A stretch of DNA of 64,000 nt from the sequence record NC_134263.1; one strand, 5' to 3'. The position numbers were made by a program, and so were the translations under genes. Under the pieces are notes generated by a model. It ran no database searches, was not told the origin of the DNA, and was given only the letters and a program-made list of their open reading frames with translations. Positions within the stretch are counted from its first letter, which is position 1, and each line of letters opens with the position of its first letter. Source of the stretch: Escherichia phage T5_ev219. Positions 1 through 64,000 of this stretch are shown here, piece after piece.

Positions 1-32
1 TACCCGTATTCTGCAAATTGAGAGGGAATTAG

Positions 33-350
33 ATGTTTAGTATTATAATTGCTTTTATTATCGGGGTACTTGCGGGAATTTTCGGAATGACTGCGGCTAT
101 TAACAAGCATCGTAAGTATACTGCGGAAGTATCGCGGGAGATTGCGGAAAGAGAGCGAAGGTTTGACGAGAAACGTGCGGAGTTTGAGCGGGAGTGGTCG
201 GATGGATCTCTTCCGCGACGCGGAAGAGATTCCGTGAGTTCAGACCAGAACACAGGTTTGATGATCCTTCTATGCGCTAATTGGGAAATCTCGAAATTTC
301 ATAAGATTACACATGGAGGTGTGCTCACTGCCCCGGGCGAAAATACTTAG
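33..350 (+). CDS. hypothetical small protein with hydrophobic N-terminus
   Basis: ORF track; N-terminal hydrophobic segment then charged region; followed by hairpin at 402-436. Confidence 0.4.
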   Translation: MFSIIIAFIIGVLAGIFGMTAAINKHRKYTAEVSREIAERERRFDEKRAEFEREWSDGSLPRRGRDSVSSDQNTGLMILLCANWEISKFHKITHGGVLTAPGENT

Positions 351-401
351 TCTGCTAACCGCCACCCCCGTTACTATTACCCTGCTAACTGTTTCACCCT
401 G

Positions 402-436
402 CAACCATTTTAATTGCAGGGTGAAACAATTTCAAC
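402..436. terminator. 13-bp-stem hairpin between convergent genes (possible bidirectional terminator)
   Basis: tttcaccctgcaa / ttgcagggtgaaa inverted repeat; flanking U-run weak. Confidence 0.4.
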
Positions 437-444
437 CTTAATTA

Positions 445-1179
445 TTATGCGACTTTTAGTTTCTCAATATATTGTTGCGGGCTGCAACTATATTCTGCGC
501 GTTCTTCCTCGGTCATACTTTCCCAACATAATTGCAGGCGGTCGGCTAGAAATTGATAATCATTATCATCCTCAAGAGATTCATCAATAAAGGTTTCACC
601 TATCAATGTAACCCCAATCGATAGAATATCGTTAATAGCTTGCGCGTCCAGCGTTTTAAATCCGTATGATGCCGCCGCTGATAGCACGCCTTTATGATCA
701 TCAATCATTGTAAAATCAGCGTTTGGATATAACTGTTTAAATAACTCAAAGTAATGGCTTTTATAAATAGCGTCTTTACTGTGGTATATCTCGCTAACTT
801 TATCAGCCTCAAAATATTTGTGTAGTGTATCGCGGGAAAACACGCGGATATTGCTTTTATCACGACCGCGCAGACCTTGTTTACGCAAATAATAATAGTC
901 CGACTTGCTCATTAGTCGAGCGGTACAAATAATGTTTAAAGTATTTGCGTCATTCATGCACTGGCGCATATATGTAACAAGGGGCAATAGTGTATCTTGC
1001 ATTATTAAATCATGTTTGCAGGCTTCATTTTTATACTTATTTAAATCTAAATTGCCCTCGCTATCAAAGCAAGGCGCTACACGATGAAACGAATTAATGA
1101 TAGTGCCGTCCAGATCCCAAATCATGACGCGGGAAATATGCGGGAAATTACGGGTAATATTCATTTTAACTTGATTCAT
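445..1179 (-). CDS. dmp: 5'-deoxyribonucleotidase (HAD-superfamily), T5 dmp-like
   Basis: 244 aa; HAD motif I DLDGTI near N-terminus; left-end position followed by A1-like gene as in T5. Confidence 0.8.
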   Translation of the reverse strand: MNQVKMNITRNFPHISRVMIWDLDGTIINSFHRVAPCFDSEGNLDLNKYKNEACKHDLIMQDTLLPLVTYMRQCMNDANTLNIICTARLMSKSDYYYLRKQGLRGRDKSNIRVFSRDTLHKYFEADKVSEIYHSKDAIYKSHYFELFKQLYPNADFTMIDDHKGVLSAAASYGFKTLDAQAINDILSIGVTLIGETFIDESLEDDNDYQFLADRLQLCWESMTEEERAEYSCSPQQYIEKLKVA

Positions 1180-1253
1180 TTTGTTACGTTCTCCATTAAA
1201 GGGATTAAATTAAATTAATCCAGCCCACTGGATGGGCTGGACTATTTCAGCTA

Positions 1254-1646
1254 TTAAAGACCATAAGCCAACGCATCAGCGATAAAACTAACATCTTCAC
1301 CCGATACACTGGAACGAATCCCCGCACAAGTATATACTTTTGCGCTGATCAATTGATCATCAAGACAAGCGGGGCAAGGCGCGACAACTGCAAAGGCTAG
1401 GCCGGATTTTACGGCGTCGATGATAATCGTTTCTTGTTTCACCGTGTCAACATAAACACCTTTTGCTTTAATATGGCTTGTCAGTTTGCCCTGCATATAT
1501 GCAAACGTTGTAACCTGCAAAGCGTCATTGAAATCTAATAATTCATCAATAACGTGCCCCGCCTCGACGTGGTAACGTTCGCCATTAGAATAAACCAGAA
1601 CAATGGAAGATTGAGCGCGATCGAATGGAATATTTTGCTTTTTCAT
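1254..1646 (-). CDS. hypothetical protein
   Basis: 130-aa ORF in pre-early block, same strand as neighbours. Confidence 0.5.
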   Translation of the reverse strand: MKKQNIPFDRAQSSIVLVYSNGERYHVEAGHVIDELLDFNDALQVTTFAYMQGKLTSHIKAKGVYVDTVKQETIIIDAVKSGLAFAVVAPCPACLDDQLISAKVYTCAGIRSSVSGEDVSFIADALAYGL

Positions 1647-1684
1647 ATTTATAAAACCCCAATTAGTTTAATAATGGATTTAAT

Positions 1685-1942
1685 TTATTTGATAATAATC
1701 TGCATCTGGTACGGCGTTAATTCACCGTTTACGGGTAAATTATTATCGCTTAGCCACTCATAAAAAGCGCCATCGTCATCAAAAGGAACAACATCATTAT
1801 CACGGGAATCGACGGAAATAATACCATCAGTATTAGTTTTAGCGGCTAGGATAGGCCCGAAGCTGTAAACTTTATCAGATTCCATTTCATCCGGTGAAAT
1901 GAATACTTTTTCGTCCAATGTTTTGGGTAATGTAACTTTCAT
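1685..1942 (-). CDS. hypothetical protein
   Basis: 85-aa ORF, compact spacing with neighbours. Confidence 0.5.
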   Translation of the reverse strand: MKVTLPKTLDEKVFISPDEMESDKVYSFGPILAAKTNTDGIISVDSRDNDVVPFDDDGAFYEWLSDNNLPVNGELTPYQMQIIIK

Positions 1943-1998
1943 TTTTTGTGACTCCTGTAATAGCGGCTATATTTCAAGCCGCTAGGGAAATAATTTAA

Positions 1999-3669
1999 TT
2001 ACGCAAAGAATTTACCGTTTTTAAAGTCGATCAAAGTGCGTTGACCGTTTGCATAGGTAATTAAATGCGTCTGCGTCCAACTTGACGCGCCAACGTTGTA
2101 GCCCATATCCAGACTACCAGCTACGCCAGCGGTATATACGCCGCCATAAATGCTGGCGGTATGGGTATGCCCCGTGTTTAACTTGCCCAATTTTTTAAAT
2201 TGTTTAGGATTGCCACGACTGCCGTTAATGCCATTGTGACCGTGTACGCCGCATTCAATGCCTGCAATCTTGAAAGATTGATCAGTGGTCAGGAAAATGG
2301 CGTTAAATTCACAACCTGCAACCTTGCGCAACGCATAATCTAGCACGTTAAACGTTTCGTCGTGTTCACCGATTGCCGCGTAAATTGCAGCATTCAGGCG
2401 GTGATATAACTCGGCGTTTGCTGGATCGTCTTTGATGTTAGCATTACGATCATCAAGCCAACGGGATAGCGCCAAATCGTGATTAGATTCAACAATGATT
2501 GTTTGACTAAAATCACGTTCCATTGATTCCAGCACGCGCCCCGTATCGATAAGATCATCCAGAACTTTATCACGTCCGGCGGCGTATTGTTTAGCTAGGA
2601 ATACACCGGATGCGCGGTTATGATGATTGCGGGATGTAAAATCGTGAACGTCATGCACAAACTGATATTTTGGTTTAAGAATATCTACTAGCCCATAAGT
2701 ATCACCATGCCCCCAAGATGCGGCGGCGCACTCCTCATCTAATTTTTCGGCGTGAATATCGCCATACTGCAAGCCTAAAACATGCCCCGATGTCTCATAG
2801 CATCCGGCAGGAGTAGCGCAAACGTTCAGATCATAAAACACCCCGCTTTCGTCCATTGTTTCAAGCTGGCGAACAAAAAATTCCCCGTCCTCATCGAACT
2901 CAACAATCAGCGCACCGAAGTTATGCAGCGCCTCGGCCTTTTGTCCTGCTTTCTGCTGAATGTAGTTTTTTAACGTTGCCGTTCCGGTTGAATACATACG
3001 GCGCACTACTTCACCTTTTAAAGCTGGCACGCTTTCAGCGGTAATTTTAGCGTGACCAATTGCCAGCCCCTCAATATTTAAAGCCGTTGCAGTCTCGGCG
3101 AATCCAGAAAGCGGATAATCTGCGGTTGGCAAAACATTAATTTCAGCCATGAAAGCAAAACGGCGATTATTCAAAAACACGTTTTTGCTGCAAATATATT
3201 TATCGAACGCGGAATCATATTTGATTCCATCCGCACCTTCCCCATTTTGGAATCCGTTTTTATTATAAATATACTTAGAAACAAGCAAATCAGCGCCGAT
3301 ATATTTAGCAAATTGCTCCAGTGAGGCTAAAAAGTTTTTATGCGGGAAAGTATTATTCTGAATCGAGGTAATAATAAAGCGTTTACCTTGTTTTACTTCC
3401 CATTGCTCCACCGTACTAGAAACAATCCCCGCCGCTTCTGGGCGTTCATCGTTTTTAATGGCTTTTGCTACTTTCGCCGCTTTCGGTTTCGCTGGTTTAT
3501 TTGCTTCCAGCCAGTCGCAGATAGCGGTCGAGTGTTTTGTAGTATCATAGACCGCTTTTGATATATCGTCGCAGACTTCCAGTTTAGTAGCGCGCAGACG
3601 TTTACCGTAGAAATTGAAGTCAGCGGCCATTTTCAGGATAACGGTTTGTTTTTCTGCGGAAATAATCAT
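1999..3669 (-). CDS. A1: pre-early A1 protein (calcineurin-like metallophosphoesterase motifs)
   Basis: Track ORF 561 aa; start at Met6 gives 556 aa with GGAG RBS 9 nt upstream; motifs GDIHAE, GHGD, SNHD. Confidence 0.8.
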   Translation of the reverse strand: MIISAEKQTVILKMAADFNFYGKRLRATKLEVCDDISKAVYDTTKHSTAICDWLEANKPAKPKAAKVAKAIKNDERPEAAGIVSSTVEQWEVKQGKRFIITSIQNNTFPHKNFLASLEQFAKYIGADLLVSKYIYNKNGFQNGEGADGIKYDSAFDKYICSKNVFLNNRRFAFMAEINVLPTADYPLSGFAETATALNIEGLAIGHAKITAESVPALKGEVVRRMYSTGTATLKNYIQQKAGQKAEALHNFGALIVEFDEDGEFFVRQLETMDESGVFYDLNVCATPAGCYETSGHVLGLQYGDIHAEKLDEECAAASWGHGDTYGLVDILKPKYQFVHDVHDFTSRNHHNRASGVFLAKQYAAGRDKVLDDLIDTGRVLESMERDFSQTIIVESNHDLALSRWLDDRNANIKDDPANAELYHRLNAAIYAAIGEHDETFNVLDYALRKVAGCEFNAIFLTTDQSFKIAGIECGVHGHNGINGSRGNPKQFKKLGKLNTGHTHTASIYGGVYTAGVAGSLDMGYNVGASSWTQTHLITYANGQRTLIDFKNGKFFA

Positions 3670-3758
3670 AGTATAAAACTCCATTAAAGGGATTAAGTTA
3701 ATAACGGCAATATTGCCAAATATAACGCCTATTATTCAAGGCGTTATAATTTGCAACA

Positions 3759-3956
3759 TTAATTTAAAGGCATAAGGCTAGAACTAACACCACAAGCAAC
3801 GGCAGCGATAAAACAAAGCAGACCTAAACGTTTTGCTAATTTAGATTTACGTTTAAAATAATATGAATCTAAATCATTTTGAAAATAAGCGAATAATAGG
3901 GAGGCCGCCATAATAAATAAGCCTAGAATTAAAGATTCAGTAGGGAAGAAAACCAT
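3759..3956 (-). CDS. small membrane protein
   Basis: 65-aa ORF, two hydrophobic segments. Confidence 0.4.
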   Translation of the reverse strand: MVFFPTESLILGLFIMAASLLFAYFQNDLDSYYFKRKSKLAKRLGLLCFIAAVACGVSSSLMPLN

Positions 3957-4046
3957 TTTTAAAACTCCTGATTTAAGGGAAGAAAATAACTATCGCTAAA
4001 CAGTTATATTATTGCCCCCTCACTAAAAGGGGGCAAGATATAACTA

Positions 4047-4454
4047 TTATTCGCCTGCGGCCTGTTTTACTTCATCGGCAACGCCTAACAATTGCGCTAC
4101 TGCGTCCAGCGTTTCAAGTTTTGCACTTTCAAGGCTTGCCAAATCATCGGCGTCTTTGATAATGCCGGAATCAATAGCATGTTTAGCGATAACGCGCACA
4201 TAGTGAGCTTTACGCACAGAGCTACCGCCGCCAACTTTACGCGGCTTATCGCTTTTTTGATAGGCTTTTGCACTGGTCAATTTTGAGCGAACGGATACGG
4301 GGGAGGCCGCGCCTACTGCTTTTGCAATCTCTTTCAGGCCGTCGCTATTTGCAAAATCTAAACCGTTTTCGTTGATTAACTGCTGGTACATGGTAACAGC
4401 TTTCTGAGTGTTTTCTTCATTCCATGCGAATTTTGCGGTTTTTGCGTTAGTCAT
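4047..4454 (-). CDS. pre-early protein, candidate A2 (small DNA-binding protein)
   Basis: 135-aa ORF immediately downstream of A1, Lys/Ala-rich; assignment by position only. Confidence 0.5.
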   Translation of the reverse strand: MTNAKTAKFAWNEENTQKAVTMYQQLINENGLDFANSDGLKEIAKAVGAASPVSVRSKLTSAKAYQKSDKPRKVGGGSSVRKAHYVRVIAKHAIDSGIIKDADDLASLESAKLETLDAVAQLLGVADEVKQAAGE

Positions 4455-4553
4455 GGTAAAAACTCCTATTAGTTTAATTTAAGGGATTTAATGATTAACC
4501 TAATGTTAATCGTTATATCCCCTTATTTCAGGGGATATAAAGTTAACACTAAT

Positions 4554-4805
4554 TTATAGTACAGCTTCCCATTTTTCGTTGCGTTGAACAACTTTTACAA
4601 CGTCGCCGGATTTAACGCGAACGCTAAAAACGGTTTTGCCGTTGTTACTACGTTCATTTTCAGCGTATACCGCGTCGATTGTATCAAACGGCATAAGCGC
4701 CGCACCTTTAATACGTTCGGCTTTTCCGGTTAGTTCATCCGTTTTAGTAACGAAAGGAATAAAAACGGATTGACCAATTTTAGGCGCGGTAATAACGTTT
4801 TTCAT
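4554..4805 (-). CDS. hypothetical protein
   Basis: 83-aa ORF. Confidence 0.45.
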   Translation of the reverse strand: MKNVITAPKIGQSVFIPFVTKTDELTGKAERIKGAALMPFDTIDAVYAENERSNNGKTVFSVRVKSGDVVKVVQRNEKWEAVL

Positions 4806-5032
4806 AATATAAACTCCTAGTTATTTGGGGATTGTTCCGCATTACCTGCTAGAAAGTAGCAGGTAATAAGCAACAATCCGCTCACCGCTATAATCAATTT
4901 AAAGAACTCCATGCAGGCCGCTATATCCCAGTTAGGGGGCGGGACACATTATGGTAAGTGCCGACCGTCAGATTTTATCAAGTTATCGCTCTTATCGAAC
5001 TGAGTACATCTTAAAGCCTATCGGCTAGGTTG

Positions 5033-5236
5033 TCAAACAATTTTTTGAGATTTTTTATGATTTTCTTTCAGGTCAATCATAATATTCCGCCAGATCATTT
5101 CTAAACCTTGCTGGCGACCTTTCTTGTACTGCGTGAATCGGTATTTTACCGATCTTTGCGCTATTGTCAACAATTTTTTAGTTTCGCTATCCAGTGCCTT
5201 GCTAGGTTTACCAGTGATCAATAAAGTTTGTTTCAT
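5033..5236 (-). CDS. hypothetical small basic protein flanked by 16-bp inverted repeats
   Basis: 67-aa ORF; perfect IR cttaaagcctatcggc at 5010-5025 and 5271-5286. Confidence 0.4.
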   Translation of the reverse strand: MKQTLLITGKPSKALDSETKKLLTIAQRSVKYRFTQYKKGRQQGLEMIWRNIMIDLKENHKKSQKIV

Positions 5237-5690
5237 ATCGTCGATTCCTTATATAATAGATAAGTTTATCGCCGATAGGCTTTAAGATATACCCAATTTT
5301 TAAAGAGCGCGGCGGTAAACTTTCCCGCCGTTGTAGTTCGTCATTGCCGCCCTACGAGATAAATAATAGCAAATGCCAAAAATGGCGCAACCTTATTTTT
5401 GTAAAGAAACGTAAAGACAAATGCCACCGGACACCGTGCGGCGACGGCCTAAAATTAAAAGAAACGGGCGCGCGAATACCACAAAACAAAGCAGATAGGC
5501 AAGTAATTTTTTCATTTATATTTGCTTCCCCTACTTGACAAAATCTAAAAAGCTCGTGGCAGCGATAAACGAGGGTAGGCAATGCAATGGCATGGCTAAA
5601 ACTTTCATCGCGTTCTAGGGCGTTTTAGGCGCCTTAAATTGGACTTAACAAATATTTAACAAAAGCAAAATTGAAAAATAGTTGAAAAAG

Positions 5691-5714
5691 GTCTTGACTT
5701 TTAAAAATCAAGAC
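5691..5714 (-). terminator. hairpin downstream of HNH gene
   Basis: gtcttga...tcaagac stem followed on minus strand by a T-run. Confidence 0.45.
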
Positions 5715-5739
5715 TAAATAAGTTAATTTAGTAAATAAA

Positions 5740-6258
5740 TTAATTGACAATTCCATATTCAGCTTTTTTAATTTCAAGCCATAATAATAACTCTTGTAAA
5801 TCATAACCAGACTTACTAACACGCTTGTTAGTAATAGGATTCTTAATTTGAGCAGTCAAATAGTCACGCCCGTAATTATCCCGGGGGCGAACTTTATTAA
5901 CGTAAATGTTTTTAGGGATACCATTAGCACGCTTACAGTTTTCATACTCACTAGGAGTGCGATTATAATTATTCTGCGAACTATCAACCGCGCGAAGATT
6001 CCAGATGTTATTATTACGAGTGTTACGATCAATATGGTCAATCATTAGCTCGCTATCTATACCGCCATTCATTATACAAAAGATAATTCTATGTACTTTG
6101 AATTGTCCCATGTCTAATAGTTCAACTTGCCAATAATTACCATTTAAACCACCTGCGATGGCGTGATCTTCTCGCCAACGTAAAAACGATAACGACGTTT
6201 CATCATAATAAAAGTAACTATTAAAAAGGTCATAATCTATATCTTTATATTTAGGCAT
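5740..6258 (-). CDS. HNH homing endonuclease
   Basis: 172 aa; HNH-like motif HRIIFCIMNG...DHIDRNTRNNNIWNLR. Confidence 0.65.
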   Translation of the reverse strand: MPKYKDIDYDLFNSYFYYDETSLSFLRWREDHAIAGGLNGNYWQVELLDMGQFKVHRIIFCIMNGGIDSELMIDHIDRNTRNNNIWNLRAVDSSQNNYNRTPSEYENCKRANGIPKNIYVNKVRPRDNYGRDYLTAQIKNPITNKRVSKSGYDLQELLLWLEIKKAEYGIVN

Positions 6259-6448
6259 CTAATTGTTTCCTTATGTTATTACTTTAATCTCTATTATATT
6301 ATATCAAAATGATTAGCAGACTAGCTAATGAGTTTTTCAGGTTTAATTAGCTGACTCATAATCACTATAAAAACCTATTAGCCAACTAACTATATTTTAC
6401 GATATAATAACTACATAAATTAGTTAGTGAGAATCACTATCATTTAAG

Positions 6449-6530
6449 TTATCCACAGACTTAATCACAGCACAAAATGATTTGACACGATAGGCGGCGA
6501 TATAAGCACTTATCCACAGACTTATCCACA
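6449..6530 (+). promoter_or_regulatory. cluster of three DnaA-box matches (TTATCCACA)
   Basis: Exact TTATCCACA at 6449-6457, 6510-6518, 6522-6530. Confidence 0.6.
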
Positions 6531-6536
6531 TGTTAT

Positions 6537-6556
6537 CCTACTGTATAAATATACAA
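6537..6556. promoter_or_regulatory. LexA-box-like palindrome, imperfect
   Basis: cctactgtataaatatacaa; CTGT-N8-ACAA, one mismatch from CTGT-N8-ACAG; inverted copy of 10066-10085. Confidence 0.4.
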
Positions 6557-6822
6557 GGTAGAAAGGTAGTGTTAACAACTGCAATCAATTTCAGGCGGCC
6601 TAAAACGCTTTCTAACGAGCTAAATGCGGTGGGGTAATATTAAAGTAAAGCCTTCACCCGTCGCCCTGGAGGCTCCGCCGTGTTTTGCTTTTTACTGCAC
6701 CGCTGCGCGGTTAGCATAAAACTAGGTGTTAGGCAAGGAAAATAAAAAGGTAAAATAATATTTGCCCCTAGAAAGAAAATACCTTTATCATTCTTCTACC
6801 GATTAACGAGGGAGGCCAACAA

Positions 6823-7815
6823 ATGAGGCTATATAAACCAGATAACGCAACCGTCTTAAAAGGTGCGCTGCGTAACCTGCTGGACGGTAGCAGAACAACC
6901 AGCATTAAACATTTTATTAACAAGGCTGAAACTATTCACCAAAACTTTTTTGATGATTATGATGCCTATGATATGGATAGTTTTCTACCATTATATAAGC
7001 AAGGGGCAACGCTAGTTTTATATAATCAGGAATCTCACTTGCTTACTAGTCGAGGGCCAGATACTGATTTTATTATAGTGAAAGGCAGTACAGTAAAAGC
7101 CTATGATGCGGGGGCGGGCTTAGAAGTTTTCTCGATAGAAAATTATGAGCCTTATGATAAGGATCTTTATGACGTAGAAAATTTTCTCGATTCATTTTGG
7201 CGTTATTTATCAATTGGGTGGAATCGGTCGGATTATGACGGGTATCGTTTTGCGGCTGTAATGGCTTTTGATGATAACGGTAATTTTTTGTTACCGTCGG
7301 AATTATACCCGTATGTATACAATGATTTAATAGAGGAGGCTGGTTTTACTTTCTGGAAAGATGAAGATCAGCCTATTGACAATATAGAAAACCATGCTGT
7401 AAATTCTAACACTCAAAGCGTTAACACTCAAATTACTGAAAACAAAGGAAAAAATACCATGACCAAGATCGCTAATATCGTTGCCGCTAATAAATCCGCT
7501 GTTGTAAATGCTGCAAAACTGGAGGCGGGTAAAATTGCATTAACTCAAATTACGAAAGTAGCGGCTAAAAAAGCACCATTCATGATCAAAGGTTATATCG
7601 ATACGCCTATTGGTCGAGTAGTGATTGCTAACCTGCTGAGTGTAGCGGTTGACCAATACGCCCCAAATAACCAAAAGGCGAAAGCGGTAGCAGGGGCGGC
7701 TATGGAAGCGGCAATGCTGGAAATGGTGCAAAGTTTTAACATCGCTGAAATGATTGATGAAATGGTGAAAGGTATTGATATTTCTACTTTTACCACTAGC
7801 ACCGAAATCGAGTAA
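6823..7815 (+). CDS. hypothetical protein
   Basis: 330-aa ORF with GGGAGG RBS; Ala/Lys-rich C-terminus. Confidence 0.6.
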   Translation: MRLYKPDNATVLKGALRNLLDGSRTTSIKHFINKAETIHQNFFDDYDAYDMDSFLPLYKQGATLVLYNQESHLLTSRGPDTDFIIVKGSTVKAYDAGAGLEVFSIENYEPYDKDLYDVENFLDSFWRYLSIGWNRSDYDGYRFAAVMAFDDNGNFLLPSELYPYVYNDLIEEAGFTFWKDEDQPIDNIENHAVNSNTQSVNTQITENKGKNTMTKIANIVAANKSAVVNAAKLEAGKIALTQITKVAAKKAPFMIKGYIDTPIGRVVIANLLSVAVDQYAPNNQKAKAVAGAAMEAAMLEMVQSFNIAEMIDEMVKGIDISTFTTSTEIE

Positions 7816-7880
7816 TAATATTTAGTGGGGATTATTTCCCCACTTTACTATTCCCTTGTTAATTAATAGGAGGATAATAA

Positions 7881-8375
7881 ATGGCTGAGGAAAAATACGG
7901 CTTCTCGCTAGGGGAAGTGAGCACGGCTAAACACGATATGATCATTTTGGTTGATTGTCATACGGGTTACTGCGGTGAAGGGAATACCGAAGAATATTTT
8001 GTTCCTGCTGGTACGGATCTCGACGCTTTCGCTCATGAAATGGCGGTTGATAATGCTTCTCGTTTTGGTAGCGATGGTTATGAAGATGAAGAAACTGGCG
8101 ATTGGTATGAGAATGATAATGTATATGCAAGCCTTTATCATTATCAATTAAGTAAATCCGGCACGTATGTAAACGGCGGCGATCCTATTAATTCCGTCAT
8201 GAAATTAATTATTAAATATGGTGGCGCTGAGATAATTGGTAACAAAGCGGTATTATACGCAAATCGATTAAAACAGCTTGTTTATATCCCTGATAGTACC
8301 CGATGGGAGGAATATGCTGTTTTGCATGACGAATTGAAACGATGTTTCAATATTGAATCCTTGCAGGTAGTCTAA
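7881..8375 (+). CDS. hypothetical protein
   Basis: 164-aa ORF with AGGAGG RBS. Confidence 0.6.
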   Translation: MAEEKYGFSLGEVSTAKHDMIILVDCHTGYCGEGNTEEYFVPAGTDLDAFAHEMAVDNASRFGSDGYEDEETGDWYENDNVYASLYHYQLSKSGTYVNGGDPINSVMKLIIKYGGAEIIGNKAVLYANRLKQLVYIPDSTRWEEYAVLHDELKRCFNIESLQVV

Positions 8376-8479
8376 TGTAAAGTTTTGTAAAGGTCGCCTT
8401 TTATGGTGGCCTTTTTTGTTATAATGCCTTTACACCAAAACGGTGGATTGAAAATTTCCCAAAAATTTGGAGGCTTAAA

Positions 8480-8710
8480 ATGGTTGCATACTCTTCTGCT
8501 AGTCATCTGTTCACCGCTCAAGGTTGGGTGTCTAATCGCGTAATCATTCATGAAATGGTGCAGGAGTTCGGCATTGCTAAAACTTATAACACCATCCAAG
8601 AACTATACAACGCCGATAAAATCGATCAGCAAACGGCGGGCTTTTTGCTGGACACGCTGAAAGCGGAACACTGTACTAAAAAACAAGCGGCAAAAATTGT
8701 TTTAATGTAA
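8480..8710 (+). CDS. hypothetical protein
   Basis: 76-aa ORF. Confidence 0.5.
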   Translation: MVAYSSASHLFTAQGWVSNRVIIHEMVQEFGIAKTYNTIQELYNADKIDQQTAGFLLDTLKAEHCTKKQAAKIVLM

Positions 8711-8910
8711 TTAATAACGGGGCGTTACTTTCGCCCCACTAACTAGGGGAGTATTACAAATGGTTATTTTTCGAGCTATTTTAGCTGGTATCTTGGGCGC
8801 TATTTTATCACTTTTTGCAATAGCTTTCGGCGTTCACGCGGTTATTATTGGTGCGGGTATCGCCGTTTTTTCTTATTTGCTGGGCTGCATGAGTAAAGGA
8901 GAATAAAAAA

Positions 8911-9123
8911 ATGATTCGTAACGTTTCCCTTGCACGTTCAAAGGGTTTTAAGCTGGTGGATGTAAACACGTTTGAGCGGGAGGATTGTAAAATTGAATAT
9001 GTAGCACGTAACAAAAATGCCTTTCGTGTTACCGAGAAAAAATTTGACAAGCGCGGCAACGTGGTCGCTGAAACAGTTAAACACTTTGCCACCTTTTACG
9101 CGGCTTTTCGTGGGGTGTTATAA
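8911..9123 (+). CDS. hypothetical protein
   Basis: 70-aa ORF with AGGAG RBS. Confidence 0.45.
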   Translation: MIRNVSLARSKGFKLVDVNTFEREDCKIEYVARNKNAFRVTEKKFDKRGNVVAETVKHFATFYAAFRGVL

Positions 9124-9124
9124 A

Positions 9125-9469
9125 ATGGTTATTTATGAGGGCAATCGTTTTGTTGCTAATTGCCGTCCGGCATTACTAGCAAACTATTTAAACCAGCTTT
9201 CCCCAGCTTACAAGGGCGTTATTAATATTTATGAGGGCAAGGCGCATTATAAAATTAATGCGGTCGTTGCCCGTGAACTAGCGTTTCAATTTTTGACCTT
9301 TGCATCTTGTGACGTTCAGGTTATGGGTGAAGCATTAATTGCGGAAAATGAAGATGATTTTATTAATATTTTCCGCAAGGTATGTACCGAGCGCCTGATA
9401 ATGAAAGGCGCATATATTCAATCCACTGCGGATAGTATTGAAACAGCGTTTCGAAAGGTGGCGCAATGA
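9125..9469 (+). CDS. hypothetical protein
   Basis: Track ORF 9017..9469 trimmed to Met at 9125, which abuts the stop of the upstream gene. Confidence 0.5.
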   Translation: MVIYEGNRFVANCRPALLANYLNQLSPAYKGVINIYEGKAHYKINAVVARELAFQFLTFASCDVQVMGEALIAENEDDFINIFRKVCTERLIMKGAYIQSTADSIETAFRKVAQ

Positions 9470-9494
9470 GATTATATAATAACGGAGCGTTATT

Positions 9495-9698
9495 ATGAGC
9501 AATAAAATTGTTGTAACCAAAATCAGTACAATGGTTGACGTTTTTTATGTGCCCGATACGCCGGAAAACCGACAAGCGGTCGAGCGGGGCGAATATGATA
9601 GCGTTATTTATGATGCCGATGGTTATTATCATCATTTGGTCGATTCCTATGGGGAAGAGGAGAAGATCACGCATCGACTACCCGAGGGGGATTTATGA
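9495..9698 (+). CDS. hypothetical protein
   Basis: 67-aa ORF. Confidence 0.45.
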   Translation: MSNKIVVTKISTMVDVFYVPDTPENRQAVERGEYDSVIYDADGYYHHLVDSYGEEEKITHRLPEGDL

Positions 9699-9849
9699 AA
9701 CGATGGTTTAATCACTGGTATAAGCGGTTTTTAGTACGCCGTCGCAAGTCTAGACAACAAGATGAGTGGCGGGAGTGGGCAAAGCGTAACGGTTGCCCAC
9801 TACTATAATAATAACGGGGCGCAACTATCAGGGAGTGCCCCCAATTCTC

Positions 9850-9870
9850 AAATGAGAATCATTCTCATTT
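9850..9870. repeat. 21-bp perfect palindrome
   Basis: aaatgagaatcattctcattt. Confidence 0.7.
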
Positions 9871-10065
9871 GACCGCGCCCGCGATGGTTAGCCTGCTAAT
9901 GATTAGGGTGTTACGTGTCGCCTTGTGTGATCGTTAGCGAGCTAACTAATTTTCAAGCCTCCTCCAATTTTGCCCTTGTTTTAGTATCCCCACCAAAATT
10001 AAACGCGTTAGAATGCGATCTAGGACGTTTTAACGCTATATTAGAACTATTCACTGCATAGGAAT

Positions 10066-10085
10066 ACTGTATATTTATACAGTAG
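10066..10085. promoter_or_regulatory. LexA (SOS) box consensus palindrome
   Basis: tactgtatatttatacagta contains CTGT-N8-ACAG; adjacent TTATCAACA-like motifs and a perfect DnaA box (ctgtggataa) at 10166-10175. Confidence 0.5.
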
Positions 10086-10189
10086 GATAAGCTGTTGATA
10101 AGTCTGTTGATAACGCTTCAAAATGGCTAGGATTCTGTCAAGTCAAATCGTGCTGTTAATAAGCCTGTGGATAACTTAAATAACAGTGT

Positions 10190-10370
10190 TTCTCATTCCC
10201 GTTTTTAAACGAGAATCATTATCATTCGCATTCCACTATCTAACTGATAATCATTCCACTTTTTAAATGAGAATCATTTCACTTCCTGAATAATTTTCAT
10301 TTCACTTTCTAAATGCAAATCATTATCATTCGCATTCCGCTTTTTAAATGCGAATGATTCTCATTTGTAT
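10190..10370. repeat. array of degenerate ~20-35-bp repeats
   Basis: tttttaaa(c/t)g(a/c)gaatcatt units at 10202, 10260, 10340; atcattatcattcgcattcc twice. Confidence 0.65.
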
Positions 10371-10408
10371 TAGCATTCAGGCGAGCAGGGCAATTGCCCT
10401 GCGCTTTT

Positions 10409-11010
10409 GTGCAAATCCGACATTTGCCCCCATGGATTACACGTGGGCGTGTATGTGCAAATCCGACAATTTTTGGTAGTGTGCAAATCCGACCCGAAAA
10501 ATTTTTATAGTGTGCGAATCCGACAATGAATTTTCCCAAAAACTCCAGCAATCACGAACTGCGTTCGAATCCTGTGGAATTAGCTAGAGTATGTGCAGAT
10601 CCGACATGAGTTTATTTGTGCGAATCCGACAAGATTTTTGTGACTTCGATTGGAGGGTGTGTGATTGTATAGGTTTGAGGAGAAGGTGAGAGAGCGAGAA
10701 AAATTTGGGAGGCTAGAAGGATGTGGGCGCAGGATTGGTGCGGAGCACCTGATTTGCGGGGATTTTGGGGAATAGTTGAGATAATTTGGGAAGATTTGAG
10801 ATAGGTGCAGAAAAAGTGAAATTTTATTAGCTAAACGGGGTAAAATAGCTTGACAAGTGAAAATTCTTGTGGCTCTAAAAACTCAGGCAATCATGGGCCT
10901 TCGGCCCGAAATAATGCTGCCATTTTCAGGGTTCCTAAAAACTTAGGAGACTCCTGTCATTGTGCAAATCCGACCATAAATTTCTAGAAACACAATGTGC
11001 AAATCCGACA
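10409..11010 (+). repeat. eight same-orientation copies of 14-bp motif GTGC(A/G)(A/G)ATCCGAC(A/C)
   Basis: Copies at 10409, 10455, 10480, 10512, 10593, 10618, 10962, 10997; ninth copy at 12851 inside an ORF. Confidence 0.7.
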
Positions 11011-11518
11011 GTAATTTCTGGAAATGTGTTTTCAAAAAATGTCTTCTAGAAATAACCGCCCTCCCTATAACCGCCCTGTATTAACCGCCTATTGCTGGAG
11101 TTTCTAGGAACATGAAAACCGCCTGAGTTGACTAGAGAAACAGATTTAAAGTTTAATGTAAACTCTAGAGTTAGTGCTCAACTATTCCTAGAAACTTAGG
11201 AATCTAGAAGAAAGTGTTGTGCCATCCTAGCAGATGAGCGGCAACAGGTGTATCATCTTGAACACAGATATTGCCTTTAAATATTTTTTAGTTATTTAAA
11301 AGTAAATATACCCCCATTTCATGAGAGCTTACTCGTGGGGCGCGTGAGTATTACGGAAGACTTAGTAATTAGATCTATACTCGTGCTGTCGCAACGTATA
11401 GACGTAATACTAAGTGTAATAATCATCGCCCCTAGAGTTCAAAACAAGAGTTGTTTTTAATCTATGAGATTATTATAACATGTGCCGCAATGAGTTGTCA
11501 AGAAGATTTTGTTAATGT

Positions 11519-11875
11519 TTATACATCTCCTTCGAAATTGGTATTGGGATCGTAAATCTTTTTGGCTCCTGTATTTAATAGGAATCGTTCTGCAAGTTGT
11601 GGGTGAATATCAAAGAACTCTGTACATCCTTCGAATCCCTTTAAATTACAGCGGTATTTCTTAAAGTAGATATGAGCAGCGGCTTCTAGATCTCTAGGGT
11701 TATGGGTTTCATAGATTCCATACACATATAAATCGTCAAAACCTCGATAGACTATCTTATCTAAGTTTAGAGTTTGAATCCTATTATGTGGATTCATGCT
11801 AATACCGATCTTTGTTCTCTTAGGGATCTTTGTCAGATCCCTGTTCGCAAGAATATATACTTTATATAGTGACAT
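11519..11875 (-). CDS. GIY-YIG-like domain protein
   Basis: 118 aa; YKVYILAN...KIGIS.NP..R motif pattern. Confidence 0.5.
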   Translation of the reverse strand: MSLYKVYILANRDLTKIPKRTKIGISMNPHNRIQTLNLDKIVYRGFDDLYVYGIYETHNPRDLEAAAHIYFKKYRCNLKGFEGCTEFFDIHPQLAERFLLNTGAKKIYDPNTNFEGDV

Positions 11876-12593
11876 TCTTTCTAGCCTTTAGATAGATTCC
11901 TTTAGATGCTAAATAAATATATGTAGCAAGGAATGAAGATGTAGATCCTGTTTCTTCAAGAGTAATAGATCCCTTTGCATAACGCTTGGTTCTAGGAGCC
12001 TGGTTAAGCACAAGCGCAGTGAGACTGCCTAATCCTAGAGCATCCATTAGACGTTTGAAGGAGTCCTTTTCATCATGGATAGCGTATAGAATATAATCTT
12101 CCGCTGTAGTAAGTTCTATGCCACGATGATGTGCCACTGCAATCCGTGCTACTACAGCTCCAATCGTTCTATAAATATCTTCAAACGTGATACTAGTTTC
12201 AAATGCTAACGCTGGAAGATGATCGAACTTACATTTCTTAGGCGGAATGTATAATTGTTCTGGATATGCTTCTAATGCTTCTCTAGCAGATGTTTCTCTA
12301 TAAGCCGGGAGAGGTTCATCAATGATAACATGAATATAGTTTCCCATGTGACCTTTAGCAGTGGGGTCTAAAGACTTGAGGAGTTTATTCATATCAACGT
12401 AAGAATAAGCAAGGTCAGCTTTTGCTGCTTTGTTATCATACTTAATCTTACCCCCCTCCCATCTAGCTGGGAACATTTCGCAAACAAACATTACTGCATG
12501 TTTCTCTTCAGTGGTTAAATCAGAGAAACAGCGATGATCAGCCCCCTTAGCGAGGGCTAGAATATTCTTAAACTTTACAGCCAAATCTTTCAT
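11862..12593 (-). CDS. hypothetical protein
   Basis: 243-aa ORF. Confidence 0.6.
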   Translation of the reverse strand: MKDLAVKFKNILALAKGADHRCFSDLTTEEKHAVMFVCEMFPARWEGGKIKYDNKAAKADLAYSYVDMNKLLKSLDPTAKGHMGNYIHVIIDEPLPAYRETSAREALEAYPEQLYIPPKKCKFDHLPALAFETSITFEDIYRTIGAVVARIAVAHHRGIELTTAEDYILYAIHDEKDSFKRLMDALGLGSLTALVLNQAPRTKRYAKGSITLEETGSTSSFLATYIYLASKGIYLKARKNVTI

Positions 12594-13207
12594 TAACTAC
12601 CTCTCTTATTCTCGTCAATAACAGCTCCCAATGCCTCCATAATAGTATCTTCTAAGCTTCCATGTTTACTAGGATTATTAAAATGAATAGTATAAACAGA
12701 GTTCCTAGAAACTCCAGCATCCGCAGGTGCTACGCTTCGCATATCAGATTCAAAAGCTTCTTGAGTATGTTTCAATTGCACAGAAGGGCCGTAATCTTCC
12801 CCAAACTTATATGACTTCGTACTACTTACCACACCCCCACAAGGAACATTGTGCAAATCCGACATTAATCTTTTATCGGAGTTATTCAGCATTGGGATTG
12901 TCCCTGACTGCCACGGATCTCTAATAGTCACTGGAGTACTGGGACGATTTACCTCAGTCTTCACAAGTTTGTATCCTGCATCGATCAGTGCATTAATCAG
13001 GTTATCAGCCGGGATGCGAGCCGTACCAAAAATCTTACGAGCATCTTCGAGCTTACCTTCAAGATCTTTGCAGGCTTTAAGGTCAGTGTGTGCAAATGTT
13101 AGCTTCATAGATTTGAATTGTACAGTAGCAGTTAAATCTTTAAAGCTATAATCCCATGTGTTCAGTTCATGGTCTGGTACTACTTGAATAGGTTGTTGTG
13201 TAAACAT
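12593..13207 (-). CDS. hypothetical protein
   Basis: 204-aa ORF; contains one copy of the 14-bp GTGCAAATCCGACA motif. Confidence 0.6.
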   Translation of the reverse strand: MFTQQPIQVVPDHELNTWDYSFKDLTATVQFKSMKLTFAHTDLKACKDLEGKLEDARKIFGTARIPADNLINALIDAGYKLVKTEVNRPSTPVTIRDPWQSGTIPMLNNSDKRLMSDLHNVPCGGVVSSTKSYKFGEDYGPSVQLKHTQEAFESDMRSVAPADAGVSRNSVYTIHFNNPSKHGSLEDTIMEALGAVIDENKRGS

Positions 13208-13392
13208 TATTTATTCTCCAGTTTGTCTAACAGTTTATGGGCTGCTAGGTTATATTGCTCAAGTTCACGATTAAGGATTTGGTTTTCACACTTTAGCTCT
13301 AGATTCTTATTATTAAGAATATTGCAGATCAGTAGAAGTGCTAATATAGCTAGCAAGGAACCTATGAGCATTAAAAGAAAAAGAGTTTCCAT
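13207..13392 (-). CDS. small membrane protein
   Basis: 61 aa, N-terminal TM helix; start/stop abut neighbours. Confidence 0.45.
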   Translation of the reverse strand: METLFLLMLIGSLLAILALLLICNILNNKNLELKCENQILNRELEQYNLAAHKLLDKLENK

Positions 13393-13625
13393 TATTTAAC
13401 TCCCATGTAACGTTTGAGATATATGATGAAGTCTTCTGCTGTATGCTCTACGCTACCTTGAGCTACAAATAGCTTGAGGGCTTCACGTTGTAGTTTAAGA
13501 GCAGCCAACTCACCACGTAATTTTATTAGATCTTCTGCTAGTTCTCTAGCTCTACGCATAATAGCAAAAGATACAAGTACTACGATGAATAACATAACTA
13601 CTAAAATAATTGCTATGATTTCCAT
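13392..13625 (-). CDS. small membrane protein
   Basis: 77 aa, N-terminal TM helix. Confidence 0.45.
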   Translation of the reverse strand: MEIIAIILVVMLFIVVLVSFAIMRRARELAEDLIKLRGELAALKLQREALKLFVAQGSVEHTAEDFIIYLKRYMGVK

Positions 13626-13903
13626 ATTAACATCCAGCTTTTATCCCACATTTGGGCATGATCTATCAGATCATTCATTGATGTATTGTTATCATAAATG
13701 CACTCTAGTATATACCTTCTGTCAAATTCGTCAACCAAATATTCTACATTATTTATTACTACTTTATACAGATCTGGGACTAGAGAGCATGTATTTGGTA
13801 TGGGTCGACTGCTTAAGTCTATTTCATTATAGCCCCATGTTGTTTTAAATAGTTTGTTACTAAGTGCTGCTAATGGATTTGACCATATAATATAGCTACT
13901 CAC
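13613..13903 (-). CDS. hypothetical protein
   Basis: 96-aa ORF. Confidence 0.5.
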   Translation of the reverse strand: MSSYIIWSNPLAALSNKLFKTTWGYNEIDLSSRPIPNTCSLVPDLYKVVINNVEYLVDEFDRRYILECIYDNNTSMNDLIDHAQMWDKSWMLIWKS

Positions 13904-14444
13904 TACTTATCTCCATTCTTAGCTTTGAAAACTTATTATACCAAACTATGTGATTATCGTCAATTACAAATTTATGATAACATGCTGGTACGGTATAAGT
14001 TCCATAATCCGTGACACGCTGCACAACCTTGTGTGCACACAGTCGACAACCGTGCCCTTCTAAATGAGATCTAGCAGTTTGCCAGTAATAACCATCATGG
14101 TCCGGGCAGTAGATCTCGACTTGCTGTTGCATTGTCTTATAATTTACACGTTCATACCCAAAGAAAGCTCCATGAACTGCAACAGCTTTCTTGATAAATA
14201 TAAGGTTTAGTGCTTCTTGTTGAAAGTCAGGATGTAGCTGCTTAATCTTAGTTCTATTAATAGATCCATCCGATTTAATGAATCTATTTATTGGAAAGTT
14301 GTTAGCTTCCTCGATTAATAATTCATTTACTTTTTCTCTCATATTAGATATTCTCACAGCTAAGGTAGAAACATTCGTAAGCATCACCAGTAAACTCTTT
14401 ATCTTGGAGTATACACTTAGCCTGGTCTTCTGGTACTCCAGCAT
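13896..14444 (-). CDS. hypothetical Cys/His-rich protein
   Basis: 182 aa; CPDHDG...HGCRLCAH...C cluster suggests metal binding. Confidence 0.5.
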   Translation of the reverse strand: MLEYQKTRLSVYSKIKSLLVMLTNVSTLAVRISNMREKVNELLIEEANNFPINRFIKSDGSINRTKIKQLHPDFQQEALNLIFIKKAVAVHGAFFGYERVNYKTMQQQVEIYCPDHDGYYWQTARSHLEGHGCRLCAHKVVQRVTDYGTYTVPACYHKFVIDDNHIVWYNKFSKLRMEISSE

Positions 14445-14603
14445 CTAATAATTGTTGTTTACTTGGCTTTTCAGCGAATACCTTTACAAAATATTCGCCA
14501 TCCTGATTATACTCATTTATATCTCTAGTAAGGACATACACTTGCATTTGAAGTTCCTTGAAAACATAAAAGGCCAGAACAATTAAGTCCTGGCCTCCTA
14601 AAA

Positions 14604-15041
14604 TTAATGAAGTTGTTTACCACTTCTTAACATAGTGGCCGTTTCCATAAGACCTAGTGTAGCATCACGCTTATTGATCTGTTTACCAAGTTCATCAGTA
14701 CGTTTACTGATGTAAGCATTAATAGCCATATTCATAGCTGTAGCGAGATCTTCTTTGGTTATCTCTTCATCGTCTAAAGCTAATTTAGCCAAAGAATCAA
14801 ATGTGCTAGAGAGTCCTATAAGATCTGAGGTTTCTCCAGCCAAAATAGGATTAATATTATCTACTGTTACTTCTAGCATGGAGTTAACAATATCTTCACC
14901 GTCTATTAGACCAAATTCAATATTACTCTCCCACTCCTTCATCTGTTCCAGCAATGGATTTTTCTTTTCTGTCATGGTAGAGGTTTCCTGTATCTGTGGG
15001 TAAGAAGGATGATTGCGTTTTAGGTGGATGTTGCTTAGCAA
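14604..15041 (-). CDS. hypothetical protein
   Basis: 145-aa ORF. Confidence 0.5.
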   Translation of the reverse strand: MLSNIHLKRNHPSYPQIQETSTMTEKKNPLLEQMKEWESNIEFGLIDGEDIVNSMLEVTVDNINPILAGETSDLIGLSSTFDSLAKLALDDEEITKEDLATAMNMAINAYISKRTDELGKQINKRDATLGLMETATMLRSGKQLH

Positions 15042-15384
15042 TCCAGTTAAGAATCAGCACGCGACTAGGAACAATATCGGTGTTATACCAAAAATCGTGA
15101 ACCCATTGACGAGCATCTTCAAACTTACCAAATTTATACGCTTTCTTAAACAATTCAAATCCAAAACAATCTGGTGTAAAGTCTACTTCGCGATACTGAA
15201 TTACTTTAGAACCTGTTAAGTCTTGAATCGCTGCATTAATTTCTGTATGTGAGAACTTTGTTTCATGAAACTTATTAAAGAATCGGTAATTGAAGCGTCC
15301 ATTCGTTTCGACAAATAACTGGATGAAGAGATCGTTAAATTGGTTATCAAACCAGTAATTCTGTAGTTGTTGTAGTGCTGTCAT
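14923..15384 (-). CDS. hypothetical protein
   Basis: 153-aa ORF; track N-terminus overlaps upstream gene, true start probably internal. Confidence 0.45.
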   Translation of the reverse strand: MTALQQLQNYWFDNQFNDLFIQLFVETNGRFNYRFFNKFHETKFSHTEINAAIQDLTGSKVIQYREVDFTPDCFGFELFKKAYKFGKFEDARQWVHDFWYNTDIVPSRVLILNWIAKQHPPKTQSSFLPTDTGNLYHDRKEKSIAGTDEGVGE

Positions 15385-15680
15385 TTACGAACCCCGTTAA
15401 TTGCCATAATGATGCCTTCGTACATAAAAGGAAGTAACCCAGAAGTATAGAATATATTTTCCGTTATTCCTAGATGTCGAAAAAGTATATTAAACAATGC
15501 TGTTAGAAATACAACCTGAGGCAGTAATACAAAATACTCAGTTACAATCTTTGGTGCCTGATAAACAAGACGTTTTACCATTGTTTTTAAGTCTCCTTAT
15601 TACTTTGGCCTGCTCCACAATAATGAAAACTGCGAGCACTAATAGTGCTATTAGCCCCGCAGTAATTGGTACTAAATCAA

Positions 15681-16025
15681 TCATGGGAGACGCCATACGT
15701 AATTAGCTGTCTGTAGAACTTCGGAAACATCATCATGTTGCATCACTACAGACGTTGGAGAGTAACTATTCGCCAGTTCTGTACGAACCATCTCACGTTC
15801 TTCTCCAGTTTCAATATTTTTAACAACCACCTTCATTTTGAGAGGTGTCAGTTCAGAGAGCGGTTTCCAAGAGCCCTCAATTTCAACCCCTACCTTTTTC
15901 TCGATTAACATGAGAACTTCTAGTGTATCATCTGGAATACTAATATTATTATTTACAAACTGTAACAGCTCATGCAAAGTATTTAATTCGTTAAAATTAA
16001 GTTTCATCTTTAAGAATATCCTCAA
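15681..16025 (-). CDS. hypothetical protein
   Basis: 114-aa ORF. Confidence 0.5.
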   Translation of the reverse strand: MRIFLKMKLNFNELNTLHELLQFVNNNISIPDDTLEVLMLIEKKVGVEIEGSWKPLSELTPLKMKVVVKNIETGEEREMVRTELANSYSPTSVVMQHDDVSEVLQTANYVWRLP

Positions 16026-16242
16026 TCATATTACAGGACTGTTGCAATTCGTCAGCAATGCGCTTAACATCTGTTTTTGTTACTTTACCGATTAACATCA
16101 CCAGTAACATAGAAAGTATAATAAGTGGAACTGGGATAACAAATAGTGCTACCTTAACTACATTCTTTGGTGCCCATGTATGGTACTTAGTAACTAGAAC
16201 TCCCACCACGATTAGATAAAATGCTAGAATAAACATCATCAT
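15997..16242 (-). CDS. small membrane protein
   Basis: 81 aa, two hydrophobic helices. Confidence 0.45.
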   Translation of the reverse strand: MMMFILAFYLIVVGVLVTKYHTWAPKNVVKVALFVIPVPLIILSMLLVMLIGKVTKTDVKRIADELQQSCNMIEDILKDET

Positions 16243-16520
16243 TTTTTAATCTCCGTGATTATCTGTGTACGCATTACTTTAGCGGGTAATTTATTATTCC
16301 CAATTATTGCTTCTATATTATTTAATTTTTCTTTAAGAATATCTGAGCGTCTTTGTGCTAATTCAATATCTTGCTCTTGCTCTAGCAAACGGTGGTGTAA
16401 TCCATCATTAGTAATGAGCATACTTTCCATGTTTTTTCGTGCGTTTACAATCCCAATAACTCCACCAATCGCTACTAGCGTAGTAAGAATTAGTAACCCA
16501 ATAAGAATTTCTGTAATCAT
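16239..16520 (-). CDS. small membrane-anchored protein
   Basis: 93 aa, N-terminal TM. Confidence 0.45.
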   Translation of the reverse strand: MITEILIGLLILTTLVAIGGVIGIVNARKNMESMLITNDGLHHRLLEQEQDIELAQRRSDILKEKLNNIEAIIGNNKLPAKVMRTQIITEIKK

Positions 16521-17053
16521 TTATTTAATTCCTCTAAAGTAGGTAAGGGTTTTGTATGATCAAAAGTTTCTATAACAGCGTTAGACCCATGTAGTTCTAA
16601 ACGTAGTTCATTAGCTCTTTGAACCGCTAATTCTAGATCTAAGAAATCAAAATACCCACCATGTACTAACTTTTTGTATGAATCTACAACCCTTACTTCC
16701 CATTTTTGCTTTTGTTTATGCCAAAAGATTCCCAAATACCCTGATTTGCTCCTTGCTGTTCTATTTCTAGAATTTTCTTGGTTGTTAGATTCTCTAAGGT
16801 TAGCCCACCTATTATCACTCCGTATACGATTTACGTGGTCTATTACTTCGGGAATATAACCTTCCATATAGAGGAAGGCTAGTCGATGTGCTTTGTAACC
16901 TACTTTATCTACTCTTATCTCTATATACCCAGTCTTTCTTAGACAGCCAGCAATACTACCAGCTTTTTGATTACCTATACTTACTAATCTAATAAACTCG
17001 CCCGTTTCCGGGCGGTATTCCAATAATTCTTTTAATCTTTCTTGTGTTATCAT
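16517..17053 (-). CDS. HNH homing endonuclease with AP2-like DNA-binding domain (paralog 1)
   Basis: 178 aa; HRLAFLYMEGY...DHVNRIRSDNRWANLRE plus SGYLGIFWHKQKQKWEVRV; paralog of 23957..24493 and 47203..47751. Confidence 0.75.
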   Translation of the reverse strand: MITQERLKELLEYRPETGEFIRLVSIGNQKAGSIAGCLRKTGYIEIRVDKVGYKAHRLAFLYMEGYIPEVIDHVNRIRSDNRWANLRESNNQENSRNRTARSKSGYLGIFWHKQKQKWEVRVVDSYKKLVHGGYFDFLDLELAVQRANELRLELHGSNAVIETFDHTKPLPTLEELNK

Positions 17054-17343
17054 TTTTTCTTTAATTGCTTAACTTCACGCTCAAAGCTAGCTGCTCGGCG
17101 TTCTGCCACTGCTTGATGCTCCTTAGCAAAGCGTGCCTCTTGTTTTGCTAAGTTAAAGGCCATAGCGTTCTTGTTAAGAGAATCGTACATCTTTTTCATT
17201 GCTGGGATGGACATTTTCATCAGTTGCCCCTCAAATCCTTGCATGTCGAGGAGAATTGCTAATACATTGGCCATTTCAGTCTTGGTAAGGTTAGAGGCGT
17301 CGAAGTCTTTAGTCATGTTTTCCATTAGAATTTCCTCTCTCAT
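17050..17343 (-). CDS. hypothetical protein
   Basis: 97-aa ORF. Confidence 0.5.
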   Translation of the reverse strand: MREEILMENMTKDFDASNLTKTEMANVLAILLDMQGFEGQLMKMSIPAMKKMYDSLNKNAMAFNLAKQEARFAKEHQAVAERRAASFEREVKQLKKK

Positions 17344-17403
17344 TAATTTATGAACTTATTATACGGAATTTTAAGGCTTAAAGCAACTGAATTTTTTAAT
17401 TAC

Positions 17404-17835
17404 TTACCAATCGTTAACAACGCCGGAGAACTCAGAAGCAAAAACTTTTTCAAATTTCTCTGCAATTTCAGGATGATCTTTGCAGATCAGCTCAATACAG
17501 GCTTCTGGAGCCATTCCTTCATCTTCAGGATCACCATAGTATTTATCCCAAAGATCATCAGGAATGATATGCTCCGCCAAATCTTGGAAAGATATTAACT
17601 GATAACGTTCTGCTTCCTCGGGGATAAGGATCTCACAAAGATCTTTATCTATATCGCTACGATAATCCGCAATTAATAAGGCATTGCAAGCATGACATTC
17701 CCAGACCATCAAACGTTCAGAGATAGGATTAGACTTATCCTGAACGTAGGACTGAAACAGGGTTCGGAAAGTAGCTTTAACTTGTTCAAACTTATCTGCT
17801 GCTGCGAAAACTAGGGCTTTATCAACTTTGTTCAT
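17404..17835 (-). CDS. hypothetical acidic protein
   Basis: 143-aa ORF behind a family promoter. Confidence 0.55.
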   Translation of the reverse strand: MNKVDKALVFAAADKFEQVKATFRTLFQSYVQDKSNPISERLMVWECHACNALLIADYRSDIDKDLCEILIPEEAERYQLISFQDLAEHIIPDDLWDKYYGDPEDEGMAPEACIELICKDHPEIAEKFEKVFASEFSGVVNDW

Positions 17836-17865
17836 TTTTATTCCTTCTCATCAATTTATAAAGTA

Positions 17866-17894
17866 ATTATACAGAAACTTAGGCATTTTAGCAA
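17866..17894 (-). promoter_or_regulatory. sigma70-type promoter of the conserved T5-early family
   Basis: Minus-strand TTGCTA -35, 17-bp spacer, TATAAT -10, AT-rich upstream. Confidence 0.6.
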
Positions 17895-18002
17895 ATAAAA
17901 CTTTTAATTAAAATGCCTAGTCCTGTACCAATAGCAATACAAATGATTATAAGTATTGCTATCGCCTGTATGATTCGTTTAATAATAACCTCAGCTATAT
18001 AC

Positions 18003-18596
18003 TTAGACATTTATATCGCCACGCAATACAGCAGCTACGTCTTCTCCTATTTGTAATACCTCGCCGGTAGTACAATTAACCACTCTATCGTAACTAGTAA
18101 ACTTACCAGACACAATATCCTCTAGTGGAATTGGAGTTCTACTCATTTCAAATGAGACATTAATATAACGTGGATCACGTAAAGAAGTAGTATGTACATG
18201 TCCGTGAATATTTAGTTTGCCACGAAGTTCATTAGGGTGCAAAGGGCAGTGAGATAGCCAAAACTTTTTGCCACCTCCAGTCTGTTTGCCTAGAGCTTGA
18301 ATACCGTCATAAACTTCCGCTAAGTCCCTAATACTCAGTCCTTGACGCTCCGCATCATGATTACCCATAATGAGTTGATTAGGGACATTGTGGATAACCG
18401 ACTTTAATTTGGCCAGACCTTCACGACCTACTGCAATATCTCCTAGCAAAATAAGTTTTGTTCGTTTACCAATATGCTTGGATAAAGTATCTAGAATATA
18501 CTCATCGTGCTCTTTCATGTTCTTAAACCACGGACGGAAACGTAGTGCTCCAGGGTGGTCTAAGTGCAAGTCTGACCAGAATTTAACCTTCATCAC
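18003..18596 (-). CDS. calcineurin-like metallophosphoesterase
   Basis: 197 aa; motifs DLHLDH, GDI, GNHD, GHVH. Confidence 0.65.
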   Translation of the reverse strand: MMKVKFWSDLHLDHPGALRFRPWFKNMKEHDEYILDTLSKHIGKRTKLILLGDIAVGREGLAKLKSVIHNVPNQLIMGNHDAERQGLSIRDLAEVYDGIQALGKQTGGGKKFWLSHCPLHPNELRGKLNIHGHVHTTSLRDPRYINVSFEMSRTPIPLEDIVSGKFTSYDRVVNCTTGEVLQIGEDVAAVLRGDINV

Positions 18597-18880
18597 TTAC
18601 TCCTTTTTTGTATTAAATTATCAATCCAGGTAGTTAATACTCTAGTTTTAAACTCCTCGGGAGTCTCTCCTTCCTTAAGGTCTACCTCATTAAGGTAGGT
18701 AGTAAGCCTTGTTTCTATCTCTATTTCAGCAGGAGAATTAAAACAAAAATTGACTGCTATTCCAGAATATATTACTCCGGTATCTCCTTTGACGAAAGCA
18801 TTAACTAATGCTCTCCAACGAAGGGCATCAATACGCATTGCTCGTAATTCTTCTTGTACTTCTTTCATTCTATCATTCAT
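18593..18880 (-). CDS. hypothetical protein
   Basis: 95-aa ORF. Confidence 0.5.
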   Translation of the reverse strand: MNDRMKEVQEELRAMRIDALRWRALVNAFVKGDTGVIYSGIAVNFCFNSPAEIEIETRLTTYLNEVDLKEGETPEEFKTRVLTTWIDNLIQKRSK

Positions 18881-19755
18881 TAAAGAATCCTCTGTACACC
18901 ACAGCTATCTTCTCGAAGCGTGGTAAATGTTGTGATTTTCCCAGTTTCATCATTAACTTGCGCAACCGTCAACCGCCCGTTGAAAACACCGCCAGTATCT
19001 AGGTAAACACGGTTTTTATAAAGAAGTGGGTAAGGTACTCCAGTATGCCCGTGAAACACGAAATCTACCCCTTTAACTTCTGGCACTTCTACCATGTATT
19101 TTTCTTTAAATCCTGCATAACGCTGGAAATACGGATGTTCCTCACCGTTTTTGGACAAGTAGAAACCTATTTCTTGGATTACATCTCGATCCCATAAGTA
19201 TGGTTCAACATGGTATCCAGGATGGTCGTGTGGGTCTTCCTTAGCTGCTTCTACTTGTGCAATAAGATTATCCCATACTGGGGTTTCTACTTCATTACCA
19301 CATTCTTTGTACGTAAAAGGTACACCACCATGAACAACACCAAACTTCTTACCACGATGTCTAACAGTTAGGAATACTGGCATTTTTTCAGCCATATCTT
19401 CGGCAATATTTTTAATGGTATCCGCGTCTAGCTCATTCATAGCCCACATACCGCCATTATACATCCAGTTAGCCCAATCTCCTACAATCATAAATTGGTC
19501 ATGATTACCACGAGCGCTACAGAAACGTGGATTATATAGGAATTTGGCTAGAACTTGTAGGTTCTGCGTGCCCCGATCAATTAAATCCCCCACGCATACA
19601 ACGCAATCTTTCTTGCCATTATAGCCAGCTAATTGTAGTGCATCTTCTAGTAAATCGTTGCATCCATGAATATCGCCAACAAAGAATAAGTTAACATCAT
19701 CAGGTACTACTAGTGTTTTATGCACATTAAATTCTTTTTTCATAATTATTCCCAA
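18880..19755 (-). CDS. Ser/Thr protein phosphatase (PPP family)
   Basis: 291 aa; motifs GDIHG, GDLIDRG, GNHD. Confidence 0.7.
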   Translation of the reverse strand: MGIIMKKEFNVHKTLVVPDDVNLFFVGDIHGCNDLLEDALQLAGYNGKKDCVVCVGDLIDRGTQNLQVLAKFLYNPRFCSARGNHDQFMIVGDWANWMYNGGMWAMNELDADTIKNIAEDMAEKMPVFLTVRHRGKKFGVVHGGVPFTYKECGNEVETPVWDNLIAQVEAAKEDPHDHPGYHVEPYLWDRDVIQEIGFYLSKNGEEHPYFQRYAGFKEKYMVEVPEVKGVDFVFHGHTGVPYPLLYKNRVYLDTGGVFNGRLTVAQVNDETGKITTFTTLREDSCGVQRIL

Positions 19756-19991
19756 ATAACATTTAAAATAGTTGTACCATAGTTATTAGATAGTTTGAGA
19801 GTATAACCCTCTTTATTGAGGGCTTTTATAGCTTCATAACTAATTTCGTCACGATTAAGCTGTACAAAAGAACCTCCAATCTCTACAGAAGATACTATCC
19901 TCCGCTTAACCCATCTATACGTTTTCTTTCGGCTCTTAAGGGACGCGGCTCTATTTATCCTAGCTAAACGTTTTGCTTGTTCTGCTAACAT
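19746..19991 (-). CDS. hypothetical protein
   Basis: 81-aa ORF. Confidence 0.45.
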   Translation of the reverse strand: MLAEQAKRLARINRAASLKSRKKTYRWVKRRIVSSVEIGGSFVQLNRDEISYEAIKALNKEGYTLKLSNNYGTTILNVIWE

Positions 19992-20018
19992 TTAATCCTC
20001 CTATCAATCTATACAAAT

Positions 20019-20047
20019 ATTATACCAAAATTTTTAGCAAAAAGCAA
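20019..20047 (-). promoter_or_regulatory. sigma70-type promoter of the conserved family
   Basis: Minus-strand TTGCTT, 17 bp, TATAAT. Confidence 0.55.
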
Positions 20048-20088
20048 GTAAAATAAAAGCCTGATCAGCTAAGATCAGGCTTTGTTTA

Positions 20089-20379
20089 TTAGTCTTCTGG
20101 ATTATCATCCAGGAAATTTTTAATAGCTTCGTGCATAGTTTCTTTACGAAGCTGACGTCCAATCAAAATATGGTTAGCTTCTACTCGACCATTAGGTAAG
20201 CGATCTGCCAGAACTACTACGGGAACTTGACGTACACCAAATTTCTGCATTAATTCTGTATTATCAGTCTCTTTATGGATTTCCAAATTATAGTCATTGA
20301 CTACTTTATCAAATACTGGCTCAAACATTTTGCAAGGATTGCAAGTAGAACCTTTCAATAGATATACTAATTTACTCAT
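20089..20379 (-). CDS. thioredoxin/glutaredoxin-like protein
   Basis: 96 aa; CNPC active-site-like motif near N-terminus. Confidence 0.5.
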   Translation of the reverse strand: MSKLVYLLKGSTCNPCKMFEPVFDKVVNDYNLEIHKETDNTELMQKFGVRQVPVVVLADRLPNGRVEANHILIGRQLRKETMHEAIKNFLDDNPED

Positions 20380-20803
20380 AGTTATTAATGGCCTCTAAGA
20401 AGTTTTTCATAGTTTTTACGGTTGCGGTGCTCAGATCAAGATTTACACCCAAACACTCGGTTAATGCTTCCTGATAAGGAGCCTTCAATCTGCCTTCCGG
20501 GACTTCTACCTTTTTATACTCTTTATTTTTGACCTTTTTAATCATAGTCTCTAGTACAAGAAGTGGTAATTTAGCACCTTCAATATCCGTACCCAAAAGT
20601 TCAGTTAAAATTTTATTAAGATCAAGACGAGTTAACTTTTTGCCCTTAGACATAGGTGCACCTACCTTTGTATCAATAGATTTTTCCGCTTTCTTTTCGA
20701 GCTTTTTGTACTCAGGAGAGTCATGATCACGGAGTGCAATGTTTAGCTCGTAATGTGGTATACGAAAATGTTCCGCCATTTGAGTGTAGAAACGATCAGA
20801 CAT
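20372..20803 (-). CDS. hypothetical protein
   Basis: 143-aa ORF. Confidence 0.5.
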   Translation of the reverse strand: MSDRFYTQMAEHFRIPHYELNIALRDHDSPEYKKLEKKAEKSIDTKVGAPMSKGKKLTRLDLNKILTELLGTDIEGAKLPLLVLETMIKKVKNKEYKKVEVPEGRLKAPYQEALTECLGVNLDLSTATVKTMKNFLEAINNYE

Positions 20804-20878
20804 AATATATACCTCTCTTAACTAATTTATGTATATATTATATAATAACTAGGGCTAAAAGTCAACTACTTTTTTATC

Positions 20879-21295
20879 TTAATCTACTGCATGTATAAAT
20901 CTTTTCCTAACTAGATACATAGTTATTGGATAAATTGAGTACATAAGTATCGGGGAGAAAAGGGTGAAATACGCTGTAACTCCCCCAGCTAACATCAAAG
21001 GTATTAATGCTAGAGTAAGGGCCATAAGAATCATACCGAATGAAACAGCCAAAGCTATGGATATAGGATTCTCTAGTTCCATCCATAACCAACAATATTT
21101 CGTATCTCTATGGCAATTGCATTTACAAACGCCGAATGAACCCATAATTATATACTCTAGTCCGTGAATAACCTTTATTAATAAGCTATTTCGGGTAGTT
21201 AATGCAAGGATAGTAAAGACTATCATTAAAACGAATACTACTAGACTTATTTTCCAGATACCTAGCAGCATCATAGTGAATAGTTCTGCAAACAT
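20879..21295 (-). CDS. integral membrane protein
   Basis: 138 aa, about four hydrophobic helices. Confidence 0.5.
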   Translation of the reverse strand: MFAELFTMMLLGIWKISLVVFVLMIVFTILALTTRNSLLIKVIHGLEYIIMGSFGVCKCNCHRDTKYCWLWMELENPISIALAVSFGMILMALTLALIPLMLAGGVTAYFTLFSPILMYSIYPITMYLVRKRFIHAVD

Positions 21296-21372
21296 GGCTT
21301 TCTCCTATCTTCAAAAATTATTAAAGCCCCCTTTGCCTAAAAAGGCGGGAATATTCCCGCCTCAGTTATTAA

Positions 21373-21786
21373 TTAAACTAGTTCGACATGACCGCCATCA
21401 TAGGTACCACGTTTTATTTCATCGTGATAATCTCCCGAAGCATTCCAATCAGCACCAAAGCGAAGTTTAATGCCTAGTTCTTTACCAGCTTGTTCAAAAG
21501 CCTTTTTAACTGCCCAAAATGCTTCTAAATCATTCCAATCAATTTTGCCATTAATGTATGGAGCAAAATCAAGGGCATCCCCAGTAATATGCTTGCTTTT
21601 ACTAGGATCTTTTAAAAATGAAGTACCATTAGCAATATTCTGGGCACTTTGTGCTACTGTACGAATACCCTGTACGATCGTGAAATCATATGGAGATAAT
21701 TCTAAAGCTCTACGAGCTACTTTTTGTAGCTCTGGCTTAACAGTAGCTAATTGTTTTTCGCTATTTTTACCAAATTTAAAACTCAT
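21373..21786 (-). CDS. lys: endolysin, L-alanyl-D-glutamate peptidase
   Basis: 137 aa; His/Asp metal ligands (H..D...GGH); directly downstream of holin-like gene. Confidence 0.8.
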   Translation of the reverse strand: MSFKFGKNSEKQLATVKPELQKVARRALELSPYDFTIVQGIRTVAQSAQNIANGTSFLKDPSKSKHITGDALDFAPYINGKIDWNDLEAFWAVKKAFEQAGKELGIKLRFGADWNASGDYHDEIKRGTYDGGHVELV

Positions 21787-22439
21787 ATTGATCTACCTAA
21801 AGATCTCTGTTGTGGGGAACAGAGCTTTGTTAAATACTCGTTAAATTTCTCAGAATCGGCTGCATCTACAGGATTATCTTTCCAAGCAATACCAATATAT
21901 CCAGCATAGATATTGTTTAGATTGAAATACGGACAAGTGTATATGTAATTAAAAGTAACGTTCTTAAACGCAGGTATATTTAACCCCATGTATTTATTTA
22001 CTTTTACACTTAAATCCGATGCGTAGTTAAAGCCTTCCAAGTGACGTCTATATAGCTCAGACGTTTTATTTACCGCTTTATCGGCCAAGTCAGCCCTATC
22101 TAATTGCGCATTGCTTTCCCATGCAATAATGTTAGAATAATCATTAATGGCATCGGGTTTATACTTGACGACAAAAACAGCATCCGCACCCGTTTGAGAA
22201 AAGAGTACCATGCTCTTCTCTCTAGCTACATTAGGAAAGTTATCTATCCTTTGAGTTTGAACATCCTGTAGAACCGCAGACGTGGAGAAAGTCTTTAAGA
22301 ATGACATCACCTCGCTAGTATTACTAACAAATAAGAAAATAATGACAGCAACTAAGATAGTTAGCAGACGTTTAAGAAGCGATGCTGGATCTTTCGCTTC
22401 TTGGAGCAGTACCGTTAATAATTGTAAGAACTTTTCCAA
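21783..22439 (-). CDS. hol: holin
   Basis: 218 aa, single N-terminal TM segment, overlaps endolysin start. Confidence 0.65.
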   Translation of the reverse strand: MEKFLQLLTVLLQEAKDPASLLKRLLTILVAVIIFLFVSNTSEVMSFLKTFSTSAVLQDVQTQRIDNFPNVAREKSMVLFSQTGADAVFVVKYKPDAINDYSNIIAWESNAQLDRADLADKAVNKTSELYRRHLEGFNYASDLSVKVNKYMGLNIPAFKNVTFNYIYTCPYFNLNNIYAGYIGIAWKDNPVDAADSEKFNEYLTKLCSPQQRSLGRSI

Positions 22440-22595
22440 TTGTAACCTCCTCTAACCAATACCATTATACTAATTTTGGAGGAAAATTACAATGTGTTTT
22501 TAAAGATCACTTCTGGAGCATAAAATTTTGTCGTTGTCAAGAAGAATTTTAGATAAAAGAAAAGCCAGGGTCGTTAAACCCTGGCTTAAAACTAC

Positions 22596-23195
22596 TTACT
22601 CTTCGTTGTGCTCCTCGAATTGAGGTAACTGGGCTTTATTATATTGCTCAGATCGATATTTTGCCAAGATTTCAATACGCTTATGGATTTCCTTGCTATC
22701 TAGATAGATATTTTTGTTGTCTTTTACCATCTCGTCGATTTCATCTATTGAGAAGAATGGATAGTAGACATCTAGCATCATATCTTCTACGAACTTGTTG
22801 TAAGATTCATAGGCTTTCTTGATTTCTTGACCTTTCTCACAGAATCCGCCAGAGAACGTGTGCCCCATTAGCGTAGCATGTGGATGTACTACCCATCCAT
22901 GACAAGATAGGAAAATTGTGCAGTAAGCAGAAGCACTAGGACCAATCAGGTGTCCTATAACTGTCCCACGGCAATTAGCAATTAAGTTAGATAACTGTGC
23001 GGCAGTATCAACATAACCACCAGGACCATTAATCATCAGATTAATTTCGTCGTCCTCATTTGCCTGCATAAGTACCATTGATAAATCACGGTATTCATCA
23101 GGTGGACCTAATTCTTCATCAAAGAAAAAGGTATACTCATTAGATTGGCGAATGGAGTGAAACAGGTTAGTCTTTTCTTCTTTTTTATTAGTCAT
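22596..23195 (-). CDS. ClpP-like serine protease
   Basis: 199 aa; INGPGG, GPSASAY (Ser) and HPHATLMGHTFSGG (His) align with ClpP catalytic motifs. Confidence 0.6.
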   Translation of the reverse strand: MTNKKEEKTNLFHSIRQSNEYTFFFDEELGPPDEYRDLSMVLMQANEDDEINLMINGPGGYVDTAAQLSNLIANCRGTVIGHLIGPSASAYCTIFLSCHGWVVHPHATLMGHTFSGGFCEKGQEIKKAYESYNKFVEDMMLDVYYPFFSIDEIDEMVKDNKNIYLDSKEIHKRIEILAKYRSEQYNKAQLPQFEEHNEE

Positions 23196-23207
23196 AGCGA
23201 TCCTTGA

Positions 23208-23960
23208 TTATCCAACTAGTGGTTCTAGCTCTAAGTCACAGAAGTTATAAACTTCTAGTTTAAGGTTATTGATACCATCGAATTTATTAACTAATTCGTG
23301 AGTAATATATTTTGCAGGAATACCACTTTCAGATGGATGATCTGATTTAATAGTGAACTTCTGCTCAGCGGGTACTACATTTACTATCAAAGAGTCCATA
23401 TCTAAATGGTTTGTTTCTCTGAGTAGCTCTCCTTCATTGGGGAATCTAACATCTGTTATTACGGCGACGTCTGGGTCGTCTTTAGCGATGGATTGCTCCA
23501 GAATTACGAGCCAAATGCGTTCATGCACCAGCTGCCTTCCTAGCTCTGTCCCTACGAGCTGTAACATTTTTCTCGGAGAAATAAATAAACTATAAAGTCC
23601 ATCTTCTTTAATCTCTGAGATAAGTTGTTGAGGATTAAGATATTTTTCCTCAAAAATAGGCCAAACGTACGAGAAGTCTTCAAACTTATCGATACCGTAC
23701 TTAAACCACACATCTCTGGCTCGCTCCAATTGAGATTGTGTGACCATAAACCATTGGTCAATCTCTTTTCCCTTGCGCTCTCCTAGAAACTCTGGAGTTA
23801 CACCGAGGATTACGGATGCAAGTTCATAAACGGGCTTAGCAAAACTATAACGACGGGGTAAACACGTTGGATACGTATCATTACACCAATCGATAATTAA
23901 TTTTGCAACGGTATCTTTTCCTGCACCTGCTTCGCCATGCAGACCCACTAGTACACTCAT
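23208..23960 (-). CDS. dnk: deoxynucleoside monophosphate kinase
   Basis: 250 aa; N-terminal P-loop GEAGAGKDT. Confidence 0.65.
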   Translation of the reverse strand: MSVLVGLHGEAGAGKDTVAKLIIDWCNDTYPTCLPRRYSFAKPVYELASVILGVTPEFLGERKGKEIDQWFMVTQSQLERARDVWFKYGIDKFEDFSYVWPIFEEKYLNPQQLISEIKEDGLYSLFISPRKMLQLVGTELGRQLVHERIWLVILEQSIAKDDPDVAVITDVRFPNEGELLRETNHLDMDSLIVNVVPAEQKFTIKSDHPSESGIPAKYITHELVNKFDGINNLKLEVYNFCDLELEPLVG

Positions 23961-24493
23961 TTATTAAGTTCCTCTAAAGTTGGTAAAGATTTTGTAGAAT
24001 CAAAAGTTTCTATAACAGCATTTTCACCGTGCAATTGTAAACGAAGTTCATTGGCTCTTTTAACGGCGGATCCTAGATATAGGTAATCAAAGTGACCTCC
24101 GTATATATTATTACCCTTAGAATTAGCAACGTTTACTTCCCACTTCTGGTCACGTTTCTTCCAGCTAACTCCTAGATAACCAGATTTACTTCTGGCAGCT
24201 TTATTTCTCTGGTTTTCTTGGTTATTGGACTCTCTAAGATTTAGCCAACGATTGTCACCACCTACGCGGTTTATGTGATCCACCATCTCAGGAAAATAGC
24301 CCTCCATATAAAGGAATGCTAGCTGATGTGCTAGGTAAGGTTTTCCATCTACCTTTATTTGTATATACCCATCTTTCCTAAGTGTACCTGCAATATTACC
24401 CGCTTTTTGATTACCAACACTCACTAATCTAGTAAATAATCCAGTATCAGGGGTATATTCAAGTAATTCCTTTAATCTTTCTTGTGTCACCAC
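23957..24493 (-). CDS. HNH homing endonuclease with AP2-like domain (paralog 2)
   Basis: 178 aa; near-identical termini to 16517..17053. Confidence 0.75.
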   Translation of the reverse strand: MVTQERLKELLEYTPDTGLFTRLVSVGNQKAGNIAGTLRKDGYIQIKVDGKPYLAHQLAFLYMEGYFPEMVDHINRVGGDNRWLNLRESNNQENQRNKAARSKSGYLGVSWKKRDQKWEVNVANSKGNNIYGGHFDYLYLGSAVKRANELRLQLHGENAVIETFDSTKSLPTLEELNK

Positions 24494-24494
24494 A

Positions 24495-24848
24495 TTAATC
24501 TTTCCTATTGTTAATTGGTGGATAATATACTAAACAACGTTTTTCTTGCAAATCTTGGCGATAGAAGCAAACCATACTTGTCAGTCGTGAAATATATGAA
24601 TATTCTGCCTCACGGCATTTTGCCAACATATTCCAATCTTTATATGGTACAACAACTACTACGCCATCTTCCCCATTTGTAGCTAATTTCTTTTCAAACT
24701 TAAAGTCAAAGCTACAAGGTTGAAGTCCTTTAGGCCAGTCTACATGAGCTGTTGGTAGCTCATGTGTGGGTTCTGACTCTATTTCTTGTGCACAGCCTGT
24801 GATTGTGATTGCGGCTGCGAGCAGTATTCCAAGTTTCCAGTTAAACAT
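24495..24848 (-). CDS. lipoprotein (possible o-spanin)
   Basis: 117 aa; signal peptide with lipobox ITGC; 5' end overlaps upstream TM/coiled-coil gene. Confidence 0.45.
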   Translation of the reverse strand: MFNWKLGILLAAAITITGCAQEIESEPTHELPTAHVDWPKGLQPCSFDFKFEKKLATNGEDGVVVVVPYKDWNMLAKCREAEYSYISRLTSMVCFYRQDLQEKRCLVYYPPINNRKD

Positions 24849-25228
24849 GCTAATCTTTCCTCGAACTCCTTACTCTGCTTTTTAGCAATTAATGTTACCA
24901 ATCCAGGCTTTGCGGCTATAATATCTTGGCGGTTAAGTGCTTTATCAAGCTGACCAATTTTCTTATCTAAGTCTGCTTGAGAAATATTGTTCATCGTGAA
25001 ATACTGATTCATTCTAGTCTCACGAAGTTCGCTTTCAGCTTTCACCTTGTTAAGGGAAGTCTCTAGAGAAGAGATCTTTTTAGTAGCTACCGCAAGATCT
25101 CCCGCCAAAGTCTCCACTTTATTTATTAAGTGATAAGCACCGAACCCGATGCCTATCGCTAGACCTGCTCCCAGGATATACCACTTACCGCGCCATATTC
25201 CTGAAAGAAGTTTTTGTATCAAATCCAT
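24779..25228 (-). CDS. membrane-anchored coiled-coil protein (possible i-spanin)
   Basis: 149 aa; N-terminal TM then coiled-coil region. Confidence 0.45.
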   Translation of the reverse strand: MDLIQKLLSGIWRGKWYILGAGLAIGIGFGAYHLINKVETLAGDLAVATKKISSLETSLNKVKAESELRETRMNQYFTMNNISQADLDKKIGQLDKALNRQDIIAAKPGLVTLIAKKQSKEFEERLACLTGNLEYCSQPQSQSQAVHKK

Positions 25229-25883
25229 GCGCTGCTAACCTGTCTTTATCTGATACTTTAATCATATCAGGCTCACCAGTTCCTAGTACACCGAAGATAT
25301 ACTGTTCGAGAACTTGGTGTAAACGGTATAAGTTACTTTCAATTTCCTGCCACGGAATACCTGACTGATGGAAACGAATGTTAGTCTGAATCACGAAGTT
25401 ACGAACATCATCGTTATCGTTCTTTTTAATACCTTTCACATATGCAATCGGTACACGCAGTTCGGATAAGATACGTTCTGCTTTAGGTTTTGCTTCAGCG
25501 AGCAAATCACGCATTGTTTCACGAACATCTCCGCGACTCTTATCCATTAAGTAAGAGCGAACATGCAATCCCATCTCTTCCATTTTATCGAACATAGTGT
25601 CGAGATTAAACGTTTTGAAGCTAAATGCTGGATGCCAGCAGTACAGCTCGTGTAACCAATAAACTTCACCTGCAACAAATAGTGGGTTTACAAAATATTC
25701 GAAATCACCACGGAAGGATAGCGAACCATCACGAAATACCTGGCGAGTATGCACAATGTTCTTTTCTGCATCATCGGTTACTTTGACCAGCAACTCTTCA
25801 GTTTTACGTTCCCAAACACGATCTGGGTCGAACAAACTGTTCTGCAAATCATAAACATCGGCGAACTTAGAAATAATCCTCAT
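25185..25883 (-). CDS. hypothetical protein
   Basis: 232-aa ORF behind a family promoter. Confidence 0.6.
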   Translation of the reverse strand: MRIISKFADVYDLQNSLFDPDRVWERKTEELLVKVTDDAEKNIVHTRQVFRDGSLSFRGDFEYFVNPLFVAGEVYWLHELYCWHPAFSFKTFNLDTMFDKMEEMGLHVRSYLMDKSRGDVRETMRDLLAEAKPKAERILSELRVPIAYVKGIKKNDNDDVRNFVIQTNIRFHQSGIPWQEIESNLYRLHQVLEQYIFGVLGTGEPDMIKVSDKDRLAAHGFDTKTSFRNMAR

Positions 25884-25914
25884 ATTTAATCCTCTTGCCT
25901 CAATCTATAAACAT

Positions 25915-25943
25915 ATTATACAAAAGTTTGGGCATCTAAGCAA
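25915..25943 (-). promoter_or_regulatory. sigma70-type promoter of the conserved family
   Basis: TTGCTT, 17 bp, TATAAT on minus strand. Confidence 0.55.
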
Positions 25944-26037
25944 CTAAAATTTTATTATAAAAATAGCCCAGTCGCAAAAGTGCAGGCTGGGCTTTGTCAT
26001 TATTTGCTTTTGCTAGTAAGTTGATTTAGTATCAATC

Positions 26038-26418
26038 TTATGTAATATTAGTTTCTCTGGCTTTGCGTAGTACCCCTGCATTTCTCCACAATTTGATGTC
26101 AGCAACTGTTTCTTTATATGGAGCAATGGTAGAACCAATTGGGCCAGCAACTAATAGTCCAAAGAACCCTACAATACGCATGTAGAACAAGCATTCTTTG
26201 GCTGTCATATTATTTACTGCTTTTTTCTGCTTTTCATCTTTAAACTTCTGTTCTTGATCATCAATACGTAGATACTTAACAAACCATTCAGCAGAGTATT
26301 CGTCCAAATGTCTAATAATAGCTATCGCATATACAGCACCGATTAAAAACCAAGTTGCAACAAGAATTAGTAATATAGTCATATTATCTCCAGTTAGGGC
26401 TAGCAGCCACCTCACCAC
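26038..26418 (-). CDS. membrane protein
   Basis: 126 aa, hydrophobic helices. Confidence 0.5.
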   Translation of the reverse strand: MVRWLLALTGDNMTILLILVATWFLIGAVYAIAIIRHLDEYSAEWFVKYLRIDDQEQKFKDEKQKKAVNNMTAKECLFYMRIVGFFGLLVAGPIGSTIAPYKETVADIKLWRNAGVLRKARETNIT

Positions 26419-26492
26419 TTACCGCACTAAGGGGCACGACTCCCTTATCCGTAACAGTTGCAGGTGACGCAACTCGGTCCTACGCGAGTTCT

Positions 26493-26777
26493 TTAGGTAT
26501 TCTGCATTTCAGCTTTAAATTTTTTCATATTACGAGTCTTTCTATAAAAGAAAAACACAGATGTTGGGCCTAGAAGAATATCCACAATAAATATCATAGA
26601 TCTAGCACATCTGAGTAATGTTTTATCATCAAGAGGAGGCAGATCTAACGGTCGAGTTTTATGTATAACGTATAATATTACATCTTTATTCTTAGAAATA
26701 TACAGATCATCAACCAAGCTGTAAATAGCTACTATAGATCCAATGACGAACCAAAGAGCAAATGGAGAGATAATCAT
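26493..26777 (-). CDS. small membrane protein
   Basis: 94 aa. Confidence 0.45.
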   Translation of the reverse strand: MIISPFALWFVIGSIVAIYSLVDDLYISKNKDVILYVIHKTRPLDLPPLDDKTLLRCARSMIFIVDILLGPTSVFFFYRKTRNMKKFKAEMQNT

Positions 26778-27112
26778 TTCAGATCCTTTTCATTAATTAG
26801 AATATTTGTAAACAGTGGAGTAAATCCTAGACTCATAGTAGGTCCAAACGTATTCATGGCTACCCACAATTGCATAGTGATCATCCCATCTTTAATCTCT
26901 GGATCTTTATATTCTTCGATACGTTTTTTGGCAAAGGCAACTACATCTGGGTTATTTTTATTTTTCTGGATATAGTCATGCCAAAACTGGGCATTCTCAC
27001 TACGTAGGAATGTTAAAATATCCTTAGTTGCTGGGATCTGCACTGTGCTATTAATATTTAGTCTTTTCACGTTCTTTTCCATGTTACTCTTCTCCTTCAA
27101 AGTCGCAATCAT
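26774..27112 (-). CDS. hypothetical protein
   Basis: 112-aa ORF. Confidence 0.5.
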   Translation of the reverse strand: MIATLKEKSNMEKNVKRLNINSTVQIPATKDILTFLRSENAQFWHDYIQKNKNNPDVVAFAKKRIEEYKDPEIKDGMITMQLWVAMNTFGPTMSLGFTPLFTNILINEKDLK

Positions 27113-27386
27113 AACGACAAGTAAAAGAATCAGAACTATTAGTACGTTGAGTGGTTATTTCACCGCGTTTGCTAATAGTAACGGCTGGAGTAGAGAAGTT
27201 TTTGTTAGTGTATATTTCTACTTTACCATTACGTTCCTTAACATCACGTACTTTACCATACTCGGTAATAATGCCGTTCTGTTGGACTTTAACATTACCA
27301 TTTTTCATAGAAACTTTGGTAGATGCCAGAGAACCGAAACTAACTGCGGAGATCATCAGTGCAATAATAAACTTATTCATCTTCAT
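27084..27386 (-). CDS. small secreted protein
   Basis: Track ORF trimmed to MKMNKF start, which overlaps the upstream stop; N-terminal signal-peptide-like segment. Confidence 0.45.
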   Translation of the reverse strand: MKMNKFIIALMISAVSFGSLASTKVSMKNGNVKVQQNGIITEYGKVRDVKERNGKVEIYTNKNFSTPAVTISKRGEITTQRTNSSDSFTCRYDCDFEGEE

Positions 27387-27654
27387 CCTCCCCACTACAA
27401 TCACGACATACATCATAATCGTTGAAAGAACGTTCGTGAGCTTCACCCCACCAAGAACAAGAATCGCAGAGGAACATTTCGGTTTTCTCAAGTGCTTGGC
27501 CTAAAAGATCATCAGCTTCCTCAGCAGTAATCTTCAATCCACATACATCTGCCACACGTTCTTTAATTAAGCGACCTGCCTCATGGTAAGACATACAGGT
27601 TCCAACAACACTATGCTCGACAACGTGAATAGCACAGTCTAGGCGATTTTTCAT
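27373..27654 (-). CDS. Cys-rich small protein (zinc-ribbon-like)
   Basis: 93 aa; CDSC...CRDC pairs. Confidence 0.5.
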   Translation of the reverse strand: MKNRLDCAIHVVEHSVVGTCMSYHEAGRLIKERVADVCGLKITAEEADDLLGQALEKTEMFLCDSCSWWGEAHERSFNDYDVCRDCSGEDEDE

Positions 27655-27683
27655 TTCAAACCTCTCTCATCAATTTATAAATA

Positions 27684-27712
27684 TATTATAGCAAGAAAAG
27701 AGAGGTTTAGCA
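27684..27712 (-). promoter_or_regulatory. sigma70-type promoter of the conserved family
   Basis: TTGCTA, 17 bp, TATAAT on minus strand. Confidence 0.55.
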
Positions 27713-27730
27713 AATGAATTATTTCAGAAT

Positions 27731-28078
27731 TTAGTCATAGCACCACCATAATCCACGCTTACGCATGTCATGATCGCGATTATAGTCGTAATTTTCTGGA
27801 TCTTTCATCACGCGGTGGAGTTCTTGACGATTCCCTTGACGAACCATTTTATTAGAGTGCCACTTAACATTCTTACTAATGGAATTCCAGTTATAACCAT
27901 CCTTTTTCTCATTACGAATGGTTGCTTCCTTCATTTCCTGTTCTACATCATCCCAGGATTTAGCATAAATAACACGAATCCAGTAGCCATTTTCTTTGAG
28001 GAAAGAATATTCTTGAGAGAATTGTTCTTTAGACTTCCACCACTGATCACCAGATTGTCTACGATAAGTACGGCTCAT
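27731..28078 (-). CDS. hypothetical protein
   Basis: 115-aa ORF, Trp-rich. Confidence 0.5.
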   Translation of the reverse strand: MSRTYRRQSGDQWWKSKEQFSQEYSFLKENGYWIRVIYAKSWDDVEQEMKEATIRNEKKDGYNWNSISKNVKWHSNKMVRQGNRQELHRVMKDPENYDYNRDHDMRKRGLWWCYD

Positions 28079-28199
28079 ATTACCTCCATTAAGTCTTTTA
28101 AATTAACCTAATGTGGATGAATTTTATTATACATAAACTATTTTCCTGTACACAGAAAAACCCCAGACTACTTATTCAATAGCTGGGGTTTGTTATTAA

Positions 28200-28514
28200 T
28201 TACAGATCGGGGCGTTCATCTTCGAAACAGCCTGAGCTAATTCCTTCTCCGAATCCTACAAAGCCATCAAATTCGTCATTTGAGATGCCCATAATCATTG
28301 CTTCCATTTTCCTAATTTCCGAGGTTTTCATACCTGCTTTACTATTCTTAAAGTGTTTGCGAGGGTTCCCACACATCCAACAAGAACAGATGCAAGGAGT
28401 AGTAGTGATAATACCTAACCGTTTAGGGCTTTCTTCATGTGGGAAGACTGTCCAATACTTCTTGCGGTTGTTCTTTACACGTTGCCGGTGATGGCGTCTT
28501 AATGCTCGATCCAC
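28200..28514 (-). CDS. hypothetical Cys-containing protein
   Basis: 104 aa; CICSCWMCGN cluster. Confidence 0.45.
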   Translation of the reverse strand: MDRALRRHHRQRVKNNRKKYWTVFPHEESPKRLGIITTTPCICSCWMCGNPRKHFKNSKAGMKTSEIRKMEAMIMGISNDEFDGFVGFGEGISSGCFEDERPDL

Positions 28515-28595
28515 ACATTTCTCCTAAAACTTGGGAGATAAATGGAGTTTGCTCGACTACCTTACGTAGTTCGTAGAAACCGTATCCAAGCCCCA

Positions 28596-28964
28596 TTACA
28601 TCGCCTGAGTAAATGTACGACTAATAACGTCGTTCTGCTGTTCACGCGTCAGTGAGTTAAAACGTACAGCATACCCTGAAACACGGATAGTTAATTGAGG
28701 GTATTTTTCAGGATGTTTCTGTGCATCCAAAAGCTGATCACGACTTAACACATTGACATTTAGGTGCTGACCACCTTCAATTTGAGGGGCGACTTCCACC
28801 TTGACTTCACGGAAGGATTCGGGGTCAAAATGGGGTGTGATACTTTCTAGATCCTCAACCAGAACTTTTTGTTTAAGTTCGCCATTTTTAGAGTACAGTT
28901 GAATAATCTGATTATCATGAACAAGATTAATTACGCCAGACTTAAGATTTTGATATGCTTTCAT
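28596..28964 (-). CDS. autonomous glycyl-radical cofactor, GrcA/YfiD-like
   Basis: 122 aa; C-terminal [11 protein letters not shown]...[23 protein letters not shown] matches the GrcA glycyl-radical domain as recalled. Confidence 0.7.
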
Positions 28965-29006
28965 TAGCTCTCCCCGATGTTAGAAATTGGCTCAGCTCTT
29001 TATTCT

Positions 29007-29201
29007 TTATAGTTTACCACGATATACAGAAACTGTCTTACCAGTTTGGTTCATAACGTATGCTACTTCATCTTCTTTTAAGAAGATTGCTTGATCTATT
29101 CCAGAAATAGCTATGCTTTTATTTCTGGGATTAAACCCTACGCTTTTACCAACATGAATCTGCTCACCACCATCAGTGGACATTATTTTAACTGTTAACA
29201 T
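29007..29201 (-). CDS. hypothetical protein
   Basis: 64-aa ORF. Confidence 0.4.
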   Translation of the reverse strand: MLTVKIMSTDGGEQIHVGKSVGFNPRNKSIAISGIDQAIFLKEDEVAYVMNQTGKTVSVYRGKL

Positions 29202-29238
29202 AATTGCTCCTATATTTAGCTATCTCTAGCTCTGTTAA

Positions 29239-29315
29239 TGGTAGTTAGTAGTGGATTTGAACCACTGTAGTCGCTCCGTATGAAGGAGGTGCATAACCAC
29301 TCTGCCAACTAACTA
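29239..29315 (-). tRNA. tRNA with CAT anticodon (Met, fMet or Ile-lysidine)
   Basis: Manual cloverleaf; loop TTCATAC; CCA encoded. Confidence 0.65.
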
Positions 29316-29409
29316 TTATGTTTTATTAGACTAAGTAAGTATTCTTTATACTCTATAGACCAATTAGCTTTTTTAAACTTTCCTGGACGCATAGTCTTAA
29401 TTCCTAAAT

Positions 29410-29486
29410 TTGGTACTCCGGGAGGGATTTAAACCCCCGATCTCTCGGTTATCAGCCGAGTGCTTTAGATCGCTAAGCTACCGAAG
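29410..29486 (-). tRNA. tRNA-Ile (GAT)
   Basis: Manual cloverleaf; anticodon loop CTGATAA; CCA encoded. Confidence 0.7.
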
Positions 29487-29502
29487 CATTAGAATATTTA
29501 CA

Positions 29503-29793
29503 TCATACACTGTCTAAATAAGAAGTATAATGGAATTTAGCTTCTCCAGTCTTATCTATTTCTACCTCAGTTCGTGGTACTTGACGAACTACACCATGAA
29601 TCATCTTATAGCGAATGCCTTTAGCTGGTTCATGATCTTTTGGAAATACCTGTTTAACCGTTACTACTTTATACTCTTCACGCGGTGTTAACACAACTAC
29701 TTGATCACCTTCTTTGATTTTCCAAGAAGATGGAAATTCATAGGTATATCTTTGACCACCAGTTTGGAATACTACAGAAAGATAACGCTTCAT
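29503..29793 (-). CDS. hypothetical protein
   Basis: 96-aa ORF between tRNA genes. Confidence 0.5.
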   Translation of the reverse strand: MKRYLSVVFQTGGQRYTYEFPSSWKIKEGDQVVVLTPREEYKVVTVKQVFPKDHEPAKGIRYKMIHGVVRQVPRTEVEIDKTGEAKFHYTSYLDSV

Positions 29794-29823
29794 TTGGTTT
29801 CCCTCTCATTAATTTATATAAAT

Positions 29824-29853
29824 ATTATAACAAGAAATAAGAGAGAAGGCAAA
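29824..29853 (-). promoter_or_regulatory. sigma70-type promoter of the conserved family
   Basis: TTGCCT, about 18 bp, TATAAT on minus strand. Confidence 0.5.
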
Positions 29854-29867
29854 TGAATTTTTAAATT

Positions 29868-29942
29868 TGGTGCTCCCACCAGGAATCGAACCCGGTTCAG
29901 ATGCTTACAAGGCAACTGCATCGCCAGCAATGCTTTAGGAGC
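29868..29942 (-). tRNA. tRNA-Thr (TGT)
   Basis: Manual cloverleaf; loop CTTGTAA. Confidence 0.65.
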
Positions 29943-29952
29943 GATAATCCCA

Positions 29953-30117
29953 TTATTTCAACGGGATTTCTTTTTCAATAACAGGAGACTTATCAGTCAT
30001 AACTGTCATTGCCATTTGTTGTAGAAATTCAAAGGTGAAGGCTACACGTTCTTCACCAATCTCTACTTCTACACGTTTCTTTTGTTTATCGATCTTGACT
30101 TTTAGGTTATCAGCCAT
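29953..30117 (-). CDS. small hypothetical protein
   Basis: 54-aa ORF below the track cutoff. Confidence 0.35.
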   Translation of the reverse strand: MADNLKVKIDKQKKRVEVEIGEERVAFTFEFLQQMAMTVMTDKSPVIEKEIPLK

Positions 30118-30361
30118 TAGAGAGTACAGTACTGGTAGTTGGCAATACTACAGATGAAGCAACAGTGTTTAAATGCTTTCTCCAGTCTAGGTTAAATTGT
30201 TTTCGAAACTCTTCATAAGGTTCTTCTGGATAAAAGCTAAAACCTCCTTTCTCGTCATTCAGGATAACAGAGCCGTCAGTTTGTTCGTATGCTCGGTATG
30301 TTTCTCCAATAACAATAATTCGTTTATCGGTACTTTTATTACGAAACTCAAAAACGTGCAT
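30110..30361 (-). CDS. hypothetical protein
   Basis: 83-aa ORF. Confidence 0.45.
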   Translation of the reverse strand: MHVFEFRNKSTDKRIIVIGETYRAYEQTDGSVILNDEKGGFSFYPEEPYEEFRKQFNLDWRKHLNTVASSVVLPTTSTVLSNG

Positions 30362-30377
30362 AATGTTTCCTTAAAGT

Positions 30378-30453
30378 TGGAGCGGCTAGAGGGAATCGAA
30401 CCCTACTCAGCGAGGCTTGGAAGGCCTGCGACACAACCCGTGTGCTTAACCGC
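30378..30453 (-). tRNA. tRNA-Gly (TCC), tentative
   Basis: Manual cloverleaf; good acceptor and T arm; anticodon assignment depends on stem register. Confidence 0.55.
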
Positions 30454-30461
30454 TTATTATT

Positions 30462-30537
30462 TGGCTGGAGAAGGAGGAATCGAACCTACCATTAACGGAG
30501 TCAAAGGCCGTTGTGCTAACCGTTACACTACTCTCCA
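30462..30537 (-). tRNA. tRNA-Gln (TTG)
   Basis: Manual cloverleaf; U1-A72; loop CTTTGAC. Confidence 0.65.
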
Positions 30538-30543
30538 ATAATT

Positions 30544-30619
30544 TGGCTGGGATGCCACGGATCGAACGTGGAACCTTCGGAGTCAGAGGCCGACGATCTG
30601 CCAATTGATCTACATCCCA
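30544..30619 (-). tRNA. tRNA-Gln (CTG)
   Basis: Manual cloverleaf with fully paired arms; loop CTCTGAC. Confidence 0.7.
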
Positions 30620-30632
30620 ATAATTCTTTACT

Positions 30633-30827
30633 CTATGGAAATAGAGTAACTGGCTCAGGTTCTTCAAGGCGCTTACCTTCATGATCTACTCGAATGACTC
30701 CGCATCCTTCGCAAACCACAACTGCACCATAACCTTCTTTGACTTCGGCTTCTGTAATCAGACCAGATAAGTCACCAGTATCTCTGCCCCACATATCAAT
30801 GGAGCATTGTTTGCAGAAATCAGCCAT
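30633..30827 (-). CDS. small Cys-rich protein (zinc-ribbon-like)
   Basis: 64 aa; CKQC...CEGC. Confidence 0.5.
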   Translation of the reverse strand: MADFCKQCSIDMWGRDTGDLSGLITEAEVKEGYGAVVVCEGCGVIRVDHEGKRLEEPEPVTLFP

Positions 30828-30852
30828 AGTTTATTTCCTATTTAAGTTAATT

Positions 30853-30929
30853 TGGGGTGGCTAGTGGAATTCGAATCCACATAGGCCTGATTCACAATCA
30901 GGATCATTAACCAATTATGATATAGCCAC
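30853..30929 (-). tRNA. tRNA-His (GTG)
   Basis: Manual cloverleaf, perfect stems; loop TTGTGAA. Confidence 0.75.
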
Positions 30930-31297
30930 AATTGAAAACTCGCAGGGTTAGCGAAACCATCCTCAATTAGCATGTTCTAGAATACTAATCAAGTTATCTC
31001 CTATTGCACGCAGCTCAAGACGAGTACGAATTTTCAATTGTGGCGGCTCTCAGAAACTCTTCTATTCTAGCCTCAGAAGCTTACCCCCGAACGCATGTCG
31101 GGAAAGTCTTTCCAAGAGCATCAAATAGCACCGTTACACTTTGAGCCATTGATGTATCAAGGAATAGAAGGGCTTGAACCTTCATGAGTTAGACCATTTA
31201 ACTCAACCGCTTTTAAGGTATATTTCTAGGAGTGGATGTTCCTAGTAAACCTATTCGGCAGTCCCGTCTACCAATTCCGGCATATTCCAAGAATTTT

Positions 31298-31471
31298 TTA
31301 TAAACCGGCAGAAGCCTCATTTAAAGCATCAACAATAGCTTCACGCTGGGTCATTCCATACCCGGTGGAGTCTAGGTGAGGCAAATAGGCTGCCCATCCA
31401 TTATCTGTTTCATGAAGGTATGCTTTAAATTTTTTACCATCCTTCATTGTTACAGTAACTGTTTTGCTCAT
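31298..31471 (-). CDS. small protein, HicB-antitoxin-like fold candidate
   Basis: 57-aa ORF with AGGAAT RBS; resemblance weak. Confidence 0.35.
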   Translation of the reverse strand: MSKTVTVTMKDGKKFKAYLHETDNGWAAYLPHLDSTGYGMTQREAIVDALNEASAGL

Positions 31472-31491
31472 AAGGATTCCTTATAGTTAAT

Positions 31492-31581
31492 TGGAGGAAG
31501 GTAATGGAGTCGAACCATCACCGTATCACTACAGCGGGCTAGTTTTCAAGACTAGTTGCGTACCACTACGCCCTACCTTCC
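31492..31581 (-). tRNA. tRNA-Ser (TGA), class II
   Basis: 90 nt; perfect acceptor; loop CTTGAAA; long variable arm. Confidence 0.75.
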
Positions 31582-31588
31582 ATTTGTT

Positions 31589-31679
31589 TGGCGGAAGAGG
31601 AGAGATTTGAACTCTCAAGCCGTTTTACCAGTCAGCCACTTTCCAAGCGGTTTTCGTCGCCAATTCGATTTGCTCTTCC
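31589..31679 (-). tRNA. class II tRNA, probably Ser (GGA)
   Basis: 91 nt; perfect acceptor and T arm; anticodon stem partly paired. Confidence 0.55.
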
Positions 31680-31791
31680 AATAATAAGATGATGCCTCTA
31701 TCATACCAGGCAGTTACGCCTCGCTGGGATTCGAACCCATTAAAACAGCTCAACCGAGATAGTAGGTTTAATTTACTCTGACCATCAAATT

Positions 31792-31868
31792 TGGTGCGTG
31801 ACAAGGGATTCGAACCCTCAAAACCCGACTTCTAAGGACGGTATGTATGCCAATTCCATCAATCACGC
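31792..31868 (-). tRNA. tRNA with TAG anticodon (Leu codon CUA) but short variable loop
   Basis: 77 nt; good acceptor, D, anticodon and T arms; 5-nt variable region. Confidence 0.55.
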
Positions 31869-31873
31869 GTATT

Positions 31874-31952
31874 TGGTGGAGGATAACGAATTCGAATCGT
31901 TCTGATGTCCTCGGTGCAAGCGAGGTGTCCACTCCCAGCAGACCCATCCCCC
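31874..31952 (-). tRNA. tRNA-Ala (TGC)
   Basis: Perfect anticodon stem; loop CTTGCAC. Confidence 0.7.
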
Positions 31953-32238
31953 AAATTCTTTAGTTTACTAAGGCTATTAGCTCGGCGTAACTACAGCACC
32001 TTCGCTTCGAGCGGAAGGAACTGCGTCATCTCGCAAACCCAATACACTATTCAGTTGCCGCTGAATCTAGTGGACTAATCTAGAACTTCTCCCAAATCGT
32101 AGGAATCGTGCTTTTTGGCAGCCAGTCCTAGGTCGAGCTAATACCTTAGTGAACTATGATGAGGATTTCTCCCCATCAATTTATATAAATATTATAACAA
32201 GAAATTAAGCATTAAGCAACTGCGTTTTTTCTTGAAAT

Positions 32239-32317
32239 TGGTAGATCGCCTGGGACTCGAACCCAGAACCTTCCGATTAAAAGTCGGATGCTACTAAACC
32301 TATTGAGCTAGCGACCT
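32239..32317 (-). tRNA. tRNA-Lys (TTT)
   Basis: Perfect anticodon stem; loop CTTTTAA. Confidence 0.7.
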
Positions 32318-32318
32318 A

Positions 32319-32486
32319 TTAGTAACCATTATATACTTCTTTAATAGAGTGGACTTTTAAATAGGGATGATTAGTATTAAACTCTACCATTACTTCATCC
32401 CAATTTTTACCATAATGGGCAAGTAAGGATTTTGATGTATTCTTACCTAAACGTTTGTCACTTACTACTAATCGAAATACTTTCAT
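32319..32486 (-). CDS. small hypothetical protein
   Basis: 55-aa ORF with GAGGAT RBS. Confidence 0.4.
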   Translation of the reverse strand: MKVFRLVVSDKRLGKNTSKSLLAHYGKNWDEVMVEFNTNHPYLKVHSIKEVYNGY

Positions 32487-32506
32487 TTCGAAATCCTCTA
32501 TTAAAA

Positions 32507-32584
32507 TGGAAGCGGGTGCAGGAATCGAACCTACCTCTTTCTAGCTTATGAGACTAGTGATCTCTACCAGAGATCTAACCCGCA
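32507..32584 (-). tRNA. tRNA with CAT anticodon, unpaired 1:72 (initiator-like)
   Basis: Loop CTCATAA; D stem GATC/GATC; U1-U72 mismatch. Confidence 0.6.
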
Positions 32585-32590
32585 ATTGTT

Positions 32591-32669
32591 TGGTCTCCGT
32601 GGGAGGATTTGAACCCCCGACCCTATCGCCCCAAACGAAACGCTCTGACCAAACTGAGCTACACGGAGA
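32591..32669 (-). tRNA. tRNA-Pro (TGG)
   Basis: Perfect acceptor; loop TTTGGGG. Confidence 0.65.
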
Positions 32670-32672
32670 ATA

Positions 32673-32831
32673 TTATTTCTTCAACCACAACAAAGATAAG
32701 CCCAGCATACTAAAGCCGCTAACTAATCCGATACCTTTTTCTTCTATAGTAAAAGTATCTAGATTAAATGCTGTTATAGCTATTGGCATACACCATAATG
32801 CCATAAAAACTTGAGCTATCTTGTGTTTCAT
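32673..32831 (-). CDS. small hydrophobic protein
   Basis: 52-aa ORF with GGAAGG RBS behind a family promoter. Confidence 0.4.
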   Translation of the reverse strand: MKHKIAQVFMALWCMPIAITAFNLDTFTIEEKGIGLVSGFSMLGLSLLWLKK

Positions 32832-33042
32832 TTTGCTTTCCTTCCCTTCACTTTATAAGATATATTATACAGAGAATTAAGCAGAATAGCAAATGAATTT
32901 TTAATAAATTTACTTATTGTGTAGGCCACCTGGAGGCTATGAACCCCACGGCTGACAAAGAAGTTTGCGAGACCTCTCTTAAATGCCAGAATAGACCCGC
33001 CGATCTATCGGAACCTACATAATAAGTAAACTTTATAGTGTC

Positions 33043-33162
33043 ATTCTAGACAGGATTCGAACCTGTTATCACTTGTGCGGACTTACGAGAACCATTCTTT
33101 CACTCGAATCGAACGAGCTTCTGCCCTCGCCAAGTTGGTTTCCCCATCAACCACGCTAGAAT
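33043..33162 (-). other. 120-nt tRNA-like structured element (two T-arm-like hairpins inside a 7-bp closing stem)
   Basis: CTAGAAT/ATTCTAG pair at the ends; internal GGTTCGAATCC-like and TTCGATT hairpins. Confidence 0.3.
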
Positions 33163-33284
33163 GTTTGATTGTTTTCAGTGCAAGAGTCCGAGTCTTGGAC
33201 ACGACCGCTTCGCAAGTACATAGGCAGCTTATCATGAGTCAGCACTTCCGAATTGCTAGCTCCGTGTTCTGCACTGAAATTTTA

Positions 33285-33641
33285 TTAGTTTAACCGTAAA
33301 GTATTATCTACTTCACCATTAATTGTTCGGCATTCCTCTGGGATTGCCGGGGTGGCCTTGTATTCCCACCACTCAGCACCATCATATTCCCCACGTTCTA
33401 GCCAAGTTCCATCGGCAAACCATACATTACCATAAAGTAATTGTCCACCGTATCCAGAATCATATTCAAAGTCTAGGTTATTAAGAAAATCCTCAATATC
33501 TTCTTCTGCATAACCTAAAGGTAATACCCAAACTTTTTTATCCCCATAATACCCGAATTCTATTTTAATACACTTAACTTCAGAATTAGTATTTTTTAAG
33601 GCAAGTAACAGCTCTTCTTTAGCATTACGCATATTACGCAT
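33285..33641 (-). CDS. hypothetical protein
   Basis: Track ORF 33285..33728 trimmed to Met30 because the N-terminal extension runs into tRNA-Asp. Confidence 0.5.
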   Translation of the reverse strand: MRNMRNAKEELLLALKNTNSEVKCIKIEFGYYGDKKVWVLPLGYAEEDIEDFLNNLDFEYDSGYGGQLLYGNVWFADGTWLERGEYDGAEWWEYKATPAIPEECRTINGEVDNTLRLN

Positions 33642-33666
33642 AATATATTCCCATACTGGATTAATT

Positions 33667-33743
33667 TGGCGCGACCGATGGGATTTGAACCCACATTCTC
33701 TCCCGTGACAGGGGAGTACCATTACCAAGCCAGCCCCGGTCGC
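33667..33743 (-). tRNA. tRNA-Asp (GTC)
   Basis: Perfect acceptor; loop CTGTCAC. Confidence 0.75.
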
Positions 33744-33752
33744 ATAATTTAT

Positions 33753-33938
33753 TTACTCAGCTTTGAGTTTTTCAATAGCTGCATTAAGTTCTTTAAGAAA
33801 CTCTTTTCGTACATTAAGACGATTGAGACTTACTAGTATATCATGTTTAAGTTCTTCGATGTATTTCTTTTCAACTTCAATATTGTTGATAGTGCTATCA
33901 CGATGAACTTCTAACTGTGCAATTACATTCTTGGACAT
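33753..33938 (-). CDS. hypothetical coiled-coil protein
   Basis: 61-aa ORF. Confidence 0.4.
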   Translation of the reverse strand: MSKNVIAQLEVHRDSTINNIEVEKKYIEELKHDILVSLNRLNVRKEFLKELNAAIEKLKAE

Positions 33939-34040
33939 GCTTGTTTCCTCAGTTATTAATGAAAATGGTATCTGTGGCTGAATTCGATGTCAGCAATGAT
34001 AGCTGGTTGGCTACCGGTTTACTTAACTCTACACAGAATT

Positions 34041-34118
34041 TGGCGGTTCCTGCTGGATTCGAACCAGCAACCCTCAACTTAACAAGATGCCGCTCTAACC
34101 AATTAGAGCTAAGGAACC
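34041..34118 (-). tRNA. tRNA-Asn (GTT), tentative
   Basis: Perfect acceptor, D and T arms; weak anticodon stem; loop TTGTTAA. Confidence 0.55.
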
Positions 34119-34613
34119 ATATAAGTCAGAACTAGAGTTAATACGTTCTAGATATTTACTAAGATCCCTAGAATTTATACTAAACCACTCATGTTCTTTT
34201 AAATCTTTGAAATACTGGTGAATTAGTTTTTCACCTTTTCGTTTGTCAAACCAAAAAGACCAATGCTCTAACTTATAATCCCTATAAGGGGAATAAGTCT
34301 GATATTGAGCTAATCTCTCTTTTGGATTTTGACTCATACCTATTTTATACTGATTTTTCCATGCAGGATTACTAATACAGTATACAAAACCTTCAGAAAT
34401 AGGAAGTTTATTTTCCTGCTTAAACTTTATAAAGGAAAGTGCAGCAAGTTTTCTCGAATACATAGTATTTGTATTCTTTTTGGTATTACCATTGGTTCCT
34501 GAAAGATTTATATATTCTTCCATAAATCTCTGGATTAGTTCTGCGGTTATATAGAAGGGCTCATTAGTAACAACGCCTTTCTTTACCAAACTATCAAAAA
34601 CTTTTGTATGCAC
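34095..34613 (-). CDS. GIY-YIG-like domain protein
   Basis: 172 aa; GFVYCISNP...YKIGMSQNP..R pattern; last 7 codons and stop overlap the 5' end of tRNA-Asn. Confidence 0.55.
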   Translation of the reverse strand: MHTKVFDSLVKKGVVTNEPFYITAELIQRFMEEYINLSGTNGNTKKNTNTMYSRKLAALSFIKFKQENKLPISEGFVYCISNPAWKNQYKIGMSQNPKERLAQYQTYSPYRDYKLEHWSFWFDKRKGEKLIHQYFKDLKEHEWFSINSRDLSKYLERINSSSDLYGSLALIG

Positions 34614-34633
34614 TACTTCTTTCCTTTAGTAAT

Positions 34634-34709
34634 TTGGACGACCGCATGAGATTTGAACTCACATAAAAAGGATTTGCAATCCTTCGCCTAAGCCATTCAG
34701 CCAACGGTC
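34634..34709 (-). tRNA. tRNA-Cys (GCA)
   Basis: Loop TGCAAAT. Confidence 0.65.
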
Positions 34710-34897
34710 GATTTATCTTGTTTTTCGAGATCTTCAAATTCTAAATCATTGAAGTTCCCTAGAGTACGGGAGTAGAACCCGTCTCCTGCGTCATAGCCTG
34801 ATTTGCCACAATCACACATTTTAAATTCACGAAGATGTGTGAAAATATGCTCAGAACCACAACACTTAAATCTAACTAATCGTTTCATTAGTTTCAT
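34697..34897 (-). CDS. small zinc-ribbon-like protein
   Basis: 66 aa; CCGSEH...CDCG; 3' end overlaps tRNA-Cys 5' end. Confidence 0.45.
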   Translation of the reverse strand: MKLMKRLVRFKCCGSEHIFTHLREFKMCDCGKSGYDAGDGFYSRTLGNFNDLEFEDLEKQDKSTVG

Positions 34898-34946
34898 TAG
34901 CTTCTCCAGTTCAATTTATATAATTATTATATAGAACTTTTGGAAA

Positions 34947-35231
34947 CTAAGCAACTACATTTTTTAAGAATTTGATGTCTTTCTTCTTCTTATATTTCCA
35001 CGTTAATGGATTCTGTCGATTGTGAACGCTTGAGATCTTCGTCTCGTCAAAGTTCTTCAATATCATGTAATCACAAGATAATTGTTCTAATGGAATGTGA
35101 TCACCGTCAAAAGCATATACATAAGGCTGTTGACTAGCACGATAATGATAGACTTTGTTAATTCTACGTTTCAGCGACTTATCAGCGCAGTAAATAAAGA
35201 AGTTTTCAGGATGCATCAGCATCTCCTTCAA
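34947..35231 (-). CDS. hypothetical protein
   Basis: 94-aa ORF. Confidence 0.45.
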   Translation of the reverse strand: MKEMLMHPENFFIYCADKSLKRRINKVYHYRASQQPYVYAFDGDHIPLEQLSCDYMILKNFDETKISSVHNRQNPLTWKYKKKKDIKFLKNVVA

Positions 35232-35233
35232 TT

Positions 35234-35308
35234 TGGTGCACCCTGTTCGTATCGAACGAACCTCTCAAGCTCTTCAGGCAAGCGCTAATCCATCTCAGCT
35301 AAAGGTGC
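35234..35308 (-). tRNA. tRNA-Phe (GAA), tentative
   Basis: Good acceptor and T arm; loop CTGAAGA; partial anticodon stem. Confidence 0.55.
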
Positions 35309-35315
35309 AAATTTT

Positions 35316-35391
35316 GGCAAACCTACTAGGACTCGAACCTAGACCGTACGGTTTTGGAGACCGACATGCTGTCCAGTAACACTCTAGGAAT
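35316..35391 (-). tRNA. tRNA-like, Trp (CCA) anticodon arm but unpaired acceptor stem (possible pseudogene)
   Basis: Good D, anticodon and T arms and 3' CCA; 5' and 3' acceptor strands not complementary. Confidence 0.35.
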
Positions 35392-35399
35392 GCAGAAAT

Positions 35400-35476
35400 T
35401 GGCGTCCTGTGCGGGGATCGAACCCGCAAATCCTACCTTGAAAGGGTAGTGACTTTACCAGTTTGTCTAACAGGAC
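35400..35476 (-). tRNA. tRNA-Glu (TTC)
   Basis: Perfect acceptor and anticodon stems; loop CTTTCAA. Confidence 0.7.
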
Positions 35477-35483
35477 TTAAATT

Positions 35484-35574
35484 TGGTGTTGGATGATGGA
35501 GTCGAACCACCCGAGACCCTTCCGAGTCGGCAGATTTACAGTCTGCTTCGCTACCTCTACGATACTAATCCAAC
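35484..35574 (-). tRNA. tRNA-Tyr (GTA), class II
   Basis: 91 nt; perfect acceptor; anticodon stem GCAGA/TCTGC; loop CTGTAAA. Confidence 0.7.
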
Positions 35575-35702
35575 ATATTTAAAAGTATTCAAATACTAGT
35601 TTAAACACTTTTAAATATGTTTCCGAATTAGATAACTATTATACCAAGTTTTAAGGCACTGAGCAAGTCAAATTTTAAAGAACTTGCTCAGTGCTGTATT
35701 AG

Positions 35703-35978
35703 TTAGTCGAACTTAGGAGTGACAGTTAAGGAGAACGGAAGTTCGAAAACTTCTTCGCCCTCATTACTAACGGTAACTACACGACCTTTAAGTTCAGACA
35801 TTAAAATATCAATATCAGCTTTTGCATCTGGAGCCATGCCAGCTTCAATACATTTAGCTTTAACTTCCGGTAAAAGCTCTACGTTATAGAGATAGAGCCA
35901 CTCAATCTCACCTTCCCAGTCTTCCCAGGATTTGCAGATTGCACTTTCAATACCAGTTGCTACAACACGATTTTGCAT
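35703..35978 (-). CDS. hypothetical protein
   Basis: 91-aa ORF behind a family promoter. Confidence 0.5.
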   Translation of the reverse strand: MQNRVVATGIESAICKSWEDWEGEIEWLYLYNVELLPEVKAKCIEAGMAPDAKADIDILMSELKGRVVTVSNEGEEVFELPFSLTVTPKFD

Positions 35979-36068
35979 TAATTAACTCCTTCATCAATTT
36001 ATATAACTATTATACCAGAAATTTAAAGTAAAAGGCAAGTACATTTTTAAAAATTCTGTTTGGAGGAG

Positions 36069-36275
36069 CTAAACTCCAGATTTTTCGGCCAAGTCTAGAC
36101 TAATAAGAGTTATAGCCATAATTGCTGCACCGTGTTCTTTTTCTCCGGTGTTTTTAGCAGAGTCTATAATATCCTTAATCTGTTCGTAATAACTTTTTAC
36201 TTCTTGTTCAATGCCTGCCTCGGCTATCATGCCTTTAGCCATGAATCGTTGCATGGTAATTTCAGGATTAGCCAT
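36069..36275 (-). CDS. hypothetical protein
   Basis: 68-aa ORF. Confidence 0.45.
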   Translation of the reverse strand: MANPEITMQRFMAKGMIAEAGIEQEVKSYYEQIKDIIDSAKNTGEKEHGAAIMAITLISLDLAEKSGV

Positions 36276-36450
36276 GTTGTTTCTCCAGTTTCATTTTTAA
36301 TAGTTTACAGATGAAATCAACGTCTTCATCTGTGCCTAAGTCTCTATCCTCAAGGGTCGCCTTGAAGTTTTTCGTCAATTCCATGAGGATGATTTCCCTA
36401 GAACGACGTGTTGGCGGAGGTGGATGTCTATACATCTTATTTCCTTAATT

Positions 36451-36527
36451 TGGTAGGGGTGGTGGGATTCGAACCCACAAAACCTGAATTTTAAGTCCAG
36501 TACCTATGCCAATTCGATTACACCCCC
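36451..36527 (-). tRNA. tRNA with TAA anticodon (Leu codon UUA) but short variable loop
   Basis: 77 nt; good acceptor, anticodon and T arms; D-loop AATTGGCATA shared with 31792..31868. Confidence 0.55.
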
Positions 36528-36628
36528 GTGTAATCAGTTTATTAGTTGATACATATTATAGCCTAAAGAAAACCCTACTACTAATCCTACTAACCAACCA
36601 ATATAATAATCTTTTAATTTCACGGGTG

Positions 36629-36814
36629 TCAACCTCGTTCAATATCTAGAGAAATACCACAGGTAGGATTAATGCCTGTGCCTTTGCACGTCGGACAAAC
36701 CCAGATATTACAGAATGTATCCCCTGCTTCTGCATCAGAACTTTCTCCAACTCCTAGACAGTCAGGACAGGCACATTCTTCTAGCTCTTGCTTGAGTTCT
36801 TGAAACTTAGACAT
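36629..36814 (-). CDS. small zinc-ribbon protein
   Basis: 61 aa; CACPDC...CPTCKG. Confidence 0.5.
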   Translation of the reverse strand: MSKFQELKQELEECACPDCLGVGESSDAEAGDTFCNIWVCPTCKGTGINPTCGISLDIERG

Positions 36815-36823
36815 ATAGTTTCC

Positions 36824-37012
36824 TTATTCAATTACTTTTGAGGCTTCAAGGGAGTCGATATAGTGTACGTTTTCTACCATAATCATATAATCTGCCACTT
36901 TATCCATAGCCTGAGCTTCAGAGGTAGCCCTGGCTAACCTATATCCTTTTTTATATTCATCCGGGTATTCCCTATCTGGAATAAACACAACATAAACTAG
37001 GTATAGTTCCAC
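36824..37012 (-). CDS. hypothetical protein
   Basis: 62-aa ORF. Confidence 0.4.
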   Translation of the reverse strand: MELYLVYVVFIPDREYPDEYKKGYRLARATSEAQAMDKVADYMIMVENVHYIDSLEASKVIE

Positions 37013-37033
37013 TTGTAACCCCTCTAATTAAAC

Positions 37034-37111
37034 TGGTGGCTCCCCGAGGATTCGAACCTACGTACCTTCCGGTTATGAGCCGGGTGCTCATACCATATGA
37101 GCTTGAGAACC
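37034..37111 (-). tRNA. tRNA with CAT anticodon, E. coli fMet-like anticodon arm
   Basis: Anticodon arm CCGG-CTCATAA-CCGG; D stem GCTC/GAGC; weak T stem. Confidence 0.5.
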
Positions 37112-37117
37112 AGAATT

Positions 37118-37206
37118 TGGCGGAAGAAGTGGGAATCGAACCCACAAGGCTATATTTCAAACCGACAGATTAGCAATCTGCTGCAATACCGTTATGCTAT
37201 TCTTCC
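37118..37206 (-). tRNA. tRNA-Ser (GCT), class II
   Basis: 89 nt; perfect acceptor; loop TTGCTAA. Confidence 0.65.
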
Positions 37207-37310
37207 GAATTTATAAGATATATTATATTAGAAATTTAGCTTCATAGCAAGAAAATTTTTCAAGTTTTCGGTAGACATCTCATCCACATCTACAGGAGAA
37301 ACAAATCCAT

Positions 37311-37745
37311 TTAATTGTCTAGCAAATTTTCACCAGCAGGATCATTATCCCCAACAGCTACCAATTTAAAAGGTAATAATTTCAGTTGCTTTAATAACGC
37401 TTTTCCTGGAGAAGAACCCAACATTGCTAGGGCTGGATAACCAGCGTTATGTAACGCAACTGCCTTAAATACAGATTCAGCGATCAATACTACTTTTTCA
37501 TCTCCATTGAGAGTTTCTAGTCCCCATACACACTGGGTAGTAGAATAAGTAAAATATTTAGCTTCAAAGGGACACTTACCATGACCTTTTGGAGCAGAAG
37601 GATTATAAGTTTGATAGCCCCTCAACATCCCAGAGAAGTCATACAACGGGACTGTTAGCCATCCTTCCGGACTTAACCAGCAATGATATTTTTCTGTATC
37701 AAATCCTCTAGATAAGAGGTGCTGTGTTAGCTCATCAACATTCAT
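37311..37745 (-). CDS. Toprim-domain protein (primase-like C-terminal fragment)
   Basis: Track ORF trimmed to Met18 because Met1 lies inside the promoter; LIAESV...ALHNAG...AMLGSS...VGDNDPAG resembles DnaG Toprim motifs. Confidence 0.45.
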   Translation of the reverse strand: MNVDELTQHLLSRGFDTEKYHCWLSPEGWLTVPLYDFSGMLRGYQTYNPSAPKGHGKCPFEAKYFTYSTTQCVWGLETLNGDEKVVLIAESVFKAVALHNAGYPALAMLGSSPGKALLKQLKLLPFKLVAVGDNDPAGENLLDN

Positions 37746-37920
37746 ATCTGGTTCCTCTCTCAAATTTATAGATATATTATACAGAGAATTTAGCATTCAA
37801 GCAATCAAATTTTTTAACTTTTTAGAGGAAAATCATAGGGCACTTAAGGGCAGCAGATAAGTGGTGAGGACCAAAATTTGTGACCCCACTAAAAATCCGG
37901 GGGCAATTTTTAAAGACCCT

Positions 37921-37949
37921 TTGACATTTTCGCCGGGGTAGTGTAAAGT
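37921..37949 (+). promoter_or_regulatory. sigma70-like promoter for the plus-strand cassette
   Basis: TTGACA, 17-bp spacer, TAAAGT. Confidence 0.45.
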
Positions 37950-38011
37950 ATATGTTATGGATGAGTGATCAAAGAGACACACATTTTCTATATACTAGGA
38001 GGTGTCAAAAA

Positions 38012-38992
38012 ATGACAGAAGAAGTAGCTAAGAGTCCTGAGACCGTCGCTAGCGTAGCAGCAGAACTGCATCGTCACGAGGAATCAGATAAGAAAAAGTG
38101 GGAGAAGGTCAGAGCCTACGAAGAAGAACATCGTGAACACGATGATAAAGATGAAGAAGATGACGATGATGTACGTTGTCATAAATATGGAAAATATAAA
38201 ATGCAAGAACCAGTAAACGTATTTACTAACGGCTTCCCTGGCATGGGTGCATTCCCAGCTAACGCAAGTGCTTTCGGTGGAGAAGGTATGGGTCTATTCG
38301 GAGCTATCCTAATCGGTGCTCTATTAACCGGCGGATTTGGTGGTTTTGGTGGTTTTGGTCGTGGTGCTGGCGTTGCCGCTGAAGGAACCGCTGTGGACGC
38401 GATCCTTTCTAACCAGGATACTGCAAGTATTCTAGCTGCAATCAATACTACTCGTACAGAAGCTAACCAGGGCACTGGGGCTGTTCTAAGTGCAGTAAAC
38501 GGTGTGGGAGCTGCTCAAGCTGCTAGCACTCAGCAAGTTCTGACTACTATCTACGGTACAGGTGCTAATCTGTCAAACCAGATCTGTGCTGAAACTCGTA
38601 ACGTTATTCAGGGTCAGTTCGATCTTTCTCGTCAGATGGATCAATCTTTCGCTGCTAACCAGATAGCACGTGCTCAAGATAAGTTTGACTCTGCTCAGAT
38701 TGCTTTCCAGCAGTCTATTCAGACCAACAACCAGTTTGCCGCTGTTCAGGCTCAGATGTGCGCTAACCAGAACGCTATCGAACGTCAGCTTGCTGAATGT
38801 TGCTGTGAGCTTCAGACTGCGATCGCTGGTGTAACTACTGCACGTATCCAGGACGAACTGAATGAATGCCGTCTGCGCGAAGCAATCGCTGCAGGTAGCG
38901 GTGCAAATGGTCAGGTAATCAACCAAATCGCTGTAAGTCTTGGTGCTATCACTCAGACTCTGGCTGGTCTGCAGGCTAAACTGCCGGCTTAA
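38012..38992 (+). CDS. Gly/Ala/Gln/Asn-rich low-complexity protein with central hydrophobic Gly-rich segment
   Basis: Track ORF trimmed to MTEEVAK with AGGAGG RBS; acidic N-terminus, GMGLFGAILIGALLTGGFGGFGGFG segment, Q/A/N-rich C-terminus with ECCCEL. Confidence 0.6.
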   Translation: MTEEVAKSPETVASVAAELHRHEESDKKKWEKVRAYEEEHREHDDKDEEDDDDVRCHKYGKYKMQEPVNVFTNGFPGMGAFPANASAFGGEGMGLFGAILIGALLTGGFGGFGGFGRGAGVAAEGTAVDAILSNQDTASILAAINTTRTEANQGTGAVLSAVNGVGAAQAASTQQVLTTIYGTGANLSNQICAETRNVIQGQFDLSRQMDQSFAANQIARAQDKFDSAQIAFQQSIQTNNQFAAVQAQMCANQNAIERQLAECCCELQTAIAGVTTARIQDELNECRLREAIAAGSGANGQVINQIAVSLGAITQTLAGLQAKLPA

Positions 38993-39013
38993 AATTAAGG
39001 GGAGGAGCCCATT

Positions 39014-39430
39014 ATGAGTAAATATGGTTTTGTGAACAACGGATTTAATCAACCAATGGGCTCCCAGCAGCCCGTTCCGGGTCTGGATAATCCTTACCTA
39101 CAACAGTTGCAACAGCGTTTAGCAGAAGCGCAACAGATGCAGCAACAACTCCAGCAAAACCCTGGAAGTGTGAGTCCTATGCAAATGATGCAGCAAATGA
39201 GCGGGCAGTCGCAAATGCCTCAACAAATGCATCAACAGGTGACTCAGCAGCAAGTTCAGCAGCAAACCCAACAACCGCAGGTTTCTGCGGAAGGACAGGC
39301 AGTACTAGCCCTTTTCGAAGACTTCGCAAAGACAGAGGATGGGAAGCAGCTTGTATCACTTATGGGTAAGTTTAATAGCTTCTGCCAAAGCCAAATTGCA
39401 AAAGCTCAAAATAGCGGTAATAACTCCTAA
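39014..39430 (+). CDS. glutamine-rich low-complexity protein
   Basis: 138 aa; GGGAGG RBS; poly-Q/QQ-rich middle. Confidence 0.55.
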   Translation: MSKYGFVNNGFNQPMGSQQPVPGLDNPYLQQLQQRLAEAQQMQQQLQQNPGSVSPMQMMQQMSGQSQMPQQMHQQVTQQQVQQQTQQPQVSAEGQAVLALFEDFAKTEDGKQLVSLMGKFNSFCQSQIAKAQNSGNNS

Positions 39431-39439
39431 GGAGGAATT

Positions 39440-39634
39440 ATGTGTTGCAGAAAATCTGTTTCGTGCTGCCCAATGCCTGTAGCACGTTGTTGCTCTCCAG
39501 CAATGTTTACGCAAATACCGGCGTTCAATCCGTTTGCCTTTAAGCCTACTCTTATCCTGCCCCCTAGAGTAGATTTTCAGTCAAGATTGGCCTCCCGTAT
39601 GGGTGGTTGCTGTAACAAGAGTATATGGTTCTAA
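39440..39634 (+). CDS. Cys-rich small protein with four CC doublets
   Basis: 64 aa; AAGGAGG RBS; MCCRK..SCCP..RCCSP...GGCCNK. Confidence 0.5.
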   Translation: MCCRKSVSCCPMPVARCCSPAMFTQIPAFNPFAFKPTLILPPRVDFQSRLASRMGGCCNKSIWF

Positions 39635-39649
39635 GGAACCAAACAATAA

Positions 39650-39686
39650 AGCCCCTAGTCGAAAGACTTAGGGGCTTTTCTTTTAT
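39650..39686 (+). terminator. rho-independent terminator of the plus-strand cassette
   Basis: GC-rich hairpin followed by TTTTCTTTT. Confidence 0.7.
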
Positions 39687-39687
39687 C

Positions 39688-39735
39688 TTAAATACAGAAA
39701 AGCCCTGCGCTCTCCAGGGAACGCAGGGCTTACTT
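39688..39735 (-). terminator. rho-independent terminator downstream of SPFH gene
   Basis: 8-bp stem gccctgcg/cgcagggc then U-run on minus strand. Confidence 0.65.
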
Positions 39736-39754
39736 CGAATATTACGTGTGGGTA

Positions 39755-40702
39755 TTACTTGTTACGCATATCCATAATCATCTGGCCATCGTAACCAGTG
39801 CCAACCACAGTCTGCGGTACGCCACCTTGATATTTCTGAGCACGAATCATCTCAACTTCCAGTTGTTTCCAACGAATCATCTCAGGAGTAATGGTACGTT
39901 GCAGTGCGGCGTTAGCTTCAGCTTCTTTCTTAGCTGCGTACAGTTTAGCATCTGCGTCACGTTCATTAGCGATAGCTTGGTTGTTGCGAGCTTCACGATC
40001 TGCTTCTGCTTGTTTAACTTTTTGCTGTGCTTCCTGTTCAACACGAGCTAATTCAGCTTTAGCAGCATTAACCTGTTCTTCACGAACTTTGGTATTCTGT
40101 ACCTGTTCCATGATTACCGGTGGCAAAGTAATATCCTGAAGGAATACCTGCTTAACTGTGTAACCATATGGGCGTGCATACTCTTCAACTTCCTGTTGAA
40201 TTGCAGTTTGCAATTGAGCCTGAATTTTAGCATCAAACAAATCTTGTGCTTTAGGTACAGACTTACCAAACTCACGAATAGTAGACAGTAATTTTTCAGT
40301 TACATACTTGTCTAGTGCCTGATCCTGAGTACCTGCATTAATACGGTTAATCGGTGCCTTAGAACCATCAAACTGCAACATAACAGTCAGGTCAACAGTG
40401 GATTTAAACTTATCCTGACTAGGAACCTGAAGTTTATCTAATTTTACAGCAATATCTTTTGTACTGAAAGTATCGAAAGATGCAAACGGGTTTACAATAT
40501 GGAAACCAGGTAATACTGGATTAGGGTCTACTTTACCCAGGAATGTTTGAGTTTTAACCGTACCATCAGAAACAATAGTATATGAATTAAAAGCTAGGAT
40601 TAAACCTGCTAAACCAACTACAGCACCAATCCCCCAACGTTTAATAGTACGAATTACTTTCTGCTCAGAAGTTAGTTCTTTCATATTTTTAGTATTAAAC
40701 AT
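39755..40702 (-). CDS. SPFH/band-7 (prohibitin/HflC-like) membrane protein
   Basis: 315 aa; N-terminal TM, SPFH-like core, long Ala/Glu/Gln-rich coiled-coil tail; AAGGAA RBS. Confidence 0.65.
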   Translation of the reverse strand: MFNTKNMKELTSEQKVIRTIKRWGIGAVVGLAGLILAFNSYTIVSDGTVKTQTFLGKVDPNPVLPGFHIVNPFASFDTFSTKDIAVKLDKLQVPSQDKFKSTVDLTVMLQFDGSKAPINRINAGTQDQALDKYVTEKLLSTIREFGKSVPKAQDLFDAKIQAQLQTAIQQEVEEYARPYGYTVKQVFLQDITLPPVIMEQVQNTKVREEQVNAAKAELARVEQEAQQKVKQAEADREARNNQAIANERDADAKLYAAKKEAEANAALQRTITPEMIRWKQLEVEMIRAQKYQGGVPQTVVGTGYDGQMIMDMRNK

Positions 40703-40736
40703 ATATTTCCTTTGTTTTAGTTACAGTTAATAAAAT

Positions 40737-40811
40737 TGGCCGAGGTGACAGGATTCGAACCTGCATAAAGGAATTTAGAAGACTCCTGCCTCTCCCTTAG
40801 ACTACACCCCG
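40737..40811 (-). tRNA. tRNA-Arg (TCT)
   Basis: Anticodon stem GGAGT/ATTCC; loop CTTCTAA; CCA encoded. Confidence 0.65.
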
Positions 40812-41313
40812 TTTAAGTATTTTTAAGAACTCTCGTAAAAACTCTTAAAAATACAGACGATACCGGGAGAGTCATAAGTCTCACTCATTAAGTATTTCAA
40901 GACAAAATACAGTAACGTCTATTATTTTCCAGTTTAAGTCAGGGTGACTTAGTGGTTATGTCCTGCGGTATATTGAGGACTCGGTTAGGCTTGGGGTCAT
41001 GACTTCCCGCCTTTTGCTGCTACTCAACAGGAGTTATCGCGAATTACCTGTGCTATTGTGCACCATTAGTGACATCTCTCATGTCAGCATTTCCCACTTT
41101 GTGGATAGCTTGAAAAACTACTCCGATATGGAGAAAGAACTTCACTATCCTAGAATACCTTCTAAAGTTCTTCTTTAGCCTGGACATAGTTAAATCGTAA
41201 TAAAACTATTCAGCAGACTGGTTGGTTAGTCTGGAACCAACTACCGCGTGGTTTAGGCAGTGCGCAACTAACCTCGGAAGCTTTTACGTTAAAAGCATCA
41301 GTTATCCAGTTCT

Positions 41314-41385
41314 TACCGACCGTAGGATTCGAACCTACATCTTCCACCAGTTACGGCTTGGTAATACCAATTATACTAGGACGGC
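41314..41385 (-). tRNA. tRNA-like element (no encoded CCA; possible pseudogene)
   Basis: T arm GTAGG-TTCGAAT-CCTAC; acceptor with one mismatch; non-canonical anticodon loop. Confidence 0.3.
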
Positions 41386-41645
41386 AGTGTTACTACATAA
41401 GTGATTTCCACACCCCACTATTTATAAATTAGAGAAGAGTTTAGGGGAGAGGTTTCAGACGCCCCATTTTACACGTTCTAGCCACTAACCGGGATTGCCG
41501 CCCCCTGTGTACTAGTTTTCCAACTAACCCACCGACTCTATTCAATGCGCTCCGGTTGGGATTCTGCACTCAGCGTAATCGGCTCGCTGTTCTCTAATTT
41601 ATGAATATATTATACAGAATTTATAGGCATTTAGCAAATAAATTT

Positions 41646-42089
41646 TTAATTAAATTCGCCAGCAATCTGAGCAGCAGTACCACCATCATAACGCCCAGGA
41701 AATTCTTCCTTAATCGCTTTCATCAGCATACCTTTTGTAATTCCAGGGTTTAGCTTAACTAATTCTGCAAAGTATTTACGAATCTCAGTATCAGATAACT
41801 GAGGAGGCAGATACTCCTGCAACCACTTATTTAGAATGTATTCATACTGAGCGGACTGCAAGCTATAACTATCAAGATCTTGACCATGAAGTTTAGCTTT
41901 CATCTGGTTAATGCTTTTTAGTTGAGCTTTGAGATAAGACACAAATTGTTCAGAAGTGATGAAATCTTTATCAATACGCTGAAGATCCCCGATTATGGTC
42001 TGATAGCTTTTAGCGACTTCTTTATCAGAACCATTAAACTTAGAATCCTGCAAAGCTCTACGCAAAACATCTAAAATATTCTCTTCCAT
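41646..42089 (-). CDS. GatB/YqeY-domain protein
   Basis: 147 aa; C-terminal GITKGMLMKAIKEEFPGRYDGGTAAQIAGEF resembles YqeY C-terminus. Confidence 0.5.
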   Translation of the reverse strand: MEENILDVLRRALQDSKFNGSDKEVAKSYQTIIGDLQRIDKDFITSEQFVSYLKAQLKSINQMKAKLHGQDLDSYSLQSAQYEYILNKWLQEYLPPQLSDTEIRKYFAELVKLNPGITKGMLMKAIKEEFPGRYDGGTAAQIAGEFN

Positions 42090-42260
42090 TATTTCATTCC
42101 TAACGCTTGGTTAAAAGATTGTTCTGTCATAACTGCTGAGACTTTGGCGAAATCAAACTTTTTAGGGTTCGTAGTGATCTCAGCAACGTTGGAAGTTTTA
42201 ACAGTTTTCGTAGTACGAATACCGCGAGTATTAACACCAATAATTACAACTGATTTCATA
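42090..42260 (-). CDS. small hypothetical protein
   Basis: 56-aa ORF; stop overlaps downstream start (TAATG). Confidence 0.4.
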
Positions 42261-42327
42261 TTTCGCTTCCTCTCATTAATTTATGAAAGTATTATACAGA
42301 AGTTTAAGTATTTAAGCAAATAAATTT

Positions 42328-42795
42328 TTAAGTTTTAGTGACAACAGGCTTATAAAATGTATGTCCCTTAATCTTAGTTGTTTTCTTAAACTTCTTTGTC
42401 CAGTATGGTTTATCTTTACCACTATGGAAGTATAAAGCTCCATGTGTAGGATCTTGTGGTAAATCAACGTAGTATATCACTCTAGCTAAATTCTTGGCGG
42501 TTTGCCAAGCCTCATCAGTTTTATCAACTTTTGGTCTCTTAGATACCCAAGAGAACTGGTTAGACTGATATACTACTTTACAGTAGGAATCTGGGAATTT
42601 ACCGGAGTTTACACGGTTTTTAGTAACATGTGCAATCGCCGTCATTCCCTTTATGCCCTCACCACGACTTTCGAAATAGATATTTTTAGCAATGCAATCT
42701 ATTTCTTTTGCATCGTGCGATGCCTGACTACTAAAGCTGAAGGTAAGGGCAGCTACTAAAAGCAAAGCTGCCTTCATTCTTTTTACTCCTGCCAA
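42328..42795 (-). CDS. secreted cell-wall hydrolase, SleB/CwlJ-like
   Basis: 155 aa; N-terminal signal peptide; CIAKNIYFESRGE...AIAHVTKNR...GALYFH pattern. Confidence 0.6.
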   Translation of the reverse strand: MAGVKRMKAALLLVAALTFSFSSQASHDAKEIDCIAKNIYFESRGEGIKGMTAIAHVTKNRVNSGKFPDSYCKVVYQSNQFSWVSKRPKVDKTDEAWQTAKNLARVIYYVDLPQDPTHGALYFHSGKDKPYWTKKFKKTTKIKGHTFYKPVVTKT

Positions 42796-43100
42796 TCATA
42801 TTCAACACGATTGGGATTTTCTTTATACCCTAAGTCAAGCAAATCATTACGCATAGTTTGCTTAGCTACGGGATTCGAGGTTACTAGTACCACTTTCTTT
42901 GGTCTCTGCCCAAATTCTAAGAGTAAACGAAGAATTTGATAACCTTCCATACCATCTACAGCCAAGTCATTATCCATATAAACAAAGTGGCCTGTGGTAT
43001 CAGTTTTATTCAGAAACTCGACAGCGGCTTCTGGGGTTCGAATGATAATGTCCATTCCGTGAAGATTACGCACATCATCAATCAAAATATGAAAAGTCAT
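42783..43100 (-). CDS. stand-alone CheY-like receiver-domain protein
   Basis: 105 aa; ILIDDV acidic pair, YMDNDLAVDGMEG phospho-acceptor region, VVLVTS, downstream Lys. Confidence 0.5.
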   Translation of the reverse strand: MTFHILIDDVRNLHGMDIIIRTPEAAVEFLNKTDTTGHFVYMDNDLAVDGMEGYQILRLLLEFGQRPKKVVLVTSNPVAKQTMRNDLLDLGYKENPNRVEYDWQE

Positions 43101-43542
43101 AATAGCCTCGTTTCATCAATTTAAAAATATATTATACAGATAACTTAATAAATTAGCAAATACATTTTTAAATTGTGAAACTAGTAAACCGATAAACAGC
43201 CTAGAGGCGCCACAGGCCATATCTTATGAGCCATGTACCTTTGATCTAGGGTTTGAATCATCAACGAATACTTTGCATCTTTTAGCTTTAGAAGTTTAGA
43301 AGTTTGAGTTCTTTAAACTTTTCAGCTTTCATACTTAAATGTTGATCTTTGAAGTTGTGTCGGTAATATCAACGACGCTTTGTTCTTACGTGTCAGCTTA
43401 AAAGGCTGGTGTAATAAACATAATCTCCAATAGATTATACTTTATAGTATGGTCAGCGGTCTTATTTAACCTCGTATTTCAACCGCTGCTGCGAGGTAAG
43501 ATGCTTGGGCTTTCGTCTACCGATTTACTAGCTTTTAAATTA

Positions 43543-44181
43543 TTACTCTACTTCAATGAAGGTAGAGGCGTTAGACTCGGACAGAACAAAGTCAACATTT
43601 GTTGCAAAGTCCTGATATTCCTCGTCATGCTGCTTAATCAGCTTCTCCAGTTCCAGCGGATCAATCAAGAATGGAGTATTCTTGAGTTCCAGCAGGTTGA
43701 GCTGCATTTTAACTTCATCTTCGGAAGTTTTCTTATCGCGGGTAGCCATGCTATCCTGCAAACGCTCATATTTAGCATCAAACTGTGCTTTCTGCGTATT
43801 AAACTTAACCGTAGCGGCATGGAACTGCTTACGCATGTTAGCCAGTAGCTGAGCTTTAAGCTCCATAGAACGCTTAGCTTCAATTGCTTCCGCAACAGTC
43901 ATCTTACGAGAGCCAATCTCAACGATTGTTTCCGCATTGCTCTTAATCAGAGCAGCTTTGATACAATCACGCTGGGACATCATATCTAGGAGAGATTGGA
44001 AATCTGCCTTAATACGAGCAGATAGATCGTCTACTTCGATTGCAGCGCCAACTACAACCTTATTTTTATCCTTACCTTCACCAACAGCGATCAGAAGCTG
44101 TTGTTCAGTAGCTTTACGGATTTTAGCTTCCAGAGATTTGATAGTTGCCAGAGCGCGAGTTTTAGAAATACGAGTAGTCAT
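43543..44181 (-). CDS. hypothetical coiled-coil protein
   Basis: 212-aa ORF. Confidence 0.55.
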   Translation of the reverse strand: MTTRISKTRALATIKSLEAKIRKATEQQLLIAVGEGKDKNKVVVGAAIEVDDLSARIKADFQSLLDMMSQRDCIKAALIKSNAETIVEIGSRKMTVAEAIEAKRSMELKAQLLANMRKQFHAATVKFNTQKAQFDAKYERLQDSMATRDKKTSEDEVKMQLNLLELKNTPFLIDPLELEKLIKQHDEEYQDFATNVDFVLSESNASTFIEVE

Positions 44182-44234
44182 TATTTGCTTCCTTATATGA
44201 AGTTTGAGATTTGAATTTGTTTAAATTTGATCTA

Positions 44235-44417
44235 TTACAGACCAATTGCCAGCAGAGTGCGCAGAACAGTATCATTACTGTTATCAATTTTAGGATTAGC
44301 ACGATTTAACAGATCAAAGATTTTCTGGATACCTGATTGACGTTCAGCCATACGACGAATACCCAGATTACGAGTAGCTTTCTTAGCATTTTTACGAACA
44401 TTTTTAGATACTGGCAT
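44235..44417 (-). CDS. small basic protein
   Basis: 60 aa, Lys/Arg-rich. Confidence 0.4.
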   Translation of the reverse strand: MPVSKNVRKNAKKATRNLGIRRMAERQSGIQKIFDLLNRANPKIDNSNDTVLRTLLAIGL

Positions 44418-44487
44418 ATTTGTTTTCCTTTTATTGTTTTCTCAAATTTATGAATATATTATACAGAATTTTGGAGCCGGAAGCAAA

Positions 44488-45189
44488 TCAAATTTTGATT
44501 TTTTCGACCATAGCTGCAACACAATAGCTCTCAACTAAGGCATCAAATGCTGGGTCGTGCTTAACCGGATAGATCCCATAACGAATGGTGTCCATCTTCT
44601 CCATTTTAGCTATTGCCCAGCTAATACCTTCGGTCTCTAGAGCTTTATAACTATATCCAGCTTGCATCCAGAGATTACGAAGAGATCGAACATTACCCAA
44701 GTTCCAGAATTTCCACGGAACTATTTCTTCATTGGTTCCAGCATGGAAAGTGTTTGCAGAGTAGATAGTCATATCAAACTCTGGGCCGTTGCCATAATAC
44801 AAAGCATTCTCTCCTAGAGCCAACTCCATAATATTTTGAGCCATAGAGTAAGCAGCATAGTTAGAGCCGAGTTTATTAGTACAATGATGTTTACCGTTTT
44901 GGAATGCAATCAGCTTTGGATTACGATCGTTCATAGCTTCCATAATGTGGAGGGCAGACGGACTATTCTTAGCTTGACCCATCCAGAATGCTAGAGTAGA
45001 TGCTGTAACTTTAGCACCAGAGTTAAACTGATCTTGCACATCCAAAGTAACAAATACTAGATCAGGGTCTTTATCAATCCCATGCATAGCCACAAAAGCG
45101 AAAGAAGGCATTGCGATATGAGTAGTACCACAATCTCCTGGAGTTCCTAGAGATTCAATATCTAGCATACCAAATGGTTTTACTTTCAT
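44488..45189 (-). CDS. DnaQ-like 3'-5' exonuclease (DEDDh)
   Basis: 233 aa; motif I LDIESLG, C-terminal H-x4-D (KHDPAFDA). Confidence 0.6.
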   Translation of the reverse strand: MKVKPFGMLDIESLGTPGDCGTTHIAMPSFAFVAMHGIDKDPDLVFVTLDVQDQFNSGAKVTASTLAFWMGQAKNSPSALHIMEAMNDRNPKLIAFQNGKHHCTNKLGSNYAAYSMAQNIMELALGENALYYGNGPEFDMTIYSANTFHAGTNEEIVPWKFWNLGNVRSLRNLWMQAGYSYKALETEGISWAIAKMEKMDTIRYGIYPVKHDPAFDALVESYCVAAMVEKIKI

Positions 45190-45217
45190 AACTTATCCTT
45201 TATTGTGTAGAAAACTA

Positions 45218-45454
45218 TTAAAGAGCTGTCTCTTTAATAGACTCCCACTTCTTGGGGTCTTTAAAACCAGGAAGCATATCTTCACTAACATCCCAGTTTT
45301 CTTCCATAGAAAAGTCTGGCCATTCATTCCAGTTATCTTCCAGCTCTTCATAACAGGTATCCATTACCTCATGACTAGAAAGTCGTGTATAATCTCTAGC
45401 GGACTTATGAGTGCTAGCACGGTTAAAATCATTCTTTGCTACAAAATTACGCAT
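45218..45454 (-). CDS. hypothetical acidic protein
   Basis: 78-aa ORF. Confidence 0.4.
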   Translation of the reverse strand: MRNFVAKNDFNRASTHKSARDYTRLSSHEVMDTCYEELEDNWNEWPDFSMEENWDVSEDMLPGFKDPKKWESIKETAL

Positions 45455-45495
45455 AGTTTCTCCAAATAAGAGGGGCTTTCGCCCCCTGATTTAAA

Positions 45496-45711
45496 TTACT
45501 TGCCCAGCAGTTTAAGGATATTTTCCATAATAGTTTGGGCAGATTTTTCACTCTTGTTGGTTTCAGCCAACTTTAAAGCGAGTTCTTCCTGCTGTTTCTG
45601 AATATCCGCAGCAATTTTTTGATCAGCCTCAATACGAGCTTGAAGCTCATCAGTGATAATGGTAAAGGAAGCAACGATTTCAGTAACGGAACGTGGTTTC
45701 TTAGAGAACAT
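45496..45711 (-). CDS. hypothetical coiled-coil protein
   Basis: 71-aa ORF. Confidence 0.45.
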   Translation of the reverse strand: MFSKKPRSVTEIVASFTIITDELQARIEADQKIAADIQKQQEELALKLAETNKSEKSAQTIMENILKLLGK

Positions 45712-45775
45712 AAAAAATATCCTTGATTAGTTAGAGAATCAGTAGATTGTAGGGGCTCTCGCCCCTATTTATCTA

Positions 45776-46291
45776 TTACTTCGCTTTACGCTTGCGAGCT
45801 GGTTTAGCAGATTTACGAGCAGAATCACCCGTGAACTTAATACCTACACCGTAACACAGAGCACGAACATTATCTTTACTATACTCTACGCCAAAGATAT
45901 TTGGCTTAACAGAACCAAACTGTCCACGAGTATCACGCAATACATCTGCTGTTGGTTTACGCTTCTGGTTAACTGCCTTCTCATAGTCTTTCATAGACAT
46001 ACCATTACGAGAGAACAATTCAGCCCCAGCGTTGAAGCTCAGAGAAACTGGGACAGATTTGTGGCCATAACCCTGTACATAGGTCACAAGGCGGGCTACA
46101 GAACGAGTAGCATTCTTAGCCTTCGGCTTTTGACGAATCGGAGCCGGACGATTCAGTGCCTGTGCAGCTTGAGCATCAGTAGGGTGCTTGCGCAGGTGGC
46201 GTTCCAGACGAGCTTTGCGGTTAGCCTCAGTCTGCGGGAAAGTTTTAACTGTAGTAGCTGCTTGAGTTTTTGCGTTTTTCTGCTTAGCCAT
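45776..46291 (-). CDS. hypothetical basic protein
   Basis: 171 aa, Lys/Arg/Ala-rich. Confidence 0.55.
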   Translation of the reverse strand: MAKQKNAKTQAATTVKTFPQTEANRKARLERHLRKHPTDAQAAQALNRPAPIRQKPKAKNATRSVARLVTYVQGYGHKSVPVSLSFNAGAELFSRNGMSMKDYEKAVNQKRKPTADVLRDTRGQFGSVKPNIFGVEYSKDNVRALCYGVGIKFTGDSARKSAKPARKRKAK

Positions 46292-46374
46292 TATTTGTTT
46301 TCCTTTTTGTTTATCAATTTATGAAGTATATTATACGAGAATTTGAAGCGTTTAGCAAATGAATTTTTTAAAAA

Positions 46375-46653
46375 TTATCTACCAACCATCTTAGCTTGTT
46401 CGGCATCTGAGACATATTGATACGCCCCTTTATTATACGCTGGAGCAGTACACATTTTCTTACGCTCAATCTCTTCTTGAGCTTTTCTTTCGCGTTCAGC
46501 TAATTCTTCGTCCAGGTAAACTAAACGTTGTTCTGGGGGAGGTGGAAGACGTGTTTCTGGCTCACCAATATTAGCCTTTCTTATTTGACGAGGTGATTGT
46601 GCACGTTTTCTCAATGGTTTAAATCCTAATGAATTTGAGTTATAAATTCGCAT
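46375..46653 (-). CDS. hypothetical protein
   Basis: 92-aa ORF. Confidence 0.5.
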   Translation of the reverse strand: MRIYNSNSLGFKPLRKRAQSPRQIRKANIGEPETRLPPPPEQRLVYLDEELAERERKAQEEIERKKMCTAPAYNKGAYQYVSDAEQAKMVGR

Positions 46654-46729
46654 AAAGCCCTCCTCACTTTCAATACGAATATTATACTAAATTAGAGGGC
46701 TTTAAGCAAGAAAATTTTTAATTTATTTA

Positions 46730-47206
46730 TCACATCTCAGCCATTTCAGCTTCAGTAATAACTGTGTTACACAGTGCATCTACAGCTTCATTACCACTAA
46801 TACCAGAATGTCCTTTAACCTTAATAAAGGTAGGATTAGTATTATGAAAGTTGATATACTGCTGTGTTAATTTAAATGCTTCCTGCCAAAGTTCTAGATT
46901 AAGAGGAACTTCACCATCTGCTTTCTTCCAGCCTTTCCTTTGCCAAGAAAACATCCAACTTTCCATACCATTTTTGCAATAAGCAGAATCAGTATAGATA
47001 GCAATTGGTCTATTATCTTTTTTAACGGACCAACGTAGAGCTTCTACAATAGCTGTGAGTTCCATCTCATTATTTGTAGTTTTAGGATTATAACCAGATT
47101 TAGAACCTAAACGATCGTCGTTATCATCATAGACAATAAAACCCCAAGCACCTGGACCTGGATTAGATTTACAAGCACCATCTGTGTAAATGTGGAAAAC
47201 GCTCAC
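46730..47206 (-). CDS. rnhA: ribonuclease HI
   Basis: 158 aa; IYTDGACKSNPGPGAWG, NNEMEL, IYTDSAYC, KVKGHSG motifs. Confidence 0.8.
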   Translation of the reverse strand: MSVFHIYTDGACKSNPGPGAWGFIVYDDNDDRLGSKSGYNPKTTNNEMELTAIVEALRWSVKKDNRPIAIYTDSAYCKNGMESWMFSWQRKGWKKADGEVPLNLELWQEAFKLTQQYINFHNTNPTFIKVKGHSGISGNEAVDALCNTVITEAEMAEM

Positions 47207-47751
47207 TTATTAAGTTCCTCTATTGGTGGGTAATAGTTGGTATAGAAATCTTCTATAACTGCTTCGCTACCATGAAGTGTTTTTCTTAGTTTATTAGCCT
47301 TTATGACCGCACTTTCTAGGTCTAAGTAGTCAAAAACACCCCCGTAAATATTTTTACCATTATTATCAATCACCTGTACTTGCCATTTCTGTAGTTGTTT
47401 GTTCCAGTGTACACCTAGATATCCAGATTTACTCGATGTGGTACAATTTCTGTTATTAGACTGGCTTGTAGCTTCTCTTAGATTTATCCACCTATTATCT
47501 GACCTAATTCTATTTTTGTGGTCTATTAAATCAGGTATTGATCCTGTCATATATAGAAAGGCTAACCTATGCGCTAAATAATCTATTTTATCTATCTTAA
47601 TAGTTATATATCCGTCTTTTCTTAGGTATCCAGCTGGCGAACCTGCTTTTCCTCCCCTACCACGACTTACCTTATTAGTAAATATACCAGTATCTGGATC
47701 ATAGATTAGTAGTTCTTTTAATCTTTCTTGGCTAGGTAACTTTTTACTCAT
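47203..47751 (-). CDS. HNH homing endonuclease with AP2-like domain (paralog 3)
   Basis: 182 aa; shares ERLKELL...YLAHRLAFLYM...DH.NRIRSDNRW.NLRE...SGYLGV and C-terminal EELNK with the other two. Confidence 0.75.
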   Translation of the reverse strand: MSKKLPSQERLKELLIYDPDTGIFTNKVSRGRGGKAGSPAGYLRKDGYITIKIDKIDYLAHRLAFLYMTGSIPDLIDHKNRIRSDNRWINLREATSQSNNRNCTTSSKSGYLGVHWNKQLQKWQVQVIDNNGKNIYGGVFDYLDLESAVIKANKLRKTLHGSEAVIEDFYTNYYPPIEELNK

Positions 47752-48127
47752 CTAACCATCCTATGTCTATACTAAGTAATGCTTTTATTCCTGTAATACC
47801 TGTACCATAAGTATTATATCGAATAGCACTTCTGCTCTTTACTTCAAGTATATTTTCATGCTCTGTATTTTCTAGAATTTCTGTAGATATACCTAAATAT
47901 CCTAATTGATCTTCCTCGTCCCAACCCATATCTTCTAGAAGATTTAGACGTAACTCTACCTTCTCATCTCCATTGCCTACAGAGTAGTAGTCTTCTAAAG
48001 TCCTGAATTTAGAAGTGATAGAGTCTAGTATTAATAATACCTGTTCCTTAGTAACAGTTTCTTTATCACTCTGCAAGTAATTGGAGTAACTCAGAAGGGC
48101 TTGTTCTAATTCAATTTCTTTACTCAT
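47744..48127 (-). CDS. hypothetical acidic protein
   Basis: Track ORF trimmed to Met25 with AAAGGA RBS. Confidence 0.45.
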   Translation of the reverse strand: MSKEIELEQALLSYSNYLQSDKETVTKEQVLLILDSITSKFRTLEDYYSVGNGDEKVELRLNLLEDMGWDEEDQLGYLGISTEILENTEHENILEVKSRSAIRYNTYGTGITGIKALLSIDIGWLDE

Positions 48128-48227
48128 TTTATTATCCTTTTTGTACTTATTGAGTATATTATATTTGAAATTGTACTTAATAAGCAAATACAATTTCAAA
48201 TATAATAGCCCCGAAGGGCTATTTAAG

Positions 48228-49067
48228 TTAAGAGGACATTTTAGCTTTAAGAGCTGGGTGAGGATCGTACCCCTCTAAATGGAATGACCAAGCTGCCGTA
48301 TTATTTTCTAGTAAGTCGTAAAGATCTACAAACTCTGGCATTACTAGAGTTGGTAAAGCACGAGGTTTACGTTTTACCTGTTCTTCTACCTGTTCCATAT
48401 GGTCATTATAGATATGAGTATCACCACCACTAAAGATAAGATAACGAGGTTTTAATCCTGTCAGTTTTGCTAATATATGCGTTAATAAAGCATAACTAGC
48501 AATATTGAAAGGTAAACCGAGGAAACAATCTACAGAACGTTGTGTCCATTTAAGATCTAGGTATCCATCGTTACTTACATAACACTGGAAGCCGTAGTGA
48601 CAAGGTGGTAATGCCATTTTATCAAGTTCAGCTACGTTCCACGCAGAAACTAGATGTCTGCGGCCATGAGGATTATTCTTGAGTCCTTCAATAAGTTCTA
48701 GAATCTGATCTCGCCCACCAAAGTTACGCCACTGTTTACCATATACCGGTCCTAGATTACCCTTATCATACCCCATACTTATAGCTTGGTCTTCATAATT
48801 TGGAGTCCAGATGGTCCACTGTCCTTCGTCACGCCCAAATGTGAATACACGTAGATCATGAAGATTTGTGGAACCAGACAAGAACCATAAAAGTTCTCCT
48901 ACTACTGATTTCCAGGCCAGGCGTTTAGTAGTTACAGCCGGGAACCCTTCACGTAGATCGAACTTAGCATAGGAATCAAAAATTGAAACTGTGCCTGTTC
49001 CTGTACGGTCATTACGGGGTTCACCTAATAAAATTACATCTGTCAAAATTTTTAAGTATTGTTGCAT
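48228..49067 (-). CDS. thyA: thymidylate synthase
   Basis: 279 aa; N-terminal RNDRTGTGT..F, central LPPCH...Q, C-terminal region typical of ThyA. Confidence 0.85.
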   Translation of the reverse strand: MQQYLKILTDVILLGEPRNDRTGTGTVSIFDSYAKFDLREGFPAVTTKRLAWKSVVGELLWFLSGSTNLHDLRVFTFGRDEGQWTIWTPNYEDQAISMGYDKGNLGPVYGKQWRNFGGRDQILELIEGLKNNPHGRRHLVSAWNVAELDKMALPPCHYGFQCYVSNDGYLDLKWTQRSVDCFLGLPFNIASYALLTHILAKLTGLKPRYLIFSGGDTHIYNDHMEQVEEQVKRKPRALPTLVMPEFVDLYDLLENNTAAWSFHLEGYDPHPALKAKMSS

Positions 49068-49600
49068 TAATAAGTAACCAATTCCTGTACAAATCGCAGG
49101 CTGTTATCACTGTTTGCGCCAACTGCATAGACTAATCGAGTGGATTCATAGTTATAATCCAGTATCATACTATCTAGGTGTATATCTGCCTCTAGCTTCT
49201 GTTCGCTAAAGATTGTAGATACAAAAGCACTTTCTATATGCCCATGTTGGTACATTTCTAGAAGAAGATTAGCTCCACCTAGAACTACTGTTTGCTGATT
49301 TTTTAGAAAGGTAGGTAGTGTATCACCTATCATTGATATGGGAGTGTAAATATCATGTGTAATATCGTCTGGCAATGGACGATCAGCACGAATAAATAAG
49401 TCAGAAGCTCCAATCATACGTTCCCTAACGGCATATGGAAGAGCTAAATAAGTACCTGCCCCAATAATAATATTATCAGGATTTAGTACATCTAATTGTG
49501 AATAAAAAGCATCTAGTTCTTCTTTAAAAGAACCCCAGGGAAGCTTACCCTGGAGGCCGAACTCCCCATTCGGCCCAACTGCATACATTGCTGTAATCAT
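49067..49600 (-). CDS. frd: dihydrofolate reductase
   Basis: 177 aa; between thyA and nrdB; N-terminal MITAMYAVGPNGEFG...LPW pattern. Confidence 0.65.
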   Translation of the reverse strand: MITAMYAVGPNGEFGLQGKLPWGSFKEELDAFYSQLDVLNPDNIIIGAGTYLALPYAVRERMIGASDLFIRADRPLPDDITHDIYTPISMIGDTLPTFLKNQQTVVLGGANLLLEMYQHGHIESAFVSTIFSEQKLEADIHLDSMILDYNYESTRLVYAVGANSDNSLRFVQELVTY

Positions 49601-50742
49601 AGGAAATCTCCAAATTCATTGCCCAGATCTTTCAGAGTATCAGTAGAGGTCTCAGTTACCTGACCTACACGGTAGGCTGCACCAATCTGGATTTCTTGTG
49701 GAGCAGGCTGTAGAGAAGTAGTATCCAACCAGTTCATAATCCACGGAATAGGGTTTTTGGTGATTACTGGTAAATGACCAGGCCATTCTACACCGATGTG
49801 CATAAATGCATTACGCCCCACAAAGTATAGGTATTCTTCTAGAAGTTCTGCATTCAAGCCAATCAGACTACGACCTTTGAAAATGAAATGACCCCATTCA
49901 ATTTCAGTTTTCAGAGTTTTCAAGAGCTGTGCTGGTGCTTTAGCCACTGCTTCATCTACCAGATCTTTGTCAAACTGCTGGAACATGATCTGGATGATTG
50001 CTTTAGACATCTGGGTGTGTAGAGCTTCATCTTTAGCGATTAATTGCAGATTTTTAGCAATACCTTGCAGAATATCGTTCTCTGCTAATGCAAAGGTACA
50101 TGCAAAGGATGCGTAAAACTGCATTGCTTCCAGACCATAGATCGCAAAGTAAGCGTCTAATAGTTTAGCCTGAGTTTCACGTTTAACTTCAGGGAACTCA
50201 GTTTCTGGATATGTATTGTCGCCACGATGATCGCGTACTGCGATGAAATACTGACCTAACTGGTACAGTTCATCGAATAGTTCAACAGAATCAGCGATGC
50301 GCGCGAATGCTTCTTGGTTTTTGGTTACAGAATCAATAAATTCTGCTGGATCAGTCAGCACATTACGAATAATATTACTATATGCACGGCTATGCAGATC
50401 TTCGAAGTAGCTCCACTGCTTGAGCATACCTTCCAATTCTGGGCGACTTACAAGTGGCATAATAGCTGCTTCAGGAGCACGACTGATAAAGGAATCAGTT
50501 TGAGTTTGCCATGCTAAGTTCAGGAGTGTAATTTCCTGAATTTCTCGTGGGAGATTAGGCCATTGTTTCTTATCTGCTTCCAGACTGATTTCAGTTTCAG
50601 TCCAAAATTGAGAGCGTTGCAGAAGTGCCAGACGTTCTAGTTCTGGATGTGCTACACGTACATAATCTGCGATACCGAGAGAATCTCCCAGGAAAAGGTC
50701 AGCGTTAGTATGATCCCAATTCAGGTTTAATAAAGTAGTCAT
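49597..50742 (-). CDS. nrdB: ribonucleotide reductase class Ia beta subunit
   Basis: 381 aa; di-iron ligand region; directly downstream of nrdA. Confidence 0.8.
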   Translation of the reverse strand: MTTLLNLNWDHTNADLFLGDSLGIADYVRVAHPELERLALLQRSQFWTETEISLEADKKQWPNLPREIQEITLLNLAWQTQTDSFISRAPEAAIMPLVSRPELEGMLKQWSYFEDLHSRAYSNIIRNVLTDPAEFIDSVTKNQEAFARIADSVELFDELYQLGQYFIAVRDHRGDNTYPETEFPEVKRETQAKLLDAYFAIYGLEAMQFYASFACTFALAENDILQGIAKNLQLIAKDEALHTQMSKAIIQIMFQQFDKDLVDEAVAKAPAQLLKTLKTEIEWGHFIFKGRSLIGLNAELLEEYLYFVGRNAFMHIGVEWPGHLPVITKNPIPWIMNWLDTTSLQPAPQEIQIGAAYRVGQVTETSTDTLKDLGNEFGDFL

Positions 50743-50848
50743 TGATTTTCCTCTTTCTCACTATTTCAGGAATATTATAGCAAATCTGGTAGTGATTAGC
50801 AAGTAAAATTTCAAAGAAAAAGGAGACCCGAAGATCTCCTTGTTTTTA

Positions 50849-53179
50849 TTATAACTGGCAACCACCAGAAGCACAACCCGCTGCTTCTTCACCAGCTCCT
50901 CCACCATTCGCAGTGTTAAAGTTAGCATAATACCAAGTTTTTATACCGTACTTAACAGCAGTCATGAAATCACGAACTACTACTGGGCCAGGGATGATTT
51001 CATTCTCGAATTTAGAGTAATCATAATACATCTGGAAACTTGATGACTGATTCAAGAATTTTTGGTAAACGGCGTTCCACTTGATCCACTCAGTGCGATC
51101 AATATCATAGGCCAGTTTATAGCTCATGAGAGTATCCCAATCAGTTGCACCTGGAGCAATTGCAATTACTTTATTCACTGCACTACCCTTGATAGATACA
51201 ATCTTACGAGGTGGTTCAATAGAGTTAGTAACCCCTAACAGAACGGAAGAACTTTCTCCTGGCATCTGCGCAGTCAGAACAGAGTTACGCATACCGTATT
51301 TCAGAATATCTGCACGCAGAGATTCCCAATCCATTTCTAGACCTACGGATACCAGCTCATCAACAGTTTTCTTATACGTGTCGATTACCAGAGTTCCTTT
51401 AGATGGTTTAGTACGATCGAACCATTCACATGCACCTTGCTCTTTGGCTAGACGTACAGAGGCTTTATGCAGGAAGTAAGACAGTTTTTCAGCTTCACGA
51501 TGGATCCAGTTACGTGCTTCAATACCTTCGTAAGCCAGACCTTCTGCTGCCATTGCACCTGCTGCGTTCATAAGGCCAATACCAACGTTACGACGTTTCT
51601 TAGCTGTGTATTCCATAGTTGGGAACGGATAGTCCTGAATTTCAATGATGGTATCAACGAATTTCAGAAGAATATAGCAAGTCTTTTCCCACTCAGCCAG
51701 AGATTCCATGCGTCCAAGTACAACACCACCTAAGTTACACAGAGATACTTCACCAATATCCTCCGGCTTCATTTGATCAAGTTGTTCTTTCGTTTTATAC
51801 AGTTCCGTGATATGATGGAACGGGCGTGTAGGCTGAGTAATTTCAACACAAAGGTTTGTCATACGGATCGGATCAAGGAAGTTACCGTGACGATTAGATT
51901 CCCCGATGTGGTGAGCATACATACGTCCTGTTTCCATTCGGATACGTAGCCAAGTATCTAGGATTTCTTTTGCAGAGACTTTAGGAGCTGCTGGAACTGT
52001 TTTTCCTTCGTGGTCGATCTTTGTAAGAGATGCCACACGTTTCTCCGCTGCCACATAGATTTCTTCAAATTTAGCCTCGTCATCACTATAAAACGCTTCA
52101 TGAACTTCTGGAGCATAGAAGTATGACATTAGCGTAATATCTTCATTTTTCAGATAACGTTTTAACAAAAGATTGTTGAAGCTCAGAGAATAATCCATCT
52201 TATCGATTTTATTCTCATCTGTAGCACGTTGCTGCTTAACCTGCATCAATTGAATGATTTCAGGGTCAAAGTATGGATAAGACACTGTAGCAGAACCACC
52301 ACGAGTTTGCTGAGTATTGGCCTTTACTGAGCGGTCAATGTGTCGATAATATGGCAGTTTTCCGGAATGCGGGAATGCCCCATTTCGCACCGGATCAGCA
52401 ATTGATCGGCTTTCAAGATGATACCCGATTCCCGCTCTGGCTGCGACCATTTTGAAGACGATGTGCTCGGCTGTGTCGATTGAATCCAATGTGTCAGTGG
52501 AATCCACGAGGCAACAACTAGCAAATCCACGATCACTAGAGCGCAAGCCAACCAATGGCGGCGTAGGAATGTTGATTTTGTGTAGCGACATTGCGTTGTA
52601 GAGGTCGATTGCATCTAGAATTGTCCAATTAGGTTGAGATAACATCGCCATTGCCATACCCATATAGGCGAATTGCGGGGTTTCGTAAATTTCGCCAGTT
52701 GCGATATTACGACGGGAATACTTATCAAAGAATTGTTTCAATCCTCCGCTAGTGAAAAGACGGTCGCGATCATGGTCGATAACCTGATTCAGAGCTTCAA
52801 ATTGCTCATCGGTAATCCATGCACTCATGTCTTCCCATGCACCTACACTAACCATATGATCGTGGAAGAAGCGTAGAGAAGGTGGTTCGAAGGAATCATA
52901 AAGGCGTTTACGCATTTGCGCAAGACGTAATTCCTTTGCTGGCACGTCGTATGCTGGATTATCTTTGATAAGACTTTCAGCAGCCTTAATTAAAGCATCC
53001 ATCAGAGTGTCGGAATCTACAACCCCTTTAGGCAGAGTTTTTTGAGCAGCCATAGTAATGGCAGACCAACTTACATCAACTGTTTTGCAACCATACTCTG
53101 CCCAACCATTGAGTTTTTCAGGAGCAAAGTCTTCTACAGTACCGTCACGTTTAATTACTTTTTCAATGCGATGGCTCAT
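50849..53179 (-). CDS. nrdA: ribonucleotide reductase class Ia alpha subunit
   Basis: Track ORF trimmed to MSHRIEK (ATP cone) with AAGGAAAG RBS; NLCVEITQP active-site region. Confidence 0.85.
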   Translation of the reverse strand: MSHRIEKVIKRDGTVEDFAPEKLNGWAEYGCKTVDVSWSAITMAAQKTLPKGVVDSDTLMDALIKAAESLIKDNPAYDVPAKELRLAQMRKRLYDSFEPPSLRFFHDHMVSVGAWEDMSAWITDEQFEALNQVIDHDRDRLFTSGGLKQFFDKYSRRNIATGEIYETPQFAYMGMAMAMLSQPNWTILDAIDLYNAMSLHKINIPTPPLVGLRSSDRGFASCCLVDSTDTLDSIDTAEHIVFKMVAARAGIGYHLESRSIADPVRNGAFPHSGKLPYYRHIDRSVKANTQQTRGGSATVSYPYFDPEIIQLMQVKQQRATDENKIDKMDYSLSFNNLLLKRYLKNEDITLMSYFYAPEVHEAFYSDDEAKFEEIYVAAEKRVASLTKIDHEGKTVPAAPKVSAKEILDTWLRIRMETGRMYAHHIGESNRHGNFLDPIRMTNLCVEITQPTRPFHHITELYKTKEQLDQMKPEDIGEVSLCNLGGVVLGRMESLAEWEKTCYILLKFVDTIIEIQDYPFPTMEYTAKKRRNVGIGLMNAAGAMAAEGLAYEGIEARNWIHREAEKLSYFLHKASVRLAKEQGACEWFDRTKPSKGTLVIDTYKKTVDELVSVGLEMDWESLRADILKYGMRNSVLTAQMPGESSSVLLGVTNSIEPPRKIVSIKGSAVNKVIAIAPGATDWDTLMSYKLAYDIDRTEWIKWNAVYQKFLNQSSSFQMYYDYSKFENEIIPGPVVVRDFMTAVKYGIKTWYYANFNTANGGGAGEEAAGCASGGCQL

Positions 53180-53300
53180 TTGGCTTTCCTTTTTATAGTT
53201 ATCAGGATTTAAGGAATATTCTACTTTATTATTGGTCATTAGGCAAATAAAATTTTCTGATAGAAAAGGCCCGAGTATTTTCATACCCAGGCCTTATGTA

Positions 53301-53543
53301 TTACCAGTCTAGCTTTTTAGCTTGTTCAATTACTTTAGCTCTAGCTACTTCTTTTAATAGAATATCTATGGAAGTGCTTAACTCATTATAGTTGAACGGT
53401 TTATTTGGATTTGAGGTTATAATTTTCCACGCTAGGGTTGTCTTAGGACTTTCTTCCCCTTCCTTACGTGTAATCATATTAGCAGCACTCAGTGAAGTAC
53501 GATGTATTTTAGTTTTACGGTGTAGATGTACGACGTTTCCCAT
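53301..53543 (-). CDS. hypothetical protein
   Basis: Track ORF trimmed to Met at 53543, which overlaps the phoH stop. Confidence 0.4.
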   Translation of the reverse strand: MGNVVHLHRKTKIHRTSLSAANMITRKEGEESPKTTLAWKIITSNPNKPFNYNELSTSIDILLKEVARAKVIEQAKKLDW

Positions 53544-53544
53544 A

Positions 53545-54297
53545 TTACACCTTCCCCATGTCTTTAAAAATATCGTAGAATGCTTTAGACTCAACAGAAC
53601 GAACGTTATCAATTAATTCGATCATTGAGAACGGAGCATTTTCATATTTCTCATAGACTTCCATAAGGAGTGCTAGACCTGAGTCACCTTTAATGTCTTT
53701 CTGAGCTATATCTCCGCAGATAATTAAACGGCAGTCTTGTCCTACACGAGTTAGGAGACAAATCATTGCCTCAACGGAAATATTCTGAGCTTCATCGACA
53801 ATTACATAGGAGTTGTTGAAAGTTCTGCCACGAGCATGTTCTACAGCCAAAAATTTAATTTTCTGACGTTCGACATATCCCTTATAGGCATGATCACCGA
53901 TGGCCCATTTCATACCATCAGCTATTGGCTCTAACCAAGGCTCTAGCTTTTCCGCTAGATCACCAGGAAGCATACCAAGAGACTTACCTAGAGGTTCATT
54001 AGGACGTACGAGGATCACTTGCTCAATATCTGAGTGAATGTCTACGAGTTCCTGAGCTGCAAGAACAGACGGAATAAAGGTTTTACCTGTACCTGGCTCA
54101 CCAATACCCACAGTCACTGTGTTGTTCTTGATCATATTGATATATGATTTTTGCTCGCGGTTTTTACCTACTAGGGATTTAGCAACTGGGTTAGCGTAAT
54201 CATTAGAAAAATCAGCCTGAATTACGTTATTCTCATACTTGTTGCCACGCTTTCTTGAACCATTGCGGTTCTCTCTTTTTTGACGTGCTTTTCCCAT
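53545..54297 (-). CDS. phoH: PhoH-like ATPase
   Basis: P-loop GEPGTGKTF; start set at MGKARQ with GGAG RBS. Confidence 0.8.
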   Translation of the reverse strand: MGKARQKRENRNGSRKRGNKYENNVIQADFSNDYANPVAKSLVGKNREQKSYINMIKNNTVTVGIGEPGTGKTFIPSVLAAQELVDIHSDIEQVILVRPNEPLGKSLGMLPGDLAEKLEPWLEPIADGMKWAIGDHAYKGYVERQKIKFLAVEHARGRTFNNSYVIVDEAQNISVEAMICLLTRVGQDCRLIICGDIAQKDIKGDSGLALLMEVYEKYENAPFSMIELIDNVRSVESKAFYDIFKDMGKV

Positions 54298-54591
54298 AAA
54301 TAACACTCCTATAGTGTACTTCGCTAACAGAGGATCAACAAAAAGATCTTGTTTATCAACTTACAAATATATTATACCAATATATACAGTAAAAAGCAAC
54401 TACAATTTTAAATAAGCCTATGATATTGCATTTAAATAAAAAATTTGCTTGCTTTTAACGTGAGATGTGTGATACTAGATAATCATTTTATATCGCGTGC
54501 ACGAGTGCGTGATTATACAATTTTTAATAGAGATTGGCAAATAAAATTTTTTGACTCAGATCATGTTACAGAACTTTATAGTAAAATATTG

Positions 54592-54620
54592 TTGACATCC
54601 GCCCTCGAATGAGTTATAAT
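54592..54620 (+). promoter_or_regulatory. consensus sigma70 promoter for nrdD
   Basis: TTGACA, 17 bp, TATAAT; GAAGGAG RBS before ATG at 54650. Confidence 0.7.
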
Positions 54621-54649
54621 AGTAGTCTTAGTTAGAGAAGGAGAGTATA

Positions 54650-56524
54650 ATGAATCGCAATGAAGAACTAAAGTATAAAGAAATGCAGGCGTTAATTAGA
54701 AACTGCAAAGAGATTATCGAAGGGTCAGCAGATGAAGAGCTGCTGTTTAATAATGCCAATAAACCCTCAGAACGTTTCCCTACACAAAGGGATATGCTTG
54801 CAGGTGAATTGAGTAAGTATCTGATTCTAGAAGAAATGCCAATTCAGATTCGAAATGCTCATATGATTGGGGATATTCATTTCCATGATGCTGATTATGC
54901 TGCATTAGGTATGACTAACTGTTGTCTGGTAGCTTTGGAAGATATGTTGAAGAATGGTATGAAGGTTGGTAATGCTGAAATTAGCACTCCAAACTCTATC
55001 ACTACTGCGGCGGCTATTACTGCTCAGATTATCACTCAGGTTAGCTCCCACCAGTATGGTGGTACTTCTGTAGATCGTCTTGATGAAGTATTGGCTCCTT
55101 ATGTTCGTAAGTCTTATGATAAGAATCATGCGTTTGCAAAACGTTGGACTAAGGATGAAGCCAAAGCATCAGTAATGGCTACTGAGATGACTGAAAAAGA
55201 AGTCTATGATGCTTGTCAGGGTCTAGAGTATGAAATCAATACGATGTTCAACTCTAATGGTCAGAGTCCATTTATTACCTTTGGTTTTGGTCTAGGAACT
55301 TCTTGGGAAGCACGTCTAGTACAGAAAGCAATACTGAAAGTACGTATGGATGGTTTAGGTATCAATAAACGTACAGCTATCTTTCCGAAACTGGTGTTTG
55401 TTCTGCGTGATGGCGTAAATATGAAGCCAGGAGATGTTAATTATGACGTCAAGAAGTTAGCTATGAAATGTACTGCTGAACGTATGTATCCAGATTATAT
55501 CAGCTATGATAAGGTTGTGGAAGTTACTGGGGACTATAAAGTTTCTATGGGCTGCCGTTCATTCCTAGCTGCTACAGAAGATGGTGAAACTGCCGGTCGT
55601 AATAACTTAGGTGTTGTTTCTGTAAACTTGCCTAGAATTGCTATCGAAGCTGAAGGAAATATTGACCTATTCTTTGATTTGCTTGAGCTACGTGTAGATA
55701 CAGCATTAAAAGCGTTGGAGTGGAGAGTTGATCGCTTAAAATACATTCAAGCTAAAGCTGCACCCATCCTCTATATGTCAGGAGCCTTTGGGTTACGCTT
55801 GGAGCCTGATGAATATGTATTCGATCATTTCTATAACCGTGCTTCTGTATCTCTAGGGTATATTGGTTGCCATGAAATGCTACAGTTCATGTTTGGCAAA
55901 GATGTAGACACAATGTCCGAGACCTGCATCAAGTTTGTTCAGCGTGTATTGCAGTACATGCGGGATAGAGTCGATCAGAAGAAGGAAGAAACTAAGTTAG
56001 GTTATAGCCTGTATGCTACACCATCAGAATCCCTATGTGATCGTTTTTGTCGTCTAGACCGTGAATATTTCCCGGAGCATGAAGATATTCTGTCTAAAGG
56101 ATACTACACTAACTCGCACCACCTTGATGTAGAACGCAAAGTTGCTCCCAATGTGAAATTTGATTATGAATCTAATTTTACTCCGATTGCTTCTGGTGGG
56201 TGCATTTCCTATGTAGAACTACCAGATATGAAACGATTCCCAGATGCACTGGAATGGGTTATTAATTATGCTGCTAGTAAAGTTCATTACTTCGGTATTA
56301 ATACTCCAGTGGATTCTTGTAGTAAATGTGGATTCTTAGGTGAAACAATAGCATCCGAAGATGGATTTAAGTGCCCTATCTGTGGTAATCATGACCCCGA
56401 AACTCTTGAAGTAACTCGTCGAGTTTGTGGGTATCTTGGAAATCCGGGTGCTCGTCCATTTAACCCCGGCAAACAGCACGAGGTGATGGGCAGAGTGAAA
56501 CATCAGGATATTCGAGCTAAATAA
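54650..56524 (+). CDS. nrdD: anaerobic ribonucleoside-triphosphate reductase (class III)
   Basis: 624 aa; C-terminal glycyl-radical motif RVCGYLGNP; Cys pairs CSKCG...CPICG. Confidence 0.85.
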   Translation: MNRNEELKYKEMQALIRNCKEIIEGSADEELLFNNANKPSERFPTQRDMLAGELSKYLILEEMPIQIRNAHMIGDIHFHDADYAALGMTNCCLVALEDMLKNGMKVGNAEISTPNSITTAAAITAQIITQVSSHQYGGTSVDRLDEVLAPYVRKSYDKNHAFAKRWTKDEAKASVMATEMTEKEVYDACQGLEYEINTMFNSNGQSPFITFGFGLGTSWEARLVQKAILKVRMDGLGINKRTAIFPKLVFVLRDGVNMKPGDVNYDVKKLAMKCTAERMYPDYISYDKVVEVTGDYKVSMGCRSFLAATEDGETAGRNNLGVVSVNLPRIAIEAEGNIDLFFDLLELRVDTALKALEWRVDRLKYIQAKAAPILYMSGAFGLRLEPDEYVFDHFYNRASVSLGYIGCHEMLQFMFGKDVDTMSETCIKFVQRVLQYMRDRVDQKKEETKLGYSLYATPSESLCDRFCRLDREYFPEHEDILSKGYYTNSHHLDVERKVAPNVKFDYESNFTPIASGGCISYVELPDMKRFPDALEWVINYAASKVHYFGINTPVDSCSKCGFLGETIASEDGFKCPICGNHDPETLEVTRRVCGYLGNPGARPFNPGKQHEVMGRVKHQDIRAK

Positions 56525-56554
56525 GCTAATCAGCCGGGTTGCTAGTCGACCTGG

Positions 56555-56600
56555 CTTTTATTTTATTTGCTTTCAGCCAAAAATTTATATATAATAGATT
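56555..56600 (+). promoter_or_regulatory. T5 early promoter, PN25 family
   Basis: TTGCTT, 17 bp, TATAAT; near-identical architecture to the promoter at 63225-63270. Confidence 0.7.
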
Positions 56601-56623
56601 TATAAATTTGAGAGGAGAAAGCT

Positions 56624-56905
56624 ATGAGCGAGTTGCTTCCTAAAGTAGATGTCTCCCATCTTGGAGAGCCTAGTGAAGAACGTAAGGCTCTAGATTGGTT
56701 GGGTGGATTTGATTATCGTCGTGTTGTTGCAACATGGAATGTTAAGAAAGTTAAGAAGTTTCGGGTACATTATGTAGGTAAAGACAAGTGGCTCTGGATT
56801 GATTATGAAGAATCAAAGGGGTCTACTAAGGCTGTGAAAATTTATCGTATGTATGGGTATTATTATGCTCACTGTGACAAGAATGAATTTACAGTACAGA
56901 ACTAA
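56624..56905 (+). CDS. hypothetical protein
   Basis: 93-aa ORF with GAGAGGAG RBS. Confidence 0.6.
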   Translation: MSELLPKVDVSHLGEPSEERKALDWLGGFDYRRVVATWNVKKVKKFRVHYVGKDKWLWIDYEESKGSTKAVKIYRMYGYYYAHCDKNEFTVQN

Positions 56906-56914
56906 GGAACAAGA

Positions 56915-57118
56915 ATGAAAAACGTAAAACATCTTAAATATCGCTTAATTTACAACGGACGTATGGAAACAGAAGACCTGGCCCAGTTAGCTATTAATTC
57001 TAATGAGGTTACAGTGCGTGCGCTGGCAATTGAAAAGTTGCGTGCTTCTTATGAAAATCGTGTTATGGAACTAGAGGAGAAACTTTATGGACTTCTTGAA
57101 TCAGAATCTAAAAAGTAA
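56915..57118 (+). CDS. hypothetical protein
   Basis: 67-aa ORF. Confidence 0.45.
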   Translation: MKNVKHLKYRLIYNGRMETEDLAQLAINSNEVTVRALAIEKLRASYENRVMELEEKLYGLLESESKK

Positions 57119-57281
57119 TCCAGAAAACATACTTATTGAGCAATGGAACTTTGGTTATAATGCTGGTGTAGCTACTTGTATTGCTAGATTGGATATGCTT
57201 ATTAAGCAAGAAAAGGTGCGTCCGGAGGAAGCAATTTTACTCCGAAATATTATCGAAGGATTTAAGCAAGGAATCGTATAG
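57087..57281 (+). CDS. hypothetical protein
   Basis: 64-aa ORF. Confidence 0.45.
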   Translation: MDFLNQNLKSNPENILIEQWNFGYNAGVATCIARLDMLIKQEKVRPEEAILLRNIIEGFKQGIV

Positions 57282-58105
57282 TGCGTAGATTAATTATTAT
57301 TAGCGGTGCGGGTTTGAGTGTTGAAAGTGGTGTACGAGCTTTTCGTACTGATACTGCTAGTGGTAAAGCATTGTGGGATGATTATGATCTAGAAGAAGTA
57401 TGTAATATTCATGCCTTTCGTGGTAATTTTTACCATAAAACCCATATGTTTTACAACAAGCGACGTGAAGAGCTAGAAACTGTTGAACCTAACCTTGCGC
57501 ATCTTCGTATTGGTGAGTGGTATAAGAAATATCCGGGTCAAGTAGTAAATTTGACTACTAATGTTGATGACCTTATTGAGCGTGCTGGTGTTCCTCATAA
57601 TGATATTCTCCACATTCATGGATACTTAAAGGAGGTTGTTGTAGCTGATAGCTACAATAGTAGTAATAAACGAATTATTGATGTTGGGTATAACTCTATT
57701 GACCCAGATGATTATAAATGGGCTAAACCTAATGTAATCTTCTTTGGTGAGCATGCTCCAGCGTACGCAGAAATGTACAATATTTTTGATGGTATTACTA
57801 GTCAAGATATGATCGTTGTAGTTGGTTGCTCTAATCAAGTAATTAATTTCTACTGGGAATTATTTCCTGTTCTTAATTTGACTGCTGCTAAACTTATGGT
57901 TGTTAACTACTACGATAGTGCCCTAGCGGCAGAACCAGGCTATCAAGGTATGACTCGTAGTGATATGTACCAGTTGGAAGAACGGGGTATTCCTTACTGG
58001 AGTAAAGGTGCGGTAGATGCTTTCAGTGATCCTGGTTTTATCGCTCGTATAGAAGCTCATCTAGAGGGTAGACCTTATATGCAGGGGGAACAGACATGTC
58101 CATAG
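57281..58105 (+). CDS. Sir2-family (sirtuin-like) protein lacking the zinc ribbon
   Basis: 274 aa; GAGLSVESGVRAFR, TTNVDDL, LHIHG motifs; no CxxC...CxxC. Confidence 0.6.
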   Translation: MRRLIIISGAGLSVESGVRAFRTDTASGKALWDDYDLEEVCNIHAFRGNFYHKTHMFYNKRREELETVEPNLAHLRIGEWYKKYPGQVVNLTTNVDDLIERAGVPHNDILHIHGYLKEVVVADSYNSSNKRIIDVGYNSIDPDDYKWAKPNVIFFGEHAPAYAEMYNIFDGITSQDMIVVVGCSNQVINFYWELFPVLNLTAAKLMVVNYYDSALAAEPGYQGMTRSDMYQLEERGIPYWSKGAVDAFSDPGFIARIEAHLEGRPYMQGEQTCP

Positions 58106-58278
58106 TTAAATCTGTGTATACACATCCAGATGATATATTTGTATGGGCGGATGGTAGTTGGTGCTATCGATGTGAGTTATGGGAAATGGACTATAAATCT
58201 GAGGACTATGGTGTCATATATGTTGATACGGTTGAGTATGATACGTTCTTAGAAAGGGACAAAAATGGAAATAAGTAA
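58096..58278 (+). CDS. hypothetical protein
   Basis: 60-aa ORF overlapping both neighbours. Confidence 0.4.
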   Translation: MSIVKSVYTHPDDIFVWADGSWCYRCELWEMDYKSEDYGVIYVDTVEYDTFLERDKNGNK

Positions 58279-58771
58279 TACTCCAATTATTTTTCTAGAC
58301 ATTGATGGGGTGCTTAATTCTAGCATCTCCCACCATCATGCACCTGATGATGAAAAGATTTTCTTTGGAAGTGACTGGGTTTTTAAACCGCTTCTCAAGG
58401 CTTTTCAGGACTTTATTCGTCCTTCTCCAATAATGATTGTTGGGGTATCTTCATGGTTCTCTGTCAGGAATGAGATGGAGAACGTTCAGATTATGACCGG
58501 ATTAGATCTTATCGATCGTTTTCTTGGTACAACGGATTTTACTGGTGGTGGGCTATCTAGGGGTAATTCTGTTCTTCGCTTCGTTGAAAAGCATAAGCTC
58601 AAACATTGGTGTGTGCTGGATGATGCTGGTGCTATGATGTATCAGTATCCAACGGTTATAGTCAACGGTAGAACCGGAATAAATCTTCAAGATTTAAGAG
58701 CTGTTAGCTATATGTTAGAATTTAGTCCAGATCTTGAAATGTGTAAAGCCCTACAAAAATTTAAGGTGTAA
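58265..58771 (+). CDS. HAD-superfamily phosphatase
   Basis: 168 aa; motif I FLDIDGVL, later VLDDAG. Confidence 0.55.
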   Translation: MEISNTPIIFLDIDGVLNSSISHHHAPDDEKIFFGSDWVFKPLLKAFQDFIRPSPIMIVGVSSWFSVRNEMENVQIMTGLDLIDRFLGTTDFTGGGLSRGNSVLRFVEKHKLKHWCVLDDAGAMMYQYPTVIVNGRTGINLQDLRAVSYMLEFSPDLEMCKALQKFKV

Positions 58772-58773
58772 AT

Positions 58774-59202
58774 ATGTTCAATAATATACTCTCTAAAGAG
58801 GCTAACCCGATATTGGTTAATTTTTGGCGTACTCTTCCAGCCAACCTGTACAATGAGGCTATTAATGATCTGAAAATATGGTGTGAGAATAATGAAATCT
58901 CCTTTGCTTTTAAGGGTGAGATTGAAGAAGCTCCCTGTATTGGTTTAATTGTGCAGGTAGAGGATGGTCTGGAAGAGATTGTCGGCTGGAAAGAGTTGGA
59001 TGAAATGGGGTTGGTTTTTGCATTAAACTATAAGCTATTTATGCCCAATAAACACCGTATTGTTGTTAATTATAAAACCAGTGAATCTCCTGGTTTTCAA
59101 GTTAATGAACACTACGGTTGGTCTTACTCACCGGAAGAAGTAAATGATGGTATCCAAAAACTTCGTCGTTTTGGTTATCAAATTCCCGGTTTAACTGCCT
59201 AA
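58774..59202 (+). CDS. hypothetical protein, paralog A of a tandem pair
   Basis: 142 aa; shares motifs with 59212..59604 (C[IV]G, W.EL, GL[IV].ALN..LF.P, GY.[IV]PGL). Confidence 0.55.
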   Translation: MFNNILSKEANPILVNFWRTLPANLYNEAINDLKIWCENNEISFAFKGEIEEAPCIGLIVQVEDGLEEIVGWKELDEMGLVFALNYKLFMPNKHRIVVNYKTSESPGFQVNEHYGWSYSPEEVNDGIQKLRRFGYQIPGLTA

Positions 59203-59211
59203 GGGGGCACA

Positions 59212-59604
59212 ATGGAACAAGTATATTGGCGTCAGATTGATCCTAGTTTGGTGAAGCGTGCTGAGAAGCTGCTACAACGTTGGTTGGGGGTAAGACAAGC
59301 CTCCTTCACTTTTCCGGAGCAGCAAATAGACGATCCCTGTGTTGGTGTTTTTCTATCAGGCTACGCTGGGGAATGGGAATTGGATTGGAATGAATTGTCT
59401 GCTATAGGTCTAATTGTTGCCCTAAATTTCTCTTTGTTCCATCCACGTGGTTTGGCCATATGTCGTGTGCCTGATGACGGTTGTTCGCCCTATCTTTTAC
59501 AGGTGGAAGATGATATTTGGGAGTACACTCCAGATATTCTCAAAGAAGCCAAAGAACAATTAAACCGTGTTGGGATCTATGTTCCGGGGCTAAATGATAA
59601 ATGA
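59212..59604 (+). CDS. hypothetical protein, paralog B of a tandem pair
   Basis: 130 aa; see paralog A. Confidence 0.55.
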   Translation: MEQVYWRQIDPSLVKRAEKLLQRWLGVRQASFTFPEQQIDDPCVGVFLSGYAGEWELDWNELSAIGLIVALNFSLFHPRGLAICRVPDDGCSPYLLQVEDDIWEYTPDILKEAKEQLNRVGIYVPGLNDK

Positions 59605-59625
59605 TTTTTATTAGTTGACCTCTGA

Positions 59626-59655
59626 TTACCGAGTCATTTTGGCTCGGTTTTCTCT
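59626..59655 (+). terminator. candidate rho-independent terminator
   Basis: accgag...ctcggt hairpin then TTTTCTC. Confidence 0.45.
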
Positions 59656-59695
59656 ATGCTCAAAGACACTGATAGCACCATCCGGAAAATTTTAC

Positions 59696-59724
59696 TTGCA
59701 GGATGCCCAAAATCTTGATATAAT
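59696..59724 (+). promoter_or_regulatory. sigma70 promoter with extended -10
   Basis: TTGCAG, 17 bp, TGaTATAAT. Confidence 0.55.
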
Positions 59725-60221
59725 ATTTATATTGAATTGAGAGACATTAGTAAAAATTGATTTTGCTAATTTTTCTTGTTTACAATCCGCGATACGGAAC
59801 AGTTAGGCTGCCCCATTAAGGGTTGTTTTAACTATTACTAGTGTTTATATTGCATTAGTTAATCTTCAATTAAGTGATCTGTGTACCCTGAATTCGGAAA
59901 GGTAAATCCAAACCGTGCATATTTAGCTCGTTATATAGGCAGAGTTTTATATGGGGGTGCGAACGAAAAGAGCAGCGAATGGCGGCACGTACAGTAGTCA
60001 CCTACCAATAGGATAGTGAGGACAAATAGAATCGGCTTAGCGGCCAATGACCTAGGTTCTATTCTGTATATGAGCGAAGAGAGCACAGCACTGAGATATG
60101 ATAACTTATTCATATTGTTTGATGATAATTGATGTTTACGTAAATAGTAGTAATAGTTGTTCTATTCTTTCTGAATAGTCCTAAAGAAAAGATTTCGATT
60201 AACCAACACAGGAGTATTGTT

Positions 60222-63011
60222 GTGTTTTCTATCCTCCAAGGTCACGCCGGATTTTCTCGTGATTTAGCAACAGGTATTTGGCGAGAAATCAAAGCGGAAG
60301 ATTATACCTTTGCCAAGCGATTCTCGAAAGAGCATCCAGAAGGTAAACCAGCTTCTATGCCCTTCAAATTTGATGTAATAGAAGAGCACGACCCACAAAG
60401 CCTTGCCGAAATGTTACCCCTTATGAGACGTTTAACGTCTGACCCTCATATCGTTGCGGTACGAGGTCGATGTCTTGCACCTAAAAATAATGTGCGACGT
60501 AAGAAAGGTAACTTTAATGTATCTAATCCTAGTAATATTATTGCTATGGACGTGGATGGTATCCTAGATACCGGTGGGTATGACAAATTTAATCTTGTTG
60601 GTATGGCCCGCCACATTATTAAGATGTTGAATAGTATTAGTGAGGACATGTTCCCTCTTGATGCAGGCTTTATAGCTCATGCATCGTCTTCGGCTGGGCT
60701 TAAACCAGGTATCCGAATGCACTTAATGCTAGAATCTAACGTCAAGGTAACTCAGGGTCAGCTAAAGTTCTTATTTACATCTATCAACGATAGTAGTAAG
60801 CAAAAATTTGGTTTTGATATTGCCGACCTAGCTTATTATTCATCTGTCCAGCTCCACTATTTTGCCGACCCCTTATTTAGCGATGGTATTGTTGATCCGT
60901 TTAAAGCGGAGAGTAAGCCACGTCTGGTGTATGTTAAAGGTTCGAAAGTAAATTTGCCCAATAATCTAGTTGACTATGAAACAACTAGAGGGGAGTTTAA
61001 GGAAGAGTTTTATTCTTTACTTGATCAAATTAAAGGCAAAAAGATTGCTTCTGATAAAGTAGAAGAAACCATCAGCGAGTTAGAAGAGGCTGATGATGGA
61101 GTGTATTTGCGTATTATCCCCAAACTATACCATAGAGCATTAGAGGATGGTGTTGATTTTGCATGGCTAGAACGTGAGATTAAACCAGCTTTATCCGAAT
61201 ATATTGCAACTAAAGATAACAGTCGTAATATTCAAGATTACTTTAATAACGGTCGTAAGCAGGCTCTCAAAGCGTTTGTTAATAATTCTAAACGTGAGAT
61301 TCCATTAAATCTGAAAGGTGTTCCACTTAAGAAATTAGAAGTGGATTCTCCACCAGAAGTTCCATACCTGAAGATTAACATTGTGCCCCCAAAAGGCCAT
61401 ATAACATTTGTTAAGGCAAGTCTTGGTACGGGTAAAACTACGGCAGTAACTAAATGGCTGGACGCAGGTGTTCTTCCGGGCAACTTTTTAGCAGTTACAA
61501 ATACTAGAGCACTGGTATCTTCAAATGCCAAGAAATTTAGTGCAGGACAATACGATAAGTCTGTAGATATGCTCAACTTTAAACGTGGGGCTATTGATCG
61601 TATGTCCACAACTATTCACTCTTTGCATAAGTTCAAAAGTTTTATTGGTCAAATAGACACCATTTTTATTGACGAATGTGACGCTGTAATGAATGACCTA
61701 TTATTCGCCCCTGTTGTTAAACAACGTCGCGAGTGTATTCAAGTTCTACGTGACATCCTCATGACAGCTAAAACTGTAATCTTATCCGATGGTGATATTA
61801 GTGCTGAGACTATTGAAGCATATGGTTCTCTAATTGATTTTGATAAACCGGTTGCATTTTATAATCATCATCGTAAGATGCTGTCAAAAGCTCATGCTTA
61901 TGAGTTCCCTGATGAGTCCAGTATTTGGGTTGCACTTCAAACATCTCTAGAGATGGGTGAAAAATCTATTCTAGTATCTGATTGTGGCCCTGATGAGCTG
62001 AATGAGAAGGGTATGGCACTACGTCGTAATACTGGTGCATTAGTTAAGGAAATCCATTCAAACTCCACATCTGATGTGGATATTAGACGTATTCTGGATT
62101 ACACAACTAATGAGCTAATTGATCAACAAATTGATTGCTTATTATGTAGTCCATCCGTAACGAGTGGAGTTGACTTCAACTACTTCGATAACGTATTTGT
62201 TATTACGAGAACTAGTAATCAAGCGCCAAACATGCGTTTTCAAGCAATCAGGCGCGACCGTGGTGCTCAGAATATCTATTATTTTATTGATAAATCCACT
62301 AGTGGGTTCTCCGCAGGTTCTGAACAATATAATATTGATGAAGGTTGGCTGGAGTTAGCACAGCAATTATACGCACGTCGCAGGGAGCTGGAATCTAGGA
62401 ACTATACTAGTACTTTACGTTATTACTTGCTTGATCAAGGTGCAACTATTGATATTTTCAGCGAAAGCTGGGGAACTATTGAAGGTGCTGGTAAAGAGTA
62501 CACAGAAGAGCGAATCAAAGCTATTCTACATTCAACTCCTGATTATTGTGCCCCACGTCATGCGGATGCGTATGAAGCTAAGCTACTTCTTGTTCGCTAT
62601 TATCATCTTGAGTCTATTAAAGATGTAACAGTTGAGCATGTTGAACAATATATCAAAGATAAGCCAAATGATCGAGCTGCATTCTTCCATAAGATGCACG
62701 AGATGTTCTGGGAGGATATTAAGAAGTGTTCAAATGTGACCATTAAACCATTCATAGAGGCTCTGAAAGGTAAGAAAAAGGACTTCTTCCTTAAAACAGG
62801 CCAGAGTGCGAACCCAAAATATGCAAGAATGTACCTCGGTATGATGGGTATTGGTAAGGATATGAACACTGAAAATATCGTAGACTGGTATAGAACCTAT
62901 TGTAAAATCGAGTGTATGCCAATTCCTTATAAGTTTATGACTGATGAGGAGAAACATATGCATGATGAAGCAATGTCAGAACTAGGTGCTAGAAATGACA
63001 GTGAAGAATAA
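60222..63011 (+). CDS. SF2 helicase-like P-loop NTPase, putative replication-origin-binding protein
   Basis: 929 aa; GTG start with ACAGGAG RBS; Walker A SLGTGKTT, Walker B FIDECDAV. Confidence 0.65.
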   Translation: MFSILQGHAGFSRDLATGIWREIKAEDYTFAKRFSKEHPEGKPASMPFKFDVIEEHDPQSLAEMLPLMRRLTSDPHIVAVRGRCLAPKNNVRRKKGNFNVSNPSNIIAMDVDGILDTGGYDKFNLVGMARHIIKMLNSISEDMFPLDAGFIAHASSSAGLKPGIRMHLMLESNVKVTQGQLKFLFTSINDSSKQKFGFDIADLAYYSSVQLHYFADPLFSDGIVDPFKAESKPRLVYVKGSKVNLPNNLVDYETTRGEFKEEFYSLLDQIKGKKIASDKVEETISELEEADDGVYLRIIPKLYHRALEDGVDFAWLEREIKPALSEYIATKDNSRNIQDYFNNGRKQALKAFVNNSKREIPLNLKGVPLKKLEVDSPPEVPYLKINIVPPKGHITFVKASLGTGKTTAVTKWLDAGVLPGNFLAVTNTRALVSSNAKKFSAGQYDKSVDMLNFKRGAIDRMSTTIHSLHKFKSFIGQIDTIFIDECDAVMNDLLFAPVVKQRRECIQVLRDILMTAKTVILSDGDISAETIEAYGSLIDFDKPVAFYNHHRKMLSKAHAYEFPDESSIWVALQTSLEMGEKSILVSDCGPDELNEKGMALRRNTGALVKEIHSNSTSDVDIRRILDYTTNELIDQQIDCLLCSPSVTSGVDFNYFDNVFVITRTSNQAPNMRFQAIRRDRGAQNIYYFIDKSTSGFSAGSEQYNIDEGWLELAQQLYARRRELESRNYTSTLRYYLLDQGATIDIFSESWGTIEGAGKEYTEERIKAILHSTPDYCAPRHADAYEAKLLLVRYYHLESIKDVTVEHVEQYIKDKPNDRAAFFHKMHEMFWEDIKKCSNVTIKPFIEALKGKKKDFFLKTGQSANPKYARMYLGMMGIGKDMNTENIVDWYRTYCKIECMPIPYKFMTDEEKHMHDEAMSELGARNDSEE

Positions 63012-63224
63012 AAAATGGGAAACAAGGAAGTTTCCAGTAAAAGAACGTAAAGTTCCTGTTTATGATACTTCGGAAAAGCTATGTAGGGTGGTTCCGCACA
63101 GATTAGCTGGCATCCCTAACATATCCGAGTGGTTACTTAAACAACGGAGGACTAACGTATCTCTTCGCATAGGGTTTGAGTTAGATAAAGTATATGCTGA
63201 ACTTTCTTCTTTGCTCAAGGAATC

Positions 63225-63270
63225 GTAAAAATTTATTTGCTTTCAGGAAAATTTTTCTGTATAATAGATT
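63225..63270 (+). promoter_or_regulatory. T5 early promoter PN25
   Basis: aaatttatttgctttcaggaaaatttttctgtataatagattcataaatttgagagaggagtttaaat matches PN25 as recalled; TTGCTT, 17 bp, TATAAT. Confidence 0.8.
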
Positions 63271-63296
63271 CATAAATTTGAGAGAGGAGTTTAAAT

Positions 63297-64000
63297 ATGG
63301 CTGGTTCTCGCAGAAAGAAACATATCCATGAAATCCCTGATGAAGTCTTTAAAAAAGTTATAGAGCATCTGGAGAACGGTGGTACTAAGAAAGCAGCATG
63401 TGAGATGCTCGGCGTATCATCCAATCCGACTATGGAAAGGATGATAGAAGAGTGGCAAGATCGCCAAATTCAGGTTGCCGAGATGAAGAAAAAGAAACGT
63501 GGTACACTCATTGAAGGTATTGAGTTGGCCAACGTTATTGAACAGTATCTATCTGGTGATTCTTTTGAAGAGATTGCCGATCGTAACTACCGCTCTGTAG
63601 CAATGGTTAAATCTGTTCTAGAACGATATGGTGCTCTACTTCGTTTGAACGATATTGTAGACCCCTTGAATCCTCCAATTATTCCTGACGATGCTGTAGC
63701 AGAAGAATTTGAGGTTGGAGAACTTGTTTGGGTTCCTGGATACCAGTGTATCGGTGAAATCAAAAAAGCAATGGATAACCCTGTTGGTTGTTATCGAGTC
63801 TGGTTACTATCGGAAGGCAAACAACAGAACGTTCATTATATGAATTACGAGCTGGCTTCTGTTAAACATCTGGAAAAGTTAGGGGTTGACGTAAAATCTC
63901 TGGGGTACAAGTGGACTCGTGAAGAAGTTATTACGTTGATTAACGAAGCTGTTAAGGCTGCCTTGAAACTTGATAAAGAAAAAGGAAAACGCCGTGAGTA
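63297..64000 (+). CDS. hypothetical protein (3' partial at window end)
   Basis: Open frame from ATG at 63297 (MAGSRRKKHIHEIPDE...) to window end; driven by the PN25-like promoter. Confidence 0.6.
   Translation, partial: MAGSRRKKHIHEIPDEVFKKVIEHLENGGTKKAACEMLGVSSNPTMERMIEEWQDRQIQVAEMKKKKRGTLIEGIELANVIEQYLSGDSFEEIADRNYRSVAMVKSVLERYGALLRLNDIVDPLNPPIIPDDAVAEEFEVGELVWVPGYQCIGEIKKAMDNPVGCYRVWLLSEGKQQNVHYMNYELASVKHLEKLGVDVKSLGYKWTREEVITLINEAVKAALKLDKEKGKRRE

What the first reader, a model, noticed from the sequence alone, without database searches (positions are those of the whole stretch)
37311..37745. Short Toprim-domain protein lacking zinc-binding and polymerase domains
The C-terminal half carries DnaG-type Toprim signatures (E...DxD) but the protein is only 144 aa and ends just after the DxD motif. 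It may be a primase fragment, a split primase partner or a small nuclease.
Basis: partly seen in the sequence, partly recalled or inferred. Interest (0 to 1): 0.35.

Follow-up and report, generated by a model that had tools for sequence, protein, structure and literature searches.

The report
Frameshifted copy of T5 anti-retron gene rad
This short "primase-like" gene is the already described anti-retron gene rad (T5.076 / SP15 ORF75) of T5-like phages, and it only looks cut off after the DxD motif because this genome has lost one A from a run of five.

Summary
The ORF is real: minus strand, 37311-37745, 144 aa, with E90 and D133-x-D135. The window is a T5-like phage. The exact 144-aa protein is VUF55265.1 of Escherichia phage T5_ev219.

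The gene is the orthologue of T5.076 and of phage SP15 ORF75. ORF75 was published as the determinant that lets T5-like phages evade retrons Eco2 and Eco7. A preprint named it Rad and reported that it lowers retron ncRNA and msDNA.

Intact orthologues are 172 aa. Here an A5 run is A4 (37327-37330), which shifts the frame after E139. The lost 32 residues, including D153 and E156, are still readable out of frame. Salmonella phage VSe12 has A6 at the same run.

A confident model of the intact protein (pLDDT 96) matches the whole RNA-polymerase domain of DnaG and T7 gp4 primases. So only the zinc finger is missing, not the polymerase domain.

It is not a piece of the replicative primase. T5 encodes a complete primase (T5.121) beside its DnaB-like helicase.

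Verdict: a known gene, carried here as a probably inactive allele or a sequencing error. Low interest.

The parts
37311..37745 (-). rad (T5.076 / SP15 ORF75 orthologue), frameshift-truncated allele, 144 aa. Residues 1-139 are authentic and the last 5 (NLLDN) are out-of-frame.
   Evidence: ORF list. 96% identity to SP15 ORF75 and 94% to T5.076 and chee24. The exact protein is VUF55265.1 of phage T5_ev219. PHROG 849 E=4.7e-55.
37327..37330 (-). A4 run in codons 139-140. It is A5 in intact relatives and A6 in Salmonella phage VSe12. This is the site of the frameshift.
   Evidence: DNA alignments. IMG/VR exact-pattern counts: A5 18 contigs, A6 1, A4 0. None of 225 phage records matches the site at 100% identity.
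37228..37326 (-). Out-of-frame remnant of the rad 3' end, FARQLNGFVSPVDVDEMSTENLKNFLAMKLNF*. It encodes the third Toprim acidic cluster (D153, D155/E156) and the C-terminal helix.
   Evidence: Translation. The sequence is identical to the C-terminus of T5.076 and chee24. D153 is kept in 89/98 family members and E/D156 in 85/98.
37476..37478 (-). Codon of E90, the Toprim catalytic glutamate (E-S-V-F-K here; E-G-x-F-D in the family consensus).
   Evidence: E90 is conserved in 97/98 family members and aligns with the EGxxD motif of E. coli and Aquifex DnaG.
37341..37349 (-). Codons of D133-N-D135, the Toprim DxD metal-binding motif.
   Evidence: D133 is kept in 86/98 and D135 in 93/98 members. 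It aligns with DGDxAG of DnaG. D135H lowers Rad activity (preprint 10.1101/2023.03.15.532788).
37776..37804 (-). Early promoter of rad, equivalent to T5 P15a: TTGCTT, 17 nt, TATAAT. The upstream ATG at 37796 lies in its spacer.
   Evidence: Sequence. T5 annotates promoter P15a directly upstream of T5.076.
37222..37250 (-). Promoter equivalent to T5 P15b (TTGCTA, 17 nt, TATAAT). It overlaps the 3' end of intact rad and drives the downstream tRNA-Ser(GCU) and tRNA(CAU) genes.
   Evidence: Promoter scan, 10 of 12 matches. T5 annotation of P15b. The overlap may also explain why these bases are invariant in five phages.

Best explanation
The ORF is the rad gene of a T5-like phage, Escherichia phage T5_ev219. 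It is the orthologue of T5.076 and of SP15 ORF75.

The intact product is a stand-alone 172-aa protein. It consists of a complete DnaG/T7 gp4-type RNA-polymerase domain (N-subdomain plus Toprim) with no zinc-binding domain and no helicase-binding domain. It is transcribed early from its own sigma-70 promoter at the edge of the tRNA-rich accessory region.

Published genetics show that it lets T5-like phages escape retrons Eco2 (Ec67) and Eco7 (Ec78). A preprint reports that co-expression lowers the retron msr-msd ncRNA and msDNA, but not the RT or effector transcripts. The most likely mechanism is inferred, not shown. The Toprim acidic residues (E90, D133, D135, D153, E156) would bind divalent metal and cut the structured retron ncRNA, so the retron complex is never armed.

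In this window one A is missing from an A5 run. The frame shifts after E139, in the middle of helix 136-144 of the model, and the protein ends at 144 aa. It loses the last beta-strand, D153, E156 and the C-terminal helix. This allele is therefore probably inactive, unless the deletion is a sequencing or assembly error.
For: Identity:
- 96% identity to SP15 ORF75 and 94% to T5.076.
- Same position in the genome: divergent T5.077-like gene, then rad, then tRNA-Ser(GCU).
- All five residues mutated in the Rad preprint (R13, P33, I88, D135, E156) match the residue type in 172-aa numbering.
- PMC10644984 states that the T5 TOPRIM 'primase' ORF is Rad.
- PMC11555353 names ORF75 as the determinant of Eco2/Eco7 evasion.

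Fold:
- The AF2 model of the intact protein has pLDDT 96.4 and pTM 0.91.
- Foldseek matches DnaG RNA-polymerase domains at E about 1e-6. The T7 gp4 primase fragment 1NUI matches with TMq 0.69 and rmsd 3.4 over the whole length.
- The family profile hits DnaG structures at E=2e-6.

Not the replicative primase:
- T5.121 has zinc ribbon, DNAG_N and Toprim next to D6 and pol.
- Most of the top 150 of 430 family representatives are stand-alone proteins of about 165-190 aa.
- Fusion partners are Arr-like ART, GNAT, cytidylyltransferase, HAD, Mom and a CCA-adding-type nucleotidyltransferase. No zinc finger or helicase was found in the 13 genuine fusion proteins scanned.

Frameshift:
- Searches show the missing base, the readable out-of-frame tail and the absence of A4 elsewhere.
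Against: - The ncRNA-degradation mechanism rests on one preprint. The peer-reviewed version says the mechanism of ORF75 could not be determined.
- No nuclease assay on purified protein was found in the papers searched.
- T5-type Rad has K94 where the family consensus and DnaG have Asp (EGxFD). Among 98 members, 35 have K and 51 have D.
- ORF75 does not help T5 against the FORC 82 type I-A retron (PMC12475279), so it is not a universal retron inhibitor.
- I cannot tell from sequence whether the 1-nt deletion is real.
Confidence: 0.85

Rival explanations
1. The truncation is an artefact. The phage really has A5 and an intact 172-aa Rad, and the missing A is a homopolymer sequencing or assembly error in the deposited genome.
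For: The change is a single base in a homopolymer. The out-of-frame tail is 100% identical to relatives. No other record shares A4. VSe12 shows the opposite error type, A6, at the same run, as expected for a run that sequencers miscount.
Against: Against chee24, the window has few isolated 1-nt indels and nearly all lie outside genes, so it is not a generally error-ridden assembly. The perfect conservation of the tail is also explained by the overlapping tRNA promoter. rad is dispensable in the laboratory and is often lost or split: the T5n, SP15m and BF23 deletions, NBEco002 and Erwinia jumbo phages.
Confidence: 0.4
2. It is a fragment of the replicative primase, or one half of a split primase that needs a separately encoded zinc-binding partner.
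For: Many database records name it 'DNA primase'. The fold is that of the primase RNA-polymerase domain. hhalign against the T5.121 primase gives probability 96%.
Against: T5-like phages have a complete primase with zinc ribbon, DNAG_N and Toprim in the replication module. The family is typically stand-alone at about 170 aa, and no zinc finger or helicase was found in the fusion proteins scanned. A 44.5-kb phage with a homologue also has its own helicase-primase. The gene is deleted in viable T5n, SP15m and BF23. Identity to T5.121 is only 16%.
Confidence: 0.03
3. It is an RNA-processing or RNA-repair enzyme for the phage's own tRNA cluster, in the manner of the Toprim RNase M5. Under this reading the effect on retrons is secondary.
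For: The gene sits in the tRNA-rich region, directly upstream of two tRNA genes. The Toprim half superposes on RNase M5 with TMt about 0.7. One homologue is fused to a CCA-adding-type nucleotidyltransferase head domain, and Vibrio phage homologues lie next to a tRNA nucleotidyltransferase.
Against: Homologues occur in phages where the gene has a different context, after a SNF2 helicase. The N-terminal half matches DnaG, not the RNase M5 C-terminal domain. Rad expressed alone from a plasmid rescues deletion phages on retron hosts.
Confidence: 0.05
4. Rad is a catalytically active, zinc-finger-less primase-like nucleotidyl transferase, or a tight binder of ssDNA or RNA. It would disarm retrons by acting on msDNA or ncRNA without hydrolysis.
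For: The whole RNA-polymerase-domain fold and all Toprim metal ligands are kept. Conserved N-subdomain residues (R13, G43, Q45, Y47, K53, R/K63, Y64) lie where DnaG motifs II and III are.
Against: The canonical G-G-R and K-Y primase motifs are replaced. The preprint reports lower ncRNA and msDNA levels, which fits degradation better.
Confidence: 0.05

Closest known systems
Rad / ORF75 of Escherichia phage SP15 (AP019559, E0157_075) and T5.076 of phage T5 (YP_006904.1)
   Same: Orthologous gene: 94-96% identity, same neighbours, same promoter arrangement. Residues R13, P33, I88 and D135 are present.
   Different: The window allele has A4 instead of A5 and stops at 144 aa instead of 172 aa. It loses D153, E156 and the C-terminal helix. 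SP15 annotates 189 aa from an upstream ATG that lies inside the promoter.
RNA-polymerase domain of DnaG-type primases (T7 gp4 primase fragment 1NUI; E. coli DnaG core 1DDE/1EQN)
   Same: Same two-part fold, N-subdomain plus Toprim, over the whole length. The E, DxD and D(x)D/E acidic clusters are shared.
   Different: There is no CHC2 zinc-binding domain and no helicase-interaction domain. Motif II/III residues differ (G-Y-Q-x-Y instead of G-F-G-G-R). The gene is not in the replication module and is dispensable. Its reported activity is anti-retron, not priming.
T5.121 (pri), the replicative primase of T5
   Same: Distant homologue over the RNA-polymerase domain (hhalign probability 96%, 16% identity).
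   Different: T5.121 is 296 aa with zinc ribbon, DNAG_N and Toprim, and it sits between D6 (DnaB-like helicase) and the DNA polymerase. In this phage it lies outside the window.
RNase M5 (Toprim ribonuclease, 6TPQ/6Z2B)
   Same: A small Toprim enzyme that cuts a structured RNA using two Mg2+ ions. The Toprim halves superpose with TMt 0.6-0.7 and rmsd about 2.
   Different: Only the Toprim half matches. RNase M5 has a C-terminal RNA/L18-binding domain, whereas Rad has an N-terminal DnaG-type subdomain.
MG010-type truncated DnaG paralogues (TIGR00646)
   Same: DnaG-like proteins without a zinc finger. There is a weak hit at E=7e-4 covering residues 23-148.
   Different: The score of 19 bits is far below the 260-bit cut-off, so it is not a member.

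Membership tests
rad locus of T5-like phages (orthology to SP15 ORF75 / T5.076) | High sequence identity to the experimentally tested ORF75 | tested here: met
   96% to SP15 ORF75 and 94% to T5.076 over the in-frame part.
rad locus of T5-like phages (orthology to SP15 ORF75 / T5.076) | Conserved position: between the divergent T5.077-like gene and tRNA-Ser(GCU), with its own early promoter | tested here: met
rad locus of T5-like phages (orthology to SP15 ORF75 / T5.076) | Residues R13, P33, I88 and D135, whose mutation lowers anti-retron activity | tested here: met
   All four are present at those positions in 172-aa numbering.
Intact, functional rad allele | Full 172-aa reading frame including D153, E156 and the C-terminal helix | tested here: not met
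   A 1-nt deletion shifts the frame after E139, and E156 is encoded out of frame.
Intact, functional rad allele | Rescue of phage on retron Eco2/Eco7 hosts; reduction of ncRNA and msDNA | not testable with these tools
   This needs plaque assays and RNA/msDNA gels. It has been published only for intact alleles.
DnaG-type replicative primase | CHC2 zinc-binding domain | tested here: not met
   There is no Zn_ribbon_DnaG hit, and the protein starts directly with the RNA-polymerase-domain fold. T5.121 has the domain.
DnaG-type replicative primase | RNA-polymerase-domain fold (N-subdomain plus Toprim) | tested here: met
   Met for the intact orthologue. The window allele lacks the last strand and helices.
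DnaG-type replicative primase | Canonical motif II/III residues (G-G-R, K-Y) | tested here: inconclusive
   They align to G43-Y-Q-x-Y47 and K53 ... R/K63-Y64. These are conserved but different residues.
DnaG-type replicative primase | Encoded with, or coupled to, the replicative helicase | tested here: not met
   The gene lies in the tRNA-rich accessory region. The replication module, with D6 helicase, pri and pol, is about 30 kb away in T5 and chee24.
DnaG-type replicative primase | Primer synthesis activity | not testable with these tools
   This needs a biochemical assay.
RNase M5-type Toprim RNase | Toprim domain plus a C-terminal 5S rRNA/L18-binding domain | tested here: not met
   Only the Toprim half aligns (95-106 columns). 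The other half is DnaG-like and N-terminal.
OLD / AriB / GajA-type Toprim nucleases | Toprim nuclease fused to, or partnered with, an ABC-type ATPase | tested here: not met
   It is a stand-alone protein with only Toprim hits in Pfam. No OLD-family structure appears among the fold matches.

The most novel reading that the evidence does not exclude
Rad-family proteins are complete DnaG/T7 gp4-type RNA-polymerase domains. They keep every Toprim metal ligand and a conserved N-subdomain residue set of their own.

The evidence does not exclude two readings:
- They disarm retrons by nucleotidyl transfer on, or tight binding to, msDNA or ncRNA, rather than by hydrolysis.
- The A-run at codons 139-141 (A4 here, A6 in VSe12) is a genuine slippage site that switches this anti-retron gene off and on in natural T5-like populations.
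Probability: 0.1. Interest if true: 0.5.

Novelty: already known. Interest (0 to 1): 0.15.

Why it matters
For annotation, hundreds of T5-like genomes still call this gene 'DNA primase' or 'hypothetical protein'. It should be labelled rad, the retron anti-defence gene. In this genome it should be flagged as frameshifted.

For biology, the result is modest. If the deletion is real, T5_ev219 is a natural rad-null phage. It would be a ready-made control for retron sensitivity.

The biochemical mechanism of Rad remains open, but that question does not arise from this window.

Tried and rejected
- A single-sequence phmmer search of PDB gave only chance xylanase hits with E above 0.2. The family profile was needed.
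- The word-indexed homologue search returned only 9 proteins. The exhaustive search gave 430.
- One 4090-aa hit with 28 matched stretches (P0067) is a NACHT-LRR protein, so it is a spurious repeat match.
- I asked whether a homologue next to a helicase in a 44.5-kb phage is that phage's true primase. The helicase is SNF2-type, and the phage has a separate helicase-primase.
- I searched for the frameshifted allele elsewhere and found none. IMG/VR exact patterns gave 0, and 225 phage records all carry the extra base or differ at the site.
- I checked whether the window is generally full of homopolymer errors, and it is not. Nearly all other isolated 1-nt differences from chee24 lie outside genes. 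The exception, at 36745, matches VSe12's 186-nt ORF, so there chee24 is the odd one.
- Searches for later mechanistic work on Rad found only citations.

Full report
**1. What is in the sequence**

On the minus strand an ORF runs from ATG 37745 to TAA 37311, giving 144 aa.

A longer version from ATG 37796 (161 aa) is not credible. That ATG lies in the 17-nt spacer of a TTGCTT/TATAAT promoter at 37804-37776. In T5 this promoter is annotated as P15a, directly upstream of the orthologous gene.

The window carries 23 tRNA genes called by ARAGORN. It is 97% identical to T5-like phages such as chee24. The exact 144-aa protein is on record as VUF55265.1, 'Phage protein [Escherichia phage T5_ev219]', so that is the source genome.

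**2. Why it ends after DxD**

Alignment with chee24, T5, SP15 and VSe12 shows a run of A at codons 139-141. It is A5 in chee24 and SP15, and AAAAG in T5. It is A4 in the window (37327-37330) and A6 in Salmonella phage VSe12.

The deletion shifts the frame after E139. The authentic C-terminus, FARQLNGFVSPVDVDEMSTENLKNFLAMKLNF*, is still encoded out of frame at 37228-37326. Intact orthologues are 172 aa.

A4 was found nowhere else:
- IMG/VR exact patterns gave 0 contigs for A4, 18 for A5 and 1 for A6, the last being VSe12.
- No 100% match was found among 225 phage records.

VSe12's A6 gives a 142-aa product ending ...GEKIC. The same run has therefore been hit twice, in opposite directions.

Against chee24 the window has few other isolated 1-nt indels, and nearly all are outside genes. 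The exception, at 36745, matches VSe12's 186-nt ORF, so there chee24 is the odd one. I cannot decide between a real mutation and a homopolymer error.

The perfect conservation of the out-of-frame tail is not informative. It overlaps the promoter of the downstream tRNA genes, P15b in T5.

**3. What the gene is**

It is the orthologue of T5.076, annotated 'DNA primase' because of a Toprim match. It is also the orthologue of SP15 ORF75, at 96% identity with the same neighbours.

The literature on this gene says the following:
- PMC11555353 shows that ORF75 is the determinant in the tRNA-rich region that lets SP15 and T5 evade retrons Eco2 and Eco7. It leaves the mechanism open.
- The preprint 10.1101/2023.03.15.532788 names it Rad. 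It reports reduced msr-msd ncRNA and msDNA on co-expression, activity of a Proteus phage homologue, and loss of activity with R13E, P33T, I88T, D135H and E156H.
- PMC10644984 states that the T5 TOPRIM 'primase' ORF is Rad.
- PMC12475279 reports that ORF75 does not help against the FORC 82 retron.

All five mutated residues match the residue type in the 172-aa numbering of this protein. E156 lies beyond the frameshift.

**4. Fold and family**

An exhaustive HMMER search found 430 cluster representatives. Most of the 150 listed are stand-alone proteins of about 165-190 aa.

In an alignment of 98 members, the residues conserved in about 80-100% of members are R13, G43, Q45, Y47, K53, R/K63, Y64, G75, E90, D133, D135, D153 and E/D156.

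The AlphaFold model of the intact protein is very confident, with pLDDT 96.4. Its best structural matches are:
- the RNA-polymerase domains of bacterial DnaG;
- the T7 gp4 primase fragment 1NUI, with TMq 0.69 and rmsd 3.4 over the whole length;
- RNase M5, which matches only the Toprim half.

The family profile hits DnaG structures at E=2e-6. The alignment reaches into motif II/III of the N-subdomain.

The protein therefore lacks the zinc finger but not the polymerase domain. The window allele stops in the middle of helix 136-144. It loses the last strand, the D153/E156 cluster (equivalent to the DnaG DPD motif) and the C-terminal helix. I infer that it is inactive.

**5. Not the replicative primase**

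T5 encodes pri (T5.121, 296 aa) with CHC2 zinc ribbon, DNAG_N and Toprim. It sits between the DnaB-like D6 helicase and the DNA polymerase. chee24 has the same module.

Rad is only a distant homologue of T5.121, at 16% identity.

Fused family members carry Arr-like ADP-ribosyltransferase, GNAT, cytidylyltransferase, HAD, Mom or a CCA-adding-type nucleotidyltransferase. No zinc finger or helicase was found in those scanned.

A 44.5-kb phage with a homologue next to a SNF2 helicase also has its own helicase-primase.

The gene is deleted in viable T5n, SP15m and BF23. It is split in NBEco002 and in Erwinia jumbo phages.

**6. Mechanism**

Shown in the literature: genetic rescue from Eco2 and Eco7, and lower ncRNA and msDNA levels (the latter in the preprint only).

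Inferred here: metal-dependent cleavage of retron ncRNA by the Toprim site, with the DnaG-like N-subdomain helping to bind nucleic acid.

Not excluded: binding or nucleotidyl transfer rather than hydrolysis.

**7. Verdict**

This is a known gene with a known role, carried here as a frameshifted and probably null allele, or as a sequencing error. Novelty: already known. Interest: low.

Noticed in passing
window 37037-37111 (-): A tRNA gene scoring 40 bits in Rfam was not called by ARAGORN. It corresponds to tRNA-Ile2(CAU) of T5, which is annotated tRNA-Met in chee24, SP15 and VSe12. The window therefore has at least 24 tRNA genes.
   Followed up: partly
L011 (Salmonella phage VSe12, NC_048794) 1319-1747; window 37327-37330: VSe12 has A6 in the same A-run, giving a 142-aa truncated Rad (...GEKIC*). 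The run has been hit independently in both directions in deposited genomes.
   Followed up: yes
L006 (Erwinia phage vB_EamM_Y3) 3001-3499: The Rad-like gene is split into two overlapping ORFs of 83 and 93 aa by a frameshift between the N-subdomain and the Toprim half. tblastn finds two joined pieces in every Erwinia jumbo phage row listed (57 Erwinia phage records match in all). This could be an old pseudogene or a conserved frameshift.
   Followed up: partly
L009 (Phage NBEco002) 540-1058: rad is split into two ORFs of 82 and 86 aa. The divergent T5.077/T5.078-like gene pair is absent, and the lipoprotein gene sits directly upstream.
   Followed up: no
Proteins P0025, P0085, P0090, P0091, P0103, P0119 (one search hits): Rad-like modules occur fused to Arr-type ADP-ribosyltransferase, cytidylyltransferase, HAD phosphatase, GNAT, a CCA-adding-type (PolyA_pol head) nucleotidyltransferase and Mom. 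These are typical counter-defence or RNA-repair partners, not replication domains.
   Followed up: partly
window 37796 (-); L007 (SP15) 5931-6500: SP15 ORF75 is annotated, and quoted in the preprint, as 189 aa from an upstream ATG that lies inside the promoter spacer. The mutant numbering in the preprint fits the 172-aa form.
   Followed up: yes
window 41313-41386 (-): ARAGORN calls a 'tRNA-Ser' with the unusual anticodon ACT. The region corresponds to T5 'RNAX', a stable RNA of unknown function.
   Followed up: no
window 37952-38992 (+) and 39014-39430 (+): The divergent gene pair next to rad (T5.077/T5.078 orthologues) encodes a Gly-rich protein and a Gln-rich protein. Both are hypothetical proteins in T5, chee24 and SP15. 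Other records over this 3.5-kb stretch also carry the names 'antitermination protein Q' (in VSe12 that is the small 630-815 ORF, not this pair) and 'cAMP-dependent protein kinase catalytic subunit', which look like unreliable annotation.
   Followed up: no
window 37755-37756: A 2-nt (CT/GA) insertion relative to chee24 lies in the GA-repeat between the promoter and the rad start codon, in the ribosome-binding region.
   Followed up: no

What the first reader, a model, noticed from the sequence alone, without database searches (positions are those of the whole stretch)
37921..39690. Self-contained plus-strand cassette of three low-complexity proteins inside a minus-strand region
Between the tRNA cluster and the SPFH gene sits a three-gene unit on the opposite strand, with its own promoter-like element (TTGACA-17-TAAAGT), strong RBSs, tight spacing and a clean terminator. 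The products are compositionally extreme: a 326-aa protein (acidic N-terminus, Gly-rich hydrophobic segment, Q/A/N-rich tail, ECCCEL triplet), a 138-aa poly-Q-rich protein, and a 64-aa peptide with four CC doublets. I recognise no family for any of them, which makes this the most unexplained coding unit in the window.
Basis: seen in the sequence. Interest (0 to 1): 0.7.

Follow-up and report, generated by a model that had tools for sequence, protein, structure and literature searches.

The report
Portable three-gene cysteine-triplet membrane module
Three real but functionally unknown phage T5-type early genes form a self-contained, dispensable operon that has moved as a unit between unrelated phages; its main protein belongs to a large uncharacterised phage family marked by a near-invariant Cys-Cys-Cys motif.

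Summary
The window is a BF23/T5-like phage, and the cassette corresponds to T5.077-T5.079 (BF23 "ORF 326aa/138aa/64aa"). It has T5 promoter P12, three strong ribosome-binding sites and a hairpin terminator.

All three ORFs are real genes:
- p1 and p2 are under purifying selection (dN/dS 0.11-0.31).
- p3 is intact in 219 of 220 phage records.
- The same ordered trio occurs in a Pseudomonas siphovirus, an N4-like phage, a lambdoid phage and a tRNA-rich 57-kb contig.

The module is accessory. About half of T5-like genomes lack it, through three independent deletions, and a published T5 knock-down screen scores all three genes "Not Fit".

No Pfam, NCBIfam, PADLOC or PDB family matches. The only hits are PHROGs of unknown function.

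- p1 has one Gly-rich hydrophobic segment, predicted N-out/C-in, then a polar helical rod carrying the CCC motif. Its family has 458 representative clusters.
- p2 and p3 lack signal peptides and carry conserved cysteines.

The cassette abuts rad (T5.076), an anti-retron gene in the experimentally defined T5 Anti-Defense Island.

Best reading, with function inferred only: an early, cytoplasmic-face membrane complex held by thiolate contacts, serving conditional competition or anti-defence. It is not the canonical lysis set, a kinase or a known fusion protein.

The parts
37921..37949 (+). Sigma-70-type promoter TTGACA-17-TAAAGT (T5/BF23 promoter P12, annotated as an early promoter)
   Evidence: One search finds 10 of 12 consensus matches and no other such site in the region. 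Searches show the annotated P12 / 'putative early promoter T5P21' at the homologous position.
38012..38992 (+). p1, 326 aa (T5.077 / BF23 'ORF 326aa' homologue). It has an N-terminal helix plus acidic linker, one Gly-rich hydrophobic segment, and a polar helical rod with a Cys triplet.
   Evidence: PHROG 8119 matches at E 6.6e-195. dN/dS is 0.11-0.20. The AF2 model is all long helices at low confidence (pLDDT 48.9).
38201..38203 (+). Conserved internal Met64 codon of p1. It aligns with the start Met of the short (224-283 aa) distant homologues and may be a second start.
   Evidence: Alignment A1. An SD-like motif lies 6-8 nt upstream in the KPP23, N4-like, lambdoid and L022 versions but is weak in T5-likes. 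This is inference only.
38285..38359 (+). Gly-rich hydrophobic (transmembrane-like) segment of p1, about residues 92-116 (GMGLFGAILIGALLTGGFGGFGGFG)
   Evidence: Kyte-Doolittle 19-residue mean is 1.72. An acidic residue just before and Arg just after are seen across the A1 alignment. Across the family the C-flank is more positive than the N-flank in 77 of 102 members, equal in 20 and less in 5.
38798..38806 (+). Cys263-Cys264-Cys265 codons (TGT TGC TGT), the family-defining CCC motif
   Evidence: Invariant in the 17-sequence alignment A1. In the 51-sequence A3, C265 is invariant and C263/C264 are >=90% conserved. The motif is present in 148 of 179 family members fetched.
39014..39430 (+). p2, 138 aa (T5.078 homologue). 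A conserved N-terminal helix, a variable Q/P/M-rich linker, and a conserved C-terminal helical hairpin with invariant Cys124.
   Evidence: A2 has 39 invariant columns, concentrated at residues 28-43 and 91-130. In the AF2 model the 90s-130s blocks score pLDDT 82-89, with helices at 92-105 and 108-133. PHROG 7894 matches. dN/dS is 0.15-0.31.
39440..39634 (+). p3, 64 aa (T5.079 homologue). A Pro/aromatic-rich peptide beginning MCC, with CC doublets at residues 2-3, 9-10, 17-18 and 57-58.
   Evidence: It is found in 220 phage records, 219 at >=80% coverage, and is usually unannotated. Positional homologues with N-terminal Cys clusters exist in KPP23, N4-like, lambdoid and L022 loci.
39648..39686 (+). 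Rho-independent terminator (bulged 13-bp stem, GAAA loop, U-run). It is bidirectional in the T5 annotation.
   Evidence: -20.2 kcal/mol, z -4.9. Annotations.
37779..37788 (.). Left copy of the short direct repeat ATACAGA[G/A]AA, at the boundary of the whole-cassette deletion seen in phage mar004NP2
   Evidence: L023 aligns to the window up to 37788 and resumes at 39692. The junction reads ...TTATACAGAAAAGCCC...
39692..39701 (.). Right copy of the same short direct repeat

Best explanation
SHOWN. The three ORFs are genuine genes. They form one operon with a sigma-70-type promoter, annotated in T5 as an early promoter, and a terminator. The operon is dispensable and horizontally portable.

INFERRED FROM SEQUENCE.
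- p1 inserts in the host inner membrane through its single Gly-rich hydrophobic segment, with the N-terminus out and the C-terminus in.
- Its roughly 200-residue polar (A/Q/N/T/S) helical rod, carrying the Cys-Cys-Cys motif, would then lie in the cytoplasm.
- p2 and p3 have no signal peptide or transmembrane segment, so they stay in the cytoplasm.

INFERRED MECHANISM (my commitment).
- p1 oligomerises through the helical rod.
- p2 docks on p1's extremely conserved C-terminal helix through its own conserved Cys-bearing helical hairpin.
- The Cys doublets of p3 contact the CCC site through thiolate chemistry. This would be a shared metal ion of the zinc-clasp type, or thiol-thiol contacts.
- The result is a complex on the inner face of the membrane early in infection.

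INFERRED ROLE. The benefit is conditional, that is, competition. The module would counter a host defence or exclude rival phages at the membrane. It does not serve replication, morphogenesis or canonical lysis.
For: Real genes and one operon:
- Promoter, RBSs and terminator are present.
- dN/dS is 0.11-0.31 for p1 and p2.
- p3 is intact in 219 of 220 records.
- p1, p2 and p3 co-occur in 221, 221 and 220 phage records.

Portable module. The same order and similar sizes are found in:
- Pseudomonas phage KPP23, with terminator-like hairpins on both sides;
- an N4-like phage encoding a vRNAP;
- a lambdoid phage, between the Q antiterminator and the holin on the opposite strand;
- a 57-kb tRNA-rich contig.

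Dispensable:
- About 214 of 447 T5-like records carry it.
- Three different deletion end-points exist, including a decayed remnant in phage SESL.
- The CRISPRi-ART T5 screen scores T5.077, T5.078 and T5.079 'Not Fit' (PMC11879866, supplementary files 8 and 16).

Topology:
- A D/E residue just before and an R just after the hydrophobic segment are seen across the A1 alignment.
- Across the family the C-flank is more positive in 77 of 102 members, equal in 20 and less positive in 5.
- p2 and p3 have maximal hydropathy of 0.46 and 0.85, so they have no signal peptide or TM segment.

Cysteine theme: CCC is invariant or nearly so in p1, Cys124 is invariant in p2, and CC doublets are conserved in p3.

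Possible p1-p2 docking: 13 of the 41 invariant columns of A5 fall in p1's last 24 residues. That tail and p2's hairpin occur only in trio-bearing lineages.

Competition role, by association:
- The cassette directly abuts rad (T5.076 / SP15 ORF75). Rad is an anti-retron gene in the ~8-kb Anti-Defense Island that T5n and SP15m delete spontaneously (10.1101/2023.03.15.532788).
- In four other lineages the trio sits by tRNA genes, and in KPP23 it sits by a HAD_SAK_2 RNA-repair-type protein.

Not canonical lysis: T5 has its own holin, endolysin and Rz-like spanins elsewhere.
Against: - No experiment bears on function, localisation or interaction.
- Topology rests only on the positive-inside rule. 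An N-out orientation would require translocating a ~90-residue N-terminal domain with 13 K/R and no signal peptide, which is unusual.
- Some family members lack the hydrophobic segment altogether, so membrane anchoring is not essential to the CCC core.
- In the distant branch the downstream partner has no cysteine at all. CCC therefore cannot depend on a Cys-rich partner in general.
- Metal binding is not demonstrated, and no metal-binding family matches.
- Anti-defence is guilt by association only. If fragment 9 of the island contained these genes, it did not rescue phage from retrons Ec67, Ec78 or Ec83. PADLOC and other libraries give nothing.
- AF2 models are low confidence (pLDDT 48.9 and 62.4).
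Confidence: 0.33

Rival explanations
1. Membrane-fusion or membrane-remodelling device that works like a class I viral fusion protein or a spanin. The Gly-rich segment would act as a fusion peptide or anchor. The polar rod would form a trimeric coiled-coil hairpin. p3 would be a small Pro/Cys-rich partner analogous to an o-spanin. The module would assist envelope disruption or resealing.
For: - The only PDB hits of two family profiles are class I fusion proteins. They align from the fusion peptide through the long helix: influenza HA2 at E 1e-3 to 0.3, and the coronavirus S2 HR1 region at E 0.009-0.06.
- p1 contains GLFGAI, the start of the HA2 fusion peptide (from my own knowledge).
- An independent annotation of a crAss-like homologue reads 'spike protein/glycoprotein'.
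- Family members lie near lysis genes in several phages: L021 beside holin-lysozyme-Rz, L032 after a lysozyme cluster, and L033 and L029 near M15 peptidases.
- p3 is short and Pro- and Cys-rich, like Rz1 (the Rz1 comparison is from my own knowledge).
Against: - E-values are at or below significance, and the matches are explicable by shared composition.
- T5 already has Rz-like spanins, a holin and an endolysin.
- The family occurs in Clostridium perfringens phages, whose hosts have no outer membrane.
- p3 has no signal peptide or lipobox.
- p1 has no C-terminal anchor.
- Charge distribution predicts a cytoplasmic rod.
- Knock-down has no fitness cost.
Confidence: 0.14
2. Soft-metal handling module for sequestration, chaperoning or sensing of Zn, Cu, Fe or thiophilic metalloids. 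The Cys triplet, Cys doublets and lineage-specific His- and Met-rich tracts would be the ligands.
For: - There is the CCC motif, four CC doublets and an invariant Cys in p2.
- His-rich acidic N-terminal linkers occur in some p1 homologues, for example HHYHHHHHEH in P0014 and HHHKHLHEHEHDHQHDHEHEHGH in P0243.
- The T5-type p2 has a Met-rich linker (MQMMQQM...).
- There is a weak ferritin-like hit (E 6e-4, below the gathering score) two genes downstream in a distant branch.
- Vicinal Cys pairs are typical of Hg/As-binding proteins such as MerT, MerF and ArsD (from my own knowledge).
Against: - His- and Met-richness are not conserved across lineages.
- The putative ferritin-like ligand residues are not conserved.
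- No transporter, reductase or known metallochaperone domain is present.
- No obvious benefit to a lytic phage is apparent.
Confidence: 0.12
3. Holin/antiholin-like lysis-timing device. p1 would be made in two forms from Met1 and the conserved internal Met64, and the long form would restrain membrane insertion of the short form.
For: - A conserved internal Met aligns with the start of the short homologues.
- SD-like motifs lie 6-8 nt upstream of it in four lineages.
- p1 has a single TM-like segment.
- Some homologues are close to lysis genes.
- T5's own holin and endolysin also lie in the early region under their own promoter.
Against: - p1 is much larger than typical holins and lacks a highly charged C-terminus.
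- It is not adjacent to an endolysin in T5, KPP23 or N4-like phages.
- The SD motif is weak in T5-likes, and Glu/Gly codons would generate such motifs by chance.
- T5 has a holin.
- The genes are dispensable.
Confidence: 0.07
4. Membrane anchor or organiser for phage DNA replication or transcription early in infection. It would work like phi29 p16.7, which has an N-terminal TM, a coiled coil and a C-terminal binding domain.
For: - The promoter is annotated as early.
- p1 has an N-proximal TM-like segment followed by a helical rod.
- In Clostridium phage CPD1 the homologue sits among early/replication-region genes: KilA, recombinase, ThyX.
- Like p16.7 (from my own knowledge), the module is dispensable.
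Against: - No DNA-binding domain or basic surface is detectable. The C-terminal part of p1 has a net charge of -5.
- There is no homology to p16.7 or similar proteins.
- The patchy, moron-like distribution with its own promoter and terminator fits conditional cargo better.
Confidence: 0.07
5. The ORFs, or at least p3, are non-functional: chance open frames or decaying remnants.
For: - About half of T5-likes have lost the cassette.
- p3 is rarely called by gene finders: only 3 clusters in 5.8 billion proteins, and it is usually unannotated.
- The p3 dN/dS is uninformative, with 0-7 changes.
- Knock-down has no fitness effect.
Against: - p1 and p2 are under purifying selection.
- p3 is intact in 219 of 220 records at >=80% identity.
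- A Cys-cluster peptide is retained at the same position in five divergent lineages despite 25-45% identity.
- All three genes have strong RBSs.
- The p1 family has 458 representative clusters.
Confidence: 0.02

Closest known systems
T5.077 / T5.078 / T5.079 of phage T5 (= BF23 'ORF 326aa', 'ORF 138aa', 'ORF 64aa'; SP15 ORF76/ORF77; PHROGs 8119 and 7894)
   Same: These are direct orthologues at 95-98% DNA identity. They share the promoter P12, the terminator ter1 and the flanking genes.
   Different: Nothing of substance differs. All of them are annotated 'hypothetical' or 'unknown function', and no function has been reported.
Two-component spanins (lambda Rz/Rz1, T4 PseT.3/PseT.2)
   Same: Both pair a membrane-anchored helical protein with a small Pro/Cys-rich protein encoded next to it. 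Several family members lie near lysis genes.
   Different: - p3 has no lipoprotein signal.
- The predicted orientation is opposite.
- There is an extra Q-rich middle gene.
- The family is present in phages of Gram-positive hosts.
- T5 already has spanins.
- No sequence similarity exists.
Class I viral fusion proteins (influenza HA2, coronavirus S2)
   Same: Both have a Gly-rich hydrophobic segment (GLFGAI...) followed by a long N/Q/A/S/T-rich helix with a Cys cluster further on. These proteins are the top, though weak, profile hits in the PDB.
   Different: - E-values are only 1e-3 to 0.3.
- p1 has no C-terminal TM anchor and no receptor-binding subunit.
- The rod is predicted to be cytoplasmic.
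- The phages concerned are non-enveloped tailed phages.
- The resemblance is most likely compositional or convergent.
Anti-defence island cargo of T5-family phages (Rad/T5.076, phage tRNA-Tyr; Azam et al. 2023)
   Same: The location is the same: the cassette is immediately adjacent to rad, in or at the edge of the spontaneously deletable ~8-kb island. It is dispensable in the laboratory and patchily distributed.
   Different: No anti-defence activity has been shown for these genes. There is no similarity to any known anti-defence protein. A three-protein membrane-associated complex would be an unusual format.
CD4/CD8-Lck zinc clasp and Rad50 zinc hook (inter-protein Cys4 metal bridges)
   Same: The idea is the same: short Cys motifs on a membrane-anchored or coiled-coil protein and at the N-terminus of a partner jointly bind one metal ion. 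The L022 p3 N-terminus MCGCGCSG even resembles the Lck N-terminus. This comparison comes from my own knowledge.
   Different: The analogy is purely mechanistic. There is no homology, no evidence of metal binding, and the setting is bacterial rather than eukaryotic.

Membership tests
Two-component spanin (i-spanin + o-spanin) | The o-spanin is an outer-membrane lipoprotein with a signal peptide ending in a lipobox Cys. | tested here: not met
   p3 starts MCCRKSVSCC. It has no hydrophobic h-region (maximum KD19 0.85) and no L-x-x-C lipobox. The same holds for the KPP23, N4-like, lambdoid and L022 versions.
Two-component spanin (i-spanin + o-spanin) | The i-spanin has an N-terminal TMD with an N-in/C-out periplasmic coiled coil. 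| tested here: inconclusive
   p1 has a single TM-like segment and a helical C-terminal part. Its charge distribution favours N-out/C-in. No experimental topology exists.
Two-component spanin (i-spanin + o-spanin) | Spanins belong to the lysis cassette of phages of Gram-negative hosts and are the phage's outer-membrane-disruption function. | tested here: not met
   T5 carries Rz-like spanins T5.044/045, holin T5.041 and endolysin T5.040 elsewhere. The p1 family is present in Clostridium perfringens phages.
Class I viral fusion protein | Significant sequence or profile homology to HA2, S2 or gp41-type proteins | tested here: not met
   The best E-value is 9.7e-4 with profile A1 and 9.3e-3 with the broader profile A3. 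Pfam gives no such hit for any of 51 members.
Class I viral fusion protein | C-terminal transmembrane anchor plus an HR1/HR2 six-helix bundle | tested here: not met
   There is no second hydrophobic segment, and p1 ends ...LAGLQAKLPA. The bundle cannot be assessed from a monomer model with pLDDT 48.9.
Holin | Small membrane protein with a charged C-terminus, encoded next to the endolysin | tested here: not met
   p1 is 326 aa, and its C-terminal part has a net charge of -5 spread over 200 residues. It is about 18 kb from T5 lys/holin.
Holin | Dual-start motif giving holin and antiholin | tested here: inconclusive
   A conserved internal Met64 has SD-like motifs upstream in four lineages, but the motif is weak in T5-likes. 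No protein-level data exist.
cAMP-dependent protein kinase catalytic subunit (the 'kapc' label carried by p2 in AY587007 and many derived records) | Protein kinase catalytic domain | tested here: not met
   No Pkinase or any kinase family appears even at E<=1 and nothing in NCBIfam. p2 is a 138-aa Q-rich protein with two short helical regions. The label is unsupported.
Known anti-phage defence or anti-defence proteins | Match to a PADLOC model or to a described anti-defence family | tested here: not met
   PADLOC gives no hit for p1, p2 or p3. Two distant homologues give only weak coiled-coil matches to the ZorA tail, at E 1e-3 to 5e-3.
T5-family Anti-Defense Island (Azam et al. 2023) | Location inside the ~8-kb spontaneously deletable tRNA-region island that holds rad and tRNA-Tyr | tested here: inconclusive
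   The cassette directly abuts rad (window 37311-37796; SP15 ORF75 then ORF76/77). The published text does not give the island's right-hand end or the content of fragment 9.
T5-family Anti-Defense Island (Azam et al. 2023) | Demonstrated neutralisation of a defence system | not testable with these tools
   This needs plaque assays of deletion or expression constructs on defence-system libraries.
PHROG 8119 / 7894 (unknown function) | Full-length profile match | tested here: met
   p1 matches at E 6.6e-195 over 1-326, and p2 at E 4.9e-79 over 1-138. Distant p1 relatives fall in PHROGs 9288, 16490 and 9415, also of unknown function.

The most novel reading that the evidence does not exclude
The trio may be the Enterobacterales/Pseudomonas-phage form of a previously unrecognised, widespread phage system. 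Its core would be a helical 'Cys-triplet' protein, usually membrane-anchored, that recruits small cysteine-bearing partners to the cytoplasmic face of the membrane through shared thiolate or metal sites. It would act as a new kind of anti-defence or inter-phage exclusion device, carried as a mobile cassette in anti-defence islands. A bolder variant is that the family is a true structural analogue of class I fusion proteins in tailed phages.
Probability: 0.25. Interest if true: 0.8.

Novelty: categorically new. Interest (0 to 1): 0.6.

Why it matters
T5 is a model phage, and this cassette sits beside one of the few experimentally defined anti-defence islands, yet its three genes have no proposed function. 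I found three things that I could not locate in the papers searched.

1. The genes travel together as a unit between at least five unrelated phage backbones.
2. p1 belongs to a large phage family (458 representative clusters, four PHROGs of unknown function) defined by a near-invariant Cys-Cys-Cys in a polar helix. The family spans phages of Gram-negative, Gram-positive and gut-anaerobe hosts.
3. The 64-aa Cys-doublet peptide is real but almost never annotated.

A function would annotate hundreds of dark-matter phage genes at once. It could also reveal a new membrane-associated route of phage-host or phage-phage conflict.

The question is directly testable. T5/BF23 genetics, natural deletion variants and defence-system libraries already exist.

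Tried and rejected
Family libraries
- Pfam, NCBIfam, PADLOC and PHROGs scans of all three proteins and of distant homologues gave only noise or 'unknown function'.

Structure
- AF2 of p1 with a 17-sequence alignment gave pLDDT 48.9. I judged it too poor for a fold search, so none was run on it.
- AF2 of p2 gave pLDDT 62.4. Its Foldseek search against the PDB returned one meaningless match at E 8.9.
- PDB profile searches gave only sub-significant class I fusion and coiled-coil hits.

Hypotheses considered
- The canonical spanin or holin idea was rejected because T5 has its own set and the family occurs in Clostridium phages.
- The 'cAMP-dependent protein kinase' label on p2 was rejected.
- The heptad scan shows only patchy coiled-coil register, so I do not claim a canonical coiled coil.
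- The GC-rich island (46-50% against 33-40% in the flanks) looked like recent horizontal transfer. It is mostly amino-acid composition: GC3 is 0.35 for p1 against a window median of 0.33, and only p2 and p3 are elevated at 0.46 and 0.43.
- The ferritin-like neighbour in a distant branch is weak, and its ligand residues are not conserved.

Searches that found nothing
- The lambdoid version is absent from complete E. coli genomes.
- A scan of GTDB representative genomes with two peptide patterns found no relatives.
- Cluster-name look-up of ten distant relatives returned no names.
- Literature searches for T5.077-079 in main texts found nothing. The HIDEN-SEQ paper's text does not mention a T5-like phage.
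- The p3 profile search found only 3 clusters.

Full report
**Identity of the window and of the cassette**

Megablast places the window in the T5 group. It is 97.7% identical to phage ESCO30, 96.9% to BF23 and 95.5% to T5 over 37700-39900. Window coordinates run almost in register with the T5 genome. The three plus-strand ORFs are p1 (38012-38992, 326 aa), p2 (39014-39430, 138 aa) and p3 (39440-39634, 64 aa).

They are the orthologues of T5.077, T5.078 and T5.079. In BF23 they carry the literal labels "ORF 326aa", "ORF 138aa" and "ORF 64aa". The same promoter P12 and bidirectional terminator ter1 are annotated there. The genes have therefore been on record as hypothetical proteins since those records were deposited, and I found no function proposed for them.

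**Check of the observation**

Every element is present.
- TTGACA-17-TAAAGT at 37921-37949 is the only sigma-70-like site in the region.
- AGGAGG, GGAGG and AGGAGG precede the three ATGs, and the intergenic gaps are 21 and 9 nt.
- The hairpin at 39648-39678 plus its U-run folds at -20.2 kcal/mol, z = -4.9.
- p1 has an acidic N-terminus (23 D+E against 13 K+R in residues 1-94). It has one hydrophobic Gly-rich segment with a Kyte-Doolittle 19-residue mean of 1.72. The rest is 16% Ala, 10% Gly and 8.6% Gln, and includes AECCCEL.
- p2 is 26.8% Gln. p3 has eight Cys as four CC doublets and 12.5% Pro.

**Are they genes?**

Yes.
- Against other T5-likes, dN/dS is 0.11-0.20 for p1 (up to about 52 non-synonymous against 87 synonymous changes) and 0.15-0.31 for p2. 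p3 has too few changes (0-7) for the ratio to be informative.
- p3 is found in 220 phage records, in 219 of them at >=80% coverage and >=80% identity. Most records do not annotate it at all, and only three protein clusters for it exist among 5.8 billion proteins.
- p1, p2 and p3 co-occur in 221, 221 and 220 phage records, with nearly the same host breakdown.

**A portable module**

The main new result is that the trio recurs, in the same order and with similar sizes, in unrelated phages.

| Phage backbone | Sizes (aa) | Notes |
|---|---|---|
| Pseudomonas siphovirus KPP23 | 320 / 143 / 60 | Terminator-like hairpins on both sides. The third gene is annotated in the wrong frame; the homologue is MCCNQPVPQCCGP... 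|
| N4-like phage encoding a virion RNA polymerase | 300 / 130 / 49 | Third product begins MCCNTRG... |
| Lambdoid phage | 322 / 134 / 91 | On the opposite strand, between the Q antiterminator and holin-lysozyme-Rz. Third product has ...RCCPMPVPRCCG... |
| tRNA-rich 57-kb contig (L022) | 312 / 106 / 65 | Third product begins MCGCGCSG... |

p1 identity between these lineages is only 36-53%. Even so, its last ~24 residues (NQIAVSLGAITQTLAALQAK) hold 13 of the 41 invariant columns of alignment A5. The C-terminal hairpin of p2 (EGQAVLALFEEFAKTEDGKQLVSxMGKFNSFCQS) is almost invariant. I take this pair as candidate docking surfaces, which is an inference.

No relatives were found in complete E. coli genomes for the lambdoid version. 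A limited two-pattern scan of GTDB representative genomes also found none.

**An accessory module**

Of 447 T5-like records that match the flanks, 214 carry the cassette. The rest have lost it in at least three independent ways.
- Phage mar004NP2 lacks window 37789-39691 exactly. The junction falls between two copies of ATACAGA[G/A]AA (37779-37788 and 39692-39701).
- Epseptimavirus S114 lacks 37856-39602 but keeps the terminator.
- Phage SESL lacks 38075-39443. This leaves the promoter and 21 codons of p1 joined out of frame to the remnant of p3.

Experimentally, the genome-wide CRISPRi-ART knock-down of T5 lists T5.077, T5.078 and T5.079 as "unknown function" and "Not Fit" (PMC11879866, supplementary files 8 and 16).

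**What the proteins look like**

No Pfam, NCBIfam or PADLOC family matches any of them. The "cAMP-dependent protein kinase catalytic subunit" label that p2 carries in AY587007 and many derived records has no support.

*The p1 family.* An exhaustive profile search finds 458 representative clusters at E<=1e-3 (73 at <=1e-10) among 1.84 billion proteins. These span PHROGs 8119, 9288, 16490 and 9415, all of unknown function.
- Members occur in Clostridium perfringens phages, a crAss-like gut phage, an Aeromonas phage and many metagenomic phage contigs.
- The common design is a short N-terminus, a Gly-rich hydrophobic segment, and a long A/Q/N/S/T-rich helical region. The core motif is Q.A.CCC.[IL]K..I..DG..TR.LI.
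- CCC is present in 148 of 179 fetched members. It is invariant in the 17-sequence alignment and nearly so in the 51-sequence one.
- A minority lack the hydrophobic segment, so the CCC helix is the core of the family.
- Distant members start where Met64 of p1 aligns. The first 63 residues of p1 (a confidently predicted helix at 9-45 with VAAELxxHExxD, then an acidic and sometimes His-rich linker) are therefore a lineage-specific addition, and Met64 may be a second start.

*Topology.* An acidic residue just before and an Arg just after the hydrophobic segment are seen across alignment A1. In the wider family the C-flank is more positive than the N-flank in 77 of 102 members, equal in 20 and less positive in 5. 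By the positive-inside rule this predicts N-out/C-in, which puts the CCC rod in the cytoplasm. That agrees with p2 and p3 having no signal peptide or TM segment. It remains a prediction, and translocating a 90-residue charged N-terminal domain would be unusual.

*Structure.* AF2 gives long helices for p1 at low confidence (pLDDT 48.9). For p2 it gives a helix at 27-48, a disordered Q-rich linker and a confident helical hairpin at 92-133 (pLDDT 82-89). Foldseek on the p2 model found nothing.

**The fusion-protein resemblance**

Two independent family profiles return class I viral fusion proteins as their only top PDB hits.
- Influenza HA2 aligns from residue 2-4, the fusion peptide, through the long helix, at E 1e-3 to 0.3.
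- Alphacoronavirus S2 aligns around HR1 at E 0.009-0.06.
- p1 even contains GLFGAI, and a crAss-like homologue has been annotated "spike protein/glycoprotein" by its depositors.

These scores are not significant, and shared composition can explain them: a Gly-rich hydrophobic stretch followed by an N/Q/A/S/T-rich helix. p1 has no C-terminal anchor, and its rod is predicted to be cytoplasmic. T5 has its own Rz-like spanins, holin and endolysin, and the family occurs in phages of Gram-positive hosts. I keep "works like a fusion/spanin-type hairpin" as a rival at about 0.14 and reject membership.

**Genomic company**

- The minus-strand neighbour at 37311-37796, labelled "DNA primase" in RefSeq, is the orthologue of T5.076. 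The CRISPRi-ART re-annotation lists it as the anti-retron gene rad.
- Azam et al. showed that Rad and phage tRNA-Tyr lie in an ~8-kb Anti-Defense Island that T5n and SP15m delete spontaneously. That deletion also lowers plating on AVAST 2 (10.1101/2023.03.15.532788).
- In SP15, ORF75 (rad) is followed directly by ORF76 (p1) and ORF77 (p2).
- Fragments F6, F7 and F8 of the nine-fragment island hold tRNA-Tyr, ORF71-73 and ORF75, so fragment 9 plausibly holds at least p1. The text does not say so.
- In other lineages the trio also sits beside tRNA genes: 14 in L022, 3 in the N4-like phage and one near the lambdoid copy. In KPP23 it sits beside a protein with a HAD domain of RNA-repair 'Swiss Army Knife' type.

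This is guilt by association, but it is consistent across lineages.

**Best explanation and its limits**

*Shown:* an operon with an annotated early promoter that is self-contained, dispensable and mobile, and that encodes three real proteins. p1 belongs to a large Cys-triplet family.

*Inferred:* p1 is anchored N-out/C-in. Its rod oligomerises in the cytoplasm. p2 and p3 bind it through conserved cysteines and helices, by a metal-thiolate or thiol bridge. The complex acts early at the inner face of the membrane for a conditional benefit in competition, either anti-defence or exclusion.

*Against:*
- There is no experimental evidence for localisation, interaction, metal binding or phenotype.
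- The distant branch pairs the CCC protein with a cysteine-free beta-rich partner.
- Some members lack the hydrophobic segment.

I put 0.33 on the composite statement. I am much more confident that this is an accessory mobile module of real genes (>0.9), and less confident in the specific role.

**Rivals**

| Rival | Confidence |
|---|---|
| Fusion/spanin-like remodelling | 0.14 |
| Soft-metal handling (His- and Met-rich tracts occur but are lineage-specific) | 0.12 |
| Dual-start holin-like timer | 0.07 |
| phi29 p16.7-like replication anchor | 0.07 |
| Non-functional ORFs | 0.02 |

**Novelty and interest**

The ORFs were known as hypothetical genes. Their behaviour as a cross-family portable trio appears unreported in the papers searched. 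So do the size and near-invariant CCC motif of the p1 family, and the systematic non-annotation of p3. The module fails every membership test I could run against known kinds of system. I rate it as lying outside known kinds. Interest is 0.6: it is a real, unusual and directly testable piece of dark matter in a model phage, but no mechanism has been demonstrated.

Noticed in passing
window 37311-37796 (-): The minus-strand ORF next to the cassette is labelled 'DNA primase' in RefSeq T5-like records. It is the orthologue of T5.076, which the CRISPRi-ART re-annotation lists as the anti-retron gene rad (Azam et al. 2023). Pfam gives no hit at E<=1e-3 here, so the 'primase' name is misleading.
   Followed up: partly
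window 39440-39634 (+) and homologous positions in about 220 phage records; L003 5969-6151: The 64-aa Cys-doublet gene (p3) has no annotated feature in most T5-like records listed. In Pseudomonas phage KPP23 the third gene (ORF072) is annotated in the wrong frame; the homologous frame begins MCCNQPVPQCCGP.
   Followed up: yes
window 39014-39430 (+): p2 is labelled 'cAMP-dependent protein kinase catalytic subunit (kapc)' in AY587007, and the label has propagated to ESCO30/40, JLBYU40, EH3 and other records. No kinase domain is detectable. AY587007 also splits p1 into two ORFs (ORF072 and ORF073).
   Followed up: yes
window 39700-39731 (-), about 39705-39712: The minus-strand terminator hairpin of the SPFH gene contains the GCGC site that T5 and BF23 annotate as the major single-strand interruption (the 32.6% nick). 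It lies immediately downstream of the cassette. I did not examine whether the nick position relates to cassette gain or loss.
   Followed up: no
window 39755-40702 (-): A phage-encoded SPFH/Band_7 membrane protein (Pfam E 1.8e-17) is convergent with the cassette and shares the terminator region. RefSeq calls it 'lipoprotein'. It is retained in T5-likes that lack the cassette and is absent next to the trio in other phage lineages, so the two appear independent.
   Followed up: partly
window 29239-41386: ARAGORN finds 23 tRNA genes, all on the minus strand. One is an odd tRNA-Ser with anticodon ACT at 41313-41386. At about the corresponding place, T5 record AY587007 marks a tRNA as a pseudogene and NC_005859 annotates the stable 'RNAX'.
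   Followed up: no
L024 (Salmonella phage SESL) 960-1300: SESL keeps promoter P12, the RBS and 21 codons of p1 joined out of frame to most of p3. This is a decaying remnant of the cassette and a natural knock-out.
   Followed up: yes
L004 5263-7748; L029 3100-5405; L028 111-2281; L033 6001-8318: In the distant AT-rich branch the CCC protein sits in a different conserved block. A Q-rich ~125-aa protein and a small HTH-like protein lie upstream. Downstream come a ~95-101-aa beta-rich protein starting MASP..., then a ~170-190-aa protein with a weak ferritin-like hit (E 6e-4, below threshold), and sometimes DUF7841. In Clostridium and crAss-like phages the downstream beta-rich protein instead begins with a Cys cluster (MTCNRRCNCCNRR, MCNCN).
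   Followed up: partly
L003 6244-6699: In KPP23 the gene right after the trio encodes a HAD domain of the 'Swiss Army Knife' RNA-repair type (Pfam HAD_SAK_2, E 2e-18). This echoes the tRNA-gene neighbourhoods of the trio in other phages.
   Followed up: no

What the first reader, a model, noticed from the sequence alone, without database searches (positions are those of the whole stretch)
39755..40811. Phage-encoded SPFH (HflC/prohibitin-like) protein
The 315-aa membrane-anchored SPFH protein with a long coiled-coil tail resembles host HflK/HflC, which regulate FtsH. A phage copy could modulate FtsH-dependent turnover or membrane organisation during infection. An isolated tRNA-Arg sits immediately upstream.
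Basis: partly seen in the sequence, partly recalled or inferred. Interest (0 to 1): 0.45.

Follow-up and report, generated by a model that had tools for sequence, protein, structure and literature searches.

The report
T5 phage SPFH membrane protein (T5.080)
The gene is real and is the already catalogued SPFH/Band-7 membrane protein T5.080 of T5-like phages, strongly conserved in nature yet dispensable in the laboratory; it is not a copy of host HflK/HflC and its function is still unknown.

Summary
Window 39755..40702 (-) encodes a 315-aa protein with one N-terminal membrane helix, a Pfam Band_7/SPFH domain (E 1.8e-17) and a predicted 76-residue helix. tRNA-Arg(UCU) lies 35 nt upstream on the same strand.

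The window is a T5-like phage, and the gene is the ortholog of T5.080. Relatives occur in 740 deposited phage genomes, many of them already annotated as SPFH.

It is not an HflK/HflC copy:
- Among E. coli SPFH proteins only QmcA aligns well.
- By fold, erlin and prohibitin come first and HflC third.
- There is no second SPFH gene and no NfeD partner.
- The database label "lipoprotein" is wrong here, because the protein has no cysteine.

It belongs to a small separate subfamily shared by T5-like, T4-like and other phages. Morganella and Providencia chromosomal copies nest within the phage clade.

dN/dS is about 0.01, yet the viable T5 st0 deletion strain lacks the gene. It is therefore an accessory gene that selection maintains in nature.

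The most likely mechanism is a periplasm-facing SPFH cage on the inner membrane, with an unknown client. The FtsH idea is untested. Genes that act in the periplasm lie nearby (rI antiholin; a SleB-like hydrolase), which points equally well to envelope or lysis control.

Known gene, open function: low to moderate interest.

The parts
39755..40702 (-). CDS of the 315-aa SPFH/Band-7 protein, ortholog of T5.080 (stop codon included)
   Evidence: ORF list. Pfam Band_7 E 1.8e-17. PHROG 200 E 2e-86. Same position and 95.5% DNA identity to T5. dN/dS 0.008-0.015 against T5-like orthologs.
40571..40636 (-). Codons 23-44: the single N-terminal membrane helix (signal-anchor). It is preceded by a 22-residue tail carrying 6 Lys/Arg.
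   Evidence: Hydropathy maximum of 1.79 at residues 25-43. AF2 helix 12-39. Counts of Lys/Arg in the N-terminal tail, compared with E. coli controls.
40028..40549 (-). Codons 52-225: SPFH/Band_7 domain as matched by Pfam (the alpha/beta core spans residues 41-192 in the model)
39893..40120 (-). Codons 195-270: one long helix with an 11-residue repeat, equivalent to the 'wall' helix of SPFH cages
   Evidence: AF2 helix 195-270. Across the family, the distance between two conserved anchor motifs takes only the values 52, 63, 74 and 85 residues.
39758..39892 (-). Codons 271-315: conserved C-terminal segment (TITPEMIRWKQL...GGVPQTVVG...), with a second helix 273-290 and a tail predicted with low confidence
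   Evidence: Invariant columns in alignment A1. AF2.
40708..40712 (-). Ribosome-binding site AAGGA, 5 nt before the ATG
   Evidence: Read directly from the sequence. A ribosome-binding site is annotated at the same place in phage Lindwurm.
40737..40811 (-). tRNA-Arg (anticodon UCU), immediately upstream on the same strand
   Evidence: ARAGORN. Rfam tRNA 49.3 bits. Corresponds to T5t25 in T5. The SPFH gene contains no AGA or AGG codon.
40812..41600 (-). Non-coding stretch equivalent to T5 'RNAX' (a stable RNA of unknown function). It includes a tRNA-like element at 41313..41386.
   Evidence: T5 annotation. 91-95% identity to T5, with indels. ARAGORN and Rfam.
41609..41637 (-). Sigma-70-type promoter TTGCTA-17-TATAAT, at the position of T5 promoter P16-17. 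It is the likely start of the RNAX-tRNA-Arg-SPFH transcript.
   Evidence: Promoter scan, 10 of 12 positions match. T5 annotation. Co-transcription is inferred, not shown.
39648..39731 (-). Two tandem GC-rich hairpins with U-runs downstream of the stop codon (39700..39731 and 39648..39679). This is the bidirectional terminator shared with the convergent + strand genes.
   Evidence: Terminator scan. RNA fold -46 kcal/mol, z -5.95. Annotated in T5 as an 'efficient bidirectional rho-independent terminator'.

Best explanation
This is the T5.080 ortholog, an accessory early-region gene of T5-like phages that encodes a stand-alone SPFH protein.

Shown:
- It is a full-length SPFH protomer with a membrane helix, an SPFH domain, a long helix with an 11-residue repeat, a second helix and a C-terminal tail.
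- It belongs to a small subfamily distinct from HflK, HflC, QmcA and YqiK.
- It is under strong purifying selection, yet it is dispensable for plaque growth, because T5 st0 lacks it.

Inferred:
- It is transcribed from the P16-17-like promoter as the last gene of an RNAX-tRNA-Arg-SPFH unit. It ends at the double hairpin.
- The Lys/Arg-rich N-terminal tail stays in the cytoplasm. The helix spans the inner membrane, and the SPFH domain and long helix lie in the periplasm.
- Like every SPFH protein solved so far, many copies assemble into a closed dome. The dome fences off a patch of inner membrane together with the periplasmic parts of the proteins inside it.
- The client inside the cage is unknown. 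The effect would be to shield or confine an inner-membrane or periplasmic process during infection. Candidates are proteolysis by FtsH, holin/antiholin or cell-wall-hydrolase action, and entry of superinfecting DNA.
- That effect gives an advantage in natural hosts but not in laboratory culture.
For: Identity:
- Pfam Band_7, E 1.8e-17.
- PHROG 200, E 2e-86.
- Synteny with T5.080 and 95.5% DNA identity to T5.
- 740 phage records carry a relative.

Architecture:
- AF2 model, mean pLDDT 78.
- Helix length varies only in steps of 11 residues. The spacings 52/63/74/85 occur in 1/108/10/1 of 120 sequences. This is expected if the helix must keep its register in a laterally packed wall.

Orientation:
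- The N-terminal tail carries 4-6 Lys/Arg. HflK and HflC, whose SPFH domains are periplasmic, carry 2. QmcA and YqiK, whose domains are cytoplasmic, carry 0.

Selection and dispensability:
- dN/dS is 0.008-0.015 at dS 0.18-0.28.
- The T5 st0 deletion removes wild-type coordinates 33,681-41,878, which include T5.080.

Transcription unit:
- Promoter and terminator scans agree with the T5 annotation.

Cage-forming behaviour of HflK/C and QmcA-YbbJ is taken from PMC13086221.
Against: - Oligomerisation was not tested; only a monomer could be modelled.
- Topology rests on the positive-inside rule. A cruder version of that rule, the Lys/Arg difference between the two flanks, failed to separate the E. 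coli controls.
- No client was identified. No conserved partner gene exists across phage or bacterial loci.
- The last 25 residues of the model have pLDDT below 50.
- No published functional study was found.
- Co-transcription with tRNA-Arg is taken from the T5 annotation and from consensus motifs. It is not supported by RNA data for this phage.
Confidence: 0.6

Rival explanations
1. FtsH modulator. The phage cage surrounds or competes for host FtsH in the way HflK/C does. This would change the turnover of membrane or regulatory proteins during infection.
For: The predicted periplasmic orientation is the same as that of HflK/C. The closest folds, prohibitin and HflC, are both partners of FtsH-type AAA proteases (role of HflK/C from PMC13086221; role of prohibitin with the m-AAA protease from general knowledge).
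Against: - There is no specific sequence similarity to HflK or HflC.
- The gene is a single gene, not a heterodimer pair.
- Chromosomal members of the subfamily occur as lone genes with no conserved ftsH or hfl neighbour.
- T5 is strictly lytic, so the classical CII/HflKC logic does not apply.
- Nothing in the genomic context points to proteolysis.
Confidence: 0.2
2. Regulator of lysis timing or of superinfection. The periplasmic cage confines or protects holin/antiholin complexes or a secreted cell-wall hydrolase. Alternatively, it blocks the inner-membrane step of DNA entry by a second phage.
For: - In five T4-like loci the gene directly follows rI (antiholin, PF24205) and DUF5856.
- In T5-like phages, in Proteus phage Privateer (Grimontviridae) and in an unclassified 153-kb phage, it lies 1-4 genes from a SleB-type (PF07486) hydrolase. 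The window's copy of that hydrolase has a signal-peptide-like N-terminus.
- The SPFH proteins are 55-77% identical between these backbones while the hydrolases are only 27-39% identical. The linkage is therefore not one recent module transfer.
Against: - Proximity inside variable accessory regions is weak evidence, and no background rate was computed.
- Other lineages (L115, L120, L121, L123, Vibrio phage eugene) show neither neighbour.
- From general knowledge, the T5 holin and main endolysin lie elsewhere in the genome.
- T5 st0 lyses normally enough to serve as a standard laboratory strain (general knowledge). However, that deletion leaves the hydrolase gene intact.
Confidence: 0.25
3. General membrane stabiliser. 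The scaffold keeps the inner membrane tight and energised while the phage perforates and remodels it, without a specific protein client.
For: SPFH proteins are broadly described as organisers of membrane microdomains with stress-related roles (PMC13086221). No conserved partner gene appears in any context. SPFH genes occur in many unrelated phages and giant viruses.
Against: This is a non-specific hypothesis with no direct support here. The very strong sequence conservation of the whole periplasmic part suggests specific contacts rather than a purely physical role.
Confidence: 0.15
4. A decaying or neutral passenger gene with no function.
For: It lies inside the deletable region of T5, and the st0 strain lacks it. 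At least one natural phage, NG_S8, keeps only a 42-codon remnant.
Against: - dN/dS is 0.008-0.015.
- 678 of 740 phage records carry a near full-length copy.
- The gene is retained across at least four phage families.
- It has an intact ribosome-binding site, promoter and terminator.
Confidence: 0.02

Closest known systems
T5.080 of Escherichia phage T5 (PHROG 200; labelled 'lipoprotein' or 'SPFH domain-containing protein')
   Same: Same gene. It has the same length (315 aa), the same neighbours (tRNA-Arg, RNAX, bidirectional terminator) and 95.5% DNA identity, with almost no amino-acid changes.
   Different: Nothing of substance differs. The label 'lipoprotein' does not fit, because there is no cysteine and so no lipobox.
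E. coli HflK/HflC (FtsH-regulating SPFH cage)
   Different: - No specific sequence similarity: hhalign covers only 42-46 columns next to the membrane helix.
- One gene instead of a paralogous pair.
- FtsH binding is unknown.
E. coli QmcA (stomatin-like; forms a cage with the NfeD protein YbbJ)
   Same: It is the closest E. coli relative by sequence. hhalign gives probability 96% over 208 columns, and blastp gives 23% identity over 260 aa with E 8e-8. The wall helix has a similar 11-residue repeat (alignments).
   Different: No NfeD partner is present in the window or next to any homolog. QmcA has no charged N-terminal tail and faces the cytoplasm, whereas the phage protein is predicted to face the periplasm.
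Eukaryotic prohibitins and erlins
   Different: Identity is 10-19%. These proteins form hetero-oligomers (PHB1/2, erlin1/2), whereas here there is a single gene. The membrane system is also different.
Chromosomal singleton SPFH genes of Morganella/Providencia and of methylotrophic and other Gammaproteobacteria
   Same: Same subfamily: 57-59% identity (Morganella/Providencia) and 31-41% identity (the other bacteria), with the same domain order and length. They also stand alone, without NfeD or a paralog.
   Different: They are encoded in ordinary chromosomal contexts, not in phage. In the NJ tree the Morganellaceae copies nest inside the phage clade, next to a divergent T5-like phage. This suggests transfer from phage to host.

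Membership tests
SPFH / Band 7 superfamily (Pfam PF01145) | Significant match to the Band_7 profile above the curated cutoff | tested here: met
   64.4 bits against a 23.6-bit cutoff, E 1.8e-17, residues 52-225.
SPFH / Band 7 superfamily (Pfam PF01145) | Alpha/beta SPFH fold followed by a long helical region | tested here: met
SPFH / Band 7 superfamily (Pfam PF01145) | N-terminal membrane anchor | tested here: met
   Single hydrophobic segment at residues 23-44.
SPFH / Band 7 superfamily (Pfam PF01145) | Assembly into a large ring or cage oligomer | not testable with these tools
   Only a monomer could be predicted. The indirect hint is that helix length changes only in 11-residue steps.
HflK/HflC (FtsH regulators) | Closer in sequence to HflK or HflC than to other SPFH branches | tested here: not met
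   hhalign gives HflK probability 7% and HflC 68% over 42 columns, against QmcA 96% over 208 columns. No HflK or HflC chain appears in the PDB sequence searches.
HflK/HflC (FtsH regulators) | Two adjacent paralogous genes that form a heterodimer | tested here: not met
   The gene stands alone, and no second SPFH ORF is found in the 64-kb window by tblastn. It is also a singleton in other phages and in bacteria.
HflK/HflC (FtsH regulators) | N-in topology with the SPFH domain in the periplasm | tested here: inconclusive
   The N-terminal tail carries 4-6 Lys/Arg, like HflK and HflC (2) and unlike QmcA and YqiK (0). A cruder charge-difference measure did not separate the controls.
HflK/HflC (FtsH regulators) | Binds and encloses FtsH | not testable with these tools
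   No complex prediction or experiment is available.
Stomatin-like SPFH with an NfeD partner (QmcA-YbbJ type) | NfeD gene in the same operon | tested here: not met
   YbbJ and YqiJ give no tblastn hit in the window. No recurrent partner lies next to the homologs.
Stomatin-like SPFH with an NfeD partner (QmcA-YbbJ type) | Best sequence similarity among E. coli paralogs | tested here: met
   hhalign E 2.9e-9. phmmer against PDB finds QmcA with E 3.3e-6.
Bacterial lipoprotein (the label carried by T5.080 and PHROG 200) | Lipobox with an invariant cysteine after the signal peptide | tested here: not met
   The protein has no cysteine at all, and 20 of the 25 aligned family members also have none.
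T5.080 orthologous group (PHROG 200) | High-scoring full-length match and conserved position in T5-like genomes | tested here: met
   PHROG 200 E 2.2e-86. Synteny with T5, Lindwurm and a divergent T5-like contig.
Known anti-phage defence proteins (PADLOC) | Match to any defence-system model | tested here: not met
   No PADLOC family at E up to 0.1.

The most novel reading that the evidence does not exclude
The gene defines a phage-borne clade of periplasm-facing, homo-oligomeric SPFH cages. This clade has moved between T5-like, T4-like, Privateer-like and other virulent phages, and into Morganellaceae chromosomes. It would act as a virus-built membrane compartment that controls a periplasmic or inner-membrane step of infection. 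Examples are gating holin/antiholin or a secreted cell-wall hydrolase, excluding superinfecting phages, or caging FtsH. That would be the first assigned function for any viral SPFH protein.
Probability: 0.2. Interest if true: 0.6.

Novelty: already known. Interest (0 to 1): 0.27.

Why it matters
SPFH proteins build cages that partition membranes in all domains of life. Viruses from T5 to giant viruses carry them, yet no viral copy has an assigned role, and a 2026 paper still calls their presence in phages unclear (PMC13239085).

This copy sits in one of the best-studied model phages. A natural deletion strain (T5 st0) already exists, and the gene is under very strong purifying selection. That makes it a convenient entry point for asking what a viral SPFH cage encloses.

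As a scan result, however, it is a re-discovery of an annotated gene. The proposed FtsH link gains no support from the sequence.

Tried and rejected
- **NCBIfam and PADLOC scans.** No hit, so there is no equivalog name and no link to a defence system.
- **Plasmid collection.** No homolog.
- **'Lipoprotein' label.** Rejected, because the protein has no cysteine.
- **Recent capture of host hflK/hflC.** Rejected by the profile comparisons.
- **NfeD partner or second SPFH gene in the window.** None found by tblastn with YbbJ, YqiJ, HflK, HflC and YqiK. This was a single-sequence search, so a very divergent NfeD could have been missed.
- **Conserved neighbours in 59 bacterial loci.** None is shared across clades.
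- **The convergent T5.077/T5.078 genes as obligate partners.** Rejected. Their homologs are confined to T5-like phages and a few Pseudomonas phages (221 records), whereas SPFH relatives occur in 740 records across families.
- **tRNA-Arg(UCU) serving this gene's codons.** Rejected, because all 14 Arg codons are CGT or CGC.
- **Topology from the Lys/Arg difference between flanks.** The measure failed on the HflK and HflC controls, so only the N-tail count was used, with a caveat.
- **AFDB fold library.** Not available.
- **Literature searches.** The terms T5.080, T5p078, SPFH with phage, anti-phage, superinfection and Demerecviridae returned no functional study.

Full report
**What the window is.** The region around the finding is 97-99% identical in DNA to T5-like phages such as Salmonella phage VSe12 and Escherichia phage OSYSP. 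The window carries 23 tRNA genes on the minus strand and has about 39% G+C. The gene order matches phage T5 itself. The finding is therefore in a Demerecviridae (T5-like) genome.

**The observation.**
- The ORF at 39755..40702 (-) encodes 315 aa. An AAGGA ribosome-binding site lies 5 nt before the ATG.
- Pfam Band_7/SPFH matches residues 52-225 with E 1.8e-17, far above the curated cutoff. PHROG 200 matches with E 2e-86.
- There is one hydrophobic segment at residues 23-44. It is preceded by a 22-residue tail with six Lys/Arg. The protein has no cysteine.
- An AlphaFold model built from 25 family members has mean pLDDT 78. It shows a membrane helix, an alpha/beta domain (41-192), a single 76-residue helix (195-270), a second helix (273-290) and a poorly defined tail.
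- tRNA-Arg(UCU) lies at 40737..40811, 35 nt upstream on the same strand.

The description is correct. The word 'isolated' needs qualifying, because a second tRNA-like element lies at 41313..41386. In T5, moreover, the tRNA, a 719-nt stable 'RNAX' and the SPFH gene are annotated between promoter P16-17 and a bidirectional terminator. The window has the matching promoter, TTGCTA-17-TATAAT at 41637..41609. It also has a double terminator hairpin after the stop codon. The gene uses no AGA or AGG codon, so the tRNA is a neighbour in a transcription unit and not a decoding aid for this gene.

**It is a known gene.**
- The ORF is the ortholog of T5.080, which RefSeq labels 'lipoprotein' and notes as similar to Aeh1 ORF064c and 44RR ORF098c.
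- tblastn finds relatives in 740 deposited phage genomes, 678 of them near full length. They include T5-like phages (90-100% identity), T4-like Straboviridae of Klebsiella, Enterobacter, Citrobacter and E. coli RB43 (74-78%), Aeromonas T4-likes (about 60%) and more distant Vibrio phages.
- Many records already say 'SPFH domain-containing protein'. The Band 7 hit in T4-like phages was tabulated in 2006 (PMC1524935).
- The label 'lipoprotein' does not fit, because there is no cysteine to lipidate.
- I found no paper that assigns a function. A 2026 paper states that the reason an SPFH protein is found in a phage genome 'remains unclear' (PMC13239085).

**Which kind of SPFH protein.**
A direct comparison of the family profile with the four E. 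coli SPFH proteins gives QmcA 96% probability over 208 columns, HflC 68% over 42 columns, HflK 7% and YqiK 7%.
- Sequence searches of the PDB find QmcA and prohibitins but no HflK or HflC chain.
- No NCBIfam or PADLOC model matches.
- A profile search of 1.84 billion representative proteins gives only 333 hits below 1e-10 and 1,909 below 1e-3. The family is therefore a small, distinct branch of a very large superfamily.
- The gene stands alone. tblastn finds no second SPFH ORF and no NfeD-like ORF in the window. No recurrent partner appears next to homologs in phages or bacteria.

It is a genuine SPFH protein, but it is neither an HflK/HflC family member nor a QmcA-NfeD-type system.

**Where the family lives.**
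- In reference bacterial genomes the subfamily occurs as a chromosomal singleton in Morganella and Providencia (57-59% identity). It also occurs in methylotrophic and other Gammaproteobacteria and a few other MAGs (31-41%).
- The neighbouring genes there are ordinary metabolic and transport genes, and they differ between clades.
- A neighbour-joining tree without bootstrap, rooted on QmcA, separates an environmental bacterial clade from a phage clade. The Morganellaceae copies nest inside the phage clade.
- Their nearest relative, P0113, is encoded on a divergent T5-like contig with the same gene order as T5: DHFR, ThyA, RNase H, Hydrolase_2, YqeY, Band_7.
- This pattern suggests exchange among unrelated virulent phages and at least one transfer into a host lineage.

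**Selection versus dispensability.**
- Against T5 and phage Lindwurm, dN/dS is 0.015 and 0.008 at dS 0.28 and 0.18. Against the T4-like phage Miller it is 0.08. The protein is under strong purifying selection.
- The sequenced T5 st0 deletion strain lacks wild-type coordinates 33,681-41,878. That interval contains T5.080, tRNA-Arg and RNAX.
- To my knowledge, T5 st0 is a routinely propagated laboratory strain, so the gene is not needed for growth on laboratory E. coli.
- One natural phage keeps only the last 42 codons.
Any role must be conditional.

**How it probably works.**
- Every SPFH protein solved at full length forms a closed multimeric dome on a membrane. The HflK/C and QmcA-YbbJ cages are summarised in PMC13086221, and the fold-search lists contain the others.
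- The phage protein has all the parts of such a protomer.
- Across 120 family members, the distance between two conserved motifs that flank the long helix takes only the values 52, 63, 74 and 85 residues. Length changes therefore come only in units of 11 residues. This fits a helix that must keep its lateral register in a wall of parallel helices. I take this as indirect support for a cage.
- For orientation, the N-terminal tail has 4-6 Lys/Arg. HflK and HflC, whose SPFH domains are periplasmic, have 2. QmcA and YqiK, whose domains are cytoplasmic, have none.
- The three best structural matches are the three SPFH families whose domain faces away from the cytoplasm.
- A cruder charge-difference measure did not separate the controls. 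Periplasmic orientation is therefore likely but not shown.
- My best explanation is an early-expressed, accessory, periplasm-facing homo-oligomeric cage that fences off a patch of inner membrane (confidence 0.6). The client is unknown.

**Candidate clients.**
- FtsH is possible by analogy with HflK/C and prohibitin, but nothing specific supports it (0.2).
- Genomic context points at least as much to envelope and lysis functions (0.25). In five T4-like loci the gene directly follows rI (antiholin) and DUF5856.
- In T5-like phages, in Proteus phage Privateer (Grimontviridae) and in an unclassified 153-kb phage, the gene lies 1-4 genes from a SleB-type PF07486 hydrolase.
- Between these backbones the hydrolases are only 27-39% identical while the SPFH proteins are 55-77% identical. 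The linkage is therefore not one recent module transfer.
- This evidence is weak. These are variable accessory regions, other lineages lack both neighbours, and I could not compute a background rate.
- A non-specific membrane-stabilising role (0.15) and a functionless passenger (0.02, contradicted by dN/dS) complete the list.

**Verdict.** The gene is already known and widely annotated, but its function is open. Interest is low to moderate. The useful additions here are:
- the rejection of the 'lipoprotein' and 'HflC' labels;
- the likely periplasmic orientation;
- the 11-residue quantised helix;
- the contrast between strong purifying selection and laboratory dispensability;
- the recurrent neighbourhood with periplasm-acting lysis genes.

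Noticed in passing
window 41313..41386 (-), within 40812..41600: A tRNA-like element lies inside the stretch equivalent to T5 'RNAX', a stable RNA of unknown function. ARAGORN calls it Ser(ACT) although it is only 74 nt long, and Rfam tRNA scores 37.9 bits. Some deposited records call it tRNA-OTHER. The stretch is 91-95% identical to T5, with indels.
   Followed up: partly
window 37952..38992 (+) and 39014..39430 (+): Two genes on the opposite strand (T5.077 and T5.078 equivalents) converge on the same terminator. Their G+C is 0.47 against 0.39 for the window. The first has an acidic N-terminus, a Gly-rich hydrophobic stretch and a CCC motif; the second is Gln-rich. Both belong to PHROGs of unknown function. 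Homologs of the first occur only in T5-like phages and a few Pseudomonas phages.
   Followed up: partly
window 39707..39711 (-), inside hairpin 39700..39731: The motif A|GCGC-A in the terminator hairpin matches the T5 consensus for a major single-strand interruption (nick). It lies at exactly the position annotated in T5, 44 nt after the T5.080 stop codon.
   Followed up: partly
window 42328..42795 (-) and 42783..43100 (-): A SleB-type cell-wall hydrolase (T5.083 equivalent, PF07486 in the T5 st0 annotation) has a signal-peptide-like N-terminus. Directly upstream of it lies a REC-like small protein (T5.084 equivalent, PHROG 1479). By eye, the N-terminus of a 112-aa ORF directly upstream of the PF07486 hydrolase in Proteus phage Privateer resembles this REC-like protein, so the same pair may occur there next to that phage's SPFH gene (not tested by alignment).
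   Followed up: partly
window 41646..42089 (-): A YqeY/GatB-like protein (PHROG 1460, 'tRNA amidotransferase') lies just upstream of the promoter of the RNAX-tRNA-Arg-SPFH unit. Deposited genomes annotate it variously as 'recombination-related exonuclease' or 'YqeY'.
   Followed up: no
T5 NC_005859 33,681..41,878 (roughly window 33.6-41.8 kb): The T5 st0 deletion removes the SPFH gene. It also removes tRNA-Arg, RNAX, T5.076-T5.079, about nine tRNA genes of the cluster and the 5' part of the YqeY-like gene. A 10-bp repeat lies at the junction.
   Followed up: yes
alignment A1 columns 256-278; residues about 245-256 of the window protein: Insertions and one deletion in the long helix occur only in multiples of 11 residues. 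The spacing between the two anchor motifs is 52, 63, 74 or 85, and the inserts repeat the motif AEAxxYAAxKE.
   Followed up: yes
L006 (NZ_JBHSCL010000010.1, Flagellimonas marina assembly, 178,077-bp contig): A contig in a bacterial genome assembly carries a 73%-identical SPFH gene and has the size of a T4-like phage genome. It is probably a phage sequence deposited within a bacterial assembly.
   Followed up: no
L074 1260..2914; L003 3259..4927: In T4-like phages the SPFH gene directly follows rI (antiholin, PF24205) and a DUF5856 gene, downstream of tk. The same order is seen in five loci.
   Followed up: partly
window 37311..37796 (-): A 161-aa ORF matches only the Toprim part of DNA primases (PHROG 849, profile positions 142-303 of 435). 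It is the T5.076 equivalent and looks like a stand-alone primase fragment.
   Followed up: no
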